Source of the DNA: a virus | Taxonomy: Duplodnaviria > Heunggongvirae > Uroviricota > Caudoviricetes | Length of the DNA stretch: 35,712 nucleotides | Virus record (IMG/VR): IMGVR_UViG_2563366825_000016 | Direction: 5' to 3' (one strand) | Shown: in pieces, positions 1 to 35,712 of the stretch | How positions within the stretch are numbered: position 1 is the stretch's first letter | How the letters are laid out: every line of letters begins with the position of its first letter | Position numbers and translations under genes: made by a program | Notes under the pieces: model-generated | Database searches by the model: none | What the model saw: the letters and a program-made list of their open reading frames with translations, nothing else | Told to the model about the DNA's origin: nothing

Positions 1-1164
1 TTACGCCTTCTTTATATCCTCCATAATTCCAGAGTGGGACATATTTGGGACATTATCACCAAAAATGTCGTCTATTTTCCTCGCATGCTCTGTCAAATGA
101 TTAGGCGCAAGGTGAGCATACCTACGAACCATTTCTATGGACTCCCATCCGCCCATTTCCTGAAGCACTGATAATGGGACGCCTGACTGAATCAGCCAGC
201 TTGCCCAGGTGTGTCTGAGGTCATGGAAACGGAAATCTTCAATTCCTGCACGACGACAAGCTGATAGCCATGATGTCTTGCTGTCGATGCGCATCTTCCT
301 GACCGCAGGCGTTGATGTTCCATCTGCTCGCTTAGCCGCCTTGGTATGTACAAACACCCATTTGTGATGCTTGCCTATTTGATCACGCAACACTTTACAG
401 GCGGTATCGTTCAGCGCCACACCAATGGCGCGGTTTGATTTGCTCTCTTCTGGATTCACCCAGGCAACTCGTCGCTGCATGTCGATTTGTTGCCATTCCA
501 GATTTATGATGTTCGACTTTCTCAGACCAGTTGCCAGCGCAAACTTGACGACAGATTTCAGTGGTTCGGGGCACTCATCAATAAGGCGTTTTGCTTCCTC
601 CTTTTCCAGCCATCTGACTCGCTTGTTTCTGACCGCTGGTATCTTGATGACAGGCGCTTTTTCCAGCCACTTCCAGTCGCGTTCTGCAGCACGGAGAATG
701 GCCTTTATCATGGCAAGATGCTTTGCCTTTGTCTGAGTTGATACTGGCTTTGGTTCATAAACAGGCGGTTCTTTACCTTTCCTGATGGCGGCCTGAACTT
801 TCTGTTTCCATATTTCTTTCGTCTTTCTGTTATGCATTCTGCTTACAGCAGAGTAAATCTTTGCCTCCGAGATATCTTTAAGCCTTATACCCTCAAAATG
901 TTCAAGCCAGAACTCAATCCGGCTTTTATCTGAATCGAGAGATTTTTTATCAGCTTTTTCCTCAAGCCATCTTAGGCAGGCCTCTTCAAAAGTGACATCA
1001 GGTAAATCCCCTAGCTTTTCTACTCGCCAGAGTTCTGCTTTTCGCTTGTCGTGCAACTCCTGAGCTTGCCGCTTGTCCTTTGTGCCAAGAGATTCCTTAA
1101 TTCGTTTCCCGCCCGGGAGCGAATACGAGGCATACCATATTTCATTTCTGCGGAAGAGTGACAT
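1..1164 (-). CDS. intD: Tyrosine recombinase / phage integrase (DLP12 IntD-like, 387 aa)
   Basis: Full-length ORF from track; C-terminal catalytic region HDLRHTWAS...[15 protein letters not shown] fits the tyrosine recombinase R-H-R-Y signature; N-terminus MSLFRR typical of P4-like integrases; size matches my recollection of DLP12 IntD. Confidence 0.93.
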
Positions 1165-1394
1165 TTTCTTTCCTCTGTTATGCCATCACCCGCGCTCACC
1201 TGGACAGTATGCAGCGGAGACTGAAGCGCCGCAATGCAGGCTTGCCGTGTTGTGAGGTAAGGAGATTTTGGCTTGGTTGGATCTTTACGTGTTGCCTGTA
1301 GGCGGCCTGTTCGTATCCAGTTGGTGGCGGTTGGTCTGGATATCTTAAGAAACTGACAGGCCTCATCGAGTGTGAGGCTGTATGATTCCATGGT
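1020..1394 (-). CDS. xis: Putative excisionase (AlpA/Xis-like HTH), start taken at internal Met MESYSL
   Basis: ORF immediately upstream of and overlapping int; segment [26 protein letters not shown] resembles AlpA/Xis helix-turn-helix; overlap with int is large (about 145 bp), so exact boundaries are uncertain. Confidence 0.5.
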
Positions 1395-1641
1395 TACCTC
1401 TGCTTTTTGAACGCATGTCACGTAACTTCTTAATGTGTTCTGCCGTTTCGATCTCTTCTGCTATCCGATCTGCATCAGCTTTATTCACAGGTTCAAAGTC
1501 ATGATTAAAGCGGAACATGCTGGCGATACATGTTCTGCCTTTTCGGATGTAGTGAACTTTGTTGTGGGTAGAACGCAGGATTTTGCAGGGAGTGCCGTGG
1601 TGGTCGACGTACCAGGTGTTAGGAAAAATGATTCTGAACAT
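1363..1641 (-). CDS. Hypothetical early-left protein (92 aa)
   Basis: ORF with GAGGTG Shine-Dalgarno-like sequence about 7 nt upstream of ATG; same strand as the int-exo operon; no domain recognised. Confidence 0.45.
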   Translation of the reverse strand: MFRIIFPNTWYVDHHGTPCKILRSTHNKVHYIRKGRTCIASMFRFNHDFEPVNKADADRIAEEIETAEHIKKLRDMRSKSRGNHGIIQPHTR

Positions 1642-1688
1642 TTTTACACCTCAGTTGGACGATGTTGAAATTTGCTGCTTTGAGGCCA

Positions 1689-1907
1689 TCACAGTCCCCA
1701 TTGTTTGTTCTTAAGTTCGATCTCCTCCTGGCAACTCGCACAAGTTCGACAACCCTGAACAGCCAGGCGTCTTCGCTCATCTATCGGATCGCCACACTCA
1801 CAACAATGAGTTGCGGATACAGTCTGGTAGTTCAGACGACGCATTTTTATTGCTGTATTGCGCTGTAATTCTTCGATTTCTGATGCTGAATCAATGATGT
1901 CTGCCAT
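1689..1907 (-). CDS. TraR/DksA-family C4 zinc-finger protein (72 aa)
   Basis: Four-cysteine motif CCECGDPIDERRRLAVQGCRTCASC (CxxC...CxxC) typical of phage TraR/DksA-like zinc fingers. Confidence 0.7.
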   Translation of the reverse strand: MADIIDSASEIEELQRNTAIKMRRLNYQTVSATHCCECGDPIDERRRLAVQGCRTCASCQEEIELKNKQWGL

Positions 1908-1961
1908 CTTTCATTAATCCCTGAATTGTTGGTTAATACGCTTGAGGGTAAATGCGAATAA

Positions 1962-1983
1962 TAAAAAAGGAGCCTGTAGCTCC
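1962..1983 (-). terminator. Putative intrinsic terminator within the leftward early operon
   Basis: Hairpin GGAGC-CTGTA-GCTCC at 1969-1983; on the minus strand it is followed by a U-run (complement of TAAAAAA at 1962-1968). Confidence 0.4.
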
Positions 1984-2005
1984 CTGATGATTTTGCTTTT
2001 CATGT

Positions 2006-2287
2006 TCACCGTTCCTTAAAGACGCCGTTCAACATGCCGATCGCCAGGCTTAAATGAGTCGGTGTGAATCCCATCAGCGTTACCGTTTCGCGGTGCTTCT
2101 TTAGTACGCTACGGCAAATGTCATCGACGTTTTTATCCGGAAAATGCTGTCTGGCTTTTTTGATTTCAGAATTAGCCTGACGGGCAATGCTGCGAAGGGC
2201 GTTTTCTTGCTGAGGTGTCATTGAACAAGCCCCATGTCGGCAAGCATAAGCACACAGAATATGAAGCCCGCTGCCAGAAAAATGCAT
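2006..2287 (-). CDS. Hypothetical small protein (start uncertain; possibly the internal Met MTPQQ)
   Basis: ORF in the early-left operon between exo and int; no strong RBS identified. Confidence 0.35.
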   Translation of the reverse strand: MHFSGSGLHILCAYACRHGACSMTPQQENALRSIARQANSEIKKARQHFPDKNVDDICRSVLKKHRETVTLMGFTPTHLSLAIGMLNGVFKER

Positions 2288-2297
2288 TCAGTGGTTG

Positions 2298-2489
2298 TCA
2301 TACCTGGTCTCTCTCATCTGCTTCTGCTTTCGCCACCATCATTTCCAGCTTTTGTGAAAGGGATGTGGCTAACGTATGAAATTCTTCGTCTGTTTCTACT
2401 GGTATTGGCACAAACCTGACTCCAATTTGAGCAAGGCTATGTGCCATCTCAATACTCGTTCTTAACTCAACAGGAGATGCTTTGTGCAT
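2298..2489 (-). CDS. Hypothetical small acidic protein (63 aa)
   Basis: ORF preceded by GGGAGG about 6 nt upstream of ATG; position equivalent to lambda ea-region small genes. Confidence 0.5.
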   Translation of the reverse strand: MHKASPVELRTSIEMAHSLAQIGVRFVPIPVETDEEFHTLATSLSQKLEMMVAKAEADERDQV

Positions 2490-2640
2490 ACCGCCTCCCG
2501 TTTATTATTTATCTTCTCAGCCAGCCGCTGTGCTTTCAGGGGATTTCTGATAACAGAAAGGCCGGGAAATACCCAGCCTCGCTTTGTAACGGAGTAGACG
2601 AAAGTGATCGCGCCTACCCGGATATTATCGTGAGGATGCG

Positions 2641-3321
2641 TCATCGCCATTGCTCCCCAAATACAAAACCAATTTCAGCCAGTGCCTCGTCCATTTTTTC
2701 GATGAACTCCGGCACCATCTCGTCAAAACTCGCCATGTACTTTTCATTCCGCTCAATCACGACATAATGCAGGCCTTCACGCTTCATGCGCGGGTCATAG
2801 TTGGCAAAGTACCAGGCATCTTTTCGCGTCACCCACATGCTGTACTGCACCTGGGCCATGTAAGCCGATTTTATTGCCTCGAAACCACCGAGCCGGAATT
2901 TCATGAAATCCCGGGAGGTAAACGGGCATTTCAGTTCAAGGCCGTTGCCGTCACTGCATAAACCATCGGGAGAGCAGGCGGTGCGCATACTTTCGTCGCG
3001 ATAGATGATCGGGGATTCAGTAATATTCACGCCGGAAGTGAATTCAAACAGGGTTCTGGCGTCGTTCTCGTACTGTTTTCCCCAGGCCAGCGCCTTAGCA
3101 TTAACTTCCGGAGCCACACCGGTGCAAACCTCAGCCAGCAGGGTGTGGAAGTAGGACATTTTCATGTCAGGCCACTTCTTTCCTGAGCGGGGCTTTGCTA
3201 TCACGTTGTGAACTTCTGAAGCGGTGATGACGCCGAGCCGTAATTTGTGCCATGCATCATCCCCCTGTTCGACAGCTCTCACGTCGATCCCGGTACGCTG
3301 CAGGATAATGTCCGGTATCAT
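2641..3321 (-). CDS. exo: Lambda-type 5'-3' exonuclease (Red alpha), 226 aa
   Basis: Translation [44 protein letters not shown]... matches my recollection of lambda Exo almost residue for residue; same length. Confidence 0.96.
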
Positions 3322-4103
3322 GCTGCCACCTTCTGCTCAGTGGCTTTCTGTTTCAGGAATCCAAGAGCTTTCACTGCTTCGGCCTGTGTCAGTTCTGACG
3401 ATGCGCGAATGTCGCGGCGAAATATCTGGGAACAGAGCGGCAATAAGTCGTCATCCCATGTTTTATCCAGGGCGATCAGCAGAGTGTTAATCTCCTGCAT
3501 GGTTTCATCGTTAACCGGAGTGATGTCGCGTTCTGGCTGACGTTCTGCAGTGTATGCAGTATTTTCGACAATGCGCTCGGCTTCATCCTTGTCATAGATA
3601 CCAGCAAATCCGAAGGCCAGACGGGCACACTGAATCATGGCTTTATGCCGTAACATCCGTTTGGGATGCGACTGCCACGGCCCCGTGATTTCTCTGCCTT
3701 CGCGGGTTTTGAATGGTTCGCGGCGGCATTCATCCATCCATTCGGTAACGCAGATCGGATGATTACGGTCCTTGCGGTAAATCCGGCATGTACAGGATTC
3801 ATTGTCCTGCTCAAAGTCCATGCCATCAAACTGCTGGTTTTCATTGATGATGCGGGACCAGCCATCAACGCCCACCACCGGAACAATGCCGTTCTGCTTA
3901 TCAGGGAAGGCGTAAATTTCTTTCGTCCACGGATTAAGGCCGTATTGGTTGGCGACGATCAGCAATGCGATGAACTGCGCATCGCTGGCATCGCCTTTAA
4001 ATGCTGTCTGGCGAAGAGTGGTGATCAGTTCCTGTGGGTCGACAGAATCCATGCCGACACGTTCAGCCAGCTTCCCTGCCAGCGTTGCGAGTGCTGTACT
4101 CAT
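3318..4103 (-). CDS. bet: Lambda-type single-strand annealing protein (Red beta), 261 aa
   Basis: Translation [66 protein letters not shown]... matches lambda Bet; 4-bp overlap (ATGA) with exo start. Confidence 0.96.
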
Positions 4104-4108
4104 CCGTT

Positions 4109-4405
4109 TTATACCTCTGAATCAATATCAACCTGGTGGCGGGCAATAGTTTCAACCATGTACCGGATGTGTTCTGCCATGCGTTCCTGAAACTCAACAT
4201 CGTCATCAAACGCACGGGTAATGGCTTTTTTGCTGGCCCCGTGGCGTTGCAAATGATCGATGCATAGCGATTCAAACAGGTGCTGGGGCAGGCCTTTTTC
4301 CATGTCGTCTGCCAGTTCTGCCTCTTTCTCTTCACGGGCGATCTGCTGGTAGTGACGCGCCCAGCTCTGAGCCTCAAGACGATCCTGAATGTAATAAGCG
4401 TTCAT
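4109..4405 (-). CDS. gam: Gam (RecBCD inhibitor), short 98-aa form
   Basis: [60 protein letters not shown]... matches the C-terminal 98 aa of lambda Gam; AGGAG about 5 nt upstream of ATG; the upstream sequence diverges so the long form is not encoded. Confidence 0.9.
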
Positions 4406-4480
4406 GGCTGAACTCCTGAAAATGGCTGTGAAAATATCGCCCGCGAAATGCCAGGCTGATTAGGAAAACAGGAAAGGGGA

Positions 4481-4687
4481 TTAGTGATTCAGGCCGTTAC
4501 CGCGTCCGTCGAGAAAAACTTCTACGAGCAAATCACGGGTATAAGTGCGCTCGATGCCGCGATGCAGATAAAGCCGTCCGCGTAAATTAGCTGATGCAGT
4601 CCAGGTACCATCTTTGTGTTTGACCAGCATTCCTGGCATGACCGCACCTCGATTAACGGTCTGCGTTCCGTAATGTTGATGAACCAT
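4481..4687 (-). CDS. Hypothetical small protein (kil/cIII position), 68 aa from internal ATG
   Basis: ORF 4481..4723 on track; AGGAG followed 7 nt later by ATG (MVHQHYGT...) supports start at 4687; function not recognised. Confidence 0.5.
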
Positions 4688-4892
4688 AAAAAACTCCTGC
4701 CCGTAAGCTGGGCTGCTGAACATATTGAGACTTCTGCGCGTATTCAGGCGGTGGATGGCCGCCGGTTGTCATAACTAAGTCGCCTCGTTGAAGCGACTGA
4801 GGTATGAAGTGTTGAGTTGATTTCAGCTGGTCACACCGACGTTCACGCGTCCGCTTCACCCCTCGCACTCCCCGGAGTCTGCTGAAATTCAA

Positions 4893-5130
4893 GCTGCGGA
4901 TCTAAGCGGTCATCGCAACGGTGAATCAGGTGGTTGCCGTATCGTTGTGTTGTTGCGATATGGTGATAATAGCTATTGCTATTGGTGATATCAATACTTA
5001 TCGCTATTGGCTGATGTGTTTTGATATTAAATGTTTGATAGCAAAAAGAATTAATTTTGTGACTTGCATCGCATAGCGATAACTGAAGCGGGGGTTATGG
5101 TGGTTTTTCGAACGGTTTGTGTGATGAGGG
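4893..5130 (-). promoter_or_regulatory. Putative leftward early promoter/operator region (pL/OL equivalent)
   Basis: About 240 bp without a convincing ORF between the cI operon terminator and the early-left genes; contains repeated GCTATTG(G) at 4972-4978, 4978-4985 and 5003-5010, and a palindrome ATCGCATAGCGAT near 5068-5080; the 9-mer TTGCTATTG also occurs in the cI-cro intergenic region. Confidence 0.45.
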
Positions 5131-5163
5131 GGAGGCAAAAGAAAACCCGGCACGGTGGCCGGG
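5131..5163 (-). terminator. Intrinsic terminator downstream of the cI-moron operon
   Basis: Hairpin CCCGGC-ACGGTG-GCCGGG at 5146-5163; on the minus strand it is followed by TTTTCTTTTG; sits 9 bp after the stop of the 310-aa gene. Confidence 0.5.
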
Positions 5164-5171
5164 TAGCATCA

Positions 5172-6104
5172 CTATTCGATTTTTTTAACCATGTAGTTAC
5201 GTCGTGATGTTCCTAATCTTTCATTGTGAATCTCAGAAACGCTTACTACGAGCGATATTCGTTCACCAACTTTATATTTACTTTGAATTTCTCCTAACAT
5301 ATCAATCGGATAAGAAGCCTTTATTTTTCCAAGCTCGCTTGCAATCTCCAATTTCCCGTACATGGATAAAATAGCAAGTTCGCCTGATATATGCTCATCC
5401 GGTAGCTGAATGACCTTCGTTAAAGCTAAGCGAGCATTCAGTTTTTTTATATCTTCTGAAGAAATTGACACTTGTCTGGTACCATCACTTAAAGGTCCAA
5501 TCCAAGTAAGATCAAAGTTAAGACTATATTTTTCGCACTCATTTATGATGTTTTTTAGGTTAGCTGTTGATTGCGAACCAATTTCGGCAATTTTAGCCGT
5601 GAATGTTTCTTCATCAATGGATGAGAGTAGTGCAAAAATCTCCTTAACAGCATGACTGGATACTGTTTCGATGAGCTCGCAAGAACCAGTAGAAAAAGTA
5701 ACACCTAACTTCGTCGAACCTGGACGCAAGTCTGCCAATCTCATGTCTAATGATTTTTTAACATCAATCGGCACACGACTAGAATCTTTCCCAGATCCAA
5801 GTCGGTAAACTGCTTTCTGTACAAGGGATGCGAGATTACCTGAAATTACAGATAGAATATCTAACGGAATAGACCCGAAATCGACCAAAACACCTTTTAA
5901 TCTCAACTCCATGAAATCACGTAAAGGATGTTGGTTATCGATTGCACGTTGTCTCTCTCGGAGATCGCTCAGATGGGAGTCAAGTGATCTAAATATAATG
6001 TCATCAGCAAATGATCTCCCCTTATTTTGAGCAAGCAGATCCACATCGCGTTGAATGAACGCAATTCGCTCCTTGAGGGAGTTGAATGTTTTTTCTTCGC
6101 TCAT
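5172..6104 (-). CDS. Unknown 310-aa protein, second gene of a two-gene module downstream of cI
   Basis: Long ORF; start ATG overlaps the stop of the upstream gene (ATGA, translational coupling); GAGGGT about 7 nt upstream; AT-rich relative to the lambda-like flanks; no domain recognised from sequence. Confidence 0.8.
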   Translation of the reverse strand: MSEEKTFNSLKERIAFIQRDVDLLAQNKGRSFADDIIFRSLDSHLSDLRERQRAIDNQHPLRDFMELRLKGVLVDFGSIPLDILSVISGNLASLVQKAVYRLGSGKDSSRVPIDVKKSLDMRLADLRPGSTKLGVTFSTGSCELIETVSSHAVKEIFALLSSIDEETFTAKIAEIGSQSTANLKNIINECEKYSLNFDLTWIGPLSDGTRQVSISSEDIKKLNARLALTKVIQLPDEHISGELAILSMYGKLEIASELGKIKASYPIDMLGEIQSKYKVGERISLVVSVSEIHNERLGTSRRNYMVKKIE

Positions 6105-6574
6105 AACATTACCCTCACGAGGCCTTTAGGATTCTCCTTCCGATCAAAACCAAACCACCCTCTCCAGTAACTTCGCCTTTCACTATAATCGATTTCTGGA
6201 TGATTTTCAGGCAGCAAAAGAACGTCAATGCTGTAGTTTTCTTTAATAAAATCTCTATTTAACAATGAGCTAACCAATGGCATCAGCGTGTTTGGCAAAG
6301 AGTTTAGGGCCAAATAATCGACGACCACGAGTATATCTATGTCATCAGGTTCAGGTTTCTCTGTAGTGAATGAACCATCGATCCACACTTCAGAGAAACA
6401 TAGACACTGCTGATTAACAAGTTTAAATTGCTCAATAAGCTGTATAAAATTACAGTATAGCATACTTCTTCTAACGGATTTTGGGAAGGTGTCGACACAA
6501 AGAGACTTGATGCCATCACTATCCATATCATGAAATCCTGCTGTAAGAAGAGGTGGGAAGCTAGGCTTTTCCAT
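6101..6574 (-). CDS. 157-aa protein with nucleotidyltransferase-fold-like motif, first gene of the two-gene module downstream of cI
   Basis: AAGGA RBS about 6 nt upstream of ATG; motif WIDGSFTTEKPEPDDIDILVVVD fits the pol-beta-type nucleotidyltransferase signature G[SG]-x9-13-DxD; located 81 bp downstream of the cI stop on the same strand. Confidence 0.8.
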   Translation of the reverse strand: MEKPSFPPLLTAGFHDMDSDGIKSLCVDTFPKSVRRSMLYCNFIQLIEQFKLVNQQCLCFSEVWIDGSFTTEKPEPDDIDILVVVDYLALNSLPNTLMPLVSSLLNRDFIKENYSIDVLLLPENHPEIDYSERRSYWRGWFGFDRKENPKGLVRVML

Positions 6575-6655
6575 CCTAAGTCCTTGTTTATGCCATATAG
6601 CGTTCTATTTAATATTCTTGAAAAGAGTGTGCCTTAAAAAGCTACAGGCTAATTA

Positions 6656-7348
6656 TTAACCATGCTTCCTGTACGTCTGCGGCATGCTCCCAATAACCTT
6701 ACCGAAGATGAACACCCGGTTCATCTCGTCTTTCTCGATCGGGTCCCACGGTGAGTAGCTCTTGTTATCAGAGATAACCAGTAGCTTATCTTTCATCATT
6801 TGCAGGCGCTTTACATGGGCTGTGTCGTCGTACAGAAACGCATAGATACCATCACCGTCGAAAGATTTAACCGTGATATCAACGAACAGCAGATCACCTG
6901 GTTCGATCGTTCCTGACATGCTGTCACCACGCACGTTAATGATGCGGATATTTTCCGCCTTCCTGCCATCGAACATGTGACGAGCATCGTCAAACGAGTA
7001 CTCAACCGAGCGTAGAACTTCTACAAACTCACGGTTGATTACACCCGGCCCGGCACTGACTTCTATATCAAGAACGTCAATTTTGAAGTATTTGGAATGG
7101 CTGACAGCAGGCTTCCCTGATTGTTGACCGTCATTTCTCATCGGGCCTATGCCTGATGAGAGCCATTCTGTTCGAACACCCAATGCATTAGCTATTTCAA
7201 CAATTTTTGTTGAGCCGCGCGCGTTGCCGCTTGTCAGTCTCCAGATTGTGGGTTGAGCTACGCCAGACGCCTTTGCAAGAGCGCCTTGAGACATTCCAGA
7301 TTGTTCCATCGCTAGGTTTAAGCGATCAGCAAGAGTTTCTTTTTTCAT
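6656..7348 (-). CDS. cI: CI-type prophage repressor (HTH + LexA-like S24 peptidase domain)
   Basis: N-terminal HTH (SQGALAKASGVAQPTIWRL); C-terminal autocleavage motifs VRGDSMSGTIEPGDLLFVD and HVKRL (Ser/Lys dyad); track start at 7384 is TTG, so I place the start at the ATG (MKKETLADRL) at 7348. Confidence 0.88.
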   Translation of the reverse strand: MKKETLADRLNLAMEQSGMSQGALAKASGVAQPTIWRLTSGNARGSTKIVEIANALGVRTEWLSSGIGPMRNDGQQSGKPAVSHSKYFKIDVLDIEVSAGPGVINREFVEVLRSVEYSFDDARHMFDGRKAENIRIINVRGDSMSGTIEPGDLLFVDITVKSFDGDGIYAFLYDDTAHVKRLQMMKDKLLVISDNKSYSPWDPIEKDEMNRVFIFGKVIGSMPQTYRKHG

Positions 7349-7458
7349 AAGTTTTAATTTATACGCTTGCGTATTGATGGTCAAAACATGTTTTGCTATT
7401 GCTTGGATTAATACGCATTGCTATTATTCATTCATTGCAATACCAATAGGAATTGATA
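7349..7458. promoter_or_regulatory. Divergent cI/cro promoter-operator region (OR/PRM/PR equivalent)
   Basis: Intergenic region between divergent repressor genes; inverted repeat ATACGC-TT-GCGTAT at 7361-7374; second ATACGCA at 7411-7417; TTGCTATTG at 7393-7401 and TTGCTATTA at 7418-7426. Confidence 0.6.
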
Positions 7459-7686
7459 ATGACAAATCAAACCATTCAACTCGCAATCAGTATTACAGGT
7501 AGTCAAAAACGACTGGCAGATCTATGCGGTGTAGCCCAACCCACTGTTTGGCGTTGGCTACACGGTGGCGGAATTGATGCCCGCTATGTAATGAAAATTG
7601 TCTCAGCCACTGGTGGAAAGATTAAACCAGCAGATATTCGTCCCGACCTCGCACCATTGTTTAACGCGAGTAATTCTGCCGCCTAA
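7459..7686 (+). CDS. cro: Cro-like HTH regulator (75 aa from the ATG)
   Basis: Small HTH protein (QKRLADLCGVAQPTVWRWL) divergent from cI; AGGA about 9 nt upstream of ATG at 7459. Confidence 0.8.
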   Translation: MTNQTIQLAISITGSQKRLADLCGVAQPTVWRWLHGGGIDARYVMKIVSATGGKIKPADIRPDLAPLFNASNSAA

Positions 7687-7710
7687 ACTGCGGCGTTAAC
7701 TGATAAGGCA

Positions 7711-8256
7711 ATGACTATGCAACCACTTACATACCAACAGACTAGCGGATTTATCCCGACTGCGGTGATAAATCGTTCTCAAATAAAACAGGTGCCAGGC
7801 CACGAAAAAATCCGTGATGCCATCCGCGCCTGGTCGGCTGTAGATAATCAGGATGTCGTTGCCGCACTCATTGTGAATGAGTATCGAGCACAGGGCGGCG
7901 GCACTATCGATTTTCCTGATGATGTCAGTCGTGCACGCCAGAAGCTGTTCCGCTTTCTCGATAACAAATTCGATTCTGAAAAATACCGAAATAACGTGCG
8001 TGAACTGACTCCAGCAATTCTGGCAGTACTACCGCTGAAATATCGCGGCCACCTGGTTGAGCAGGATAGCTTCATGGCTCGGCTGGCTGAAATGGAAAAG
8101 GAACTCAGTGAGGCAAAACAGGCTGTCATTCTCAACGCACCACGCCACCAGAAACTGAAGGAGATGAGTGAAGGCATTGTGTCGATGTTTCGTGTGGACC
8201 CGGATTTGGCTGGTCCATTAATGGCGATGGTGACCACCATGCTGGGGGCAATATGA
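7711..8256 (+). CDS. 181-aa protein in the cII position (possibly YdaT-like regulator)
   Basis: ORF starting 24 bp after cro; family assignment is from vague recollection only. Confidence 0.65.
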   Translation: MTMQPLTYQQTSGFIPTAVINRSQIKQVPGHEKIRDAIRAWSAVDNQDVVAALIVNEYRAQGGGTIDFPDDVSRARQKLFRFLDNKFDSEKYRNNVRELTPAILAVLPLKYRGHLVEQDSFMARLAEMEKELSEAKQAVILNAPRHQKLKEMSEGIVSMFRVDPDLAGPLMAMVTTMLGAI

Positions 8257-8342
8257 CAGGTTCAGAAATGGCGAAAGTCGGTCTGCGGGAACAGAACCGA
8301 CTTTCAGGTGCAAATCGTAACACACTCATTGCGGGAGGAATT

Positions 8343-9272
8343 ATGGCAAACACTGCTGAGATATTCAATTTTCCAGTGCCGGATGCGGCACAAAAGGAGC
8401 CGCGCGTGGCAGATCTCGATGATGGTTATACGCGCATTGCAAATGAGTTGCTGGAAGCTGTGATGCTGGCCGGATTAACACAGCACCAGCTTCTGGTCTT
8501 CCTGGCTGTCATGCGCAAAACATATGGCTTTAATAAAAAACTGGATTGGGTGAGCAACGAGCAACTGTCCGAATTGACCGGGATATTGCCGCACAAGTGT
8601 TCTGCTGCAAAAAGTGTTCTGGTAAAGCGTGGGATTTTGATTCAGAGCGGGCGGAATATCGGTATTAATAATGTGGTCAGTGAATGGGCAACATTACCCG
8701 AATCAGGTAAGAAAAATAAAGTTTACCTGAAAGAGGTAAATTTACCTGAATCAGGTAAGAAAAGTTTACCCAAATCAGGTAAAGGCGTTTACCCGAATCA
8801 GGTAAACACAAAAGACAAACTAACAAAAGACAATATAAAACCTTTTTCGTCCGAGAATTCTGGCGAATCCTCTGACCAACCAGAAAACGATCTTCCTGTG
8901 GTGAAACCAGATGCTGCAATTCAGAGCGGCAGCAAGTGGGGGACAGCAGAAGACCTGACCGCCGCAGAGTGGATGTTTGACATGGTGAAGACCATCGCGC
9001 CCTCAGCCAGAAAACCGAATTTTGCAGGGTGGGCTAACGATATCCGCCTGATGCGTGAACGTGACGGACGTAACCACCGCGACATGTGCGTGCTGTTCCG
9101 CTGGGCATGCCAGGACAACTTCTGGTCCGGTAACGTGCTGAGTCCGGCCAAACTCCGCGACAAGTGGACCCAGCTCGAAATCAACCGAAACAAGCAACAG
9201 GCTGGCGTGACAGCCGGCAAACCAAAACTCGACCTGACGAACACTGACTGGATTTACGGGGTGGATTTATGA
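8343..9272 (+). CDS. O: Replication initiator O (lambda O-like), start placed at MANTAEIFNF
   Basis: N-terminal region ...RVADLDDGYTRIANELLEAV...RKTYGFNK...ISEW resembles lambda O N-terminal domain; contains the ori iterons internally; GGAGG upstream of ATG at 8343. Confidence 0.85.
   Translation: MANTAEIFNFPVPDAAQKEPRVADLDDGYTRIANELLEAVMLAGLTQHQLLVFLAVMRKTYGFNKKLDWVSNEQLSELTGILPHKCSAAKSVLVKRGILIQSGRNIGINNVVSEWATLPESGKKNKVYLKEVNLPESGKKSLPKSGKGVYPNQVNTKDKLTKDNIKPFSSENSGESSDQPENDLPVVKPDAAIQSGSKWGTAEDLTAAEWMFDMVKTIAPSARKPNFAGWANDIRLMRERDGRNHRDMCVLFRWACQDNFWSGNVLSPAKLRDKWTQLEINRNKQQAGVTAGKPKLDLTNTDWIYGVDL
8695..8842. repeat. Origin of replication: four to five 18-19 bp iterons plus an AT-rich segment inside O
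   Basis: Direct repeats T(T)TACCCGAATCAGGTAA(G/A) at about 8695-8712, 8741-8759, 8765-8783, 8788-8806, plus a degenerate copy at 8722-8740, followed by the A/T-rich stretch CACAAAAGACAAACTAACAAAAGACAATATAAAACC. Confidence 0.8.
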
Positions 9273-9970
9273 AAAACATCGCCGCACAGATGATTAACTT
9301 TGACCGTGAGCAGATGCGTCGGATCGCCAACAACATGCCGGAACAGTACGACGAAAAGCCGCAGGTACAGCAGGTAGCGCAGATCATCAACGGTGTATTC
9401 AGCCAGTTGCTGGCAACTTTCCCTGCGAGCCTGGCTAACCGTGACCAGAACGAACTGAACGAAATTCGCCGCCAGTGGGTTCTGGCTTTCCGGGAAAACG
9501 GGATCACCACAATGGAACAGGTTAACGCTGGAATGCGCGTAGCCCGTCGGCAGAATCGACCATTCCTGCCATCACCCGGGCAGTTTGTCGCCTGGTGCCG
9601 GGAAGAAGCATCCGTTACCGCCGGGCTGCCAAACGCCAGCGAGCTGGTTGATATGGTTTACGAGTATTGCCGGAAGCGCGGGCTGTATCCGGATGCAGAG
9701 TCTTATCCGTGGAAATCAAACGCGCACTACTGGCTGGTTACCAACCTGTATCAGAACATGCGGGCCAATGCGTTGACTGACTCGGAATTACGGCGCAAGG
9801 CTGCCGATGAACTTGCCCATATGACTGCGAGAATTAACCGTGGTGAGGCTATACCTGAACCAGTAAAACAACTTCCTGTCATGGGCGGTAGACCTCTAAA
9901 TCGTGCACAGGCTCTGACGAAGATTGCAGAAATCAAAGCTAAGTTCGGACTGAAAGGAGCCAGTGTATGA
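9269..9970 (+). CDS. P: Replication protein P (helicase loader), 233 aa
   Basis: Length and sequence (MKNIAAQMINFDREQMRRIANNMPEQYDEKPQ...) match my recollection of lambda P; 4-bp overlap with O. Confidence 0.93.
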   Translation: MKNIAAQMINFDREQMRRIANNMPEQYDEKPQVQQVAQIINGVFSQLLATFPASLANRDQNELNEIRRQWVLAFRENGITTMEQVNAGMRVARRQNRPFLPSPGQFVAWCREEASVTAGLPNASELVDMVYEYCRKRGLYPDAESYPWKSNAHYWLVTNLYQNMRANALTDSELRRKAADELAHMTARINRGEAIPEPVKQLPVMGGRPLNRAQALTKIAEIKAKFGLKGASV

Positions 9971-10260
9971 CGGGAAAAGAAGCAATTATTCATTACCTGG
10001 GGACGCATAAGAGCTTCTGTGCGCAGGACGTTGCTGCGGTAACAGGCGCAACAGTAACCAGCATAAATCAGGCTGCGGCTAAAATGGCGCGGACAGGAAT
10101 CTTAGTTATTGATGGTAAGGTCTGGCGAACGGTGTATTACCGGTTCGCTACCAGGGAAGAACGGGAAGGAAAGGTGAGCACGAATCTGATTTTCAAGGAG
10201 TGTCGCCAGAGTGCCGCGATGAAGCGGGTGTTGGCATTTTATCGCGGCAATTTTCAATAG
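9967..10260 (+). CDS. ren: Ren exclusion protein, 97 aa
   Basis: MTGKEAIIHYLGTHKSFCAQDVAAVTGATVTSINQAAAKMARTGILVIDGKVWRTVYYRFATREEREGK... matches lambda Ren; overlaps the P stop. Confidence 0.9.
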   Translation: MTGKEAIIHYLGTHKSFCAQDVAAVTGATVTSINQAAAKMARTGILVIDGKVWRTVYYRFATREEREGKVSTNLIFKECRQSAAMKRVLAFYRGNFQ

Positions 10261-10297
10261 ACTATGTACATAAAAATATCATTTTTTTAATACATGT

Positions 10298-10489
10298 CTA
10301 ATTATTGGACGAAATTGGTTTTTGCTTTGGTTTAGTTAGCCTAGCAATCAAGCCAGAGGCAATAATGATGATCCAAGCAATTTGATGCAATGCTACTCCA
10401 ATATAAGAACCTTTATAGATAATAAAGGCATAGATCGCTAGAAACGAAATAAATATCCATAACGAAAGTTGATAAATTTTGGCGCGCAT
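10298..10489 (-). CDS. Small hydrophobic (2-TM) membrane protein, about 63 aa
   Basis: ORF with two hydrophobic stretches (LSLWIFISFLAIYAFIIY; IAWIIIIASGLIA); in an AT-rich segment; weak RBS; start at the ATG at 10489 rather than the track TTG. Confidence 0.4.
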   Translation of the reverse strand: MRAKIYQLSLWIFISFLAIYAFIIYKGSYIGVALHQIAWIIIIASGLIARLTKPKQKPISSNN

Positions 10490-10745
10490 ATTTAATCCAA
10501 TCAATCAGAAAGACGAGTAATCATAGAGGTACTATCACCCGGGTAACTATTGCTATTATGAACGGATAGGATAGAGGCTTCAATAACATATGCATCAAGT
10601 ATGATGGAATATGTAGGTGAAAATGACTTGTGTCAAATTTGTGGAAATGAGTACCATGTTTCTCTGAAATTGATGTCGTTAATGGCTAGTGATAGTGAAC
10701 TTTTTTACTTTATAATTCCTTTGGTTATAACAATAAGGTAAATTT

Positions 10746-11306
10746 ATGAAGAAGATAATATTATTAGCCATGATTATTGGTTCTTTAACAGGTTGCGCTA
10801 GTGTGCCACCATTGAATTTTTCAACACCTAACGTGGGAGTTAGCCAGAAAAAAATAGATGCTGAAATTAAGTCATTAACGGTATCACTTGCTCGTCCAGA
10901 TGAGCAGAAAGGGGATATCACTGCTGGTATGGAGGCTATAACTCCAATTTGGCGTGAATCTTTGCAGGAAGCACTCGACCGAATGACTATTTTTCGTGAT
11001 AGTTCACCAAATACGGTTAGCTTAAATGTTAAAGTGTTGGCTCTTGACGTTCCTGCTTTTGGTGTTTCAATGACAACTAAAGCAATTGCAAGGTATGAAA
11101 TAATCAACCGTGCGAATGGTGATATTATATATACGCAGGATATTGAGTCTACCGGTACTGTTCCAGCCAGTTACGCATTCTACGGTATTGTTCGAGCACG
11201 CGAATCTGTTAATCGCGCGGTGCAAAACAACATAACGCAGTTCTTGCAAGCATTAGAAAGTGTTGATCTTTCTCGTCCAATGTTTCCTGTTAGGGTAGCT
11301 AAATGA
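10746..11306 (+). CDS. Lipoprotein (186 aa) of unknown function
   Basis: Signal peptide with lipobox LTGC (MKKIILLAMIIGSLTGCAS); AT-rich; no domain recognised. Confidence 0.8.
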   Translation: MKKIILLAMIIGSLTGCASVPPLNFSTPNVGVSQKKIDAEIKSLTVSLARPDEQKGDITAGMEAITPIWRESLQEALDRMTIFRDSSPNTVSLNVKVLALDVPAFGVSMTTKAIARYEIINRANGDIIYTQDIESTGTVPASYAFYGIVRARESVNRAVQNNITQFLQALESVDLSRPMFPVRVAK

Positions 11307-11755
11307 AGCGATTATTCGTAATTGCTCCACTCTTAGTGTTGGTTGGATGCGCACAAAATATATCGCCAAATAGTTATTCTGTTGGCTCTGTGGGCATGGT
11401 TAATCGAACTATCGCTGGTACAGTTATTAGTGCTAGGGGGGTTGATATCAGTGGGACTTCCGCGTTAGGCGGGACTGCTGGGGCTGCCGTGGGGGCAACC
11501 GCTGGTTCTGCGCTTGGTGGGGGAGTTCGTTCTAATATCGTTGGTGCCGTTGGTGGTGCAGTCATTGGTGGTATTGCCGGGGCAGCAATCGAATCTTCAG
11601 CAACAAAACAAACAGGCATGGAATATGTTGTCGAAACTGAGAATGGGAATTTAATGACCATTGTTCAAGGCAAAGATCCGTTATTTACTCAAGGAAGTAA
11701 GGTCCTTGTTTTATACGGAAACCCTTCTCGCATAATAACAGACCCGCGTCACTAA
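11303..11755 (+). CDS. Glycine-zipper outer-membrane-type lipoprotein (150 aa)
   Basis: Lipobox LVGCAQ; long Gly/Ala-rich stretch GTSALGGTAGAAVGATAGSALGGG...GGAVIGGIAGAAI typical of glycine-zipper lipoproteins (SlyB / 17-kDa antigen type); 4-bp overlap with the preceding lipoprotein gene. Confidence 0.8.
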   Translation: MKRLFVIAPLLVLVGCAQNISPNSYSVGSVGMVNRTIAGTVISARGVDISGTSALGGTAGAAVGATAGSALGGGVRSNIVGAVGGAVIGGIAGAAIESSATKQTGMEYVVETENGNLMTIVQGKDPLFTQGSKVLVLYGNPSRIITDPRH

Positions 11756-11945
11756 CATACCTTTTGATTTTGTAAAATCAATTCGTAATAATAAAGTCAT
11801 CGGAGCTTGAACAACTCCGGTGACTTCTGCGCTAAACGGGGACGTTTATGCGCACATACAATCCAAACTCTCTTCTCCCTTCACAGATGCAGAAATGCAC
11901 CTGCGATTTTTTGCATCCAGCGTCTGACCTCTGCGGAGGTGAAGC

Positions 11946-12401
11946 GTGAACCTACCACAAGATGGCATCAAACTGCATCGCGGTAACTTCACCGCTATCG
12001 GCCAGCAGATCCAGCCTTATCTGGAGGACGGAAAATGCTTTCGCATGGTGCTTAAACCGTGGCGTGAGAAACGCAGTCTTTCCCAGAATGCACTCAGCCA
12101 CATGTGGTACAGCGAAATCAGTGAATACCTCATCAGCAGGGGGAAATCGTTCGCTACCGCAGCATGGGTAAAAGATGCTCTCAAACACACATACCTCGGT
12201 TATGAAACCAAGGACCTGGTTGATGTCGTAACCGGCGAAATCACTACTATCCAGTCGTTACGCCATACTTCCGATCTTGATACCGGAGAGATGTATGTCT
12301 TCCTGTGTAAGGTTGAAGCCTGGGCGATGAATATTGGCTGCCACCTGACTATTCCGCAGAGCTGCGAGTTCCAGCTGCTGCGCGACAAGCAGGAGGCGTA
12401 A
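11946..12401 (+). CDS. ybcN: YbcN-like nin-region protein (151 aa), GTG start
   Basis: Sequence matches my recollection of DLP12 YbcN; begins the nin-type gene block. Confidence 0.8.
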
Positions 12402-12571
12402 TGGCTACACCGCTTATTCGTGTCATGAACGGACACATCTACAGAGTACCAAATCGTCGTAAGCGTAAGCCTGAGCTGAAGCCATCCGAAATACCAACAC
12501 TGCTCGGATATACCGCTAGCCTGGTTGATAAAAAATGGTTGCGACTGGCAGCAAGGAGGAATCATGGCTGA
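12401..12571 (+). CDS. ninE: NinE-like small protein (56 aa)
   Basis: Not on the ORF track (under 60 aa); ATG overlaps the ybcN stop (TAATG); basic motif RRKRKP and C-terminal W..RL..AR resemble lambda NinE. Confidence 0.55.
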   Translation: MATPLIRVMNGHIYRVPNRRKRKPELKPSEIPTLLGYTASLVDKKWLRLAARRNHG

Positions 12572-12854
12572 TTTGAGAAAAGCAGCGCGTGGTCGGGAAT
12601 GCCAGGTAAGAATCACTGGCGTATGTAATGGCAACCCTGAAACGTCTGTACTGGCACATATCCGGCTGGCTGGATTGTGCGGCACCGGTATTAAACCGCC
12701 AGACCTTATTGCCACCATTGCCTGTTCTGCCTGTCACGACGAAATCGACCGCCGCACGCATTTTGTCGATGCTGAGTACGCAAAAGAATGCGCGCTGGAA
12801 GGTATGGCGAGAACGCAGGTTATCTGGCTGAAAGAGGGGGTAATCAAGGCGTGA
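12564..12854 (+). CDS. ybcO: YbcO-like DUF1364 protein (96 aa) with Cys cluster
   Basis: [42 protein letters not shown]...[11 protein letters not shown] matches my recollection of DLP12 YbcO; start at the internal ATG of the track ORF. Confidence 0.85.
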
Positions 12855-13213
12855 ATACTTACCACATCACACTACCCTGGCCTCCGAGCAATAACCGCTA
12901 TTACCGCCATAATCGCGGGCGCACACACATCAGCGCAGAAGGGCAGGCATACCGCGATAACGTCACCCGAATCATTAAAAACGCAATGCTGGATATCGGC
13001 CTGGCTATGCCAGTGAAAATCCGTATTGAGTGCCACATGCCGGATCGCCGTCGCCGTGACCTGGATAATCTGCAAAAGGCCGCTTTTGACGCACTCACCA
13101 AAGCAGGTTTCTGGCTGGATGATGCTCAGGTCGTTGATTACCGCGTTGTGAAGATGCCTGTTACCAAAGGTGGGAGGCTGGAACTGACCATCACCGAAAT
13201 GGGGAATGAATGA
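12851..13213 (+). CDS. rusA: RusA Holliday-junction resolvase (120 aa), GTG start overlapping the ybcO stop
   Basis: [37 protein letters not shown]...[28 protein letters not shown]... matches RusA. Confidence 0.9.
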
Positions 13214-13350
13214 TGTTTGAGTCTTATATGGCAGAGCGTCTTCGCCGCCGCTGGGTGCGCCTGCGCTTATATCGTTTTCCTGGTTCTGTTTTGACCGATT
13301 ACCGGATACTGAAGAATTACGCCAAAACCCTGACAGGAGCAGGAGTATGA
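13210..13350 (+). CDS. ylcG: YlcG-like small protein (46 aa)
   Basis: Not on the track (under 60 aa); ATG overlaps the rusA stop; translation [46 protein letters not shown]. Confidence 0.45.
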
Positions 13351-13435
13351 AGTCAGAGATAACAATCAACTAATACTATTTTGTTGATTTTTGCTTGTAA
13401 TTGGCGTTCTGGTCTGATTTTTGTGGAGTAAGTTG

Positions 13436-13819
13436 ATGCGTGATATTCAGATGGTTCTTGAGCGTTGGGGAGCGTGGGCGGCTAATAATCATGAAGATGT
13501 GACCTGGTCGTCCATTGCCGCCGGTTTTAAGGGATTAATTACTTCAAAAGTAAAATCTCGCCCGCAATGTTGTGACGATGACGCGATGATCATTTGCGGG
13601 TGCATGGCCCGTCTGAAAAAGAACAACAGCGATTTGCACGATTTATTAGTAGATTATTATGTAGTCGGTATGACATTCATGTCACTGGCAGGTAAGCATT
13701 GCTGCTCTGATGGTTATATCGGGAAAAGGTTACAGAAGGCTGAGGGTATAATTGAAGGGATGTTAATGGCATTAGATATCCGGTTAGAGATGGATATCGT
13801 TGTTAATAACTCTAATTAA
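13436..13819 (+). CDS. quuD: Late-gene antiterminator Q (QuuD-like, 127 aa)
   Basis: Cys-rich zinc-binding region ([18 protein letters not shown]...) and position upstream of the lysis genes; matches my recollection of DLP12 QuuD; ATG at 13436 preferred over the upstream TTG of the track ORF. Confidence 0.85.
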
Positions 13820-13840
13820 TATGCCAGTTGTTTACTAAAA

Positions 13841-13870
13841 GTTATTAAAAATGGGGCGTTGCAACGCCCC
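13841..13870 (-). terminator. Putative intrinsic terminator for the porin gene
   Basis: Hairpin GGGGCG-TTGCAA-CGCCCC at 13853-13870; on the minus strand it is followed by a U-run (complement of 13841-13852). Confidence 0.4.
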
Positions 13871-13958
13871 CAAAAATAAAGGGTAATATATAACAGAAGG
13901 TTTATATAGTTAGAAGCAAGGTTGTGCTCCTAAAGGAAGTGGCTTGAGGGAGCCACTT

Positions 13959-14000
13959 ATATGTTGGGGAGGCAAAGCCTCCCGCAACATATCTTTTTCG
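13959..14000 (+). terminator. Strong hairpin plus T-tract (plus-strand terminator between Q and the antisense porin gene)
   Basis: About 15-bp stem ATATGTTGGGGAGGC / GCCTCCC(G)CAACATAT with AAA loop, followed by CTTTTT on the plus strand. Confidence 0.45.
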
Positions 14001-14008
14001 TAATCAGA

Positions 14009-15106
14009 TTAGAACTGGTAAACCAGACCTACAGCAACGATGTCATCAGTGCTTACACCGAGTGCTTTAGTGAAGTCATTTTTGTCAAGCAGGTTGATTT
14101 TGTAATCAACGAAAGTAGACATATTTTTGTTGAAGTAATAGGTTGCACCTACATCAACATATTTGACTAAGTCCTGATCGCCCCATACTCCAAGATCCTT
14201 ACCTTTAGATTGCAGGTAAGCAACGGACGGACGCAGACCGAAATCGAACTGATATTGTGCAACAGCTTCGAAGTTTTGAGCTTTATTAGCAACGAAGTGA
14301 TCAGCAAATACAGTCATATTCTGGGTTTCAGAATAGGTAGTGGCCAGGTAAATGTTGTTAGCGTCATATTTCAGACCTGCGGCCCAAACTTCTGCATTTT
14401 TACCGGAAGCAAATACTTCAGGAAGAACTTTCCCTGCATTAACTTGAGTGTCGGTACGATCAGATTTCGCATAAGTTGCACCGATACCGAATCCTTCGTA
14501 TTCATAGGTAGCAGAGAAACCGAAGCCATCACCGTTACCTTCAGTGTAGTGATCGAAATCGCTACGATCGTTTTTGCCTTGGTACTGAGCAGCAAAGTTC
14601 AGACCATCAACCAGACCAAAGAAGTCGTTGTTACGATAGGTTGCAACACCAGTGGTACGACCAGTCATGAACACATCTGTTTGGGTCCAGGTATCGCCAC
14701 CGAATTCTGGCAGAACGTCAGTCCACGCACCGATGTCGTATGCTACACCGTAGTTACGGCCGTAATCGATTGAGCCGTAGTCACCGAATTTCAGGCCTGC
14801 AAATGCAAGACGGGTTTTGTCTTTGGAGGAACCTTGAGATTCAGCGCGGTTGCCTTTGAATTCATATTCCCACTGACCGAAACCAGTCAGCTGATCGTTG
14901 ATTTGGGTTTCACCTTTGAAGCCAAGACGGGCATAAGTAGTATCACCATCATCTGCATCATTAGAGGAGAAGTAGTGCTTAGCATTAACTTTCCCGTACA
15001 GATCCAGCTTGTTACTGTCTTTATTATAAATTTCAGCTGCCTGAGCAGACATCGCCATCAGTACTGATGCAGCTACAGCAGAAATTGCCACTGTTAATTT
15101 TTTCAT
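14009..15106 (-). CDS. nmpC: Outer membrane general porin (NmpC/OmpD-like), 365 aa, intact
   Basis: Signal peptide [29 protein letters not shown], typical porin beta-barrel sequence ending in the C-terminal ...VAVGLVYQF; uninterrupted ORF. Confidence 0.95.
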
Positions 15107-15534
15107 CGTGAGCCCTTTTTTTTGAACTATTATTAAAAAATGATGTCACTGCGCGATAAATATTCATCTAATCAATGTGATTATTTCAAGATGTAAGTTT
15201 TGGTTTCTCGTTTGATTTGTGAAGTAGATCTCTATTTTTATCTGAACTTTTTTCTATCGAATCCTATTTATAGCTCTTGGCTGAATAAAAATAAATCTAT
15301 TAGCCAATTTATATTAACGGCTGTTATTTATAAGTGCTCTATAATTTGAAGGTTCAATTTAAATCGGCTAAAAATAACACTGGAAATTATTTGTTGGTTA
15401 TTTGTTGAGATTTGCTTATGTATTTGTAGTGGTGTTTTCAATACTCGGTAGCATTCTCGCAAATATCATTTAGTGGTTTACGTACGTAAAAAATTGGTTA
15501 TGCTGTTAAGAGTGGTTACTTCGTCACACAGCTT

Positions 15535-15567
15535 AAACCCGCCGTCGAGCGGGTTTTTCCATTTTTT
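15535..15567 (+). terminator. Putative tR'-like terminator downstream of a late promoter (6S-RNA-type arrangement)
   Basis: Hairpin AAACCCGC-CGTCGA-GCGGGTTT followed by TTTCCATTTTTT, about 110 bp upstream of the holin start; the late promoter itself was not pinned down. Confidence 0.45.
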
Positions 15568-15975
15568 GAGTCTCGATATTAGCTGATAACCCAATACCTG
15601 AGTTATTCACTGACTCCGAGTCTGTTACGTTTCGTAGTATTCCCTCAATTTACACCCGCTTTGTCTGCGAGGTGGGGTTATGAAATCCATGGATAAGTTA
15701 ACAACGGGTGTCGCCTATGGCACCTCAGCAGGTAGTGCCGGGTACTGGTTTTTACAGCTGCTAGATAAAGTCACGCCCTCACTGCGTATTTTCATGAAAG
15801 GAGATCACTCAATAACTTCCATCGAGATCGGGTAATAACATTTGAACAGATCGCTGAATAACATCGATGGAGATCACTTTTGACTCATTTTGTTATTCAG
15901 TGATCTCCATCAATGTTATTGGAACTTCACAGGTGTGTTGATCTGTATCTTTTGCCATTCCGGTAAAGGATACCT

Positions 15976-17517
15976 ATGCCAACAGTTCCAATTTCTATGA
16001 GAAAACTTAAAGAAATTCTTAGGCTTAAATACGGTGTTGGACTCAGCCATCGACAAATTGGTCGTAGTCTTGCAATCTCCCCTTCCGTTGTATCCAGATA
16101 TGCTAATCGGGCGGCTCAACTTGGCATAAAGCAGTGGCCCTTACCTACAGGATGGGATGATACAAAACTAAAACATGCGTTCCTTCAGACCCAGGTTAAG
16201 ATGAAGAAGCACTCTCTGCCTGACTGGGCTACAGTACACCGGGAACTGCGTAATAAATGCGTGACGCTGCAGCTACTCTGGGAAGAATACTGTGAGCGTA
16301 ATCCAGGCGGTTTTTACAGCTATAACCATTACTGCCGGATGTACCGTGAATGGCTCAAAACCACTTCACCATCAATGCGTCAGGTACATAAAGCTGGCGA
16401 AAAACTTTTCGTTGATTACTGTGGACCTACCGTTGGCGTTACCGACCCTGAGACCGGAGAAATAAGAACTGCTCAGGTCATCGTAGCTGTTCTCGGGGCA
16501 TCAAGTTACACATGGGCAGAGGCCACCTGGTCTCAGCAGCTTGAAGACTGGGTGATGAGTCATGTTCGCTGCTTCCAGTGGTTGGGTGGCGTTCCTGAAC
16601 TTGTTGTTCCGGACAATCTGAAAAGCGCCACATCCAGGGCATGTAAGTATGATCCTGACGTTAACCCTACCTACCAGCAGATGCTTGAGCATTATAATGT
16701 CGCAGTTTTGCCTGCGCGGCCACGTAAACCGAAAGATAAAGCCAAAGCTGAAGTTGGCGTTCAGGTTGTTGAACGCTGGATCATGGCCCGAATCAGGCAT
16801 GAGATCTTCTACAGCCTTGCATCGCTTAATCAGCGCATTCGGGAGTTGCTGGAAAGACTGAATAACAAAATAATGCAGAAGTTGGGTTATTCACGTGCAG
16901 AACTCTTCATCCAGCTTGATAAACCCGCACTGAAGCCTCTTCCTGAAGCCAGTTACAGTTACACCCTGGTGAAGAAAGTCAGAGTTCATGCCGATTACCA
17001 CGTGGAAATCGACAAACATTACTACTCGGTTCCATGTTCGCTGTTAGGCCAGCAACTGGAAGCATGGATCTCCGGAGAACTGGTAAGACTCTTCAATCAG
17101 GGGCAGGAGGTTGCTGTGCACCCGCGCAAGCGTACTTATGGCTACAGTACCCGCAACGAGCACATGCCTGAAGCTCATCGACAGCATGCCACCTGGACGC
17201 CAGAGCGTCTTCTGGAATGGGCGGGGCACATAGGCAGTGAAACTCATAGTTATGTGCTTCATATACTGAACTCTCGTCCACATCCGGAACAAAGCTATCG
17301 CTTCTGCCTTGGACTCCTGAACCTTCATAAAAAATACAGTAAAGCCAGACTTAATGCAGCATGTGCAAGAGCTCTGAAAACAAAGGTATGGCGTCTGTCA
17401 GGTATTAAATCGATCCTGGAAAAAGGTCTGGATAAACAACCTGTTCAGGATCCAAAACCAGATCTGTTATCCACGATGGAACACGAAAACGTACGCGGCA
17501 GTGAGTATTACCACTGA
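15976..17517 (+). CDS. istA: IS21-family transposase IstA (513 aa)
   Basis: N-terminal HTH, DDE-type integrase core; AAGGA RBS; gene order istA-istB typical of the IS21 family. Confidence 0.93.
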   Translation: MPTVPISMRKLKEILRLKYGVGLSHRQIGRSLAISPSVVSRYANRAAQLGIKQWPLPTGWDDTKLKHAFLQTQVKMKKHSLPDWATVHRELRNKCVTLQLLWEEYCERNPGGFYSYNHYCRMYREWLKTTSPSMRQVHKAGEKLFVDYCGPTVGVTDPETGEIRTAQVIVAVLGASSYTWAEATWSQQLEDWVMSHVRCFQWLGGVPELVVPDNLKSATSRACKYDPDVNPTYQQMLEHYNVAVLPARPRKPKDKAKAEVGVQVVERWIMARIRHEIFYSLASLNQRIRELLERLNNKIMQKLGYSRAELFIQLDKPALKPLPEASYSYTLVKKVRVHADYHVEIDKHYYSVPCSLLGQQLEAWISGELVRLFNQGQEVAVHPRKRTYGYSTRNEHMPEAHRQHATWTPERLLEWAGHIGSETHSYVLHILNSRPHPEQSYRFCLGLLNLHKKYSKARLNAACARALKTKVWRLSGIKSILEKGLDKQPVQDPKPDLLSTMEHENVRGSEYYH

Positions 17518-17528
17518 TACGGGATCCA

Positions 17529-18278
17529 ATGATGAATCATCTTTACGAACAACTGACCGCACTTAAACTCACCGGCTTCCGTGATGCGCTTAAAAAGCAA
17601 CTTGCTCAGCCGGGCACATACCAGGAGCTGGGCTTCGAAGAACGCCTGTCATTACTGACAGCAGAAGAACTACCCTGCCGTGAAAACAGGAAGGCAGAGC
17701 GTCTGATCAAACATGCACGGTTCAGACTTAATGCTGAGTTATCAAAGCTGGATTATCGTAACAATAGAGGGCTGGACAGGGCCCTCATCCGTTCACTCAG
17801 TCAGGGAAACTGGTTAACCCTGAAACAAAATATTTTACTGACCGGGGCCACCGGCAGCGGTAAAACGTTCCTGGCATGTGCACTTGGTCATAATGCCTGC
17901 CGACAGGGATACAAGGTCTACTATTATCGCCTTAAAGCGCTGATGGAACAGTGCTATCAGGGGCATGCTGATGGAAGATACAGCAAACTTTTGACCAGGC
18001 TGAATAATAGCGATCTGCTGCTTCTGGATGACTGGGGGCTGGAACCTCTCTCATCAGAACAGCGTAGCGACCTGCTGGAAATAGTGGATCTGATGTACCA
18101 ACGAGGCTCAATCATCGTAGTGAGCCAGTTGCCGGTGGAAAACTGGTACAAAATGATCGGAGACTCCACACATGCGGATGCCATCCTAGATCGACTGGTT
18201 CATGGCAGTATCAAGATCGAACTTAAAGGAGAATCAATGCGGAAAATACAATCTCCGTTGACCGAAGGAGATCAGTGA
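17529..18278 (+). CDS. istB: IS21-family ATP-binding helper IstB (249 aa)
   Basis: Walker A motif GATGSGKT and Walker B LLLLDDWG; DnaC-like AAA+ protein immediately downstream of istA. Confidence 0.93.
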   Translation: MMNHLYEQLTALKLTGFRDALKKQLAQPGTYQELGFEERLSLLTAEELPCRENRKAERLIKHARFRLNAELSKLDYRNNRGLDRALIRSLSQGNWLTLKQNILLTGATGSGKTFLACALGHNACRQGYKVYYYRLKALMEQCYQGHADGRYSKLLTRLNNSDLLLLDDWGLEPLSSEQRSDLLEIVDLMYQRGSIIVVSQLPVENWYKMIGDSTHADAILDRLVHGSIKIELKGESMRKIQSPLTEGDQ

Positions 18279-18480
18279 AGGTAATTTAAAAACGGTTCTG
18301 TGAAAGTGACACGAACCGATCTCCATCGATGTTACTCACCGATCTCCTTCACGGTAATACGCACTCACAGTGGGCGGCAATTGGAGTGCTGGGTAGCCTG
18401 GTATTTGGCCTGCTGACGTACCTGACAAACCTTTATTTCAAGATTAAAGAAGATAAGCGTAAGGCTGCGAGAGGTGAATA

Positions 18481-18978
18481 ATGTCGCCATCATTACGCAA
18501 GGCTGTAGCAGCTGCTATTGGTGGTGGGGCTGTTGCCATAGCGTCTGTGCTCATCACTGGTCCGAGTGGTGACGATGGTCTGGAAGGTGTCAGCTACATA
18601 CCATATAAAGATATTGTTGGTGTATGGACTGTATGTCACGGGCATACAGGAAAAGACATCATGCTCGGTAAAACGTATACCAAAGCAGAATGCAAAGCAC
18701 TCTTGAATAAAGACCTTGCCACTGTCGCCAGACAAATTAACCCGTACATCAAAGTCGATATACCGGAAACAACGCGCGGCGCTCTTTACTCATTCGTTTA
18801 CAACGTGGGTGCTGGCAATTTCAGAACATCGACGCTTCTTCGCAAAATAAACCAGGGCGATATCAAAGGCGCATGTGATCAGCTACGTCGCTGGACATAT
18901 GCTGGCGGTAAGCAATGGAAAGGTCTCATGACTCGTCGTGAGATTGAGCGTGAAATCTGTTTGTGGGGTCAGCAATGA
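18481..18978 (+). CDS. rrrD: SAR endolysin (T4-lysozyme-like muramidase, phage-21 R type), 165 aa
   Basis: N-terminal signal-arrest-release segment [18 protein letters not shown] and catalytic E...D...T arrangement ([22 protein letters not shown]); matches my recollection of DLP12 RrrD / P21 R. Confidence 0.93.
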
Positions 18979-19436
18979 ACAGAGTAACCGCGATTATCTC
19001 CGCTCTGGTTATCTGCATCATCGTCTGCCTGTCATGGGCTGTTAATCATTACCGTGATAACGCCATTACCTACAAAGCCCAGCGCGACAAAAATGTCAGA
19101 GAACTGAAGCTGGCGAACGCGGCAATTACTGACATGCAGATGCGTCAGCGTGATGTTGCTGCGCTCGATGCAAAATACACGAAGGAGTTAGCTGATGCGA
19201 AAGCTGAAAATGATGCTCTGCGTGATGATGTTGCCGCTGGTCGTCGTCGGTTGCACATCAAAGCAGTCTGTCAGTCAGTGCGTGAAGCCACCACCGCCTC
19301 CGGCGTGGATAATGCAGCCTCCCCCCGACTGGCAGACACCGCTGAACGGGATTATTTCACCCTCAGAGAGAGGCTGATCACTATGCAAAAACAACTGGAA
19401 GGAACCCAGAAGTATATTAATGAGCAGTGCAGATAG
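18975..19436 (+). CDS. Rz: Inner-membrane spanin Rz (153 aa)
   Basis: N-terminal TM segment, coiled-coil body; ATG overlaps the endolysin stop; matches lambda Rz. Confidence 0.9.
19195..19377 (+). CDS. Rz1: Outer-membrane lipoprotein spanin Rz1 (60 aa), embedded in Rz in the +1 frame
   Basis: Lipobox VVGC and proline-rich PPPPPAW...PPPDW; wholly nested in Rz as in lambda. Confidence 0.85.
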
Positions 19437-19467
19437 AGTTGCCCATATCGATGGGCAACTCATGCAA

Positions 19468-19761
19468 TTATTGTGAGCAATACACACGCGCTTCCAGCGG
19501 AGTATAAATGCCTAAAGTAATAAAACCGAGCAATCCATTTACGAATGTTTGCTGGGTTTCTGTTTTAACAACATTTTCTGCGCCGCCACAAATTTTGGCT
19601 GCATCGACAGTTTTCTTCTGCCCAATTCCAGAAACGAAGAAATGATGAGTGATGGTTTCCTTTGGTGCTACTGCTGCCGGTTTGTTTTGAACAGTAAACG
19701 TCTGTTGAGCACATCCTGTAATAAGCAGGGCCAGCGCAGTAGCGAGTAGCATTTTTTTCAT
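19468..19761 (-). CDS. bor: Bor lipoprotein (serum-resistance-associated), 97 aa
   Basis: MKKMLLATALALLITGCAQQTFTVQNKPAAVAPKETITHHFFVSGIGQKK... matches lambda Bor; lipobox ITGC. Confidence 0.95.
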   Translation of the reverse strand: MKKMLLATALALLITGCAQQTFTVQNKPAAVAPKETITHHFFVSGIGQKKTVDAAKICGGAENVVKTETQQTFVNGLLGFITLGIYTPLEARVYCSQ

Positions 19762-20051
19762 GGTGTTATTCCCGATGCTTTTTGAAGTTCGCAGAATCGT
19801 ATGTGTAGAAAATTAAACAAACCCTAAACAATGAGTTGAAATTTCATATTGTTAATATTTATTAATGTATGTCAGGTGCGATGAATCGTCATTGTATTCC
19901 CGGATTAACTATGTCCACAGCCCTGACGGGGAACTTCTCTGCGGGAGTGTCCGGGAATAATTAAAAACGATGCACACAGGGTTTAGCGCGTACACGTATT
20001 GCATTATGCCAACGCCCCGGTGCTGACACGGAAGAAACCGGACGTTATGAT

Positions 20052-20585
20052 TTAGCGTGGAAAGATTTGTGTAGTGTTCTGAATGCTCTCAGTAAATAGT
20101 AATGAATTATCAAAGGTATAGTAATATCTTTTATGTTCATGGATATTTGTAACCCATCGGAAAACTCCTGCTTTAGCAAGATTTTCCCTGTATTGCTGAA
20201 ATGTGATTTCTCTTGATTTCAACCTATCATAGGACGTTTCTATAAGATGCGTGTTTCTTGAGAATTTAACATTTACAACCTTTTTAAGTCCTTTTATTAA
20301 CACAGTGTTATCGTTTTCTAACACGATGTGAATATTATCTGTGGCTAGATAGTAAATATAATGTGAGACGTTGTGACGTTTTAGTTCAGAATAAAACAAT
20401 TCACAGTTTAAATCTTTTCGCACTTGATCGAATATTTCTTTAAAAATGGCAACCTGAGCCATTGGTAAAACCTTCCATGTGATACGAGGGCGCGTAGTTT
20501 GCATTATCGTTTTTATCGTTTCAATCTGGTCTGACCTCTTTGTGTTTTGTTGATGATTTATGTCAAATATTAGGAATGTTTTCAC
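20052..20585 (-). CDS. ybcV: YbcV-like DUF1398 protein (start uncertain; the known protein may begin at an internal Met)
   Basis: Sequence ...[47 protein letters not shown]... matches my recollection of DLP12 YbcV; AT-rich. Confidence 0.65.
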
Positions 20586-20747
20586 TTAATAGTATTGGTT
20601 GCGTAACAAAGTGCGGTCCTGCTGGCATTCTGGAGGGAAATACAACCGACAGATGTATGTAAGGCCAACGTGCTCAAATCTTCATACAGAAAGATTTGAA
20701 GTAATATTTTAACCGCTAGATGAAGAGCAAGCGCATGGAGCGACAAA

Positions 20748-20954
20748 ATGAATAAAGAACAATCTGCTGATGATCCCTCCGTGGATCTGATTCGTGTAAA
20801 AAATATGCTTAATAGCACCATTTCTATGAGTTACCCTGATGTTGTAATTGCATGTATAGAACATCAAGTATCTCTGGAAGCATTCAGGGCAATTGAGGCC
20901 GCGTTAGTAAAGCACGATAAGAATACGAAGGATTATTCCCTGTTGGTTGACTGA
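20748..20954 (+). CDS. ybcW: YbcW-like small protein (68 aa)
   Basis: [42 protein letters not shown]... matches my recollection of DLP12 YbcW. Confidence 0.6.
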
Positions 20955-21204
20955 TCACCATAACTGCTAACCATTCTGACCATTTCACAAGTGACAGAGT
21001 CAATATCGTATTCTGTCACTGTCAGGCTAATACAGTACTGCAATTCAACTACAGCAATGCCTCGTATTTAGGTGAATTTACAATATCGTTCTATTCGGAT
21101 ACCAACTGCATTTCTGAAGATAAGGCATTTATGGCTCACATATTGGTCCCTCACGCTCGCCAGTTCTGTGCGGGGAGGGAGGGAAGGTAAAGAAACCGGG
21201 ATGT

Positions 21205-21399
21205 TCATCCATCATCACTCTGGATTGATGTATATGCTCTCTTTTCTGACGTTAGTCTCCGACGGCAGGCTTCAATGACCCAGGCTGAGAAATTCCCGGA
21301 CCCTTTTTGCTCAAGAGCGATGTTAATTTGTTCAATCATTTGGTTAGGAAAGCGGATGTTGCGGGTTGTTGTTCTGCGGGTTCTGTTCTTCGTTGACAT
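21205..21399 (-). CDS. ylcI: YlcI-like DUF3950 small protein (64 aa)
   Basis: ORF MSTKNRTRRTTTRNIRFPNQMIEQINIALEQKGSGNFSAWVIEACRRRL..., ribbon-helix-helix-like; matches my recollection of DLP12 YlcI. Confidence 0.6.
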   Translation of the reverse strand: MSTKNRTRRTTTRNIRFPNQMIEQINIALEQKGSGNFSAWVIEACRRRLTSEKRAYTSIQSDDG

Positions 21400-21559
21400 G
21401 AGGTTGCCCCGTATTCAGTGTCGCTGATTTGTATTGTCTGAAGTTGTTTTTACGTTAAGTTGATGCAGATCAATTAATACGATACCTGCGTCATAATTGA
21501 TTATTTGACGTGGTTTGATGGCGTAGATGCACGTTGTGACATGTAGATGATAATTATTA

Positions 21560-21787
21560 TCATTTTGCGGGTCCTTTCCGGCGATCCGACAGGTTACGGG
21601 GCGGCGACCTCGCGGGTTTTCGCTATTTATGAAAATTTTCCGGTTTAAGGCGTTTCCGTTCTTCTTCGTCATAACTTAATGTTTTTATTTAAAATACCCT
21701 CTGAAAAGAAAGGAAACGACAGGTGCTGAAAGCGAGCTTTTTGGCCTCTGTCGTTTCCTTTCTCTGTTTTTGTCCGTGGAATGAACA
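21560..21787 (+). other. cos: cos site (cosQ-cosN-cosB); 12-nt cohesive-end sequence GGGCGGCGACCT at 21598-21609
   Basis: Sequence ...CGACAGGTTACG|GGGCGGCGACCTCGCGGGTTTTCGCTATTTATGAAAATTTTCCGGTTTAAGGCG... matches the lambda cos junction as I recall it; Nu1 begins 190 bp after the cohesive-end start, as in lambda. Confidence 0.9.
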
Positions 21788-22307
21788 ATGGAAGTCAACA
21801 AAAAGCAGCTGGCTGACATTTTCGGTGCGAGTATCCGTACCATTCAGAACTGGCAGGAACAGGGAATGCCCGTTCTGCGAGGCGGTGGCAAGGGTAATGA
21901 GGTGCTTTATGACTCTGCCGCCGTCATAAAATGGTATGCCGAAAGGGATGCTGAAATTGAGAACGAAAAGCTGCGCCGGGAAGTTGAAGAACTGCGGCAG
22001 GCCAGCGAGACAGATCTCCAGCCAGGGACTATTGAGTACGAACGCCATCGACTTACGCGTGCGCAGGCCGACGCACAGGAGCTGAAAAATGCCAGAGACT
22101 CCGCTGAAGTGGTGGAAACCGCATTCTGTACTTTCGTGCTGTCGCGGATCGCAGGTGAAATTGCCAGTATTCTCGACGGGATCCCCCTGTCGGTGCAGCG
22201 GCGTTTTCCGGAACTGGAAAACCGACATGTTGATTTCCTGAAACGGGATATCATCAAAGCCATGAACAAAGCAGCCGCGCTGGATGAACTGATACCGGGG
22301 TTGCTGA

Positions 22308-22333
<26 letters not shown>
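21788..22333 (+). CDS. nu1: Terminase small subunit Nu1 (181 aa)
   Basis: MEVNKKQLADIFGASIRTIQNWQEQGMPVLRGGGKGNEVLYDSAAVIKWY... matches lambda Nu1 (winged HTH). Confidence 0.96.
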
Positions 22334-26014
<3,681 letters not shown>

Positions 26015-26034
<20 letters not shown>

Positions 26035-27334
26035 TCTCCCGCATATTGCCAGCATGGCTTTTAATGAGCCGCTGATGCTTGAACCCGCCTATGCGCGGGT
26101 TTTCTTTTGTGCGCTTGCAGGCCAGCTTGGGATCAGCCGCCTGACGGATGCAGTATCCGGCGACAGCCTGACTGCCGGAGAGGCACCCGCGGCGCTGGCG
26201 TTATCCGGTGATGATGACGGACCACGACAGGCCCGCAGTTATCAGGTCATGAACGGCATCGCCGTGCTGCCGGTGTCCGGTACGCTGGTCAGCCGGACGC
26301 GGGCGCTGCAGCCGTATTCGGGAATGACCGGTTACAACGGCATTATCGCCCGTCTGCAACAGGCTGCCAGCGATCCGATGGTGGACGGCATTCTGCTCGA
26401 TATGGACACGCCCGGCGGGATGGTGGCGGGGGCATTTGACTGCGCTGACATCATCGCCCGTGTGCGTGACATAAAACCGGTATGGGCGCTGGCCAACGAC
26501 ATGAACTGCAGTGCAGGTCAGCTGCTTGCCAGTGCCGCCTCCCGGCGTCTGGTCACGCAGACCGCCCGGACAGGCTCCATCGGCGTCATGATGGCTCACA
26601 GTAATTACGGTGCTGCGCTGGAGAAACAGGGTGTGGAAATCACTCTGATTTACAGCGGCAGCCATAAGGTGGATGGCAACCCCTACAGCCATCTTCCGGA
26701 TGACGTCCGGGAGACACTGCAGTCCCGGATGGACGCAACCCGCCAGATGTTTGCGCAGAAGGTGTCGGCATATACCGGCCTGTCCGTGCAGGCTGTGCTG
26801 GATACCGAGGCTGCAGTGTACAGCGGTCAGGAGGCCATTGATGCCGGACTGGCTGATGAACTTGTTAACAGCACCGATGCGATCACCGTCATGCGTGATG
26901 CACTGGATGCACGTAAATCCCGTCTCTCAGGAGGGCGAATGACCAAAGAGACTCAATCAACAACTGTTTCAGCCACTGCTTCGCAGGCTGACGTTACTGA
27001 CGTGGTGCCAGCGACGGAGGGCGAAAACGCCAGCGCGGCGCAGCCGGACGTGAACGCGCAGATCACCGCAGCGGTTGCGGCAGAAAACAGCCGCATTATG
27101 GGGATCCTCAACTGTGAGGAGGCTCACGGACGCGAAGAACAGGCACGCGTGCTGGCAGAAACCCCCGGTATGACCGTGGAAACGGCCCGCCGCATTCTGG
27201 CCGCAGCACCACAGAGTGCACAGGCGCGCAGTGACACTGCGCTGGATCGTCTGATGCAGGGGGCACCGGCACCGCTGGCTGCAGGTAACCCGGCATCTGA
27301 TGCCGTTAACGATTTGCTGAACACACCAGTGTAA
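26015..27334 (+). CDS. C: Head maturation protease C (439 aa), GTG start
   Basis: VTAALRNLPHIASMAFNEPLMLEPAYARVF... matches lambda gpC; GGAGGAG RBS upstream of the GTG at 26015; the track ORF from 25880 is an upstream in-frame extension. Confidence 0.9.
26729..27334 (+). CDS. nu3: Scaffolding protein Nu3 (in-frame internal start within C)
   Basis: ATG at 26729 (MDATRQMFAQKV...) in the C frame, 606 bp before the shared stop, as in lambda where Nu3 is the C-terminal portion of C. Confidence 0.75.
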   Translation: MDATRQMFAQKVSAYTGLSVQAVLDTEAAVYSGQEAIDAGLADELVNSTDAITVMRDALDARKSRLSGGRMTKETQSTTVSATASQADVTDVVPATEGENASAAQPDVNAQITAAVAAENSRIMGILNCEEAHGREEQARVLAETPGMTVETARRILAAAPQSAQARSDTALDRLMQGAPAPLAAGNPASDAVNDLLNTPV

Positions 27335-27343
27335 GGGATGTTT

Positions 27344-27676
27344 ATGACGAGCAAAGAAACCTTTACCCATTACCAGCCGCTGGGCAACAGTGACCCGGCT
27401 CATACCGCAACCGCGCCCGGCGGATTGAGTGCGAAAGCGCCTGCAATGACCCCGCTGATGCTGGACACCTCCAGCCGTAAGCTGGTTGCGTGGGATGGCA
27501 CCACCGACGGTGCTGCCGTTGGCATTCTTGCGGTTGCTGCTGACCAGACCAGCACCACGCTGACGTTCTACAAGTCCGGCACGTTCCGTTATGAGGATGT
27601 GCTCTGGCCGGAGGCTGCCAGCGACGAGACGAAAAAACGGACCGCGTTTGCCGGAACGGCAATCAGCATCGTTTAA
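27344..27676 (+). CDS. D: Head decoration protein D (110 aa)
   Basis: [40 protein letters not shown]... matches lambda gpD. Confidence 0.95.
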
Positions 27677-27731
27677 CTTTACCCTTCATCACTAAAGGCC
27701 GCCTGTGCGGCTTTTTTTACGGGATTTTTTT

Positions 27732-28757
27732 ATGTCGATGTACACAACCGCCCAGCTGCTGGCGGCAAATGAGCAGAAATTTAAGTTTGATCCGCTGTTT
27801 CTGCGTCTCTTTTTCCGTGAGAGCTATCCCTTCACCACGGAGAAAGTCTATCTCTCACAAATTCCGGGACTGGTAAACATGGCGCTGTACGTTTCGCCGA
27901 TTGTTTCCGGTGAGGTTATCCGTTCCCGTGGCGGCTCCACCTCTGAATTTACGCCGGGATATGTCAAGCCGAAGCATGAAGTGAATCCGCAGATGACCCT
28001 GCGTCGCCTGCCGGATGAAGATCCGCAGAATCTGGCGGACCCGGCTTACCGCCGCCGTCGCATCATCATGCAGAACATGCGTGACGAAGAGCTGGCCATT
28101 GCTCAGGTCGAAGAGATGCAGGCAGTTTCTGCCGTGCTTAAGGGCAAATACACCATGACCGGTGAAGCCTTCGATCCGGTTGAGGTGGATATGGGCCGCA
28201 GTGAGGAGAATAACATCACGCAGTCCGGCGGCACGGAGTGGAGCAAGCGTGACAAGTCCACGTATGACCCGACCGACGATATCGAAGCCTACGCGCTGAA
28301 CGCCAGCGGTGTGGTGAATATCATCGTGTTCGATCCGAAAGGCTGGGCGCTGTTCCGTTCCTTCAAAGCCGTCAAGGAGAAGCTGGATACCCGTCGTGGC
28401 TCTAATTCCGAGCTGGAGACAGCGGTGAAAGACCTGGGCAAAGCGGTGTCCTATAAGGGGATGTATGGCGATGTAGCCATCGTCGTGTATTCCGGACAGT
28501 ACGTGGAAAACGGCGTCAAAAAGAACTTCCTGCCGGACAACACGATGGTGCTGGGGAACACTCAGGCACGCGGTCTGCGCACCTATGGCTGCATTCAGGA
28601 TGCGGACGCACAGCGCGAAGGCATTAACGCCTCTGCCCGTTACCCGAAAAACTGGGTGACCACCGGCGATCCGGCGCGTGAGTTCACCATGATTCAGTCA
28701 GCACCGCTGATGCTGCTGGCTGACCCTGATGAGTTCGTGTCCGTACAACTGGCGTAA
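27732..28757 (+). CDS. E: Major capsid protein E (341 aa)
   Basis: MSMYTTAQLLAANEQKFKFDPLFLRLFFRESYPFTTEKVYLSQIPGLVNM... matches lambda gpE. Confidence 0.96.
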   Translation: MSMYTTAQLLAANEQKFKFDPLFLRLFFRESYPFTTEKVYLSQIPGLVNMALYVSPIVSGEVIRSRGGSTSEFTPGYVKPKHEVNPQMTLRRLPDEDPQNLADPAYRRRRIIMQNMRDEELAIAQVEEMQAVSAVLKGKYTMTGEAFDPVEVDMGRSEENNITQSGGTEWSKRDKSTYDPTDDIEAYALNASGVVNIIVFDPKGWALFRSFKAVKEKLDTRRGSNSELETAVKDLGKAVSYKGMYGDVAIVVYSGQYVENGVKKNFLPDNTMVLGNTQARGLRTYGCIQDADAQREGINASARYPKNWVTTGDPAREFTMIQSAPLMLLADPDEFVSVQLA

Positions 28758-28798
28758 TCATGGCCCTTCGGGGCCATTGTTTCTCTGTGGAGGAGTCC

Positions 28799-29197
28799 AT
28801 GACGAAAGATGAACTGATTGCCCGTCTCCGCTCGCTGGGTGAACAACTGAACCGTGATGTCAGCCTGACGGGGACGAAAGAAGAACTGGCGCTCCGTGTG
28901 GCAGAGCTGGAAGAGGAGCTTGATGACACGGATGAAACTGCCGGTCAGGACACCCCTCTCAGCCGGGAAAATGTGCTGACCGGACATGAAAATGAGGTGG
29001 GATCAGCGCAGCCGGATACCGTGATTCTGGATACGTCTGAACTGGTCACGGTCGTGGCACTGGTGAAGCTGCATACTGATGCACTTCACGCCACGCGGGA
29101 TGAACCTGTGGCATTTGTGCTGCCGGGAACGGCGTTTCGTGTCTCTGCCGGTGTGGCAGCCGAAATGACAGAGCGCGGCCTGGCCAGAATGCAATAA
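28799..29197 (+). CDS. FI: DNA packaging protein FI (132 aa)
   Basis: MTKDELIARLRSLGEQLNRDVSLTGTKEELALRVAELEEELDD... matches lambda gpFI; GGAGGAG RBS. Confidence 0.93.
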   Translation: MTKDELIARLRSLGEQLNRDVSLTGTKEELALRVAELEEELDDTDETAGQDTPLSRENVLTGHENEVGSAQPDTVILDTSELVTVVALVKLHTDALHATRDEPVAFVLPGTAFRVSAGVAAEMTERGLARMQ

Positions 29198-29208
29198 CGG
29201 GAGGCGCT

Positions 29209-29562
29209 GTGGCTGATTTCGATAACCTGTTCGATGCTGCCATTGCCCGCGCCGATGAAACGATACGCGGGTACATGGGAACGTCAGCCACCATGACATC
29301 CGGTGAGCAGTCAGGTGCGGTGATACGTGGTGTTTTTGATGACCCTGAAAATATCAGCTATGCCGGACAGGGCGTGCGCGTTGAAGGCTCCAGCCCGTCC
29401 CTGTTTGTCCGGACTGATGAGGTGCGGCAGCTGCGGCGTGGAGACACGCTGACCATCGGTGAGGAAAATTTCTGGGTAGATCGGGTTTCGCCGGATGATG
29501 GCGGAAGTTGTCATCTCTGGCTTGGACGGGGCGTACCGCCTGCCGTTAACCGTCGCCGCTGA
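29209..29562 (+). CDS. FII: Head-tail connector protein FII (117 aa)
   Basis: MADFDNLFDAAIARADETIRGYMGTSATMTSGEQSGAVIRGVFDDPENISYAG... matches lambda gpFII. Confidence 0.95.
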   Translation: MADFDNLFDAAIARADETIRGYMGTSATMTSGEQSGAVIRGVFDDPENISYAGQGVRVEGSSPSLFVRTDEVRQLRRGDTLTIGEENFWVDRVSPDDGGSCHLWLGRGVPPAVNRRR

Positions 29563-29573
29563 AAGGGGGATGT

Positions 29574-30152
29574 ATGGCCATAAAAGGTCTTGAGCAGGCC
29601 GTTGAAAACCTCAGCCGTATCAGCAAAACGGCGGTGCCTGGTGCCGCCGCAATGGCCATTAACCGCGTTGCTTCATCCGCGATATCGCAGTCGGCGTCAC
29701 AAGTTGCCCGTGAGACAAAGGTACGCCGGAAACTGGTAAAGGAAAGGGCCAGGCTGAAAAGGGCCACGGTCAAAAATCCGCAGGCCAGAATCAAAGTTAA
29801 CCGGGGGGATTTGCCCGTAATCAAGCTGGGTAATGCGCGGGTTGTCCTTTCGCGCCGCAGGCGTCGTAAAAAGGGGCAGCGTTCATCCCTGAAAGGTGGC
29901 GGCAGCGTGCTTGTGGTGGGTAACCGTCGTATTCCCGGCGCGTTTATTCAGCAACTGAAAAATGGCCGGTGGCATGTCATGCAGCGTGTGGCCGGGAAAA
30001 ACCGTTACCCCATTGATGTGGTGAAAATCCCGATGGCGGTGCCGCTGACCACGGCGTTTAAACAAAATATTGAGCGGATACGGCGTGAACGTCTTCCGAA
30101 AGAGCTGGGCTATGCGCTGCAGCATCAACTGAGGATGGTAATAAAGCGATGA
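29574..30152 (+). CDS. Z: Tail completion protein Z (192 aa)
   Basis: Length and sequence match lambda gpZ. Confidence 0.93.
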   Translation: MAIKGLEQAVENLSRISKTAVPGAAAMAINRVASSAISQSASQVARETKVRRKLVKERARLKRATVKNPQARIKVNRGDLPVIKLGNARVVLSRRRRRKKGQRSSLKGGGSVLVVGNRRIPGAFIQQLKNGRWHVMQRVAGKNRYPIDVVKIPMAVPLTTAFKQNIERIRRERLPKELGYALQHQLRMVIKR

Positions 30153-30544
30153 AACATACTGAACTCCGTGCAGCCGTACTGGATGCACTGGAGAAGCATG
30201 ACACCGGGGCGACGTTTTTTGATGGTCGCCCCGCTGTTTTTGATGAGGCGGATTTTCCGGCAGTTGCCGTTTATCTCACCGGCGCTGAATACACGGGCGA
30301 AGAGCTGGACAGCGATACCTGGCAGGCGGAGCTGCATATCGAAGTTTTCCTGCCTGCTCAGGTGCCGGATTCAGAGCTGGATGCGTGGATGGAGTCCCGG
30401 ATTTATCCGGTGATGAGCGATATCCCGGCACTGTCAGATTTGATCACCAGTATGGTGGCCAGCGGCTATGACTACCGGCGCGACGATGATGCGGGCCTGT
30501 GGAGTTCAGCCGATCTGACTTATGTCATTACCTATGAAATGTGA
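30149..30544 (+). CDS. U: Tail terminator protein U (131 aa)
   Basis: [48 protein letters not shown]... matches lambda gpU. Confidence 0.95.
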
Positions 30545-30551
30545 GGACGCT

Positions 30552-31292
30552 ATGCCTGTACCAAATCCTACAATGCCGGTGAAAGGTGCCGGGACCACCC
30601 TGTGGGTTTATAAGGGGAGCGGTGACCCTTATGCGAATCCGCTTTCAGACGTTGACTGGTCGCGTCTGGCAAAAGTTAAAGACCTGACGCCCGGCGAACT
30701 GACCGCTGAGTCCTATGACGACAGCTATCTCGATGATGAAGATGCAGACTGGACTGCGACCGGGCAGGGGCAGAAATCTGCCGGAGATACCAGCTTCACG
30801 CTGGCGTGGATGCCCGGAGAGCAGGGGCAGCAGGCGCTGCTGGCGTGGTTTAATGAAGGCGATACCCGTGCCTATAAAATCCGCTTCCCGAACGGCACGG
30901 TCGATGTGTTCCGTGGCTGGGTCAGCAGTATCGGTAAGGCGGTGACGGCGAAGGAAGTGATCACCCGCACGGTGAAAGTCACCAATGTGGGACGTCCGTC
31001 GATGGCAGAAGATCGCAGCACGGTAACAGCGGCAACCGGCATGACCGTGACGCCTGCCAGCACCTCGGTGGTGAAAGGGCAGAGCACCACGCTGACCGTG
31101 GCCTTCCAGCCGGAGGGCGTAACCGACAAGAGCTTTCGTGCGGTGTCTGCGGATAAAACAAAAGCCACCGTGTCGGTCAGTGGTATGACCATCACCGTGA
31201 ACGGCGTTGCTGCAGGCAAGGTCAACATTCCGGTTGTATCCGGTAATGGTGAGTTTGCTGCGGTTGCAGAAATTACCGTCACCGCCAGTTAA
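30552..31292 (+). CDS. V: Major tail tube protein V (246 aa) with C-terminal Ig-like domain
   Basis: [59 protein letters not shown]... matches lambda gpV. Confidence 0.95.
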
Positions 31293-31307
31293 TCCGGAGA
31301 GTCAGCG

Positions 31308-31730
31308 ATGTTCCTGAAAACCGAATCATTTGAACATAACGGTGTGACCGTCACGCTTTCTGAACTGTCAGCCCTGCAGCGCATTGAGCATCTCGCCCTG
31401 ATGAAACGGCAGGCAGAACAGGCGGAGTCAGACAGCAACCGGAAGTTTACTGTGGAAGACGCCATCAGAACCGGCGCGTTTCTGGTGGCGATGTCCCTGT
31501 GGCATAACCATCCGCAGAAGACGCAGATGCCGTCCATGAATGAAGCCGTTAAACAGATTGAGCAGGAAGTGCTTACCACCTGGCCCACGGAGGCAATTTC
31601 TCATGCTGAAAACGTGGTGTACCGGCTGTCTGGTATGTATGAGTTTGTGGTGAATGATGCCCCTGAACAGGCAGAGGACGCCGGGCCTGCAGAGCCTGTT
31701 TCTGCGGGAAAGTGTTCGACGGTGAGCTGA
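31308..31730 (+). CDS. G: Tail assembly chaperone G (140 aa)
   Basis: MFLKTESFEHNGVTVTLSELSALQRIEHLALMKRQAEQAESDSNRKFTVED... matches lambda gpG. Confidence 0.95.
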   Translation: MFLKTESFEHNGVTVTLSELSALQRIEHLALMKRQAEQAESDSNRKFTVEDAIRTGAFLVAMSLWHNHPQKTQMPSMNEAVKQIEQEVLTTWPTEAISHAENVVYRLSGMYEFVVNDAPEQAEDAGPAEPVSAGKCSTVS

Positions 31731-32146
31731 GTTTTGCCCTGAAACTGGCGCGCGAGATGGGGCGACCCGACTGGCGTGCCATGCTTGCCGGGATGTCATC
31801 CACGGAGTATGCCGACTGGCACCGCTTTTACAGTACCCATTATTTTCATGATGTTCTGCTGGATATGCACTTTTCCGGGCTGACGTACACCGTGCTCAGC
31901 CTGTTTTTCAGCGATCCGGATATGCATCCGCTGGATTTCAGTCTGCTGAACCGGCGCGAGGCTGACGAAGAGCCTGAAGATGATGTGCTGATGCAGAAAG
32001 CGGCAGGGCTTGCCGGAGGCGTTCGTTTTGGCCCGGACGGGAATGAAGTTATCCCCGCTTCCCCGGATGTGGCGGACATGACGGAGGATGACGTAATGCT
32101 GATGACAGTATCAGAAGGGATCGCAGGAGGAGTCCGGTATGGCTGA
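31712..32146 (+). CDS. T: Tail assembly chaperone T frame (expressed as G-T fusion by programmed -1 frameshift)
   Basis: ORF in the -1 frame overlapping the 3' end of G; slippery heptamer GGGAAAG at 31706-31712, as in lambda. Confidence 0.85.
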   Translation: MFDGELSFALKLAREMGRPDWRAMLAGMSSTEYADWHRFYSTHYFHDVLLDMHFSGLTYTVLSLFFSDPDMHPLDFSLLNRREADEEPEDDVLMQKAAGLAGGVRFGPDGNEVIPASPDVADMTEDDVMLMTVSEGIAGGVRYG

Positions 32147-34688
32147 ACCGGTAGGCGATCTGGTCGTTGATTTAAGTCTGGATGCGGCCAGATTTGACGA
32201 GCAGATGGCCAGAGTCAGGCGTCATTTTTCCGGTACGGAAACTGATGCGAAAAAAACAGCGGCAGTCGTTGAACAGTCGCTGAGCCGACAGGCGCTGGCT
32301 GCACAGAAAGCGGGGATTTCCGTCGGGCAGTATAAAGCCGCCATGCGTATGCTGCCTGCACAGTTCACCGACGTGGCCACGCAGCTTGCAGGCGGGCAAA
32401 GTCCGTGGCTGATCCTGCTGCAACAGGGTGGTCAGGTTAAGGACTCCTTCGGCGGGATGATCCCCATGTTCAGGGGGCTTGCCGGTGCGATCACCCTGCC
32501 GATGGTGGGGGCCACCTCGCTGGCGGTGGCGACCGGTGCGCTGGCGTATGCCTGGTATCAGGGCAACTCAACCCTGTCCGATTTCAACAAAACGCTGGTC
32601 CTTTCCGGCAATCAGGCGGGACTGACGGCAGATCGTATTCTGGCCCTGTCCAGAGCCGGGCAGGCGGCAGGGCTGACGTTTAACCAGACCAGCGAGTCAC
32701 TCAGCGCACTGGTTAAGGCGGGGGTAAGCGGTGAGGCTCAGATTGCGTCCATCAGCCAGAGTGTGGCGCGTTTCTCCTCTGCATCCGGCGTGGAGGTGGA
32801 CAAGGTCGCTGAAGCCTTCGGGAAGCTGACCACAGACCCGACGTCGGGGCTGACGGCGATGGCACGCCAGTTCCATAACGTGACGGCGGAGCAGATTGCG
32901 TATGTTGCTCAGTTGCAGCGTTCCGGCGATGAAGCCGGGGCATTGCAGGCGGCGAACGAGGCCGCAACGAAAGGGTTTGATGACCAGACCCGCCGCCTGA
33001 AAGAGAACATGGGCACGCTGGAGACCTGGGCAGACAGGACAGCACGGGCATTCAAATCCATGTGGGATGCGGTGCTGGATATTGGTCGTCCTGATACCGC
33101 GCAGGAGATGCTGATTAAGGCAGAGGCTGCGTTTAAGAAAGCAGACGACATCTGGAATCTGCGCAAGGATGATTATTTTGTTAACGATGAAGCGCGGGCG
33201 CGTTACTGGGATGATCGTGAAAAGGCCCGTCTTGCGCTTGAAGCCGCCCGAAAGAAGGCTGAGCAGCAGACTCAACAGGACAAAAATGCGCAGCAGCAGA
33301 GCGATACCGAAGCGTCACGGCTGAAATATACCGAAGAGGCGCAGAAGGCTTACGAACGGCTGCAGACGCCGCTGGAGAAATATACCGCCCGTCAGGAAGA
33401 ACTGAACAAGGCACTGAAAGACGGGAAAATCCTGCAGGCGGATTACAACACGCTGATGGCGGCGGCGAAAAAGGATTATGAAGCGACGCTGAAAAAGCCG
33501 AAACAGTCCGGCGTGAAGGTGTCTGCGGGCGATCGTCAGGAAGACAGTGCTCATGCTGCCCTGCTGACGCTTCAGGCAGAACTCCGGACGCTGGAGAAGC
33601 ATGCCGGAGCAAATGAGAAAATCAGCCAGCAGCGCCGGGATTTGTGGAAGGCGGAGAGTCAGTTCGCGGTACTGGAGGAGGCGGCACAACGTCGCCAGCT
33701 GTCCGCACAGGAGAAATCCCTGCTGGCGCATAAAGATGAGACGCTGGAGTACAAACGCCAGCTGGCTGCACTTGGCGACAAGGTTACGTATCAGGAGCGC
33801 CTGAACGCGCTGGCGCAGCAGGCGGATAAATTCGCACAGCAGCAACGGGCAAAACGGGCCGCCATTGATGCGAAAAGCCGGGGGCTGACTGACCGGCAGG
33901 CAGAACGGGAAGCCACGGAACAGCGCCTGAAGGAACAGTATGGCGATAATCCGCTGGCGCTGAATAACGTCATGTCAGAGCAGAAAAAGACCTGGGCGGC
34001 TGAAGACCAGCTTCGCGGGAGCTGGATGGCTGGCCTCAAGTCCGGCTGGAGCGAGTGGAAAGAGAGTGCCACGGACAGTATGTCGCAGGTTAAAAGTGCT
34101 GCCACGCAGACCTTTGATGGTATTGCGCAGAATATGGCGGCGATGCTGACCGGCAGTGAGCAGAACTGGCGCAGCTTCACCCGTTCCGTGCTGTCCATGA
34201 TGACAGAAATTCTGCTTAAGCAGGCAATGGTGGGGATTGTCGGAAGTATAGGCAGCGCCATTGGCGGCGGCGCATCAGCGTCAGGCGGTACAGCCATTCA
34301 GGCAGCTGCGGCGAAATTCCATTTTGCGACCGGAGGGTTTACGGGAACCGGCGGCAAATATGAGCCAGCGGGGATTGTTCACCGTGGTGAGTTTGTCTTC
34401 ACGAAGGAGGCAACCAGCCGGATTGGCGTGGGAAATCTTTACCGGCTGATGCGCGGCTATGCCACCGGCGGTTATGTCGGTACACCGGGCAGCATGGCGG
34501 ACAGCCGGTCGCAGGCGTCCGGGACGTTTGAGCAGAATAACCATGTGGTGATTAACAACGACGGCACGAACGGTCAGATAGGGCCACAGGCACTGAAGGC
34601 TGTTTATGACGTAGCCCGTAAGGCGGCAATGGATGTTGTGACCGGGCAGATGCGCGATGGTGGTCTGTTCTCCGGAGGTGGACGATGA
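32139..34688 (+). CDS. H: Tail tape measure protein H (849 aa)
   Basis: Long helical/coiled-coil protein; matches lambda gpH (which I recall as 853 aa; here 849 aa). Confidence 0.95.
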   Translation: MAEPVGDLVVDLSLDAARFDEQMARVRRHFSGTETDAKKTAAVVEQSLSRQALAAQKAGISVGQYKAAMRMLPAQFTDVATQLAGGQSPWLILLQQGGQVKDSFGGMIPMFRGLAGAITLPMVGATSLAVATGALAYAWYQGNSTLSDFNKTLVLSGNQAGLTADRILALSRAGQAAGLTFNQTSESLSALVKAGVSGEAQIASISQSVARFSSASGVEVDKVAEAFGKLTTDPTSGLTAMARQFHNVTAEQIAYVAQLQRSGDEAGALQAANEAATKGFDDQTRRLKENMGTLETWADRTARAFKSMWDAVLDIGRPDTAQEMLIKAEAAFKKADDIWNLRKDDYFVNDEARARYWDDREKARLALEAARKKAEQQTQQDKNAQQQSDTEASRLKYTEEAQKAYERLQTPLEKYTARQEELNKALKDGKILQADYNTLMAAAKKDYEATLKKPKQSGVKVSAGDRQEDSAHAALLTLQAELRTLEKHAGANEKISQQRRDLWKAESQFAVLEEAAQRRQLSAQEKSLLAHKDETLEYKRQLAALGDKVTYQERLNALAQQADKFAQQQRAKRAAIDAKSRGLTDRQAEREATEQRLKEQYGDNPLALNNVMSEQKKTWAAEDQLRGSWMAGLKSGWSEWKESATDSMSQVKSAATQTFDGIAQNMAAMLTGSEQNWRSFTRSVLSMMTEILLKQAMVGIVGSIGSAIGGGASASGGTAIQAAAAKFHFATGGFTGTGGKYEPAGIVHRGEFVFTKEATSRIGVGNLYRLMRGYATGGYVGTPGSMADSRSQASGTFEQNNHVVINNDGTNGQIGPQALKAVYDVARKAAMDVVTGQMRDGGLFSGGGR

Positions 34689-35014
34689 AAACCTTCCGCT
34701 GGAAAGTGAAACCCGGTATGGATGTGGCTTCGGCCCCTTCCGTAAGAAAGGTGCGCTTTGGTGATGGCTATTCCCAGCGAGCGCCTGCCGGGCTGAATGC
34801 CGACCTGAAAACGTACAGCGTGACGCTTTCTGTTCCCCGTTGGGAGGCCACGGCGCTTGAGTCGTTTCTGGCTGAGCACGGGGGCTGGAAATCCTTTCTG
34901 TGGACGCCGCCTTATGGCTACCGGCAGATAAAGGTGACCTGCGCAAAATGGTCGTCGCGGGTCAGTATGTTGCGTGTTGAGTTCAGCGCAGAGTTTGAAC
35001 AGGTGGTGAACTGA
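34685..35014 (+). CDS. M: Minor tail protein M (109 aa)
   Basis: MKTFRWKVKPGMDVASAPSVRKVRFGDGYSQRAPAGLNADLKTYSVTLSVP... matches lambda gpM. Confidence 0.95.
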   Translation: MKTFRWKVKPGMDVASAPSVRKVRFGDGYSQRAPAGLNADLKTYSVTLSVPRWEATALESFLAEHGGWKSFLWTPPYGYRQIKVTCAKWSSRVSMLRVEFSAEFEQVVN

Positions 35015-35712
35015 TGCAGGATATCCGACAGGAAACACTGAATGAATGCACCCGTGCGGAGCAGTCGGCCAGCGTGGTGCTCTGGGAAATCGATCTGACA
35101 GAGGTTGGTGGAGAACGTTATTTTTTCTGTAATGAGCAGAACGAAAAAGGTGAGCCGGTCACCTGGCAGGGGCGACAGTATCAGGCGTATCCCATTCAGG
35201 GGAGTGGTTTCGAACTGAATGGCAAAGGCACCAGTACGCGCCCCACGCTGACGGTTTCTAACCTGTATGGCATGGTCACCGGGATGGCGGAAGATCTGCA
35301 GAGTCTGGTCGGCGGAACGGTGGTCAGGCGTAAGGTTTATGCCCGTTTTCTGGATGCGGTGAACTTCGTCAACGGAAACAGCGACGCCGATCCGGAGCAG
35401 GAGGTGATTAGCCGCTGGCGCATCGAGCAGTGCAGCGAATTGAGCGCGGTCAGTGCCTCCTTTGTACTGTCCACGCCGACTGAAACGGATGGTGCCGTTT
35501 TTCCGGGGCGCATCATGCTGGCTAATACCTGCACCTGGACCTATCGCGGTGATGAGTGCGGTTATAACGGTCCGGCGGTCGCGGATGAATATGACCAGCC
35601 GACGTCCGATATCACGAAGGATAAATGCAGCAAATGCCTGAGTGGCTGTAAGTTTCGCAATAATGTCGTCAACTTTGGCGGCTTCCTTTCCATTAACAAA
35701 CTTTCGCAGTAA
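35014..35712 (+). CDS. L: Minor tail protein L (232 aa), complete, ends at the window edge
   Basis: MQDIRQETLNECTRAEQSASVVLWEIDLTEVGGERYFFCNEQNEKGEPV... matches lambda gpL; the stop codon TAA is the last 3 bases of the window. Confidence 0.95.
   Translation: MQDIRQETLNECTRAEQSASVVLWEIDLTEVGGERYFFCNEQNEKGEPVTWQGRQYQAYPIQGSGFELNGKGTSTRPTLTVSNLYGMVTGMAEDLQSLVGGTVVRRKVYARFLDAVNFVNGNSDADPEQEVISRWRIEQCSELSAVSASFVLSTPTETDGAVFPGRIMLANTCTWTYRGDECGYNGPAVADEYDQPTSDITKDKCSKCLSGCKFRNNVVNFGGFLSINKLSQ

Follow-up and report, generated by a model that had tools for sequence, protein, structure and literature searches.

Operators of the phages 434 and P22 follow a pattern in which the outer bases are conserved and the centre is variable; those of P22 are 18 bp long, and the half-site of the 434 operator is ACAA. 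A switch composed of PaaR2, YdaS, and YdaT has been characterized by EMSA, footprinting, and reporters in the prophage CP-933P of E. coli O157:H7 (Jurenas et al., 2021; PMC8630535). In that system OR holds 18-bp palindromes, PL has three operators, and the repressor gene was shown to be leaderless; the YdaS footprint covers the same intergenic region as that of the repressor (PMC8630535). The CP-933P YdaT box, TTGATTN6AATCAA, is situated at the cro/ydaT junction (Prolic-Kalinsek et al., 2023; PMC9986795).

In this work we analyzed a window of 35,712 nucleotides (the whole stretch of the IMG/VR virus record IMGVR_UViG_2563366825_000016), for which a sequence-only reading had proposed that repeats shared by two intergenic regions are the OL and OR operators of one repressor. 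We consider it highly probable that the locus is a lambdoid prophage immunity region on the lambda plan and that the repeats are half-sites of 18-bp operators in OL and OR. The elements are arranged in the order PL/OL, terminator, accessory cargo, cI, PRM/OR/PR, and cro. Gene order and logic are those of lambda, with a tripartite OR between the divergent cI and cro genes, a second cluster on the predicted PL about 2.4 kb away, accessory genes downstream of cI in the same operon, and the PRM -10 directly before the cI ATG. Site spacings are 25, 25, 25, and 20 bp here vs 24, 23, 24, and 20 bp in lambda. The idea that a two-gene module places the operators further apart than in lambda turned out to be wrong, as OL1 and OR1 are separated by 2442 bp here and by 2407 bp in lambda, where rexA-rexB occupy the slot; among relatives the distance ranges from 1454 to 2777 bp depending on the cargo. 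Unlike lambda, the locus has operators of unrelated sequence and of 18 rather than 17 bp, a cI with an HTH_3/434-type N-terminal domain, a YdaS-type Cro, a YdaT-type CII, no N gene downstream of PL, and PDC-M63 cargo in place of rexAB.

With CP-933P the locus has in common the YdaS-type Cro and YdaT-type CII, PL operators which resemble those of OR, and accessory genes downstream of the repressor, which in CP-933P are a toxin-antitoxin system; like the CP-933P repressor gene, cI may be leaderless. The intergenic region of CP-933P holds four 18-bp palindromes, and here there are three and a possible fourth, which is at +29 and not equally spaced, whereas the other three are at 25 bp. The two systems differ in the operator consensus (GTTTAGTAA in CP-933P, YAATASCAA here) and in the repressor, since PaaR2 is a different protein from the classical S24-bearing cI of our window; moreover CP-933P is a cryptic prophage, whereas the system described here occurs in inducible, plaque-forming phages. 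The 3' end of cro contains no match to the YdaT box of CP-933P; within the window this box matched with one mismatch at the start of cro (7453-7470) and exactly at 11764-11781. The cI N-terminal domain is detectably similar to the DNA-binding domain of the 434 repressor, but too weakly for a shared specificity to be implied, and the half-site is YAATA here as opposed to ACAA in 434.

The cI gene (6656-7348, minus strand, ATG at 7348) encodes a 230 aa protein with an N-terminal HTH_3 domain (Pfam, E=1.8e-6) and an S24 autocleavage domain (Peptidase_S24, E=1.3e-18). Its N-terminal domain is closest to the 434 repressor (E=1.6e-5) and its C-terminal domain matches UmuD, with Ala99-Gly100, Ser143 (GDSM), and Lys180 (VKRL) invariant in the alignment, a pattern that reads as an autocleavage signature composed of an Ala-Gly site and a Ser/Lys dyad. 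The TTG start at 7384 which appears in the open reading frame list and in the PhiR30_1 annotation was rejected, as the homologues, including those in other genera, have MKKETLA at the start, and OR3 and PRM would both fall within the extension. The cro gene (7459-7686, plus strand) encodes a P22_Cro-like, YdaS-type HTH protein of 75 aa (YdaS_toxin PF15943, E=9.6e-15), and is followed by a YdaT-type cII analogue (7711-8256, plus strand; YdaT_toxin PF06254, E=5.6e-29). A search for a lambda-type cI gave a Phage_CI_repr score below cutoff, the best solved relative being the 434 repressor, and over cI and OR megablast detected no similarity to lambda DNA; the earlier statement that neither repressor nor cro is lambda's is borne out. 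The cargo in the rexAB position (5172-6574, minus strand) consists of PDC-M63B (5172-6104) and PDC-M63A/DUF6932 (6101-6574), with PADLOC E-values of 4e-42 and 7e-43 and a Pfam DUF6932 E-value of 4e-26; in relatives this slot holds other genes. An intrinsic terminator (5145-5164, minus strand), consisting of a stem of seven pairs (six G-C) and then a T-run, ends the cI-cargo operon just before OL, and it confirms, together with the gap free of open reading frames, what had been read there from the letters. Equivalent hairpins are found in PhiR5_1 and in Klebsiella phages.

All of the strings from which the operators had been proposed are in place, i.e., ATACGCTTGCGTAT (7361-7374), TTGCTATTG (7393-7401), and TTGCTATTA (7418-7426) in the cI-cro intergenic region, and GCTATTGCTATTGG (4972-4985) and GCTATTGG (5003-5010) in the second region. 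Over the whole window neither the 9-mer with up to one mismatch (12 matches vs 11.0 expected) nor the 7-mer GCTATTG (five copies vs 5.1 expected) is over-represented; the placement of the latter is non-random, four of the five exact copies in 35.7 kb falling in the two short intergenic regions. Sharing between 4940-5060 and 7349-7458 was assessed on both strands against 2000 dinucleotide-preserving shuffles of the same AT-rich regions. For k=6 there were 55 matches vs 19.8±6.1 in the shuffles and for k=7 there were 26 vs 6.0±3.4, with none of the 2000 shuffles as high in either case; for k=8 there were 12 vs 1.8 (1/2000), and the one exact 9-mer common to both regions is on its own weakly significant (k=9, 48/2000). 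A matrix built from only the two clearest OR sites found its best non-training match in the whole window at 4967-4984, within the proposed OL. The top six window matches of a four-site matrix were all in OL or OR; these are five distinct sites, since two matches overlap at the fourth site, and the count overstates independent support as sites of the window itself served to train the matrix. The functional unit appears to be an 18-bp pseudo-palindrome with the consensus YAATASCAA|TTGSTATTR (YAATA-N8-TATTR), which hardly varies in the outer YAATA but does so in the centre, as do operators of the 434 and P22 types. The 9-mer repeat is therefore real but is not a direct-repeat unit, TTGCTATTG being the consensus right half of the pseudo-palindrome; likewise the inverted repeat ATACGC-TT-GCGTAT is present, and is the core of OR3, i.e., another copy of the same site. 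In a full-text literature search for the operator strings the 18-mer and 14-mer were absent and the 9-mer matched unrelated primers, and we did not find any earlier description of this operator specificity.

OR consists of three sites at 25-bp steps (7359, 7384, and 7409) and a possible fourth at 7438. OR3 (7359-7376, TTATACGCTTGCGTATTG) contains the inverted repeat and is framed by the -35 and -10 hexamers of the predicted PRM; its sequence is identical in all 79 IMG/VR loci where OR3 scored and also in other genera. OR2 (7384-7401, AAACATGTTTTGCTATTG) has a consensus right half and a weak left half, is separated from each of its neighbors, OR3 and OR1, by a step of exactly 25 bp, and is kept across genera; it adjoins the predicted PRM -35 and overlaps the predicted PR -35. 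Its low intrinsic score (8.9-12.1) suggests that cooperative filling would be needed. OR1 (7409-7426, TAATACGCATTGCTATTA) is the top-scoring site in the window, covers the predicted PR -10, and is kept with minor variants in all same-specificity loci. It should be noted that PL, PR, and PRM are consensus-match predictions, and that the promoter scan overall was not enriched with respect to shuffles. Predicted PRM (7356-7384, minus strand) has a -35 TTGACC (7384-7379), a 17-bp spacer, and a -10 TAAATT (7361-7356) which ends 7 nt before the cI ATG; there is no Shine-Dalgarno sequence before this ATG, and the cI mRNA is probably leaderless or nearly so. The PRM hexamers and their spacing are kept in a Klebsiella phage, and the -35 and OR3 segment is kept across genera. 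Predicted PR (7399-7427, plus strand) was below the threshold of the consensus scan and was read by eye with its hexamers checked; it has a -35 TTGCTT (7399-7404), a 17-bp spacer, and an extended -10 TGcTATTAT (7419-7427), and in relatives it reads TTGCTA-17-TATTAT.

The possible fourth OR site (7438-7455, CAATACCAATAGGAATTG; score 17.9, seven of nine symmetric pairs) is found downstream of where PR is predicted to start and covers the ribosome-binding site of cro. Its position at +28/29 relative to OR1 is maintained in the different genera, 4A7 has a symmetric variant in which a double change gives TAATA...AATTA, and a heteroimmune sibling has a motif of its own at this position; the ribosome-binding site alone could also be the cause of the conservation. 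If bound by cI or Cro, this site would be a roadblock or a translational layer in the control of cro which lambda is without. That OR is a four-site operator in this family is a tentative idea which we hold to be rather doubtful, and the same applies to the separate possibility that heteroimmune phages residing in one cell, where their cI C-terminal domains are 100% identical, could form mixed repressor oligomers.

OL is composed of two sites 25 bp apart (4967 and 4992) and of weak ones. OL1 (4967-4984, TAATAGCTATTGCTATTG) is an 18-bp pseudo-palindrome with seven of nine symmetric pairs whose equivalent was found in all same-specificity loci, and OL2 (4992-5009, CAATACTTATCGCTATTG) follows at 25 bp, a spacing which recurs in 77 of 80 related loci. 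For the second OL site of Klebsiella the register CCATAGCAATACGTATTG was rejected, since CAATACGTATTGATATTA keeps the 25-bp phasing seen everywhere else. A possible weak OL3 (5012-5029, TGATGTGTTTTGATATTA), assigned with low confidence, is 20 bp from OL2, scores low, and has only a good right half (four of nine symmetric pairs); its position corresponds to a good Klebsiella site, TGATAGCAATGGCTATTA, which is likewise 20 bp from OL2. A possible further half-site (5036-5053, TGATAGCAAAAAGAATTA), also of low confidence, forms an inverted repeat with OL1 and scored 10.1 in the identical PhiR30_1 copy and 7.7 when an OR-only matrix was applied to the window. OR2, OL3, and the 5036 site are half-good matches only. 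The predicted PL (4966-4994, minus strand) has a -35 TTGATA (4994-4989), a 17-bp spacer, and a -10 TATTAT (4971-4966), scored 10/12 in the consensus scan as the best leftward promoter of the region, and is predicted to drive the leftward early operon (kil, gam, bet, exo). Its -10 is within the outer half of OL1 and its -35 overlaps the edge of OL2, and at the same position a Klebsiella relative has TTGCTA-17-TATTAT. All three predicted promoters have 17-bp spacers, and the O1 sites are over the -10, the O2 sites at the -35, and OR3 within PRM.

Other elements were looked for in the same region. As N is missing here and the relative HK639 has an annotated putL, we considered whether the PL leader might contain a put-like antiterminator RNA; this is unsupported, since HK639 pL-putL does not align with the PL leader of the window. 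Folding of this leader was no better than that of shuffles (z=+1.27), and an Rfam scan of 4300-8300 at permissive E-values returned two chance-level matches only. A 60-nt block (4747-4808) which the window has in common with HK225 and phi80 was assigned to the kil module and not to the operator region; it is just upstream of kil, and in phi80 it is just downstream of N.

Over the 3.4 kb that were compared, identity between the immunity region and that of Escherichia phage PhiR30_1 is 99.9%, and the same OL and OR clusters are present in PhiR30_1, in 4A7, in an O157:H7 prophage, in Klebsiella phages, in a P22-like Salmonella phage, and in Kluyvera, Citrobacter, and Raoultella. While cargo, flanks, and neighboring genes vary among these phages, the same cI N-terminal (HTH) domain was accompanied by both clusters in every phage or prophage compared (E. 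coli, Klebsiella, Salmonella, Kluyvera, Citrobacter, and Raoultella). The 85 loci searched, 934 kb in all, gave 405 site matches within the clusters and two elsewhere, a count that overstates independent support since the related loci are homologous and non-independent. The siblings PhiR5_1, PhiR34_1, PhiR47_2, and PhiR26_1 share their backbone and OL flanks with the window and differ in the cI N-terminal domain, in cro, and in the operator motif; they are without such sites at either the OL or the OR position and have ACAACC/GGTTGT repeats at both instead. In PhiR5_1, PhiR47_2, and PhiR34_1 the DNA on either side of OL is the same as in the window and a 95-nt block is replaced by an ACAACC/GGTTGT block of equal length, which delimits an OL cassette (4959-5053, about 95 bp) swapped as a block between immunity types; PhiR26_1 carries an OL block of the same ACAACC/GGTTGT type with a slightly diverged left flank. 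PhiR5_1 has a cI whose C-terminal domain is identical to that of the window and whose N-terminal domain is different, with shared flanks. Klebsiella grimontii (cI C-terminal domain 90%, N-terminal domain 51%) is without the sites and has ACAACC repeats at OR, the side that was read for this motif, and Kluyvera georgiana (N-terminal domain 95%, C-terminal domain 43%) has kept the sites. The sites are missing from loci L003, L010-12, and L019 and present in L020 and L015-18. Taken at the level of sequence, this is a double dissociation in which the operators co-vary with the N-terminal and not with the C-terminal domain of cI. Cro follows the same domain, its identity being 69-85% among intact loci of the same specificity vs 46-48% among heteroimmune loci; the YdaT-type cII is 95% identical in the heteroimmune PhiR5_1 and is therefore outside the specificity cassette. 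The expected conservation in homologous immunity regions was thus found, as both clusters are kept with the cI N-terminal domain and both vanish when it is swapped, and the assignment to OL and OR operators of one immunity specificity gains support from repeats which track this domain and cro across mosaic phages and genera. In the literature the PhiR phage names were found only in a paper which employs them as test phages.

It is extremely improbable that AT-rich intergenic composition and a pair of similar sigma-70 promoters (TATTAT, TTGNTA) account for the shared motif, with no protein-binding site involved. The whole-window counts of the 9-mer and 7-mer and the marginal single 9-mer would fit such an origin, as would the -35-like TTGCTA and -10-like TATTAT hexamers contained in the half-site, but k=6 and k=7 sharing exceeds all composition-matched shuffles, OR3 and the inner halves of the sites fit the same palindrome though they are not promoter hexamers, and the 25-bp phasing is kept in 77/80 loci. 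Heteroimmune siblings, moreover, need promoters at the same positions, yet they have an entirely different repeat at both places. We also consider it highly improbable that the repeats of 4960-5053 are something other than the early-left operator, be it control of a rightward promoter or small gene or a recombination linker travelling with the cassette. The two strong sites are exactly on the best leftward promoter of the region, with the same promoter-operator geometry as OR1 and OR2 on PR, and in a Salmonella phage the OL pair is retained in the intergenic gap which lies upstream of N, the expected place for OL. Klebsiella relatives do have a rightward 67-aa open reading frame just to the right of OL, preceded by TTGATA-like hexamers, but in the window, where direct TTTGATA repeats occur at 5020 and 5034, there is no credible rightward frame; the sharp and conserved boundaries of the OL cassette would suit a linker.

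The sites may instead be real but read mainly by the YdaS-type Cro or another factor of the cassette, with cI acting elsewhere or on a subset (e.g., OR only, leaving 4960-5010 to Cro). Perfect co-variation with the operators makes Cro inseparable from cI by comparison, so that which protein binds which site is beyond what this comparison can tell, and YdaS of CP-933P footprints the intergenic region of the repressor (PMC8630535). We regard this alternative as very unlikely, given that operators are common to repressor and Cro in all lambdoid switches studied (lambda annotation; CP-933P), that a stable prophage must silence PL and cI is the only repressor made in the lysogen, and that in L020 the operators follow the cI N-terminal domain even with the C-terminal domain replaced.

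A lambda-type switch with operators of one specificity in OL and OR is then the preferred reading, and the components of a lambdoid cI/Cro bistable switch, i.e., divergent cI and cro, OR sites, a second cluster on the predicted PL, and co-variation of specificity, can all be recognized in the sequence. The sites are present in this arrangement and are strictly co-inherited with the cI N-terminal domain and cro; from this we infer that the repressor binds them, cooperatively and in a certain order, that PRM is activated, and that OL and OR are brought together by looping. Dimers of cI would bind the operators via the 434-like N-terminal HTH domain, occluding the PL -10 and -35 from OL1 and OL2 (25 bp apart) and occluding PR from OR1 and OR2. 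At OR2, which adjoins the PRM -35, cI could activate PRM, and OR3 inside PRM would provide for its shut-off once the repressor is abundant. In the lytic direction the same operators would serve the YdaS-type Cro. The PRM transcript would comprise cI, probably leaderless, and the two-gene cargo, and would end at the terminator just short of OL. In view of the Ala-Gly/Ser/Lys signature, induction of the prophage by the SOS response through cI autocleavage would be expected.

Among 5426 complete E. coli genomes, 719 (13%) carry the cassette, which is defined by the cI N-terminal domain and OR; it also occurs in more than 500 IMG/VR contigs and in prophages of Klebsiella, Salmonella, Kluyvera, Citrobacter, and Raoultella. 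As far as its sequence can be read, the switch is an ordinary one of the lambda type, belonging to a common lambda-like prophage of E. coli, and these operators leave the understanding of lambdoid switches unchanged. Knowledge of them makes superinfection-immunity groups predictable from sequence, allows common misannotations to be fixed, such as a spurious open reading frame over OL and a TTG-start cI which swallows OR3 and PRM, and offers an orthogonal repressor/operator pair. The way in which immunity evolves by modules is cleanly illustrated by the natural swaps of N-terminal domain, OR, cro, and OL.

The window holds the genome of a lambdoid phage, 99.9% identical to the Escherichia phage PhiR30_1 over the 3.4-kb stretch compared (4400-7800), and its close kin are the Bievrevirus phage 4A7 and its relatives. 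From left to right the immunity region is composed of exo, bet, gam and kil (minus strand), an ORF-free gap (4893-5170) with an intrinsic terminator at 5145-5164 (minus strand), two accessory genes (5172-6574, minus strand), the repressor gene cI (6656-7348, minus strand), a 110-bp cI-cro gap and cro (7459-7686), followed by a YdaT-type cII analogue and then O and P. The N-terminal domain of cI belongs to HTH_3, with the 434 repressor as nearest solved relative, the C-terminal domain is an S24 autocleavage domain in which Ala99-Gly100, Ser143 and Lys180 are invariant, and Cro is of the YdaS type; these protein types bear out the sequence-only reading of a non-lambda immunity region.

That reading had also listed repeats in both gaps as candidate operators, and all of the strings were found at the positions it gave. 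The 9-mer TTGCTATTG is indeed repeated; it represents the consensus right half of a longer unit, an 18-bp pseudo-palindrome YAATA-N8-TATTR, the fuller consensus of which (YAATASCAA-TTGSTATTR) is partly circular as it was built from matrix-selected sites. The inverted repeat ATACGC-TT-GCGTAT is present as well, as the core of another copy of the 18-bp site. Predicted sites in the cI-cro gap (OR) are OR3 (7359-7376, TTATACGCTTGCGTATTG), OR2 (7384-7401, AAACATGTTTTGCTATTG, with a weak left half) and OR1 (7409-7426, TAATACGCATTGCTATTA), and those on the early-left side (OL) are OL1 (4967-4984, TAATAGCTATTGCTATTG) and OL2 (4992-5009, CAATACTTATCGCTATTG), with an exact 25 bp phasing from OR3 through OR2 to OR1 and from OL1 to OL2. 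Weaker OL candidates lie at 5012-5029, 20 bp from OL2 where Klebsiella phages have a good OL3, and at 5036-5053. Counts of the 9-mer and the 7-mer over the whole window showed no enrichment; four of the five window copies of exact GCTATTG sit within the two short intergenic stretches. Between these, 26 k-mer matches were counted at k=7, against 6.0+-3.4 in dinucleotide-preserving shuffles of both 30%-GC sequences, and none of 2000 shuffles scored as high. In a fairer test, a matrix made from the two clearest OR sites alone was run over all 35.7 kb, and its top non-training match was 4967-4984, within the proposed OL.

Conservation in homologous immunity regions, on which the operator reading depended, was checked across relatives: both clusters are present wherever the same cI N-terminal domain is present, in widely differing settings. 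These include 4A7 (cargo ASCH), an O157:H7 prophage (cargo SIR2, another OL flank), Klebsiella phages with a cI identity of about 82%, a P22-like Salmonella phage with an N gene, and prophages of Kluyvera, Citrobacter and Raoultella. Across 85 loci of this kind (934 kb), 405 site matches at the chosen threshold fell inside the OL/OR clusters and two elsewhere, and the OL pair is phased by 25 bp in 77 of 80 loci. Four heteroimmune siblings (PhiR5_1, PhiR47_2, PhiR34_1 and PhiR26_1) share the backbone and both OL flanks with the window, and the cI of PhiR5_1 has a 100% identical C-terminal domain with a different N-terminal domain and cro; in all four the 18-bp motif is absent from both OL and OR, where ACAACC/GGTTGT repeats replace it, the OL cassette also being 95 nt. 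The sites are also absent from a prophage of Klebsiella grimontii whose cI has 90% identity in the C-terminal domain and 51% in the N-terminal domain, and, reciprocally, all four are retained in a prophage of Kluyvera georgiana with 95% in the N-terminal and 43% in the C-terminal domain. These sibling swaps and reciprocal cases indicate at the sequence level that the operators track the DNA-binding domain and not the remainder of cI or the phage. Cro and the cI N-terminal domain always change together, so that cI and Cro are inseparable by comparison. Direct observations are the sites, with their geometry and co-inheritance; conservation together with co-variation argues for the shared repeats being the OL/OR operators of one immunity type. 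The cI genes of PhiR5_1 and of the K. grimontii and K. georgiana prophages are domain chimeras with respect to 6656-7348, with identical C-terminal and different N-terminal domains or the reverse, joined in the linker around residues 65-80. When they reside in one cell, heteroimmune repressors whose oligomerisation domains are identical might assemble into mixed oligomers.

The suggestion that OL and OR are wider apart than in lambda through an inserted two-gene module does not hold, as OL1-OR1 measures 2442 bp in the window and 2407 bp in lambda, where rexA and rexB fill the slot held here by the module. The module occupies the usual variable cargo position and is not a region-stretching insertion. 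In 75 related contigs this distance is between 1454 and 2777 bp, apart from two outliers near 6.4 kb. The slot downstream of cI is a cargo hotspot, since relatives with the same cI carry different genes there (HipA/DUF3037, ASCH, SIR2, Ser/Thr kinase, BamD/E-like lipoproteins or GevT/GevA). The module itself (5172-6574, minus strand) is a match to PDC-M63, a candidate defence system in PADLOC, whose A protein is DUF6932 and whose B protein is without a Pfam family. Block 5054-5144, from OL to the terminator, is a fixed junction, because it is kept in the heteroimmune siblings despite their different cargo. At the corresponding position in Klebsiella relatives lies a rightward ORF of 67 aa; in the window there are only direct TTTGATA repeats (5020, 5034), and no credible ORF was found.

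Promoters were assigned by consensus matches. Predicted PL, the top leftward match within its gap, has -35 TTGATA (4994-4989) and -10 TATTAT (4971-4966); predicted PR, rightward, whose hexamers were spotted by eye and then checked, has -35 TTGCTT (7399-7404) and -10 TGcTATTAT (7419-7427); predicted PRM, leftward, has -35 TTGACC (7384-7379) and -10 TAAATT (7361-7356), each with a 17 bp spacer. Transcription would be expected to begin around 4959 for PL, 7434 for PR and 7348 for PRM. The outer half of OL1 contains the PL -10 and OL2 is touched by the PL -35, with a mirror-image layout for PR on OR1 and OR2, while predicted PRM contains OR3 and its -35 adjoins OR2. The cI mRNA probably has no leader, as is the case in lambda and CP-933P, because the ATG lies 7 nt past the end of the predicted PRM -10 and lacks a Shine-Dalgarno sequence. 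The TTG start of cI in the PhiR30_1 GenBank record (7349-7384), which would enclose OR3 and PRM in the gene, is likely a misannotation, as is its 'hypothetical protein' ORF over the OL operators (4960-5076, plus strand); the 4A7 RefSeq record starts cI at the ATG.

Downstream of PL, a leader of about 150 nt within 4747-4959 (minus strand) is conserved in this phage group only. It had no Rfam match, a fold no better than shuffles and no similarity to HK639 putL, and no N homologue was found downstream of PL in the window. The leader is followed by a 60 nt block (4747-4808), just upstream of kil, that the window has in common with HK225 and phi80. The label 'Kil' has been given to two different overlapping ORFs (4481-4892, minus strand), one in the 4A7 record (4481-4687) and one in that of PhiR30_1 (4653-4859); the former is the HK225 Kil counterpart by position and length, and the latter, which overlaps the conserved block, is doubtful.

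Of the points left over, the most interesting is a fourth candidate site on the OR side (7438-7455, CAATACCAATAGGAATTG), an 18-bp palindromic, operator-like sequence downstream of the predicted PR start, found at +28/29 from OR1 across genera. In 4A7 it carries a symmetric double substitution (CAATA..AATTG to TAATA..AATTA), and at this position the heteroimmune type shows a motif of its own, GGTTGTT. The candidate also covers the cro ribosome-binding site (Shine-Dalgarno, AGGA), constraint on which could explain the conservation equally well. The CP-933P YdaT box TTGATTN6AATCAA occurs with one mismatch over the cro start codon (7453-7470) and exactly in the gap past an ORF ending at 11755 (11764-11781); with up to two mismatches, eight were observed in the window against 2.3 expected.

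We infer that the region is a lambda-type switch, in which cI dimers at O1 and O2 would silence PL and PR, PRM may be activated by cI at OR2 and limited through OR3, Cro would act on the same sites as cI, and SOS-triggered autocleavage would lead to prophage induction. Binding, cooperativity, activation and looping are proposed by analogy with lambda and with CP-933P, a switch characterised by experiment in which 18-bp palindromes, operators at PL and a leaderless repressor gene are combined with the same YdaS/YdaT partners as in the window (PMC8630535). The closest studied systems have other specificities, and none of the operator strings was found in the full texts searched. Of 5426 complete E. 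coli genomes, 719 carry this immunity type. The result is well supported as an operator prediction for a very common immunity type, whose mechanism is not new.

Follow-up and report, generated by a model that had tools for sequence, protein, structure and literature searches.

[quoted passage not shown] The Hailong system combines an ion channel, HalA, with an NTase, HalB, that makes tyrosine-primed oligo-dA, and there an inhibitory NTase serves as a guard (PMC13434031). [quoted passage not shown] The PDC-x systems of PADLOC are unpublished candidates, and PDC-M63 among them is a computational candidate only. The sole experimental test found was a deletion of PDC-M63AB from its native prophage in E. 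coli NILS69, which gave no defence phenotype against 10 virulent phages.

The two genes described here, A and B, lie inside the immunity region of a lambda-like prophage of the Caudoviricetes, between cI and OL/PL. The whole stretch of DNA that was analysed, 35,712 nucleotides, is referred to as the window.

Layout of the immunity region

The features of the region are as follows.

7410..7425, strand not given: OR, an operator-like 16-mer (AATACGCATTGCTATT) that matches the OL sites in type
6656..7384, minus strand: cI-type repressor with HTH_3 and Peptidase_S24 domains (Pfam)
6575..6655, minus strand: cI-A spacer of 81 bp with a Shine-Dalgarno-like AAGGA 5' of the A start (sequence)
6101..6574, minus strand: gene A, 157 aa (ORF call)
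6101..6104, minus strand: ATGA, the overlapping stop and start codons by which A and B are translationally coupled (sequence)
5172..6104, minus strand: gene B, 310 aa (ORF call)
5145..5164, minus strand: intrinsic terminator, hairpin and T-run, in tIMM-like backbone (scan and phage alignments)
4966..5008, minus strand: OL/PL, a promoter and two overlapping operator-like 16-mers (promoter scan and operator comparison)

The coordinates, protein sizes and ATGA overlap given in the initial annotation were all reproduced from the sequence, and the pair does occupy the slot between OL and cI that had been called equivalent to that of rexAB. The cI gene adjoins A directly upstream on the same strand. 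Its likely true start is the ATG at 7348, which gives a protein of 230 aa as in the RefSeq annotation of an identical prophage, and a promoter scan detected a leaderless PRM-like promoter at 7384-7356. Scanning of the minus strand for promoters and terminators detected neither a terminator nor a consensus promoter in the spacer between cI and A. This arrangement suggests that A and B are transcribed together with cI and hence would be expressed in the lysogen. On the other side of the pair, a PL-like promoter (TTGATA-17-TATTAT) was detected at 4994-4966 on the minus strand and is overlapped by operator-like 16-mers at 4968-4983 and 4993-5008. The 16-mers of OL and OR follow the pattern AATA-N8-TATT and have a GCTATT half in common. 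An HK022-style put RNA was considered as a substitute for the missing N gene and rejected, since the PL leader (4724-4958) was no more stable in folding than shuffled sequence (z -0.1). A search of the whole window with Rfam at gathering thresholds gave no match.

The GC content is 0.37-0.42 from about 5000 to 6800, compared to 0.50-0.53 leftward and 0.45-0.48 in cI. Homology with PhiR47_2, a sibling phage that carries other cargo, spans the entire hairpin and ends at 5164, indicating that the terminator belongs to the conserved backbone, as the counterpart of lambda tIMM, and that the swapped cassette extends from about 5165 to 6655. Sixty-four base pairs of the terminator region are common to this DNA and other lambdoid phages. 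The proposal of an AT-rich, horizontally acquired segment is thus supported both by base composition and by the cassette exchange relative to PhiR47_2. The terminator placed at 5146-5163 in the initial annotation was confirmed as a hairpin and T-run (5164-5145, minus strand), but it belongs to the backbone in common with PhiR47_2 and is not the cassette's own.

Family assignment

Protein A matched the PADLOC PDC-M63A model PDLC04744 over residues 1-156 of 157 with an E-value of 7.4e-43, and six PDC-M63B models matched B, the best at 4e-42 over residues 25-309. The corresponding PHROGs are 9194 for A and 6603 for B (E-values of 2e-69 and 5e-177, respectively). By these sequence matches the pair is PDC-M63, of the same family, with adjacent genes on the same strand and no structural difference between the two. 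A is also Pfam DUF6932 and is already named "DUF6932 family protein" in RefSeq. The suggestion that the system was undescribed therefore had to be abandoned. A literature search on DUF6932 returned no paper.

The NTase, protein A

The model of A (pLDDT 96) has a Pol-beta-type NTase alpha/beta core fold, and the closest folds are those of minimal NTases and MNT antitoxins, including 7ae2, 7ae9, 8xeh and 5yep. The NTase signature recognized earlier lies at residues 64-86, WIDGSFTTEKPEPDDIDILVVVD, and agrees with the fold model and with the conserved GS, DxD and third Asp. The catalytic set comprises G67-S68, D78-x-D80 and D117; the hG[GS] and [DE]x[DE] motifs of the Pol-beta superfamily are both found in A, as is the third acidic residue of the following strand. 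Among 33 sequences from several phyla, G67, S68, D78 and D80 were invariant and D117 was at least 90% conserved. A C-terminal motif of A, RSYWRGWFGFDR, is conserved as well. NTases that have alternative partners retain the catalytic residues too. Generic NTase models of Pfam gave sub-threshold matches only (Polbeta, 0.039; DNA_pol_B_palm, 0.013). Judged by its modelled fold, A can be assigned with confidence to the minimal Pol-beta-type NTases, and residue conservation indicates that it is apparently an active enzyme. A is acidic throughout the family (pI of 4.8 here and a family median of about 5), a property that is easier to reconcile with an MNT-like enzyme acting on protein than with one acting on nucleic acid. 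A truncated E. coli variant of A (P0144), of interest as a natural knockout, was sought but not located.

The partner, protein B

Protein B begins with a helical hairpin (about residues 10-56, within an N-terminal segment of about 60 residues), continues with a central domain whose conserved block at 119-148 contains a near-invariant G129-S130, and ends in an OB fold like those that bind ssDNA (about residues 229-309). The conserved Gly-Ser block falls in a low-confidence part of the model. Candidate acceptor serines are Ser130, which is 99% conserved, and Ser40, which is 72% conserved. The central block varies less than the hairpin and the OB fold do, and B changes more rapidly than A in evolution. 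A basic pI is not a constant feature of the OB domain (median of 5.9 for the family). B had been described as neither membrane-like nor possessing any recognizable motif; it indeed has no transmembrane segment (the top 19-residue Kyte-Doolittle window is 1.54), but the hairpin, Gly-Ser block and OB fold show that it is not featureless. No toxic or enzymatic domain was recognizable in B, and for this reason an effector role of B is only assumed. A HEPN-like R39-x4-H44 string in the hairpin was rejected, as H44 is 52% and R39 less than 50% conserved. PDB sequence profile searches with the A and B alignments gave chance matches only, such as a keratin coiled coil and an AAV capsid, and the NCBIfam search gave no meaningful match.

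Pairing, spread and alternative partners

Related loci were gathered with the alignment of A, and pairing was counted in 80 genomic loci, with about 139 further loci outside the count. B was immediately 3' of A in 79 of the 80 loci, which represent at least eight phyla, and most of the 79 had a 4-bp overlap or near-abutment of the two genes. The same was true for 76 of 80 viral contigs. The identity matrices of A and B were correlated (r = 0.86; permutation maximum, 0.16), showing that the two co-diversify, and the neighbourhood survey found no third gene conserved alongside them. Of the complete genomes of E. coli, about 2% contain the pair. In strain OkiPb01716, an IS3 element is inserted at the A/B junction, which tells nothing on toxicity.

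Many phyla also have the pair at loci remote from prophage repressors, near integrases, transposons and, in some cases, restriction-modification or Abi genes. Outside of Enterobacterales, the neighbours include many housekeeping genes and only scattered defence or mobile genes, so the scattered defence neighbours outside phages were not counted as strong evidence.

In some lineages, the partner matched the B profile only from position 1 to about 60, the hairpin, and the remainder was replaced. The hairpin was joined to two transmembrane helices in three distant relatives (L075, L083 and L090) and to TPR repeats in another locus (L045), and three loci had hairpin-only partners of 63-92 aa (L008, L062 and L092). 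Four loci (L038, L040, L094 and L099) had a frameshifted or truncated B in which the hairpin open reading frame was kept beside an intact A. The modular layout of the partners points to a conflict module under control of the NTase, either defence or toxin-antitoxin-like, in which the NTase would dock on, or regulate, its swappable sensor/effector partner by way of the 60-residue hairpin.

A survey of the cI-downstream position, proposed with the initial annotation, found the order cI-A-B-N in mEpX1, in Erwinia phage vB_EhrS_59 and in a second E. coli allele. Divergent alleles of A and B fill the identical cI-to-N slot in several temperate phages. The upstream neighbour was a repressor in 32-34 of 59 distinct viral contexts, and these repressors are of many immunity types. 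The slot of PhiR47_2 holds a different candidate, PDC-M11, annotated as GevT/GevA; a literature search on GevT/GevA returned no relevant paper.

Comparison with known systems

The type VII HepT/MntA systems are similar to the pair in having two genes that overlap, of which the first encodes a small NTase. The resemblance of A to MNT antitoxins is at the fold level only, and A had no match to the MNT/NTP_transf families of Pfam at E<=1. B is not a HEPN protein, as it lacks a HEPN match in Pfam and PADLOC and a conserved Rx4-6H motif, and its hairpin and OB fold have no counterpart in HepT. Hailong likewise consists of two genes, for an NTase and a partner; the Hailong partner binds nucleic acid, and B has an OB fold like those that bind ssDNA. 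Three distant relatives of the pair have two-helix transmembrane partners, but B itself has no transmembrane or channel domain. The top PDB fold and sequence matches of A included no Hailong entry.

The likeness to RexAB, BstA and 933W-type cargo is one of genomic slot, between the repressor and OL/N, where the repressor promoter presumably drives transcription in lysogens. There is no likeness in sequence or architecture: PADLOC gave no RexA, RexB or BstA match, and B, unlike RexB, is not a membrane protein. AbiE and MenAT differ in that no DUF1814/AbiE match was obtained with Pfam or PADLOC, A at 157 aa is half the size and lacks the C-terminal domains, and B lacks a wHTH antitoxin domain of the AbiEi type. 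A is also half the size of the CD-NTases of CBASS and has no C-terminal domain, and its partner has no nucleotide-sensor effector domain. PADLOC at E<=1 detected no Rex, AbiE or CBASS match for the pair. The initial annotation had seen no fit with RexAB, AbiE, MNT-HEPN or CBASS, and the Pfam and PADLOC searches agree, also for BstA. The pair falls outside MNT-HEPN, AbiE, CBASS, RexAB and BstA and, to judge by its partner protein, probably outside Hailong as well.

Proposed function and alternatives

The explanation that we favour, tentatively, is that the pair is a mobile, self-contained PDC-M63 conflict module, most likely an abortive-infection or toxin-antitoxin-like exclusion system, carried as cargo of the lambdoid slot and expressed by the lysogen from the same transcript as cI. 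Position, mobility and architecture all suggest a defence role. A would keep B inactive through nucleotidyl transfer, and B would be set free when infection upsets this control. The favoured chemistry would be covalent NMPylation of B at Ser130 or Ser40, in the manner of MNT antitoxins acting on HEPN toxins; less favoured, A may make a short oligonucleotide that is bound by the OB fold of B, as in Hailong. By analogy with Hailong, a constitutive inhibitory NTase that acts as a guard is plausible. The variability of the hairpin and OB fold, together with the faster evolution of B than of A, was counted in favour as sensor-like variation.

A broader proposal, possible but doubtful, is that DUF6932 NTases form an uncharacterised immune or toxin-antitoxin class in which a minimal NTase governs interchangeable sensor/effectors (central-plus-OB, two transmembrane helices or TPR) via the hairpin adaptor. 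The class would be deployed from the repressor operon against rival phages, and its chemistry would be distinct from that of MNT-HEPN, CBASS and Hailong, for example attachment of nucleotides to Ser, or synthesis of oligonucleotides on the partner as a protein primer.

The roles may instead be reversed, which we regard as unlikely. A would then be a toxic effector that nucleotidylates tRNA or another essential target, like MenT or AbiEii, and B an antitoxin and sensor whose hairpin neutralises A and whose variable OB, TPR or transmembrane part senses a phage cue and frees A. A, with invariant catalytic residues, is the sole enzyme of the pair, the variable parts of B (OB and TPR) are binding-type domains, B outpaces A in evolution and the hairpin-only partners of 63-92 aa resemble small antitoxins. 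However, the folds nearest A are MNT antitoxins rather than toxins, known DUF1814 NTase toxins are roughly double the size of A, which has no PADLOC AbiE match, and a small acidic protein (pI 4.8; median about 5) suits a nucleic-acid target poorly. The partners with two transmembrane helices look more like effectors than sensors. All four truncated B genes keep the hairpin beside an intact A, but this retention is statistically not meaningful.

The absence of a phenotype for the NILS69 deletion in its native host would agree with a pair that is not anti-phage but is a prophage addiction or stabilisation toxin-antitoxin system, or a modulator of lysogeny or induction, in a permissive, highly transcribed slot. 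The toxin-antitoxin-like layout of two overlapping genes, the tight linkage to repressors of many immunity types and an only modest association with defence genes outside phages point the same way. We consider such a role distinctly unlikely nonetheless. The NILS69 result covers 10 virulent phages and one strain, and a lysogeny-specific role would not explain the pairs found away from repressors in many phyla. The slot is known for the exclusion genes rexAB and bstA (PMC8585504), and swappable transmembrane and TPR partners are typical of immune systems. It is highly improbable that the pair is a two-subunit, ANT-like nucleotidyltransferase of small molecules (antibiotic or metabolite) with B as the substrate-binding part, given that the matches have the generic NTase core alone in common, that B is unlike ANT C-terminal domains and that transmembrane and TPR partners and synteny with prophage repressors misfit a resistance enzyme.

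Significance

New in this analysis are the adjacency of A and B in 79 of 80 loci with their co-diversification (r = 0.86), the divergent alleles in one cI-to-N slot that holds another candidate in a sibling phage, and the partners that keep the hairpin alone with the rest swapped for transmembrane helices or TPR. The system is compact, with two soluble proteins encoded in 1.4 kb, and is genetically tractable in E. coli K-12 with phage collections that already exist, which makes the key experiments simple. If functional, the pair would represent a mechanistically new branch of NTase immunity in which a very small enzyme steers swappable partners via a short adaptor. It would also provide a function for a pair that is carried by classic lambdoid phages, mEpX1 among them, and by about 2% of the complete genomes of E. 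coli, and would lend more support to systematic mining of the repressor-downstream slot for exclusion systems.

Organization of the locus

The cI repressor gene is followed on the minus strand by A, which encodes the 157-aa nucleotidyltransferase (NTase), and then by the gene for its partner, B.

Features of the locus
7410-7425: third operator-like site, adjoining cI (AATA-N8-TATT type; GCTATT half common to the sites)
6656-7384, minus: cI repressor, probable true start ATG 7348
6101-6574, minus: ORF A, 157 aa, directly downstream of cI
5172-6104, minus: ORF B, 310 aa, downstream of A
5164-5145, minus: stem-loop with T-run (terminator), from the terminator scan
4994-4966, minus: PL-like promoter, overlapped by two operator-like 16-mers

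The ORFs of A and B overlap in a shared ATGA, as proposed in the initial annotation, and the NTase-type motif quoted there maps to residues 64-86 of A. cI and A lie 81 bp apart, and the minus-strand terminator scan detected no terminator in this spacer; we infer that the pair is expressed in the lysogen from PRM. Operator-like sites on either side (the PL end and 7410-7425) place the pair within the immunity region, where lambda has rexAB, consistent with the rexAB-equivalent position first assigned to it. The AT-rich character was also evident, with GC content down to 0.37-0.42 in the cassette versus 0.50-0.53 to its left. The terminator, originally considered the pair's own, belongs instead to the phage backbone. 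The stem-loop and the surrounding 64 bp are common to other lambdoid phages, and the alignment with PhiR47_2, which carries different cargo, spans the entire stem-loop and breaks at 5164. At the opposite border, similarity to other phages restarts within the last 46 bp of cI, so the swapped cassette covers approximately 5165-6655. The cassette is real and well delimited.

A promoter-like sequence (TTGACC-17-TAAATT, 7384-7356, minus) has its predicted transcript start 1-2 nt upstream of ATG 7348, the RefSeq start of a 230-aa cI. The cI mRNA would thus be leaderless, like that from lambda PRM, and the 242-aa ORF starting at TTG probably reaches too far upstream. Between PL (4994-4966) and kil (4481-4723), at 4653-4994 (minus), no gene for an N-type antiterminator was called. 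This interval does include a 79-aa TTG ORF (4653-4892, minus) whose arginine-rich N-terminus, RLRGVRGVKRTRERR, might be an N-like motif for RNA binding. Folding of the 235-nt PL leader did not surpass that of shuffled sequence (z -0.1), and an Rfam search of the whole window at gathering thresholds gave no match. At about 10200-11755, a second AT-rich island (GC content 0.32-0.36 at 10200-11000) is likely a separate moron downstream of ren; the genes beside it are annotated in the PhiR30_1 record as an acyltransferase (about 10746-11306) and an outer-membrane lipoprotein (about 11303-11755).

Distribution and pairing

The segment with the pair matches Escherichia phage PhiR30_1 at 99.9% identity, and the PhiR30_1 record annotates both A and B as hypothetical. 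Of 5426 complete E. coli genomes, 98 carried the complete pair, which adjoined the repressor gene in all of the matches listed, and a second allele (A 61% identical) was present in 18 further genomes. Profile searches of both proteins matched A to Pfam DUF6932 (4e-26), A and B to the PADLOC entries PDC-M63A (7e-43) and PDC-M63B (4e-42), and the pair to PHROGs 9194 and 6603, whose function is unassigned in PHROGs. PADLOC PDC entries are unpublished candidates, and a literature search found PDC-M63 only in a study of E. coli NILS69 and no mention of DUF6932. The pair, first described as new, is better called a catalogued but unvalidated candidate defense system.

Pairing of A with B is obligate. 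Among 185,579 genomes, one per species, 219 were positive for A relatives. The neighborhood comparison took in 80 loci from at least eight phyla; in 79 of them the next gene downstream, in the same orientation as A, encodes a B homologue, and in the sole exception the contig stops right after A. In IMG/VR, 93 contigs carried A and 76 of the 80 examined had a full B. The proteins co-diversify (r = 0.86 between pairwise identity matrices; permutation maximum 0.16), with B diverging faster (mean identity 25% vs. 37% for A). The neighborhood comparison revealed no conserved third gene. Genomic neighbors were heterogeneous, including XRE regulators, IS1, integrases and many housekeeping genes, with a few restriction-modification, AbiEi or candidate defense genes. 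In Psychroserpens burtonensis (L007, 141-3112), the pair is directly followed by Peptidase_U49 (Lit-like) and DUF6933 genes, which may form with it a small defense cluster.

The pair behaves as cargo in the repressor slot. mEpX1, Erwinia phage vB_EhrS_59 and the second E. coli allele share the gene order cI-A-B-N, at just 55-72% identity in B. Of 59 distinct viral contexts, 32-34 had an HTH_3/Peptidase_S24 repressor as the upstream neighbor, and these repressors are very diverse. The cI-N interval has been described as a mosaic hotspot in which rexAB and bstA are also found (PMC8585504), and sibling phages carry other genes in it; the literature search found no paper on Gev.

Cargo of sibling phages
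PhiR47_2 (L014), 3071-4499: genes annotated as GevT toxin/GevA antitoxin, matching PDC-M11A/B (2e-133 and 7e-52)
PhiR26_1 (L013), 2392-2772: putative lipoprotein gene in the cI-to-terminator slot

In E. coli OkiPb01716 (L015, 3563-4725), whose prophage is otherwise identical, an IS3 inserted where A meets B trims A slightly (154 aa) and cuts B off from upstream transcription.

Properties of A and B

The NTase assignment of A proved right. Besides the DUF6932 match, Pfam gave sub-threshold matches to Polbeta and DNA_pol_B_palm. The AlphaFold model is very confident (pLDDT 96), and its nearest folds are MNTs. In an alignment of 33 sequences from Enterobacterales, Bacteroidota, spirochaetes and others, G67, S68, D78 and D80 were invariant, D117 was conserved in at least 90%, and the C-terminal RSYWRGWFGFDR..KG motif was likewise conserved; by these residues the active site is intact and conserved. 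With a pI of 4.8 (family median about 5), A is an acidic protein.

Searches of Pfam and NCBIfam assigned no family to B. A profile search of the full library gave 277 clusters at 50% identity, of which the best 150 were mostly 300-330 aa, matched as one stretch and contained no obvious domain fusions. The structure model was of medium quality (pLDDT 71.5). It opens with a helical hairpin modeled with confidence (helices 10-25 and 32-56), continues as an alpha/beta central region in which confidence is low at 100-149, and closes with a C-terminal beta-barrel (OB fold). Among 151 homologues, block 119-148 (LDLRLAGLxPGSTRLxITGxTxPDLFGxSL) was most strongly conserved (G129 97%, S130 99%), G176 and W201 were near-invariant, and the helical hairpin and OB fold were most variable. 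The OB domain is not consistently basic across the family. Hydropathy showed no transmembrane segment, in line with the non-membrane character originally ascribed to B.

The most informative new result was the modularity of the partner. At eight loci, the NTase gene is followed by one whose product matched the B profile only from position 1 to 55-63, the helical hairpin.

Partners sharing only the helical hairpin of B
L075, 2907-3341: hairpin plus predicted transmembrane segments
L083, 8470-9012: hairpin plus predicted transmembrane segments
L090, 1279-1908: hairpin plus predicted transmembrane segments
L045, 8439-9449: hairpin plus TPR repeats (3e-15)
L035, 7653-8150: hairpin plus unknown domain
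L008 (1015-1293), L062 and L092: hairpin alone (63-92 aa)

The transmembrane segments (KD19 maxima 1.8-2.4) are read as two predicted C-terminal helices. The NTases of these loci come from other phyla and retain GS, DxD and the third Asp; PADLOC has no separate models for these partner architectures. Retention of the hairpin while the rest is swapped implies that it is the element for communication between A and its partner, and a short conserved adaptor with interchangeable modules is a layout common in immune and conflict systems. In four other loci (L038, L040, L094 and L099), B is frameshifted or truncated and its hairpin-coding 5' part stays in frame after an intact A, numbers too few to separate selection from chance or assembly error.

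Discussion

A is coupled obligately to a hairpin-bearing partner; in the case of B, the partner also contains the OB fold and the Gly-Ser block. The pair lacks defining features of the systems compared, and its likeness to MNT-HEPN and Hailong is one of logic only. B has neither a HEPN domain nor a conserved Rx4-6H motif, as MNT-HEPN would require; the pair lacks the DUF1814 domain of AbiE/MenAT, the CD-NTase and sensor effector of CBASS, and homology to RexAB or BstA. Unlike in Hailong, the partner in the window is not transmembrane, and no HalB similarity was detected for A among its top PDB fold and sequence matches. The pair belongs to PDC-M63, and A to DUF6932.

We infer that A docks on the helical hairpin of B. 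Tentatively, A is a regulator and B a sensor/effector that A keeps off by nucleotidyl transfer. In the favored version A would silence B by covalent NMPylation at Ser130 or Ser40, on the model of MNT antitoxins, a preference based on the MNT folds nearest to A and on its acidity; alternatively, the OB fold of B could bind a short oligonucleotide, as in Hailong (PMC13434031). The main rival reverses the roles: A would be a toxin of the NTase kind, and the hairpin would neutralize it. Such an arrangement fits the partners that consist of the hairpin alone and the binding-type nature of the variable domains, but A is small and acidic, and we consider this reading rather unlikely. An addiction or lysogeny function rather than defense is a still fainter prospect; it agrees with the weak defense-island signal and with the negative result in NILS69, where deletion of PDC-M63 from its native prophage left 10 virulent phages unaffected, a panel that the authors of that study themselves call narrow. 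Action of A on a small molecule is highly improbable.

The PDC-M63/DUF6932 family combines breadth with compactness, and the modularity of its partners offers simple, inexpensive experiments to tell the competing models apart.

Follow-up and report, generated by a model that had tools for sequence, protein, structure and literature searches.

The rightward early region of the phage DNA analysed here (IMG/VR record IMGVR_UViG_2563366825_000016; the whole stretch of 35,712 nucleotides is referred to as the window) is likely to be a lambdoid module of the phi80/HK639 type, with a YdaS-family Cro, a cro-cII junction of about 30 bp, a YdaT-family CII analogue, no recognisable N, nut, or put, and possibly a promoter of its own for the nin-Q block. 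The layout as such is already known from phi80, HK639, and the YdaS/YdaT literature. Read from pR, the module would comprise the YdaS Cro, a 30-bp junction containing a hairpin and the ribosome-binding site, the YdaT factor, a probable oop/M3-like antisense RNA in an 86-bp spacer, O, and P (Table 1). Because no nutR/tR1 gate lies in between, the CII analogue, O, and P would be transcribed together with cro directly from pR. The apparent absence of N and nut is a conclusion from negative evidence only, i.e., from searches of the sequence.

Table 1. Features of the early regions and of the nin-Q upstream site (positions in the window)
Feature	Position	Strand	Basis
kil (KilR-like), first gene after pL	4481..4687	-	phrog_294, E 3.4e-39
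pL leader, ~270 nt, in place of lambda nutL and N; HP1 4798-4778, HP2 4763-4747	4688..4958	-	
pL-like promoter, TTGATA-17-TATTAT, within OL operator repeats	4966..4994	-	promoter scan
Probable pR, TTGCTT-17 bp-TATTAT, within operator cluster	7399..7427	+	read from sequence, inferred
cro, YdaS family, 75 aa	7459..7686	+	PF15943 and phrog_35 matches
GC-rich hairpin UGCCGC-CUAAACU-GCGGCG, cro stop codon in loop	7677..7695	+	sequence/fold
cro-cII junction, Shine-Dalgarno AAGG 7705-7708	7687..7716	+	read from sequence
cII-position gene, YdaT family, 179 aa (181 aa from ATG 7711)	7717..8256	+	PF06254, phrog_163, phi80 CII identity
Probable oop/M3-like antisense RNA unit	8262..8368	-	promoter scan, fold, phi80/HK639 position; ends inferred
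Replication protein O, probable true start 8343	8343..9272	+	PHROG O-like profiles
YdaT-box palindrome TTGATT-TTGTAA-AATCAA (11764-11781) and promoter-like TTGATT-17-AATAAT	11764..11792	+	motif search
Inverted repeat/hairpin GUCAUCGGAG-CUUGAACAA-CUCCGGUGAC, just 3' of the nin promoter-like site	11796..11824	+	conservation

The first-pass annotation had placed 24 bp between the cro stop and the next open reading frame (ORF). This is accurate for the first ATG of that ORF, as cro runs from ATG 7459 to a TAA at 7684-7686 and the ATG lies at 7711. However, the Shine-Dalgarno sequence is only 2 nt from this ATG but 8 nt from a second one at 7717, which is also the start given in the GenBank record and the methionine that pairs with M1 of the homologues in HK639 and phi80, the N termini being similar (MQPLTYQQ/MHSLAYQQ). 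On these three grounds, the real gap is probably 30 bp and the protein probably 179 aa long. The equivalent gap measures 29 bp in HK639, 30 bp in phi80, and 29 bp in HK225, while that of lambda, from the end of cro (38241) to the start of cII (38360), is 118 bp and carries annotated rutA, nutR, and rutB; the observation that a nutR-bearing interval of the lambda kind is missing here was thus correct.

The hairpin GCCGC(C)...(G)GCGGC around the stop codon of cro is shared with HK639, phi80, and HK225, i.e., by four lineages including the window. It has no U-run 3' of the stem. Phi80 has a near-identical hairpin followed by U5 that is annotated as the terminator tL1A. The hairpin shows no covariation, and its 5' arm consists of the Ala-Ala-stop codons of Cro. 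A terminator scan detected no terminator-like site in the 24- to 30-bp junction, Rho-dependent termination being beyond the reach of computation, and neither boxA nor put was found at positions 7687-7716.

Cro, the first gene of pR, belongs to the YdaS family: it matched Pfam PF15943 (YdaS_toxin) at E 9.6e-15 (54.6 bits, cut-off 30) and phrog_35 (transcriptional repressor) at E 9.4e-24. Repeats of CAATAGC/GCTATTG form the operator cluster around pR, the -10 of which is the same as that of the pL-like site (TTGATA-17-TATTAT, 4994-4966).

The product in the cII position is a YdaT-family protein and an orthologue of phi80 cII, not a homologue of lambda CII. It matched PF06254 at E 5.6e-29 (100.9 bits, cut-off 21) and phrog_163 ("CII-like transcriptional activator") at E 1.5e-65. 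Sequence identity is 65% with phi80 CII and 51% with HK639 gp52, both of which match PF06254 too. Against the PDB it recovered 8bt1 ("YdaT_toxin domain-containing protein"; E 1.3e-3) and 3c4r (E 3.3e-3), with RQKLFRF opposite TQKIFRW, so that the recognition-helix Arg is kept and Trp is replaced by Phe; the profile and PDB matches span residues 30-156. Its gene immediately follows the YdaS-type cro, precedes the replication genes, and is divergent from the S24 repressor. Similarity to lambda CII was at background level (BLASTP E 0.18) and PF05269 was not matched, whereas lambda CII itself, as a control, matched that family at E 1.1e-48. Both the suggestion that the longer protein does not resemble the 97-aa lambda CII and the proposed comparison with YdaS/YdaT arrangements are therefore borne out, each by family assignment (PF06254 versus PF05269 for the former, PF15943 followed by PF06254 for the latter).

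Experiments on the Rac and CP-933P prophages have established YdaS and YdaT as functional counterparts of Cro and CII; YdaT, a POU-like helix-turn-helix protein which forms tetramers through a long C-terminal helix, binds (T/A)TGATT-N6-AATCAA and raises expression of the repressor gene from a leftward promoter (PMC8630535, PMC9986795, PMC11879457). By analogy with these two prophages, the YdaT protein of the window would bind TTGATT-N6-AATCAA as a tetramer and favour repressor synthesis. An equivalent of pRE was not located, and no YdaT box with up to two mismatches occurs at 7500-7800. Two nearby sequences were considered and set aside: an 11/12 YdaT-like box at the cro ATG (7453-7470), which is 10/12 in phage 4A7 and has no HK639 counterpart, leaving it a weak candidate, and the inverted repeat GATTTATC-N11-GATAAATC within ydaT (7748-7774), which as a pRE operator is not conserved in phi80. 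As for lambda-type TTGC-N6-TTGC repeats, the sole match in the window (10377-10390) is at chance level, and there is none at the junction.

Between ydaT and O there is probably an oop/M3-like antisense RNA. The unit has a promoter-like TTGAAT-17-CATAAT (8368-8340) and a strong hairpin (8305-8273; fold z-score -3.3, none of 200 shuffles folding as well) followed by UUUCGCCAUUUCU, with a weak U-tract. It aligns by position with the phi80 M3 RNA ("homolog of lambda oop") and the HK639 M3-like RNA. Scanning the whole window against Rfam (E <= 1) returned a chance microRNA match only, and no oop or M3 model. O-family PHROG profiles align from residue 31 of a 339-aa ORF, which is the Met of ATG 8343. 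With O probably starting there, positions 8257-8342 become a real 86-bp spacer, which gives meaning to the end coordinate, 8342, of the segment singled out by the first-pass annotation.

N-type antitermination proteins are short and poorly conserved. In profile searches (PHROG phrog_271 and phrog_5632; Pfam) in which the positive controls lambda N and HK022 Nun scored E 9e-24 and E 1e-68, none of the left-arm ORFs or the leader ORF gave an N- or Nun-like match. The remaining left-arm ORFs belong to non-N PHROG families, and tblastn with the N queries gave a best window match of E 0.32. No relative of phi80 N, an orphan family in PHROGs, turned up either. The view that the left arm has no convincing N gene thus withstood these searches.

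Nor did the cis-acting sites emerge around either early promoter. The boxA sequence CGCTCTTTA with up to one mismatch occurs three times in the window (6.8 expected), always in the late region; GCTCTTTAACAA with up to two mismatches is at chance level and is absent from the pL leader and the surroundings of cro-ydaT. Seven nine-mers are common to the pL leader and the pR operon (6.2 expected), a chance level of shared nutL/nutR-like motifs. There are no matching left and right boxB hairpins either, as HP1, HP2, and the cro-stop hairpin differ in stem and loop. The core hairpin of phi80 nutL is absent from the window, as it is from the phi80 right operon.

However, a short junction is not proof of an N-less phage, because phi80 has an equal junction together with an annotated N and nutL, and because boxA occurs in sibling phages. 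About one-third of the IMG/VR loci with the identical cII allele have instead a 69- to 81-bp spacer with an rrn-like boxA; siblings that have this allele and share the pL leader carry such a boxA after cro, with or without a boxB-like hairpin. Their boxA suggests that Nus factor-based antitermination may exist in the group. The earlier reasoning that there is no room for nut, and so no N/nut system, is hence not diagnostic: phi80 combines its 30-bp junction with annotated N, nutL, and tL1. The broader proposal that early regulation departs from the lambda N/nut scheme keeps the support of uniformly negative N/nut tests but loses the short junction as an argument.

The pL leader is found exactly where putL or nutL would lie. 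In phages of two immunity types, homology sets in roughly where pL transcription begins, and it stops at the kil ATG, also where kil is of another type; RefSeq annotates an equivalent of kil in 4A7. The first 156 nt of the leader are present in 2,210 of 5,426 complete E. coli genomes (about 41%), where identity is 95-99%; the matches listed carry no annotated feature in this segment. A covariance model built on HK022 putL and putR plus HK639 putL, which scores its three training sites at 69-96 bits, found nothing above 11 bits in the window, the best match being in the late region (E 0.41); this speaks against the HK022-like arrangement that had been offered as an alternative. The best nhmmer hit for put had E 2.5, a pattern search gave no match, and blastn-short gave nothing. 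The leader does not fold more stably than shuffled sequences (z -0.16). Its conserved 3' block (HP1, AUGACAACCGGCGGCCAUCCACCGCC, GCGCAGAAGUCU) recurs 3' of N/tL1A in phi80 and 3' of putL in HK639. The HK639 annotation treats the HP2 part as a terminator.

Some means of sustaining early transcription would nonetheless seem to be called for. A rather typical intrinsic terminator-like site lies in the left operon at 1985-1967, and in the right operon about 480 nt between the ren and lipoprotein genes are untranslated in the pR direction. Together, these suggest a need for antitermination or extra promoters.

One such promoter may lie before the nin-Q block. The only perfect (12/12) YdaT box in the window (11764-11781), which in sequence equals a footprinted YdaT operator (PMC9986795, PMC11879457), overlaps a conserved promoter-like element upstream of orf33-ninB-rusA-Q; matches with up to two mismatches number eight in the window (2.3 expected). 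At the equivalent position, phage 82 (in which a putative promoter is annotated) and HK639 keep the half-sites with differing spacers, and HK225 and phi80 have TTGATA-N6-TATCAA. Almost all of 121 IMG/VR sites whose upstream flanks are unrelated retain the element, and among the 23 box-bearing loci for which 8 kb or more of upstream DNA is available, 19 encode a YdaT-type cII and 2 a lambda-type CII, a count made among box-bearing loci only, with no control set. Immediately downstream lies the inverted repeat at 11796..11824, which is annotated in phage 82 as a "possible regulator-binding site"; its arms have compensating changes in HK225 and phi80, most of the loop UGAACAA is kept, and phi80 annotates an "IR4" repeat pair in the matching stretch.

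Since the single perfect box overlaps this conserved element, we propose, at a lower level of confidence, that the nin-Q block may be served by its own YdaT-controlled promoter rather than by N-antiterminated pR transcripts. Repression by YdaT would be the more likely mode, as the box lies between the -35 and -10. An unregulated promoter before Q would be lethal to a lysogen, so that the nin promoter would have to be under a control that the model does not explain; this counts against it, as does the fact that the promoter is a consensus match only.

Three other readings were weighed. It is scarcely credible that the short gap is itself an annotation artefact, with the true start of the cII-position gene further downstream and room for regulatory sites before it. 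There are indeed two in-frame ATGs, 7711 and 7717, and the PHROG profile alignment begins only at residue 19, but Met 1 of the HK639 protein and that of the phi80 protein both fall on the Met at 7717, the Shine-Dalgarno spacing is right for this codon, and a gap of 29-30 bp is found in all four lineages. A divergent, unrecognised N-like system, in which the cro-stop hairpin would be a boxB-like nutR served by an orphan N analogue encoded somewhere in the phage (the lambda logic in miniature), is very unlikely, even though phi80 has an annotated N and nutL along with an identical junction, four lineages keep the hairpin, and siblings place a boxA cassette upstream of the same cII. A candidate for such a protein was an arginine-rich ORF in the pL leader (VKRTRERR..., VKRTRERRCDQLK...), which recalls the arginine-rich motif of lambda and P22 N and has a good Shine-Dalgarno sequence at its GTG start (4859). 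It has no PHROG or Pfam match and is not maintained: 13 of 42 distinct leader variants interrupt it, through a stop at codon 21 (n = 9), a 5-nt frameshifting insertion (n = 3), or loss of the start (n = 1), and its 3' frame, a separate 68-aa ORF in the window, is fused to kil in 29 variants. Because of these lesions in relatives and the kil fusion in most variants, we do not regard it as an N. PGAP annotation of this ORF is also absent from the 30 complete E. coli genomes listed of the 2,210 with the segment. The same reading is further weakened by the lack of a hairpin or motif common to the pL leader and the pR operon, by the absence of boxA from both early leaders, by the assignment of the other left-arm ORFs to non-N families, and by a hairpin that shows no covariation and whose 5' arm is simply coding sequence.

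It is also unlikely that a novel cis-acting RNA in the ~270-nt leader antiterminates, similar to HK022 or HK639 putL in position and role but unrelated in sequence. The leader is a discrete module bounded by the pL start and the kil ATG, it is widespread in E. coli, and its location is that of a putL or nutL. Against this, neither the HMM nor the covariance model detects put similarity, the predicted fold is no better than that of shuffles, the right operon has no counterpart, and the HP2 part has the opposite role, as a terminator, in the HK639 annotation. Our preferred reading hence remains the phi80/HK639-type module. The further-reaching statement that the early programme uses neither N/nut nor put, either dispensing with processive antitermination and running nin-Q from a promoter governed by the YdaT palindrome or relying on a new kind of antitermination element in the pL leader, is a tentative one, and we consider it rather doubtful.

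In annotation, the gene called "cII" in this very common group of E. coli prophages should be taken as a YdaT/phi80-type regulator, and lambda N/nut timing should not be assumed for this phage, whose early operons have no recognisable antitermination device despite terminator-like sites and untranslated stretches. In the version without processive antitermination, the late switch would be under direct control of the CII analogue, which would take over the function of lambda paQ or even of N. If the nin promoter is real and YdaT controlled, a lysis-lysogeny regulator would act straight on the late switch, a simple alternative to the lambda cascade in widespread prophages.

Among known systems, HK022 is likewise a lambdoid phage without an N antiterminator. 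However, its cro-cII gap is 121 bp long and contains putR, putL follows pL, Nun takes the place of N, and CII, at 98 aa, is of lambda size; the window has none of these. With lambda itself, the window shares the gene positions (cro, a gene of cII function, probably an oop-like RNA, O, and P) and an S24 repressor placed between leftward and rightward early promoters. It differs in having 30 bp in place of a 118-bp gap with nutR and Rho-dependent tR1, in lacking the N and nutL that follow lambda pL, and in the CII protein, which in lambda is of 97 aa, belongs to PF05269, and binds TTGC-N6-TTGC direct repeats. The YdaS/YdaT pairs of Rac and CP-933P belong to the same Pfam families and have the same order after the repressor gene, but the YdaT similarity is only distant (8bt1, E 1.3e-3), and their strong box is at the ydaS/ydaT boundary whereas the perfect box of the window is 4 kb downstream, before ninB. 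Those are, moreover, defective prophages, while positions 4400-8400 of the window are identical to the deposited phage PhiR30_1, with E. coli C as its listed host.

The closest counterparts are phi80 and HK639. The left arm of phi80 (NC_021190) has an annotated N, nutL boxA and core, and tL1A/tL1B, whereas in the window nothing but a leader separates pL from kil; the phi80 palindrome reads TTGATA-N6-TATCAA instead of TTGATT-N6-AATCAA. Its right arm (gene 30-cII-M3 RNA-gene 15) matches in the YdaS-type Cro, the 30-bp gap, the GCCGCC...GGCGGC hairpin over the stop, a 180-aa YdaT-family CII of 65% identity, the oop-like antisense RNA (probable in the window) between cII and O, and the succession of palindrome, promoter-like site, and hairpin upstream of the gene in the ybcN/ninB position. 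According to its GenBank annotation, on which all statements about this phage rest, HK639 (NC_016158) differs from the window in a putL-like antiterminator RNA after pL (putL only), where the window has no put-like sequence. It is similarly an N-less lambdoid phage with a 29-bp cro-cII junction, the same hairpin, a 181-aa YdaT-family CII-like protein of 51% identity, an M3-like RNA after cII, as is probable for the window, and a perfect TTGATT-N6-AATCAA upstream of ninB.

Over positions 4400-8400 the window is 100% identical to Escherichia phage PhiR30_1 (PV340558.1), whose annotation comprises cI, Cro, cII, O, P, Ren, NinB, RusA and Q together with lambda-like structural genes. From ~2490 rightwards, window coordinates equal those of PV340558.1 minus 405, whereas further left the offset is 40; the change corresponds to 365 bp of the PhiR30_1 DNA adenine methyltransferase region that are missing from the window (~2290-2650 versus PV340558.1 2338-3049), which on sequence comparison marks it as a close relative or deletion variant rather than an exact copy. 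Close relatives include the Bievrevirus phages 4A7, Lambda_4C10, D2, 1W and 3W and several other PhiR phages.

The Cro protein matches Pfam YdaS_toxin (E 9.6e-15), and the 181-aa ORF in the cII position (ydaT) scores 100.9 bits with YdaT_toxin (cut-off 21; E 5.6e-29) and also matches PHROG 163, annotated "CII-like transcriptional activator", at E 1.5e-65. Its product is 65% identical to phi80 CII and 51% identical to HK639 gp52, both of which match the same Pfam model. It also matched a chain of known structure, 8bt1 (named YdaT_toxin domain-containing protein), and the arginine of the recognition helix lines up in that alignment. Lambda CII, in contrast, belongs to another family (PF05269) and shows no significant similarity to the 181-aa protein (E 0.18). 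The first-pass annotation, which had described this protein as unlike lambda CII and had raised a YdaS/YdaT-like arrangement as one possibility, was correct on both points. In a group of lambdoid prophages YdaS is equivalent to Cro and YdaT to CII; YdaT, a tetrameric HTH protein, recognises (T/A)TGATT-N6-AATCAA and increases repressor expression from a leftward promoter (PMC8630535, PMC9986795, PMC11879457). The identity of the pair is thus known biology, already in the literature.

Features of the early and nin-Q regions (window coordinates)
Feature	Position	Strand	Basis or remark
cro	ATG 7459, TAA at 7684-7686	+	sequence
Six-pair GC-rich hairpin, cro stop codon in loop, without U-run after	7677-7695	+	sequence; only feature of the cro-ydaT junction
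Promoter-like site TTGAAT-17-CATAAT	8368-8340	-	sequence scan
Strong hairpin	8305-8273	-	fold z -3.3
pL-like promoter	4994-4966	-	sequence scan
Perfect YdaT box overlapping promoter-like TTGATT-17-AATAAT	11764-11781	+	ahead of orf33-ninB-rusA-Q

The compact cro-ydaT junction was likewise confirmed: the 24 bp originally reported is the distance from the cro stop to the first downstream ATG (7711). The Shine-Dalgarno sequence (AAGG, 7705-7708) crowds this codon and is well spaced for a second ATG at 7717, the start used in GenBank and the position at which M1 of the HK639 and phi80 homologues aligns, so that a gap of 30 bp and a protein of 179 aa are most likely. The corresponding cro-cII gap is 118 bp in lambda, with annotated rutA, nutR and rutB, and 121 bp in HK022, with putR within it. 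The cro-stop hairpin is also found over the cro stop of HK639, phi80 and HK225, and the annotated phi80 terminator tL1A, located after N, is a near-identical hairpin with U5 behind it. No covariation was seen in it, and its 5' arm encodes the Ala-Ala-stop of Cro; candidate roles are coupling of translation, a processing site or a terminator that has lost its function.

On the left arm, the pL-like promoter is followed by a leader of ~270 nt and then by kil (phrog_294), gam, bet and exo. No left-arm ORF matched N-like or Nun-like PHROGs in a search in which the positive controls, lambda N and HK022 Nun, both matched strongly. With N-type proteins as tblastn queries the best E against the window was 0.32; boxA matches in the window were at or below chance, none within an early leader; the pL leader and the right operon had no more motifs in common than expected by chance; and the phi80 nutL core was not found in the window. 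The claim that the left arm carries no convincing N was therefore borne out, N/nut being undetectable by all these searches. The HK022-like alternative also put forward was unsupported, as a put covariance model built from HK022 putL, HK022 putR and HK639 putL, which recovers all three at 69-96 bits, did not exceed 11 bits anywhere in the window or in 4A7, HK225 and ENT1.

One ORF in the pL leader, from GTG 4859, starts VKRTRERRCDQLK, reminiscent of the N arginine-rich motif. Among 42 distinct leader variants from IMG/VR, it is fused in frame to kil in 29, stops at codon 21 in nine and is frameshifted by a 5-nt insertion in three, one of which has also lost the start codon; the remaining variant, a separate 68-aa frame, is the window. 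These stops, frameshifts, start loss and fusions led us to reject it as N. The first 156 nt of the leader are present in 2,210 of 5,426 complete E. coli genomes, with no RefSeq annotation under them among the matches listed. The non-conserved leader ORF is what GenBank labels "Kil" in PhiR30_1 (window 4653-4859), the KilR-like gene (phrog_294) lying at 4481-4687 (-); the two frames are split in this phage by one additional T in the T-run ahead of the kil ATG (six in the window, five in most relatives).

The leader itself (4688-4958, -) is a discrete conserved module, with counterparts in comparison sequences L014 (4880-4960), L007 (3080-3150), L005 (4500-4640) and L004 (4500-4650). Its 3' block comprises a hairpin, HP1, whose stem sequence varies with compensating changes in every lineage; an invariant AUGACAACCGGCGGCCAUCCACCGCC, holding a second hairpin, HP2, and a mini-ORF starting MTTGGHPPP; and GCGCAGAAGUCU, read in differing frames. 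In phi80, HK639, HK225 and ENT1 this block is immediately preceded by a strong intrinsic terminator and followed by kil or whichever gene comes next, and the HP2 part is an annotated terminator in HK639 and lies within the tL1 region in phi80. Elsewhere in the pL operon, in a phage with no recognisable antiterminator, the orf61-like and DksA/TraR-like genes are separated by a fairly canonical intrinsic terminator-like site (1967-1985, -; 8-pair stem followed by TTTTATTATT).

The step from a short junction to the lack of N/nut holds only in part: N/nut is undetectable here, but the spacing is not diagnostic. In phi80, a 30-bp junction like that of the window and an orthologous CII coexist with annotated N, nutL and tL1. 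Moreover, of 80 IMG/VR loci sharing the window's ydaT allele, 53 have the window-type junction; in the other 27 the cro, though YdaS-type, is a different one, and a spacer of 69-81 bp containing an rrn-like boxA (CGCTCTTTAACAA) lies behind it. In sibling phages with this ydaT allele, among them the IMG/VR sequence L023 (1420-1500), the boxA after cro reads CGCTCTTTAACAA or CGTTCTTTAACAA. A boxB-like 5-pair hairpin (GACUG-AUGAA-CAGUC or GACUG-AUUAA-CAGUC) is present in three of the 27 loci and abolished in the other 24, where a 12-nt stretch is missing. Among GenBank phages, PhiR5_1, PhiR26_1, PhiR34_1, PhiR47_2, Turner and IdasGreatGrand have the boxA-type junction, and the three aligned (PhiR26_1, PhiR47_2 and Turner) share the window's pL leader, which contains no N-like gene. 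The sibling boxA may reflect boxA-only (Nus-factor) antitermination or a decaying relic, and Nus factors might be used somewhere in the wider group. Phi80 and the 27 boxA-type loci thus argue that a short junction is neither proof of, nor a requirement for, an N-less phage.

Downstream of ydaT, O-family profiles begin at residue 31 of the long ORF (ATG 8343), indicating that 8257-8342 is a real spacer. On its minus strand the spacer carries the promoter-like site at 8368-8340 and the strong hairpin at 8305-8273, and we infer that it encodes a putative oop-like antisense RNA; M3 RNA, annotated "homolog of lambda oop", occupies this position in phi80, and an M3-like RNA does so in HK639.

In the immunity region, the rexA/rexB-position genes (5172-6574, -) encode a 157-aa DUF6932 protein and a 310-aa protein matching parts A and B of the PADLOC candidate defence system PDC-M63 (E 7e-43 and 4e-42), followed by a terminator-like hairpin (5164-5145); relatives carry GevT/GevA, HipA or ASCH-domain genes there. 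For cI, ATG 7348 is a more probable start than TTG 7384 and gives 230 aa, as in 4A7. Transcription from a promoter-like TTGACC-17-TAAATT (7384-7356, -) would start at or next to ATG 7348, making the cI mRNA leaderless, as in lambda and CP-933P.

After pR, cro, ydaT, O and P form one uninterrupted unit, the scan finding no terminator-like site before the moron region. We propose that cro, the CII analogue, O and P would be expressed together as immediate-early genes without an N-gated step, the CII analogue being predicted to behave like YdaT of Rac and CP-933P. A single perfect match to the published YdaT operator occurs in the window, ahead of the nin-Q block. In phage 82 the equivalent element carries a putative-promoter annotation; in HK639 both half-sites are retained around a spacer that differs, and TTGATA-N6-TATCAA occupies this place in HK225 and phi80. 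Across 121 IMG/VR sites, anchored at the hairpin downstream of the nin promoter-like site, homology almost always starts exactly at TTGATT, with a variable six-base spacer followed by a conserved right half-site and -10. Where upstream DNA sufficed (23 loci), the cII was YdaT-type in 19, lambda-type in two and neither in two.

Because this perfect, conserved box overlaps a promoter-like site, the nin-Q block may have its own, YdaT-controlled promoter. Expression of Q would then no longer depend on N-antiterminated transcripts arriving from pR, and the CII analogue would act directly on the late switch. With the box placed between the -35 and -10, repression is the more likely YdaT effect. An unregulated promoter ahead of Q would be lethal to a lysogen, so something must keep this putative one off. 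No pRE equivalent was located in the window. An 11/12 match to the YdaT box (TTGATA-ATGACA-AATCAA, 7453-7470, +) overlaps the cro start codon; since it weakens to 10/12 in 4A7 and has no counterpart at the HK639 cro start, it may be due to chance. Within 11764-11950 (+), the nin promoter-like site is followed by a conserved hairpin (loop CUUGAACAA) and a 33-codon ORF (orf33 of phage 82). An invariant stretch after orf33, CACAGAUGCAGAAAUGCACCUGCGAUUUU, can form a short hairpin with a U-run (11888-11905) or a longer 10-pair hairpin and looks like an attenuator ahead of ninB.

Overall, for this member of a common prophage family, the junction observation is real, the YdaS/YdaT identification right and N/nut undetectable. 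The arrangement itself is already documented in phi80, HK639, Rac and CP-933P.

Follow-up and report, generated by a model that had tools for sequence, protein, structure and literature searches.

The DLP12-like E. coli prophage analysed here raises the question of what a pair of lipoprotein genes, placed in an AT-rich block between ren and ybcN, could be doing there. The window, i.e., the whole stretch of DNA that was analysed, comprises 35,712 nucleotides (IMG/VR record IMGVR_UViG_2563366825_000016). A sequence-only reading of it had proposed that the interval is a variable cargo site holding a small membrane protein gene and two coupled lipoprotein genes, with a possible role in the envelope of the lysogen.

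The cargo site between ren and ybcN

The cargo block spans positions of about 10230-11761 (1.53 kb). It is preceded by ren (9967-10260, plus strand) and followed, on the same strand, by a right flank (11762-12401) comprising a ylcH-like ORF of 33 amino acids (11848-11949) and ybcN/ninB (11946-12401). Homology with K-12 DLP12, PhiR34_1 and PhiR68_2 ends within the 3′-end of ren, which places the left junction at 10229-10233, approximately 30 nt short of that gene's stop codon. Homology with DLP12-type phages starts again at 11762, 7 nt past the stop codon of the second lipoprotein gene. Comparison of the ren-ybcN interval across related prophages showed that K-12 DLP12, PhiR34_1 and PhiR68_2 carry a 4.07-kb emrE-ylcJ-ybcK-ybcL-ybcM block at the same ren/ylcH-ybcN site, in agreement with the earlier remark that the content here is unlike that of K-12 (emrE, ybcK-M). 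Among 5426 complete E. coli genomes, the lipoprotein block is found in 280 (at a coverage of at least 80%) and the emrE block in 671. The GC content is 0.32-0.42 over positions 10150-11350, compared with 0.47-0.59 in the upstream O, P and ren genes. An extra block at a differently filled junction, with a GC content that deviates from a value of about 0.5, supports the view that this is moron-like cargo at a variable site, as had been proposed. In hundreds of E. coli genomes, whose hosts are varied, the block shows 100% conservation, and an identical copy is found in a sequenced phage record, PhiR30_1, for which E. coli C is the listed host. Sister phages of PhiR30_1 carry different cargo at the same site. 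The prophage in the window also has other surface genes, namely a porin gene and bor (19468-19761).

The first part of the block is an AT-rich leader (10230-10745; 32% GC; no strand assigned) that is confined to the E. coli version of the cassette. On its minus strand lies an ORF with two hydrophobic stretches (10298-10489; 63 amino acids from ATG, 68 from a TTG at 10504), which had been read as a small protein with two transmembrane segments. The ORF exists, but little speaks for its being a gene. Dinucleotide shuffling of the 485-bp spacer produces an ORF of at least this length in approximately 10% of cases, and a search of 5.8 billion proteins returned only five near-identical E. coli clusters as homologues. 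It is not called by current PGAP annotation and is missing wherever the cassette occurs outside E. coli. It is thus an orphan that lacks support as a gene, and we rejected it as part of the system. The leader also contains a candidate sigma-70 promoter on the plus strand (GTGATA-16-TATAAT, 10689-10716; 10/12 match), situated 30 nt ahead of the first lipoprotein gene; this is a consensus match only, promoter-like sites being no more numerous in the region than in shuffled sequences. A terminator scan found no site after the stop codon of the second lipoprotein gene; the two sites returned are located inside the 3′-end of that gene (11690-11708) and approximately 130 nt downstream (11888-11905), and the scan counts equalled those of shuffles. 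Since promoter and terminator counts did not exceed the shuffled background, we do not claim an autonomous transcription unit. An Rfam scan of positions 9900-12100 yielded one spurious lncRNA match, below threshold.

Two lipoprotein genes: a SlyB paralogue and its partner

The first lipoprotein gene (10746-11306, plus strand; PHROG 12521) is preceded by a ribosome-binding site (AAGG, 10735-10738) and encodes a 186-aa protein with a signal peptide and an LTGC lipobox. The second (11303-11755, plus strand; PHROG 13877) encodes a 150-aa protein with an LVGC lipobox and a Gly/Ala-rich zipper. The two genes overlap by ATGA, and their translational coupling is supported. The lipobox cysteine is invariant in all 58 homologues of the 186-aa protein and all 49 homologues of the 150-aa protein, and the residue at position +2 is Ala in both. 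From sequence, these lipoboxes and the Ala at +2 mark both products as predicted outer-membrane lipoproteins that would leave the cytoplasm, receive a lipid anchor and be sorted to that membrane. In comparisons with other species, pS is saturated (0.72-0.95) and pN is 0.10-0.30 for both; judged by these values, both are real genes under strong purifying selection, and the earlier description of two overlapping lipoprotein genes holds. The tethers just past the lipidated cysteine (PPLNFSVPNVG and NISPxxYSVGSVG) are nearly invariant in the two families, which suggests that they may act as binding interfaces.

Several lines of comparison show the 150-aa protein to be a SlyB paralogue. BLASTP against K-12 SlyB gave 33% identity over the full length (E = 7e-13), and a profile of the family matched the SlyB structure 7OJF from residues 2-150 against 3-155 (E = 2.8e-15). 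The AlphaFold2 model, of moderate confidence (pLDDT 70.7), has a two-helix glycine zipper (residues 55-71 and 75-101) followed by a C-terminal beta domain. In Foldseek, its sole significant match was 7OJF (E = 1.2e-8, probability 1.00), while the match to TraT was not significant (E = 0.14). The protein has the signal peptide, lipobox cysteine and +2 residue of an outer-membrane lipoprotein, together with full-length homology to SlyB that includes the C-terminal beta domain. It falls below the Pfam gathering cut-offs for PF05433 (21.1 bits; cut-off 24.2) and PF13488 (16.9 bits; cut-off 25), and many of its close homologues have precomputed matches to one or other of these families. The family is a separate and tightly conserved SlyB subfamily, with a mean column identity of 65%. 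We searched for PhoP boxes with at most two mismatches and found none in 10505-10745; nearby matches at 10284, 10318 and 10771 are at chance level. Regulation of the phage copy like that of canonical slyB was accordingly rejected. The PhoP box is a feature of canonical slyB and not of the SlyB family as a whole.

The homology and structure searches that the sequence-only reading had recommended for the 186-aa protein returned a fold but no family. A confident model shows an alpha/beta fold of the type found in LptE, PqiC, PelC and the core of TraT, with two helices on a four-to-five-stranded antiparallel sheet and the lipidated N-terminus ahead of it. Searches of Pfam and NCBIfam gave nothing at E ≤ 0.1 except a chance-level IglE match. 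The present PGAP name of this protein is YajG (Pfam PF03923, Lipoprotein_16). It does not match the PF03923 family model, and BLASTP against E. coli YajG gave 26% identity (E = 2e-4), with a score that stems partly from the signal peptide and lipobox. The hhalign probability was 76%, or 86% with a wider profile, for which hmmsearch gave 21.9 bits, again partly due to the signal peptide and lipobox. The 186-aa protein would thus be, at most, a remote relative of YajG. An older database name, UDP-N-acetylglucosamine acyltransferase, is an annotation error: the protein has no Hexapep/LpxA match in Pfam, and its lipoprotein signal peptide and alpha/beta fold do not fit a cytoplasmic enzyme built as a hexapeptide-repeat left-handed beta-helix.

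A mobile pair repeatedly captured by temperate phages

In 69 of 76 species loci across the Proteobacteria, the 186-aa gene is followed directly by a SlyB-like gene of the same orientation, and this arrangement recurs in the diverged viral loci L107-L118. The partnership is not absolute, because an intact SlyB-like gene in that position is absent from seven species loci and from the viral loci L119-L121, where the 186-aa gene occurs without its partner. Six of these species loci have no SlyB-like match at all, while the seventh, a degraded Oxalobacter locus (L084), has a SlyB-like gene nearby on the opposite strand. When all ORFs flanking the cassette at the 76 loci were clustered, no third conserved gene emerged, and 82 upstream neighbours were distributed over 77 Pfam families. 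No lptD, pelB or pqiAB gene was found near the cassette, the SlyB-like gene being the sole conserved neighbour. Most members of the pair family are located at non-phage chromosomal sites without conserved neighbours. The two genes make up a self-contained cassette that moves horizontally through Alpha-, Beta- and Gammaproteobacteria, and in which a distinct SlyB subfamily is nearly always accompanied by a dedicated lipoprotein partner.

This pair has been captured repeatedly and independently by temperate phages from several groups of bacteria. In three prophages (L111, L113 and L118), a cI-like repressor gene (HTH and S24 domains) immediately precedes it on the same strand, so that it occupies the rexAB position. 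In L123 and L124, it is inserted into the late tail operon between the tape-measure gene and gpM, with a cassette GC content of 0.44 against 0.54 in the flanks. In L112 it sits beside the terminase gene gpA, and in L107-L109 the GC content of the cassette is again below that of its flanks. Recruitment by unrelated temperate phages has thus occurred on several occasions, and the positions are those usual for genes expressed in lysogens. No account of this pair, or of a SlyB carried by a phage, turned up in our literature search; the SlyB study is cited by a paper on EHEC phages, with the mention confined to its reference list.

Possible roles and known systems

A scaffold role for SlyB, in which it walls off lipid and protein nanodomains in the stressed outer membrane, has only recently been established, and glycine-zipper lipoproteins are increasingly seen as a family of membrane stabilizers. 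SlyB has been described as forming ring oligomers that give rise to lipid/OMP nanodomains under outer-membrane stress (bioRxiv 10.64898/2025.12.22.696046; bioRxiv 10.64898/2026.06.08.730324; both cite Janssens et al. 2024). The reading that we prefer, while rating it slightly short of an even chance, is that the cassette is lysogenic-conversion cargo, a self-contained mobile two-gene operon whose SlyB-like rings would reinforce or compartmentalize the outer membrane of the lysogen. By homology with SlyB, the glycine-zipper hairpin would insert into the inner leaflet, and the protein would oligomerize side by side into rings enclosing lipid or outer-membrane proteins. The lysogen could then tolerate envelope stress and perhaps be less accessible to incoming phage or DNA, and we infer that it would gain an envelope or exclusion phenotype. 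This would account for the repeated capture by phages and for a placement in which the pair would be expressed together with the repressor. Acting in this way, the pair would amount to mobile envelope armour or a mobile exclusion module that current defence catalogues lack, and it could help to clarify how rings of the SlyB type are targeted or capped. Several observations weigh against this reading: the moderate confidence of the SlyB-like model and its protein's sub-threshold Pfam scores, the chance-level promoter candidate, the lack of a terminator-like site after the stop codon and of a PhoP box near the start, and the loci in which the partner is missing. Moreover, to our knowledge, slyB and yajG are already present in every E. 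coli, so that the gain from a second set is hard to see.

The earlier suggestion of a surface or envelope factor expressed in the lysogen gains support from context, i.e., from the occurrence of the same pair in other temperate phages, behind the repressor gene or in the tail module. The sequence-only reading had set its suggestion against the possibility that these are conserved housekeeping lipoproteins with a known, unrelated role, and this possibility applies in part: the 150-aa protein is a paralogue of the chromosomal stress lipoprotein SlyB, and the family resides mostly outside phages.

Superinfection exclusion as a dedicated function is a possibility that we regard as doubtful. Here the pair, at the periplasmic face of the outer membrane, would lock or hide a phage receptor or block DNA entry, in the manner of Llp with FhuA and of Cor for phi80/N15-type phages, and the benefit would be mainly the phage's. 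Repeated capture by temperate phages at sites where exclusion genes are typically found (after the repressor gene, as with rexAB, and in the tail cluster by the tape-measure gene) would fit such a function, as would the core fold that the 186-aa partner shares with the exclusion lipoprotein TraT (PMC12658005) and the presence of porin and bor in the same prophage. Searches of Pfam, function-annotated PHROGs, PADLOC and protein folds, however, placed the pair in no known exclusion or defence family, and nothing in its sequence, profiles or folds connected it with Cor, Llp or any of the PADLOC models; PHROGs 12521 and 13877 are both annotated as of unknown function. Most family members also occupy non-phage chromosomal sites in hosts with very different phage receptors, and identity within the family is 46-85% from Alphaproteobacteria to Verrucomicrobiota. 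Conservation across such a distance argues for a target that is universal and evolves slowly, and against a particular receptor caught in an arms race.

A bolder model, which we consider unlikely, is that the two proteins form a hetero-oligomeric outer-membrane ring, equivalent to a TraT-like exclusion device split over two polypeptides. A SlyB-like helical ring around a lipid/OMP plug would be joined by an LptE-fold periplasmic core or cap, creating a previously undescribed, receptor-independent barrier that temperate phages would use against superinfecting phage, conjugative DNA or colicin and that would serve, in many proteobacterial chromosomes, as an inducible envelope shield.

We regard it as improbable that the two genes are independent and simply linked, as a spare SlyB and an unrelated LptE-fold lipoprotein, or that the cassette is neutral hitch-hiking DNA. 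The species and viral loci without an intact partner directly downstream would be expected under independence, canonical slyB works without a dedicated partner, and in Yersinia there are additional slyB paralogues whose use is unclear (bioRxiv 10.64898/2026.06.08.730324). These points are set against same-strand adjacency that persists in most species despite complete neighbour turnover, the overlap or close spacing of the genes, the strong purifying selection on both and the invariance of the block in E. coli. A lytic-cycle role, such as modulating outer-membrane disruption at lysis or keeping released virions off debris, is the least probable, as the late tail operon location in L123 and L124 and the placement of the window pair in the delayed-early transcript from pR, where it separates ren from the nin genes, are outweighed by a phage that already has a complete holin, endolysin and Rz set, by the many carriers that are not phages, and by the repressor-linked site in three prophages, which argues for expression in the lysogen.

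Among known systems, SlyB of E. coli (b1641; PDB 7OJF/7OJG), at 155 aa, shares with the 150-aa protein the lipobox, conserved tether and C-terminal beta domain and, going by the model, the two Gly/Ala-zipper helices. It differs in its limited identity and its genomic setting: slyB is monocistronic beside slyA, whereas the cassette copy has an upstream partner lipoprotein and lacks a PhoP box near its start. The DLP12 emrE-ybcK-ybcL-ybcM block occupies exactly the same junction as an alternative cargo allele in related inducible phages, but its genes are unrelated (an SMR efflux pump, a recombinase, a periplasmic protein and an AraC-type regulator). The comparison with Cor, Llp, Bor and Lom drawn by the sequence-only reading reduces to analogy: like the pair, these are outer-membrane proteins that prophages encode in morons, but we detected no sequence, profile or structural relation between them and the pair, and the window has its own, separate bor. 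YajG is likewise an outer-membrane lipoprotein of similar length, with weak similarity to the 186-aa protein that extends from the signal peptide over the first strand and the first helix into the next strands, but yajG sits with ampG and without a SlyB-like neighbour. LptE, PqiC (DUF330), PelC and the TraT core share only 6-15% sequence identity with the 186-aa protein, and the resemblance of the pair to TraT is one of architecture rather than of whole-system homology. TraT consists of an LptE-like core and two transmembrane helices that assemble into a lipid-plugged ring (PMC12658005), and its chromosomal gene has been repeatedly co-opted by plasmids (PMC11733297).

The ren-ybcN cargo site

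The window is a DLP12-like lambdoid prophage. It carries a cargo block flanked on one side by ren (9967-10260) and on the other by a ylcH-like ORF and ybcN (11848-12401), and the GC content of this block falls to 0.32-0.42 across most of its length. BLAST comparison with K-12 DLP12, PhiR34_1 and PhiR68_2 placed the junctions at 10229-10233 and 11762, and in all three relatives the same junctions enclose emrE-ylcJ-ybcK-ybcL-ybcM, 4.07 kb in total. The sequence-only reading, which had regarded this interval as a variable cargo site and had given emrE and ybcK-M as its DLP12 content, was therefore correct on both points. The sequenced phage PhiR30_1 is 100% identical to the window over 10200-11850. 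Among 5426 complete E. coli genomes, the lipoprotein block was found in 280, from many hosts, and the emrE allele in 671 (at least 80% coverage for both).

The block contains two plus-strand ORFs that overlap by ATGA, one of 186 aa (10746-11306; signal peptide ending in LTGC followed by A) and one of 150 aa (11303-11755; signal peptide ending in LVGC followed by A). Homologues fall into 512 and 581 clusters, respectively, at E ≤ 1e-3, a profile of the 186-aa protein reaches 970 clusters at 50% identity, and the lipobox Cys is invariant in alignments of both families. In comparisons with Klebsiella, Edaphovirga, a Pantoea-type phage, Bordetella and Stenotrophomonas, synonymous sites are saturated (pS 0.72-0.95) against a pN of 0.10-0.30 for both ORFs. 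These comparisons bear out the earlier proposal of two overlapping lipoprotein genes. The small two-TM protein proposed alongside them (63/68 aa, 10298-10489/10504, -, between ren and the ylcH-like ORF) is not supported as a gene. Apart from five near-identical clusters in E. coli it has no relatives, it is absent at the cassettes of the other taxa and phages examined, dinucleotide shuffling of the 485-bp spacer yields an ORF of at least its length in ~10% of cases, and the PGAP annotation has no call for it.

Other genes of the window are of separate interest. Directly downstream of cI (6656-7384, -), in the rexAB position, two genes (5172-6574, -) encode a 157-aa DUF6932 protein matching PADLOC PDC-M63A (E 7e-43) and a 310-aa protein matching PDC-M63B (E 4e-42), a candidate anti-phage defence pair. 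The NmpC/OmpD-type porin gene (14009-15106, -; 365 aa, Porin_1 E 1.8e-156) is intact; in K-12 DLP12, an IS5 insertion interrupts this gene. Between the window's porin gene and the lysis genes lies an IS21-family element (15976-18278, +) encoding an IstA-like transposase (513 aa, rve + Mu-transpos_C_2) and an IstB ATPase (249 aa); the insertion is missing from PhiR30_1, and this prophage copy may therefore be lysis-impaired. An exact PhoP-box-like direct repeat, TGTTTAGGGTTTGTTTA, is located at 19814-19830 (-), ~50 nt upstream of bor (19468-19761, -); borD is a PhoP-regulated gene.

Distribution and phage capture of the gene pair

With one genome scanned per species, members of the 186-aa family turned up in 76 species spanning Gamma-, Beta- and Alphaproteobacteria, together with MAGs labelled Chthoniobacteraceae and Desulfobulbaceae. 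A SlyB-like gene lies directly downstream on the same strand in 69 of the 76; six of the others lack any SlyB-like match, and in the seventh, a degraded locus of Oxalobacter (L084), the match is close by but on the other strand. When all flanking ORFs were clustered, just the pair and its antisense shadows emerged, with no third conserved gene, and the 82 upstream neighbours are spread over 77 Pfam families. The two genes are coupled and co-inherited. Solo 186-aa genes occur in Photorhabdus (L054 and L057, where repeat-rich sequence follows), Budvicia (L059) and three viral records (L119-L121), and these natural cases could reveal whether the partner is dispensable.

Non-phage settings include Klebsiella oxytoca, where the pair adjoins umuDC and SRAP; Bordetella, where it lies amid toxin-antitoxin and transposase genes; eight Stenotrophomonas genomes, which share one chromosomal site; and Luteimonas and another Xanthomonadales-like contig, where it sits beside an ECF sigma factor and near tol-pal. 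In the Xanthomonadales-type contigs L125/L126 and L005, the cassette is divergent from the ECF sigma factor gene, and in L125/L126 queC/queE and the ybgF-pal-tolB-tolA-tolR-tolQ cluster also lie within a few kb of it. This arrangement could point to regulation by envelope stress in the hosts concerned.

The 37 IMG/VR loci comprise 21 identical E. coli blocks, 15 diverged copies and one partial copy, and all diverged copies except L119-L121 retain the partner gene. Four distinct positions are occupied across phages: the ren/nin junction (the window and PhiR30_1); within a lambda-like tail module, with the tape-measure gene on one side and gpM on the other (L123/L124, equivalent to L107-L109; cassette GC 0.44 versus 0.54 in the flanks); on the same strand as an HTH+Peptidase_S24 repressor gene and 43-122 nt downstream of it, divergent from the replication genes (L111, L113, L118); and after terminase gpA and a 123-aa ORF (L112). 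The third is the position of lambda rexAB relative to the repressor; in L110 and L117, the cassette is near the repressor gene and convergent with it. Of all the observations, such repeated capture speaks most strongly for a benefit of the pair to lysogens. In the E. coli phage itself, an autonomous promoter for the cassette is, by the sequence scan, a candidate. In a variant E. coli locus (L122, UViG_2617270945_000004, 468-1054), homology to the window begins only at 11193, partway through the 186-aa gene. This locus has an intact SlyB-like gene, but the 5′ part of the 186-aa gene and the AT-rich leader are replaced, and it could be a recombinant or truncated cassette.

The two lipoproteins

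Both products carry the signature of lipoproteins with an outer-membrane sorting signal. The 150-aa protein is, by homology, a SlyB homologue or paralogue along its entire length: its family profile matches PDB 7OJF/7OJG (E 2.8e-15, residues 2-150 versus 3-155), and K-12 SlyB shares 33% identity with it (BLASTP E 7e-13). In its AF2 model (pLDDT 70.7), a strand, two long helices and a C-terminal beta domain are present as expected, and SlyB is the sole significant PDB match (Foldseek E 1.2e-8). It scores slightly under the gathering thresholds of the Pfam glycine-zipper models, domains that many close homologues carry.

Family searches assigned the 186-aa protein to no Pfam or NCBIfam family, and PHROG 12521, to which it belongs, is annotated without function. 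Its predicted model (pLDDT 87, pTM 0.80) has a beta-alpha-beta-beta-beta-alpha arrangement, an LptE-type fold as modelled; the figures listed are 13.3 for XCC0632/DUF330, 10.5 for PelC, 9.9 for LptE, 9.5 for PqiC, 9.3 for CsgG and 7.1 for TraT. Databases name it "UDP-N-acetylglucosamine acyltransferase", "hypothetical" or, latest, "YajG family lipoprotein". The first name is wrong because of the lipoprotein signal peptide and the fold of this confident model. E. coli YajG shares 26% identity with it (BLASTP E 2e-4) and gives an hhalign probability of 76%, or 86% with a broader profile, the signal peptide supplying part of the score; the protein is possibly a distant YajG relative rather than a family member.

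Possible roles and known systems

According to two preprints, SlyB rings enclose lipid/OMP nanodomains upon outer-membrane damage (bioRxiv 10.64898/2025.12.22.696046; 10.64898/2026.06.08.730324, citing Janssens et al. 2024). We tentatively favour, at a little short of an even chance, a ring scaffold in the envelope, in which the SlyB-like protein would form membrane-embedded rings, by extension from SlyB biology, and its partner would act as adaptor or cap, as its fold and the coupling suggest. The tether segments directly after the lipid Cys are near-invariant in alignments of both families, which is atypical of lipoprotein linkers and would fit a binding interface. Such a general envelope role is favoured by the descent from SlyB, the predominance of chromosomal carriers, the strong conservation between phyla and the occasional ECF-sigma neighbour. 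Dedicated receptor or entry exclusion, to which the positions within phage genomes and the TraT-like fold point, is rather unlikely; an envelope stabiliser and an exclusion factor are compatible and not mutually exclusive. That the two genes are independent, or neutral, has to be set beside their co-inheritance and appears improbable, and a lytic-cycle role can be given very little weight.

No paper on this pair, or on any SlyB carried by a phage, turned up in a literature search. The components of the pair are of known kinds, namely the SlyB family and the LptE-type fold; the pairing, its mobility and its repeated recruitment by phages appear new. A helpful parallel is TraT, which combines an LptE-like core with a pair of transmembrane helices in each monomer and assembles into a lipid-plugged decameric ring (PMC12658005), and whose gene is chromosomal and has been repeatedly co-opted by plasmids for exclusion (PMC11733297). 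The cassette would have both of these building blocks, but as two separate proteins, and the same chromosome-to-mobile-element history, a likeness best read as an architectural analogy and not as homology of the systems.

Follow-up and report, generated by a model that had tools for sequence, protein, structure and literature searches.

How is a porin gene accommodated on the opposite strand between the late-gene antiterminator gene Q and the phage lysis genes, the interval in which the late promoter and its Q-utilization site (qut) must also be sought? We examined this locus in a 35,712-nucleotide stretch of viral DNA (Caudoviricetes; IMG/VR record IMGVR_UViG_2563366825_000016), which is referred to here in its full length as the window. 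We conclude, with a probability of about 0.9, that this locus represents a "moron," or lysogenic-conversion cassette, consisting of an nmpC/lc gene with its own promoter and terminator and lying antisense between Q and the late promoter, pR'. Publications since the 1980s have described the prophage porin nmpC/lc, its Q-lysis location, its own regulated promoter, and its IS5 lesion in K-12. The observation is confirmed but unremarkable, since this is a known porin that is intact in nearly half of the complete Escherichia coli genomes.

An intact porin gene beside an interrupted holin gene

We found an open reading frame on the minus strand at 14009 to 15106, in the gap between Q and the holin gene, that translates into 365 amino acids without internal stops or frameshifts. 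The Porin_1 profile (PF00267) covers the product from end to end (profile positions 1 to 337 of 337, E = 1.8e-156), its score of 526 bits exceeds the cut-off of 484 for the NCBIfam "porin OmpC" subfamily, and residues 24 to 365 align with solved OmpC, OmpK36, PhoE, and OmpF chains at E values of about 1e-135. The signal peptide would be cut between AQA and AE, leaving a mature part that begins at residue 24 with AEIYNK, and the protein ends in GLVYQF, with the C-terminal aromatic residue of the beta-barrel assembly signal. The similarity to these crystal-structure sequences implies a 16-stranded trimeric beta-barrel that would act as a diffusion pore. The reading frame and the Pfam and NCBIfam matches thus agree with the initial annotation, which had described a complete 365-residue general porin on the strand opposite to its neighbors. 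When compared with K-12 NmpC rebuilt without IS5, 362 of 365 residues are identical and 3 differ, and the reading frame is the DLP12/PA-2-type prophage porin NmpC/Lc. The K-12 gene is broken by IS5 after codon 346, so the earlier statement that an insertion sequence had inactivated nmpC in K-12, while the copy in the window is uninterrupted, was correct.

The porin gene had also been described as adjoining the holin gene and the lysis cassette. The holin gene does start at 15680, but its division by an insertion sequence had been overlooked. The 5' part of this gene, S (plus strand, 15680 to 15782), supplies codons 1 to 34 of a P21-type pinholin (PF04971, profile positions 1 to 30), and matches to intact essD/S end at 15782. 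ISEc12, a member of the IS21 family, occupies 15783 to 18363 on the plus strand inside S; it carries rve and IstB_IS21 domains (istA at 15976 to 17517 and istB at 17529 to 18278), has the ends TGCGTATT...AATACGCA, and is flanked by a 5-bp target duplication, CTCAC, at 15778 to 15782 and 18364 to 18368. The insertion shares 100% identity with annotated ISEc12 copies and conforms to the IS21 family. The 3' part of S follows on the plus strand at 18369 to 18481 (PF04971, profile positions 20 to 63) and is collinear with phage PhiR30_1, and the endolysin gene R lies at 18481 to 18978 on the same strand (PF00959). The lysis cassette is broken, because the insertion interrupts the holin 103 nucleotides into the gene, and this S-ISEc12 junction was found in 0 of 5,426 complete E. 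coli genomes.

The border of the module and the hairpins in the Q-porin spacer

To the left of the porin gene, Q (plus strand, 13436 to 13819) encodes a 127-residue late-gene antiterminator of the QuuD/phage-82/933W type (PF06530, E = 4e-53) that is 100% identical to K-12 QuuD. Its conserved core stops at codon 120 (nucleotide 13795), and the final seven codons are part of the downstream module. Similarity to the Q gene of Lambda_2E9 breaks off at 13795 and that to the Sakai Q gene at about 13768, and homology to Sakai restarts at 15476. The intervening segment is therefore present in some and absent from other phages that are otherwise homologous, with the sharp junctions that characterize a moron.

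A scan of 13300 to 16000 gave 5 terminator-like sites, compared to 1.8 +/- 1.3 in shuffled sequences. The porin transcript has a predicted intrinsic terminator at 13843 to 13870 on the minus strand, in which a GGGGCGU/ACGCCCC stem (13853 to 13859 paired with 13864 to 13870) encloses the loop UGCA (TGCA in the DNA) and is followed by AUUUUUAAUA. Its folding energy (dG) is -13.9, 0 of 200 shuffled sequences fold equally well, and among 11 relatives all 14 stem positions are invariant, with variation confined to the 4-nucleotide loop. A minus-strand terminator had been placed at 13841 to 13870; it exists, but the stem is limited to 13853 to 13870, and the wider range takes in the U-tract. On the plus strand, the strong hairpin with a T-tract that had been noted at 13959 to 14000 was recovered at 13959 to 13999 and is a likely terminator for transcripts leaving Q. 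Its stem-loop (13959 to 13992) has 15 pairs and one bulge (dG -22.7, z = -4.7), and CTTTTTC comes next. Among the relatives, one variable position is in the loop (13976) and one in the bulge (13984), G13967C displaces the bulge, and the T-tract after 13992 is shorter in four relatives. When read on the minus strand, the same hairpin is a structured piece of the porin 3' untranslated region (UTR) without a U-tract. The two predicted terminators are interleaved, with the plus-strand element nearer the porin gene and the minus-strand element nearer Q, and therefore Q-side transcripts and porin mRNA would share about 155 nucleotides of 3' ends that are perfectly complementary and highly structured. 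The Q stop codon lies 23 nucleotides past the end of the U-tract at 13843.

We infer that these hairpins insulate the porin gene, as their stems are conserved and experiments in K-12 are consistent with this role: an rrnB terminator inserted in the quuD-nmpC spacer had no effect, and read-through from the quuD side was below detection (PMC11677980). It is possible, if doubtful, that they serve mainly as stabilizers of the porin mRNA 3' UTR plus a terminator, having arrived with the cassette, and not as insulators against convergent transcription. The minus strand from 14008 to 13840 indeed forms four or five stacked hairpins and folds much better than shuffled sequences (z = -6 to -8), and the hairpin segment lies beyond the end of Q homology at 13795 and is therefore part of the porin module. 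However, only on the plus strand does a T-tract accompany the hairpin at 13959 to 13992, and service to minus-strand RNA alone would leave this unexplained. The stabilizer and insulator roles are not mutually exclusive.

The porin promoter and expression of the porin gene

The region from 15107 to 15680 is AT-rich, as had been described, and GC content dips to 29 to 30% over 15050 to 15500. A leftward porin promoter had been expected in this spacer, and its counterpart in K-12 DLP12, where a 2.4-kb block is 98.4% identical to the window, has been mapped there: 5' RACE places the start of the PnmpC transcript, a G, in the 199-bp segment preceding the start codon, and deletion of positions -199 to -1 abolishes promoter activity (PMC11677980). 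The corresponding segment of the window, which comprises the porin 5' UTR and the promoter region as delimited in K-12, is 15107 to 15305 on the minus strand and has 3 differences from K-12 in 199 positions. Candidate promoter elements in this segment are TTGAAA (15189 to 15184) and GAATAT (15165 to 15160), separated by an 18-nucleotide spacer, and the transcript may start at the G at 15154 or 15152. As to the autonomy of the cassette, its terminator is present and conserved here, and its promoter is known from the K-12 experiments only. In those experiments, PnmpC was active without prophage induction, with CRP as an activator, OmpR, IHF, and MprA as repressors, and RyhB as a further regulator (PMC11677980).

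Promoter prediction across 15107 to 15680 had been proposed as a check in the initial annotation. A consensus scan of this region gave no sigma-70-like site on either strand; pR' could be located by homology. PnmpC and pR' are both non-consensus.

We consider it improbable that the porin gene, though intact, is neither expressed nor of any consequence in the lysogen and is simply carried along by a prophage in decay. In favor of this view, the nmp mutant literature first described K-12 nmpC as quiescent; the region upstream of the porin gene has a high AT content (29 to 30% GC) of the kind typical of H-NS-silenced DNA; and prophage damage is already present in S. In contrast, the nearly identical promoter region of K-12 yields a readily detected transcript in uninduced cells (PMC11677980). 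In addition, the reading frame is intact in all nine virion-derived relatives examined, at 15% nucleotide divergence, which argues for selection on the protein. The porin would be expected to alter the surface of the lysogen, and a role of Lc in superinfection exclusion is described in the PA-2 literature of the 1970s and 1980s.

A further reading, to which we give little credence, is that porin transcription in the lysogen, through read-through of the porin terminator that would enter Q in antisense, damps leaky Q expression and helps to keep the late genes off, like the lambda paQ antisense RNA. If so, the cargo gene would be part of the lysogeny lock.

The late promoter lies beyond the porin gene

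We found a late promoter, pR', on the plus strand at 15477 to 15504, with a -35 element TTTACG (15477 to 15482), a 16-nucleotide spacer, and a -10 element TATGCT (15499 to 15504). It lines up column for column with the 933W feature annotated as "pR'; putative late promoter" (positions 702 to 729 of the 933W locus, L014), and from its position the transcript would start near 15511. The counterpart of the 933W feature "qut; putative Q-utilization" (L014 743 to 750) aligns at 15518 to 15525 on the plus strand and falls in the early transcribed region, at +8 to +15. The pR' leader hairpin (plus strand, 15535 to 15567) begins at about +25 and consists of 8 pairs (15535 to 15556) followed by TTCCATTTTTT up to 15567; it is homologous to the first "possible rho-independent terminator" of 933W (L014 762 to 784), with the stem kept and a different loop. 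As a whole, 15477 to 15559 matches the annotated 933W promoter, qut, and terminator and the pR' block of VT2-Sakai, and the 83-nucleotide pR' block is 77% identical to that of Sakai (E = 5e-14). This homology substantiates two earlier proposals, that the late promoter and Q-utilization site lie within the AT-rich porin-holin spacer and that a tR'-like hairpin with a T-run is present at 15535 to 15567. The cognate late promoter, qut, and downstream terminator of a Q system are thus present, as identified by homology only, and Q probably acts at this pR'.

No other terminator-like site lies between pR' and S, which makes the hairpin at 15535 to 15567 the candidate tR'. A G15551T change in 4 of 10 related phages breaks one pair of its stem. 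In VT2-Sakai, the pR' start has been mapped by dRNA-seq 258 nucleotides ahead of tR', and Term-seq places the 3' end of the transcript at +258, beyond the first hairpin (PMC7547250). The homologous Sakai hairpin must be leaky, given this 3' end, and the assignment of 15535 to 15567 as tR' is therefore only that of a candidate. The pause of the phage-82 type is at +25 (PMC3326312), a position that would coincide with the base of the leader hairpin here. An Rfam scan gave only two sub-threshold matches at chance level, one to Trp_leader at 15440 to 15562 (E = 0.52) and one to a snoRNA model.

It is very hard to credit that the late promoter and qut instead follow Q directly (13820 to 13960), with the hairpin at 13959 to 13999 as tR' and Q-modified polymerase crossing the porin gene antisense. 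In favor of this arrangement, pR' abuts Q in lambda and in 933W and other Stx phages, and the hairpin is correctly oriented and followed by a T-tract. Against it, 13820 to 13960 contained no promoter-like site in the consensus scan, sequence comparison found no significant similarity between the Q-porin spacer and the pR' regions of Sakai or Lambda_2E9, and a clear homologue of the 933W/Sakai pR'-qut-terminator segment at 15477 to 15559 is co-conserved with Q. For annotation, this means that a DLP12-type late promoter sits after the porin cassette and not beside Q.

Under the moron reading, host RNA polymerase in the lysogen would transcribe the porin gene leftward from PnmpC under host regulators, with no need for Q, and this transcript would stop at the terminator at 13870 to 13853, just before Q. 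To the right of the cassette, pR' would fire rightward, back to back with PnmpC and about 360 bp from it, and late transcription therefore need not cross the porin gene head-on. Without Q, a short pR' transcript would end at the hairpin at 15535 to 15567; if Q is loaded at the promoter-proximal pause, transcription would continue into S-R-Rz and the morphogenesis genes. The only convergent traffic would be read-out from Q, which would be met by the plus-strand hairpin and T-tract at 13959 to 13999. Termination at the pR' leader hairpin and at the two hairpins separating Q from the porin gene is predicted. Weighing against this reading are the Sakai 3' end at +258, the G15551T change in the leader hairpin, the shortened T-tract after 13992 in four relatives, and the lack of a sigma-70-like site in the scan of 15107 to 15680.

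Distribution and conservation of the locus

The isolated phage PhiR30_1 matches the Q-porin-pR'-S block with 100% identity. More than 30 lambdoid phage isolates match it with 90 to 99% identity, and in all of these the porin reading frame is intact, at 360 or 365 amino acids. The block is also found in K-12 DLP12, in phage 434B, and in 2,386 of 5,426 complete E. coli genomes, and the porin coding sequence alone is found in 2,465. An intact copy of nmpC is the norm and does not distinguish the present sequence. Among 11 relatives, 95.8% of positions are invariant in Q and 94.8% in the pR' block (15471 to 15567), compared to 79.8% in the porin coding sequence and 76 to 81% in the flanking spacers. 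Within a control region that is otherwise nearly invariant, variation peaks in the porin, which fits a surface protein under diversifying pressure.

Comparison with known systems

The quuD-nmpC-essD segment of K-12 DLP12 (qsr') is the same type of locus, with the same gene order and strands and an identical pR' block, and the intD integrase gene is found at the left end of the window. In DLP12, the porin gene is split by IS5 and the lysis genes are intact, whereas the window has an intact porin gene and a holin gene split by ISEc12. Decay has thus run opposite to that in K-12, with the cargo retained and the holin destroyed. Furthermore, DLP12 lacks morphogenesis genes, while the window keeps 17 kb of late genes that are collinear with PhiR30_1 (97.8% identical). 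The lc gene of the lambdoid phage PA-2 likewise encodes a porin, lies in the interval from Q to S, and is expressed from the prophage (lysogenic conversion). Blasband et al., in the Schnaitman laboratory, reportedly treated nmpC and lc together as phage porin genes in 1986 (cited in PMC11677980).

Lambda_2E9-type phages share the Q core, with the junction at Q codon 120, and have antisense outer-membrane cargo right after Q. However, that cargo is the lipocalin Blc, the post-Q region is non-homologous, and the core of the window-type pR' leader, AAGAGTGGTTAC, has no match in 6.4 kb of Lambda_2E9. We considered Lambda_2E9 as a porin-less ancestor of the present arrangement and rejected it, as it combines the same Q core with other cargo and an unrelated post-Q region.

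The 933W and VT2-Sakai phages have a Q of the same family, with about 75 to 77% nucleotide identity over the Q core, and a homologous pR', putative qut, and first hairpin, and the late-control region carries cargo in both these phages and the window. In the Stx phages, Q is longer and its 3' end overlaps pR', and the cargo (tRNAs and stx) follows pR' in the same orientation and is Q dependent. In the window, by contrast, the cargo precedes pR', is encoded on the other strand, and would be Q independent. Just upstream of pR', at 15444 to 15476, the alignment also weakly suggests that part of the longer Q tail of the 933W type has been retained.

Identity and distribution of the porin gene

The window is a lambda-like prophage with an intD integrase at its left end that is the same as that of the K-12 prophage DLP12. 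To the right of the integrase come the early region, the nin region, Q, the lysis genes, and then lambda-type head and tail genes that occupy 17 kb. Between Q (13436 to 13819, plus strand; PF06530, E = 4e-53) and the start of the P21-type holin gene S (15680, plus strand), the initial annotation had placed an intact general porin gene on the opposite strand, and this observation was confirmed. The 365-amino-acid ORF at 14009 to 15106 (minus strand) is a complete general porin, which matches Pfam Porin_1 from end to end (E = 1.8e-156), scores above the NCBIfam OmpC-subfamily cutoff, aligns over residues 24 to 365 with crystallized OmpC, OmpK36, PhoE, and OmpF, and has both a signal peptide and a C-terminal end of VYQF. 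The initial annotation described the K-12 counterpart as inactivated by an insertion sequence, and IS5 indeed had to be removed before K-12 NmpC could be compared; the two proteins then differ at 3 of 365 residues. The window Q is 100% identical to QuuD, the Q of DLP12, and the 2.4-kb block as a whole is 98.4% identical to DLP12. The isolated phage PhiR30_1 carries the block at 100% identity, as do more than 30 other lambdoid phages at 90 to 99%, among them 434B, which acquired it from DLP12.

When 5,426 complete E. coli genomes were searched, 2,386 had the block at a query coverage of 80% or more; with the porin coding sequence alone as the query, the number at this coverage was 2,465. Copy state was judged on an evenly spaced sample of the genome ranking for the porin coding sequence, in which full-length, single-piece copies are the rule and K-12 derivatives are truncated exceptions. 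Because most sampled genomes have full-length copies and all nine phage genomes aligned have an intact ORF of 360 or 365 amino acids, an uninterrupted porin is the normal state, and the intact copy here is the usual condition. The earlier interpretation of the porin gene was essentially right, and the gene itself is a textbook case of prophage cargo, with an anatomy, regulation, and distribution that were known before. In the lambdoid phage PA-2, the Lc porin has reportedly been described as a lysogenic conversion that lowers OmpC, the receptor of the phage. The nin region of the window also contains two plus-strand lipoprotein genes (10746 to 11755), one of the YajG family (10746 to 11306) and one encoding a glycine-rich protein of 150 amino acids (11303 to 11755) that is labeled "outer membrane lipoprotein" in PhiR30_1; both are candidates for further lysogenic-conversion cargo.

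Position of the late promoter

In lambda, the late promoter pR' adjoins Q. A similar arrangement was first suspected here, with pR' next to Q, the hairpin at 13959 to 13999 as tR' (the terminator in the pR' leader), and late transcription running antisense through the porin gene, but it was dropped in view of the pR' homology at 15476 to 15558. Phages VT2-Sakai and 933W have a Q related to that of the window (~76% nucleotide identity), and the sequence just after Q in these phages is homologous to window positions 15476 to 15558 (83 nt, 77% identical, E = 5e-14), while 13780 to 14020, which takes in the Q-porin spacer, has no significant similarity to this post-Q sequence. The 933W reference record annotates a putative late promoter pR', a putative Q-utilization site (qut), and a possible rho-independent terminator, whose counterparts on the plus strand of the window align at 15477 to 15504, 15518 to 15525, and ~15537 to 15559, respectively. 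The pR' elements are a -35 of TTTACG (15477 to 15482) and a -10 of TATGCT (15499 to 15504), separated by 16 nt. In Sakai, the pR' start was mapped by dRNA-seq and the 3' end of the short transcript by Term-seq (PMC7547250); transferred by alignment, the late start here would be at about 15511. An 82-type sigma-dependent pause occurs at +25 (PMC3326312), a position that by analogy would coincide with the foot of the leader hairpin (15535 to 15556). Thus, by homology, the late promoter and putative qut lie in the porin-holin spacer, as proposed, and this region is AT rich, with GC content falling to 29 to 30%.

In an 11-sequence alignment of the window, K-12, and nine phages, invariant columns make up 95.8% of Q and 94.8% of the pR' block (15471 to 15567), versus 79.8% of the porin coding sequence, 76% of 15306 to 15470, and 81% of 15568 to 15679. 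The activator Q and this 97-nt pR' block are conserved jointly, whereas the intervening cargo drifts or is exchanged, and this joint constancy gives independent support for the placement of pR'. Across related phages, no part of the region varies more than the porin coding sequence (85 to 99% identity), a pattern that suggests allele exchange or diversifying selection. Between the leader hairpin and the S start, seven of the nine phages have a 17-nt insertion (at 15632/15633) that is absent from the window, K-12, PhiR30_1, and PhiR70_1. We also noted short matches (~90 to 94% identical) to the Q 5' end and pR' leader in OM284015.1 (Elizabethkingia phage EKP1); such matches are odd for a Bacteroidota host at that distance from E. 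coli, and contamination or chimeric assembly of the record may explain them.

Module boundaries, terminators, and porin expression

Homology of Q to phage Lambda_2E9 ends at 13795 and the Sakai nucleotide match at ~13768; at the protein level, divergence from Sakai begins directly after RLEMD at codon 120, beyond which the tails of 7, 5, and 24 residues in the three phages are unrelated. Since homology to Sakai starts again only at ~15476, the insertion between the Q core and pR' is, by these comparisons, a single module made up of the porin cassette plus the final seven codons of Q. Behind the same Q core, the window has the porin module, whereas Lambda_2E9 has an antisense Blc lipocalin module and Sakai and 933W have a longer Q tail overlapping pR', so that modules seem to have been joined repeatedly at 13795/13796, within the 3' end of Q. 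Q and the porin gene are convergent. In the predicted geometry, pR' and the porin promoter (PnmpC in K-12) would lie back to back ~360 bp apart, and late transcription would begin downstream of the porin cassette.

All three hairpins named in the initial annotation were located by terminator scanning and folding. The predicted minus-strand terminator (13853 to 13870, GGGGCGT-TGCA-ACGCCCC) is followed on the same strand by AUUUUUAAUA, and all of its substitutions in the 11-sequence alignment are confined to the 4-nt loop. The plus-strand hairpin at 13959 to 13992 contains 15 pairs interrupted by a single bulge (dG, -22.7; z = -4.7), with CTTTTTC after it; its substitutions fall in the loop or the bulged G, and G13967C merely shifts the bulge. 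The entire porin 3' untranslated region folds much better than shuffled sequences (z = -6 to -8), and the scan of 13300 to 16000 gave 5 terminator-like sites compared to 1.8 ± 1.3 in shuffles. The two predicted terminators of the Q-porin spacer are interleaved, and each is unidirectional. The Q-side transcript (ending at ~13998) and the porin transcript (ending at ~13845) would overlap by ~155 nt. An antisense effect of porin transcription on Q, by way of this interleaving, is conceivable but unlikely. In K-12, a strong terminator inserted in the nmpC/quuD spacer caused no change, which the authors put down to existing intrinsic terminators (PMC11677980).

The plus-strand leader hairpin (15535 to 15556) is followed by TTCCATTTTTT and retains its stem, with a changed loop, in the 933W counterpart. 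Two observations bear on a strict terminator role. G15551T, which 4 of 10 related phages carry, disrupts pairing between C15540 and G15551 and counts against such a role; it could also change how much basal transcription reads through into the lysis genes. In Sakai, the pR' transcript was mapped to end at +258, past the first hairpin, the homologue of the one here (PMC7547250), which by analogy would also argue against it. Our scan of the window found no second terminator-like site between pR' and S.

The K-12 nmpC promoter lies within the 199 bp that precede the start codon, is activated by CRP and repressed by OmpR, IHF, and MprA, and 5' RACE in uninduced cells recovered the previously reported G start; RyhB also acts on nmpC (PMC11677980). 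Over this stretch, 3 positions differ between the window and K-12. A plausible porin promoter comprises TTGAAA (15189 to 15184), an 18-nt spacer, and GAATAT (15165 to 15160), with a start at G 15154 or 15152; the consensus promoter scan did not flag this candidate.

Interruption of the holin gene

Matches to intact S end at 15782 and restart at 18364, an interruption overlooked in the initial annotation. The intervening 2,581 bp (15783 to 18363) are ISEc12, an IS21-family element that carries istA and istB, has the ends TGCGTATT...AATACGCA, and lies between the two copies of a 5-bp target duplication, CTCAC (15778 to 15782 and 18364 to 18368). S is split after codon 34 and is broken; otherwise, the late region aligns collinearly and in one piece with PhiR30_1. 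This copy is the mirror image of DLP12, whose lysis genes are intact and whose porin gene is inactivated. A search of the 5,426 complete E. coli genomes for the ISEc12/S junction found it in none. OkiPb01716 and 13E0767, the complete genomes closest to the window, match positions 1 to 13400 of the window at 100% identity; they have no ISEc12 in S and carry an extra IS3 (6162 to 7324 of the OkiPb01716 record, L016), which lies in the counterpart of the window's early region and is absent from the window. Sibling prophages have been struck by different insertion sequences.

Follow-up and report, generated by a model that had tools for sequence, protein, structure and literature searches.

The window, i.e., the whole stretch of 35,712 nucleotides that was analyzed, is a part of contig KE136656.1 in the assembly GCA_000407805.1 and belongs to a lambdoid prophage at the intD/argU (DLP12) site of an Escherichia coli strain. 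In the late region of this prophage, a 2581-bp element with the genes istA and istB separates the first 34 codons of a class II holin gene from the remainder, and genes for a SAR endolysin and both spanins follow (Table 1). All of the coordinates proposed in a previous sequence-only reading of this DNA proved correct when the sequence and its translation were re-examined.

Table 1. Features of the interrupted lysis region (positions in the window)
Feature	Position	Strand	Basis
quuD-type late antiterminator Q	13421-13819	+	Phage_antitermQ, E = 4e-53; 100% identical to QuuD
Terminator-like hairpin followed by T-run, 115 nt upstream of essD	15535-15566	+	terminator scan
essD-type pinholin, 5' fragment (codons 1-34 and first base of codon 35)	15680-15782	+	sequence, translation
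Chimeric 51-aa ORF (EssD residues 1-34 and 17 residues from IS left end)	15680-15835	+	ORF list
Target-site duplication CTCAC, left copy	15778-15782	.	sequence; single CTCAC in empty site
ISEc12 (IS21 family), 2581 bp	15783-18363	+, co-oriented with phage late operon	nucleotide identity
Left terminal inverted repeat TGCGTATTTTCATGAAAGGAGATCAC	15783-15808	+	sequence
Left subterminal GGAGATC-type repeats	15800, 15869, 15902(-)		motif count
istA, IS21-family DDE transposase, 513 aa	15976-17517	+	rve, Mu-transpos_C_2; NF033546
istB, AAA+ helper ATPase, 249 aa from ATG 17529	17529-18278	+	IstB_IS21; NF038214
Right subterminal GGAGATC repeats	18318(-), 18341(-), 18267(+)		motif count
Chimeric 50-aa ORF (ATG in IS right end, 13 IS residues, EssD residues 35-71)	18329-18481	+	ORF list
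Right terminal inverted repeat	18339-18363	-	sequence
Target-site duplication CTCAC, right copy	18364-18368	.	sequence
Pinholin, 3' fragment (rest of codon 35 to codon 71 and stop)	18369-18481	+	sequence, relative comparison
rrrD-type SAR endolysin, 165 aa	18481-18978	+	Phage_lysozyme, E = 1e-45; 100% identical to RrrD
rzpD i-spanin (Rz)	18963-19436	+	Phage_lysis, E = 7e-54; 100% identical to relative
Rz1 o-spanin lipoprotein, within rzpD, +1 frame	19195-19377	+	Rz1, E = 3e-20

ISEc12 within the pinholin gene

Joining of the two holin gene fragments yields a single 71-aa ORF with its stop codon. This restored ORF matched the family PF04971 (Bacteriophage P21 holin S) with 121 bits (cut-off 26, E = 2e-35), and its product and the holins of phages 434, mEp460, PhiR30_1, and others share 100% identity; in the phage 434 annotation, the identical protein is designated both "antiholin" and "holin class II". 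A rebuilt empty site of 600 bp was found at 100% identity and full length in the essD-rrrD loci of many complete E. coli genomes. The earlier description of a pinholin gene split in frame and mended by exact excision of the element is thus borne out by the ORF, the family match, and the empty sites.

Comparison of both flanks demonstrated that the CTCAC duplication is exactly 5 bp long, the sixth base being mismatched. The ends of the element form imperfect inverted repeats (TGCGTATTTTCATGAAAGGAGATCAC vs. the reverse complement TGCGTATTACCGTG-AAGGAGATCGG), and the termini are of the TG...CA type, as the IS21 family requires (TGCGTATT...AATACGCA). The inverted repeats and the duplication previously reported were both confirmed. 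Additionally, the GGAGATC motif has 11 sites in the window, compared with 3.5 expected, and six of these lie within approximately 125 bp of the element ends.

The previous assignment of the element to the IS21 family, with istA and istB, agrees with the protein-level matches, as both proteins pass the curated cut-offs for the IS21 equivalogs: IstA scored 310 bits against NCBIfam NF033546 (cut-off 160) and IstB scored 268 bits against NF038214 (cut-off 200), the latter protein also matching the Pfam family IstB_IS21 with E = 1e-66. The istB start in public annotations is ATG 17532, resulting in a protein of 248 aa; the two genes lie on the same strand, 11-14 nt apart. At the nucleotide level, a full-length identity of 100.0% was reported to copies annotated as belonging to the ISEc12 family, and one mismatch in 2581 positions, with identical termini, was found relative to five sampled copies. 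The name ISEc12 is used here because identity is at least 99.96% to copies annotated by NCBI PGAP as "IS21-like element ISEc12 family", this annotation-based naming serving as a proxy for the ISfinder entry.

Full-length ISEc12 was found in 1366 of the 5426 complete E. coli genomes, and genomes having any match contain a median of three matching places. Perfect 5-bp duplications flank three of the five other sampled copies, at the same termini, and a 5-bp duplication has also been published for tssM::ISEc12 in ST131 (PMC10711316). The copy in the window shares with these ISEc12 copies the length of 2581 bp, the termini, the istA-istB order, and the 5-bp duplication; it differs in its target alone, a prophage holin gene, and not in the element itself.

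Pinholin fragments, lysis cassette, and late transcription

The 5' fragment of the pinholin gene encodes the dual start Met1/Met4 (Met1-Lys-Ser-Met4) and a weakly hydrophobic, SAR-like first transmembrane domain (TMD1), and these 34 residues are 100% identical to EssD of NZ_AP042701.1. The 3' fragment encodes the entire hydrophobic second domain (TMD2, including G40, S44, and G48) and the basic C-terminal tail. Hydropathy is approximately 0.1-0.6 for TMD1 and reaches a maximum of 2.1 over residues 36-53 for TMD2.

Like the S21 pinholin of phage 21 and EssD of DLP12, the restored gene has 71 codons, a dual start, two TMDs, and a basic tail, and in the cassette of the window, as in theirs, the holin stop overlaps the start of a SAR endolysin gene (here TAATG at rrrD), which is followed by Rz and Rz1. 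In contrast to S21 and EssD, the gene in the window is split after codon 34, leaving its TMDs on separate fragments. S21 itself differs from the restored protein, which is an allele of it with an identity that we take to be roughly 80-85%. TMD2 is both required for pore formation and able to form the pore by itself, and TMD1 sets the timing (bioRxiv 10.1101/2021.04.20.440580). The pores of S21-68 are described in the literature as small and lethal, with depolarization of the membrane and triggering by energy poisons.

Each fragment is a part of one chimeric ORF. The calculated Shine-Dalgarno duplex energies (dG) are -10.7 for essD and -11.7 for rrrD, both strong, and -4.5 for the 50-aa ORF with the 3' fragment, and the latter ORF was not called as a gene in public annotation. 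With its poor ribosome-binding site, the 50-aa chimera is probably not expressed. Among the possible products, only the 51-aa peptide, consisting of TMD1 and an IS-encoded tail, has good translation signals.

The intactness of the SAR endolysin and spanin genes, asserted previously, is confirmed by the domain matches and identities in Table 1. RrrD has a Gly/Ala-rich hydrophobic N-terminal segment, the catalytic residues E35-X8-D44-X5-T50, and its own strong Shine-Dalgarno sequence. The rzpD start annotated in relatives is ATG 18975.

The hairpin upstream of essD is placed like tR', which suggests, by analogy with lambda, that transcription of essD and of everything downstream, including the IS, requires antitermination by Q. 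In a consensus scan for the late promoter pR', the interval from the porin gene to essD contained no sigma-70-like site. Consensus scans, as weak negative evidence, also gave no plus-strand terminator-like site within the IS and no outward or hybrid promoter-like site at its right end. From lambda biology, we infer that Q-modified polymerase reads through the IS. Expression downstream of the insertion would be kept because late transcription in lambdoid phages is Q-antiterminated, no plus-strand terminator-like site was found in the IS, and rrrD has a strong Shine-Dalgarno sequence.

Host prophage and distribution of the allele

The window contains 33 kb of phage DNA, in which all 51 other genes of the closest relative were found to be full length and free of internal stops, and an exact cosN 12-mer is located at 21599-21610. 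The source contig ends 52 bp past the window, at tail gene L, so that K, I, J, and stf are off the contig. Within the window, the previous claim that cos, terminase, head, and tail genes through L are intact is therefore upheld.

The window is collinear with phage PhiR30_1 (PV340558.1) at 97.8-99.8% identity. PhiR30_1 is a deposited phage genome with E. coli C as the listed laboratory host; no publication on it was found, and its viability is judged solely from the fact that it was deposited as a phage and with a laboratory host. Together with prophages at the intD site, for instance in E. coli OkiPb01716, PhiR30_1 is collinear over the whole window at 97.8-100% nucleotide identity, sharing the integrase, immunity, replication, Q, porin moron, lysis cassette, and lambda-like head and tail regions. 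Three differences were found among these genomes. The holin gene is uninterrupted in PhiR30_1 and the OkiPb01716-type prophages, unlike in the window; OkiPb01716 and 13E0767 carry an IS3 near the immunity region, with an accessory gene on either side; and a short segment of the window (2302-2486) is replaced in PhiR30_1 by a methyltransferase module.

The left junction of the insertion was absent from the 5426 complete E. coli genomes, and thus the allele is rare; no matches to this junction were found in GTDB representative genomes either. The identical left junction was found in the isolate assembly GCA_017741445.1 and in one metagenome scaffold (ERZ28637415), and the exact sequence of the 51-aa chimera is present in both of these and in GCA_000407805.1. 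The right junction was confirmed solely in the source assembly, as the other two contigs stop inside the IS, and it had no matches in the JGI metagenome contigs. Disruptions of essD are rare in general, because uninterrupted genes of this type are nearly universal among the E. coli carriers: in 4261 of the 4274 genomes carrying one, coverage of the best copy was 80% or more.

In the metagenome scaffold (ERZ28637415), the identical junction is accompanied by four clustered SNPs upstream. A recurrent insertion hotspot was considered and rejected, since these SNPs are explained more simply by recombination or by assembly of mixed strains, and the target duplications of other ISEc12 copies have no common consensus.

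Origin and consequences of the insertion

On the sequence comparisons, the CTCAC-flanked insertion is not a chance pattern, because the empty site is 100% identical in many genomes and the left junction is present in two independent assemblies. No evidence contradicting the structure was found. The best explanation, and a very likely one, is that ISEc12 transposed once, and recently in evolutionary terms, into codon 35 of the essD-type pinholin gene. The insertion falls in the short loop between the regulatory helix TMD1 and the pore-forming helix TMD2, and severs TMD2 and the C-terminal tail from the promoter-proximal ribosome-binding site and the dual start. The pinholin would thereby be lost, while the SAR endolysin, spanins, and morphogenesis genes would still be expressed upon induction. 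Lysis would then proceed via slow spontaneous release of the SAR endolysin and would be later and less synchronous, but not abolished. The sequence-only reading considered the phenotype not obvious, which is a fair remark on a SAR endolysin, but the literature already predicts the outcome in the absence of a holin: SAR endolysins are released spontaneously, resulting in later, broader, and less synchronous lysis (PMC9239132; PMC9025707).

It is possible, if rather unlikely, that the prophage was already defective through lesions outside the window, for example in tail fiber genes or in regulation, and that the IS is a neutral consequence of decay rather than, as the sequence-only reading suggested it may be, the main lesion domesticating the prophage. 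The location of K, I, J, and stf beyond the contig end leaves room for such lesions; additionally, the closest complete relative has a frameshifted side tail fiber gene, and no N-like antiterminator ORF was found between kil and the next gene. A frameshifted stf is no bar to plaque formation in lambda PaPa, and PhiR30_1, collinear with the window and listed with E. coli C as a host, likewise has no annotated N. The full length of the 51 other genes also argues against previous decay.

Retention of pinholin activity by the split gene, through a TMD2-only pinholin of 50 aa with the 51-aa TMD1 peptide as an inhibitor in trans, is very improbable. The 3' ORF is indeed in frame and holds all of TMD2 and the tail, and S21-68 truncations without TMD1 still form pores, albeit transient ones (bioRxiv 10.1101/2021.04.20.440580). 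Nevertheless, its Shine-Dalgarno sequence is very weak (-4.5, compared with about -11 at real starts), no outward promoter-like site precedes it, public annotations leave it uncalled, and a holin consisting of TMD2 alone, with no timer, would be toxic at any meaningful expression.

Similarly little credence is given to a less ordinary reading, in which the induced prophage expresses istA-istB and spreads packaged ISEc12, or in which the split gives a two-piece holin with altered timing. Since the IS is co-directional within the Q-antiterminated late operon, induction could drive istA-istB and package ISEc12 into virions released by leaky lysis. With PhiR30_1 as a size proxy, the IS-bearing genome would be approximately 50.0 kb, or about 103% of the lambda length, which is within the packaging tolerance of lambda. 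If ISEc12 could be packaged and istA-istB induced, the phage would therefore be a vehicle spreading the IS.

Misplacement of a repeat during draft scaffolding is conceivable for a draft scaffold and a multicopy element such as ISEc12, but this extremely improbable origin was rejected because of the perfect 5-bp duplication of a sequence that is single in empty sites and the identical left junction in an independent isolate assembly and a metagenome scaffold.

The favored explanation, transposition of ISEc12 with loss of the pinholin, describes an ordinary loss-of-function IS insertion in a small lineage and not a new kind of system, both of its parts being already known. As in other cases of IS inactivation of prophage genes, an IS lies in an important phage gene with a perfect duplication and intact neighbors, and no mechanistic difference from those cases was found. 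The target here is a lysis timer, and with a SAR-type endolysin, its loss is predicted to be leaky.

The insertion accounts for the truncated 51-aa "holin" and the IS in the lysis cassette in the annotation of this strain. As a single rare allele, it leaves views of IS21 elements, holins, and prophage domestication unchanged. If the explanation is true, a lysis-timing defect is predicted for this prophage, and the significance is local: the locus would be a natural pinholin knockout upstream of a SAR endolysin gene, cut exactly in the loop between TMD1 and TMD2, which could serve as a control in studies of lysis timing.

Structure of the insertion in the pinholin gene

Re-reading of positions 15500-18700 with recomputed features bore out all coordinates of the sequence-only reading, in which an IS21-family element splits the holin gene of a phage-21-type lysis cassette. 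Direct comparison of the element ends, TGCGTATTTTCATGAAAGGAGATCAC on the left and CCGATCTCCTTCACGGTAATACGCA on the right, found the reported terminal inverted repeats, the right end being an imperfect reverse complement of the left. The flanking CTCAC duplication is exactly 5 bp long. Exact excision joins the two holin fragments into one 71-aa ORF, as had been claimed. Many complete E. coli genomes contain the rebuilt empty site of 600 nt (300 nt per flank with a single CTCAC) at 100% identity and full length, at loci annotated for the pinholin (essD) and the SAR endolysin (rrrD). Judged by its junctions, the insertion is a clean transposition.

The assignment of the split gene as a phage-21-type pinholin also holds. 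A Pfam search placed the restored ORF in PF04971 ("Bacteriophage P21 holin S", E = 2e-35), and many sequenced lambdoid phages have a holin 100% identical to its protein, among them 434, mEp460, Ayreon, and PhiR30_1. The identical holin of phage 434 is annotated as antiholin and class II holin. By the hydropathy profile, the insertion point, after codon 34, lies in the loop between a weakly hydrophobic transmembrane helix (TMD1) and a strongly hydrophobic one (TMD2).

Coordinates of the features discussed in the text
Feature	Window position	Strand	Remark
DUF1382 and DUF1317 genes	2302-2486		small genes
Interval between kil and next gene	4688-5171		
Accessory pair, first gene	5172-6104	-	
Accessory pair, second gene	6101-6574	-	Pfam DUF6932
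Gene in cII position	7711-8256	+	YdaT_toxin domain (Pfam PF06254, E = 6e-29)
nin-region pair	10746-11306, 11303-11755	+	overlapping
Terminator-like hairpin	13853-13870	-	past porin gene end
OmpD/NmpC-like porin gene	14009-15106	-	full length, 365 aa
tR'-like hairpin	15535-15556	+	terminator-like, with T-run; 115 nt upstream of essD
Holin ORF, 5' fragment	15680-15782		strong Shine-Dalgarno ahead of start at 15680
CTCAC copies	15778-15782, 18364-18368		
ISEc12 element	15783-18363		2581 bp
Holin ORF, 3' fragment	18369-18481		
cosN	21599-21610		exact lambda 12-mer

ISEc12 and the distribution of the split allele

Both element proteins match profiles of the IS21 family, in agreement with the proposed istA/istB content. 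IstA scored 310 bits against NCBIfam NF033546 (cut-off 160) and contains the Pfam rve and Mu-transpos_C_2 domains; IstB scored 268 bits against NF038214 (cut-off 200) and matches Pfam IstB_IS21 (E = 1e-66). By these matches, one ORF encodes an IS21-family transposase and the other its helper. The element could be named ISEc12 through copies called "IS21-like element ISEc12 family" in the NCBI annotation, which it matches at a reported 100.0% over its full length; direct comparison with five ISEc12 copies found 1 mismatch in 2581. Of 5426 complete E. coli genomes, 1366 have the full-length element, carried on chromosomes as well as plasmids.

GGAGATC-type repeats occur 11 times in the window (3.5 expected by chance) and cluster at both element ends, six of them within ~125 bp of the termini. 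This clustering fits with the multiple transposase-binding repeats carried by IS21-family ends. Of five further ISEc12 copies that were sampled, three have perfect 5-bp duplications (CCTGC, GCGTT, and CCCGC) at exactly the same termini. The remaining two have no duplication and lie between unrelated genes, which suggests later rearrangement. ISEc12 in tssM of ST131 is also flanked by a 5-bp duplication (PMC10711316).

An exact look-up found the 51-aa chimeric ORF of the left junction in three contigs. For contig KE136656.1 of GCA_000407805.1, the fetched 12,156-bp locus occurs letter for letter in the window, which makes this contig its source; the contig of GCA_017741445.1 matches the window without a difference and breaks off shortly after entering the IS. 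The third, a 674-bp scaffold of metagenome ERZ28637415 corresponding to positions 15160-15833, has the same left junction. Its four SNPs upstream of the junction, clustered at 15412-15461, could reflect flank recombination or a strain-mixing metagenome assembly; an independent insertion at the same base is less likely. No left junction was found in the 5426 complete RefSeq E. coli genomes or in a scan of GTDB representative genomes, and no right junction in a scan of JGI metagenome contigs. Because three contigs share the left junction and no complete genome has it, the holin::ISEc12 allele is real and inherited by a small lineage, yet rare. An assembly artefact is ruled out by the CTCAC duplication and the same junction in independent contigs. 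Genes of the essD type were found in 4274 of the 5426 complete genomes, and in 4261 of these the best copy reaches 80% coverage or more at a single place, so essD disruption is unusual.

Prophage context and accessory genes

The window begins with intD, adjoined by tRNA-Arg in relatives, followed by recombination genes, a cI-like repressor, cro, O, P, ren, nin-region genes, and quuD (Q). After Q come the porin gene on the opposite strand, the lysis cassette, bor, cos, and a lambda-like head and tail set to L. The claim that everything else needed for a lytic cycle appears intact stands within the window: all 51 other annotated genes of the closest relative (the prophage of E. coli OkiPb01716) could be aligned over their full length, without internal stops, and cosN is present. 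Identity to these genes is 100% in the left arm, except for the porin (99.7%), and 88-100% in the right arm. The claim does not reach the tail genes K, I, J, and stf. The last base of the window is the end of the L stop codon (~239843 of 239895 in KE136656.1), and the contig ends 52 bp farther, probably at an assembly break in tail genes common to several lambdoid prophages. These four genes lie beyond the contig end, and the insertion may be a consequence of prophage decay and not its cause, though this is the less likely reading.

The reading of an IS21-family insertion that splits the pinholin gene is supported. Once the IS is removed, Escherichia phage PhiR30_1 (PV340558.1; 47,390 bp), for which E. 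coli C is the listed host, is collinear with the window; identity is 99.4-99.8% in the left part and 97.8% in the right part. The two differ in a short module, where PhiR30_1 has a DNA N6-adenine methyltransferase gene (2342-2892) in place of the DUF1382 and DUF1317 genes. At the level of sequence identity, both ISEc12 and the essD/S21-type pinholin with a SAR endolysin are known.

Several accessory genes were also observed. The pair between kil and the cI-like repressor matches PDC-M63B and PDC-M63A, a candidate defence pair in PADLOC (E = 4e-42 for each), and occupies the position of rexAB in lambda. An IS3 separates the two genes in both of the closest complete relatives; the window has none. 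No N-like antiterminator ORF was found between kil and the next gene, where the minus-strand frames are all full of stops, and N is likewise not annotated in the near-identical PhiR30_1; early antitermination may therefore be different in this phage group. The gene in the cII position is not of the lambda CII type. The nin-region pair, one gene annotated as a YajG-family lipoprotein and the other (150 aa) with a weak glycine-zipper match, has no PADLOC match and looks like a lysogenic-conversion moron. The porin gene is a moron between Q and the holin.

Predicted effect on lysis

The strong essD ribosome-binding site (duplex dG -10.7) now precedes only a 51-aa product, in which TMD1 is followed by 17 residues encoded by the IS. 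The 3' fragment that is left, with TMD2 and the tail, has as its sole in-frame start an ATG in the IS right end with poor Shine-Dalgarno pairing (dG -4.5); a promoter scan found no outward promoter-like site at this end. In pinholins, the pore is formed by TMD2, whose activation is timed by TMD1, and truncations lacking TMD1 still make transient pores (bioRxiv 10.1101/2021.04.20.440580). The 3' chimeric ORF could thus, in principle, still provide some holin activity, though with such poor translation signals this is unlikely. Pinholin function is predicted to be lost.

The 165-aa lysozyme downstream of the holin (RrrD) is identified as a SAR endolysin by its hydrophobic N-terminal segment, rich in Gly and Ala, and its E35-X8-D-X5-T motif. 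It is followed by the i-spanin gene Rz (rzpD) with the o-spanin gene Rz1 embedded within it. As proposed, endolysin and spanins are intact; each is 100% identical to its counterpart in the closest relative (RrrD, RzpD). Late transcription in lambdoid phages is Q-antiterminated, and a tR'-like hairpin lies upstream of essD. Together with the lack of any plus-strand terminator-like site in a scan of the IS and the strong Shine-Dalgarno of rrrD itself (dG -11.7), this suggests that expression of RrrD, the two spanins, and the structural genes would continue upon induction; the late promoter itself was not located. SAR endolysins use the host Sec system for export and, without a holin, are slowly released spontaneously, with later and less synchronous lysis (PMC9239132; PMC9025707). 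Lysis is predicted to be delayed and gradual, not absent.

The finding is an ordinary one, IS disruption of prophage genes being a familiar way of prophage inactivation. What sets it apart is the exact site of the cut, which separates the regulatory helix from the pore-forming one in a pinholin whose partner is a SAR endolysin, and for this reason the knockout would be expected to be leaky.
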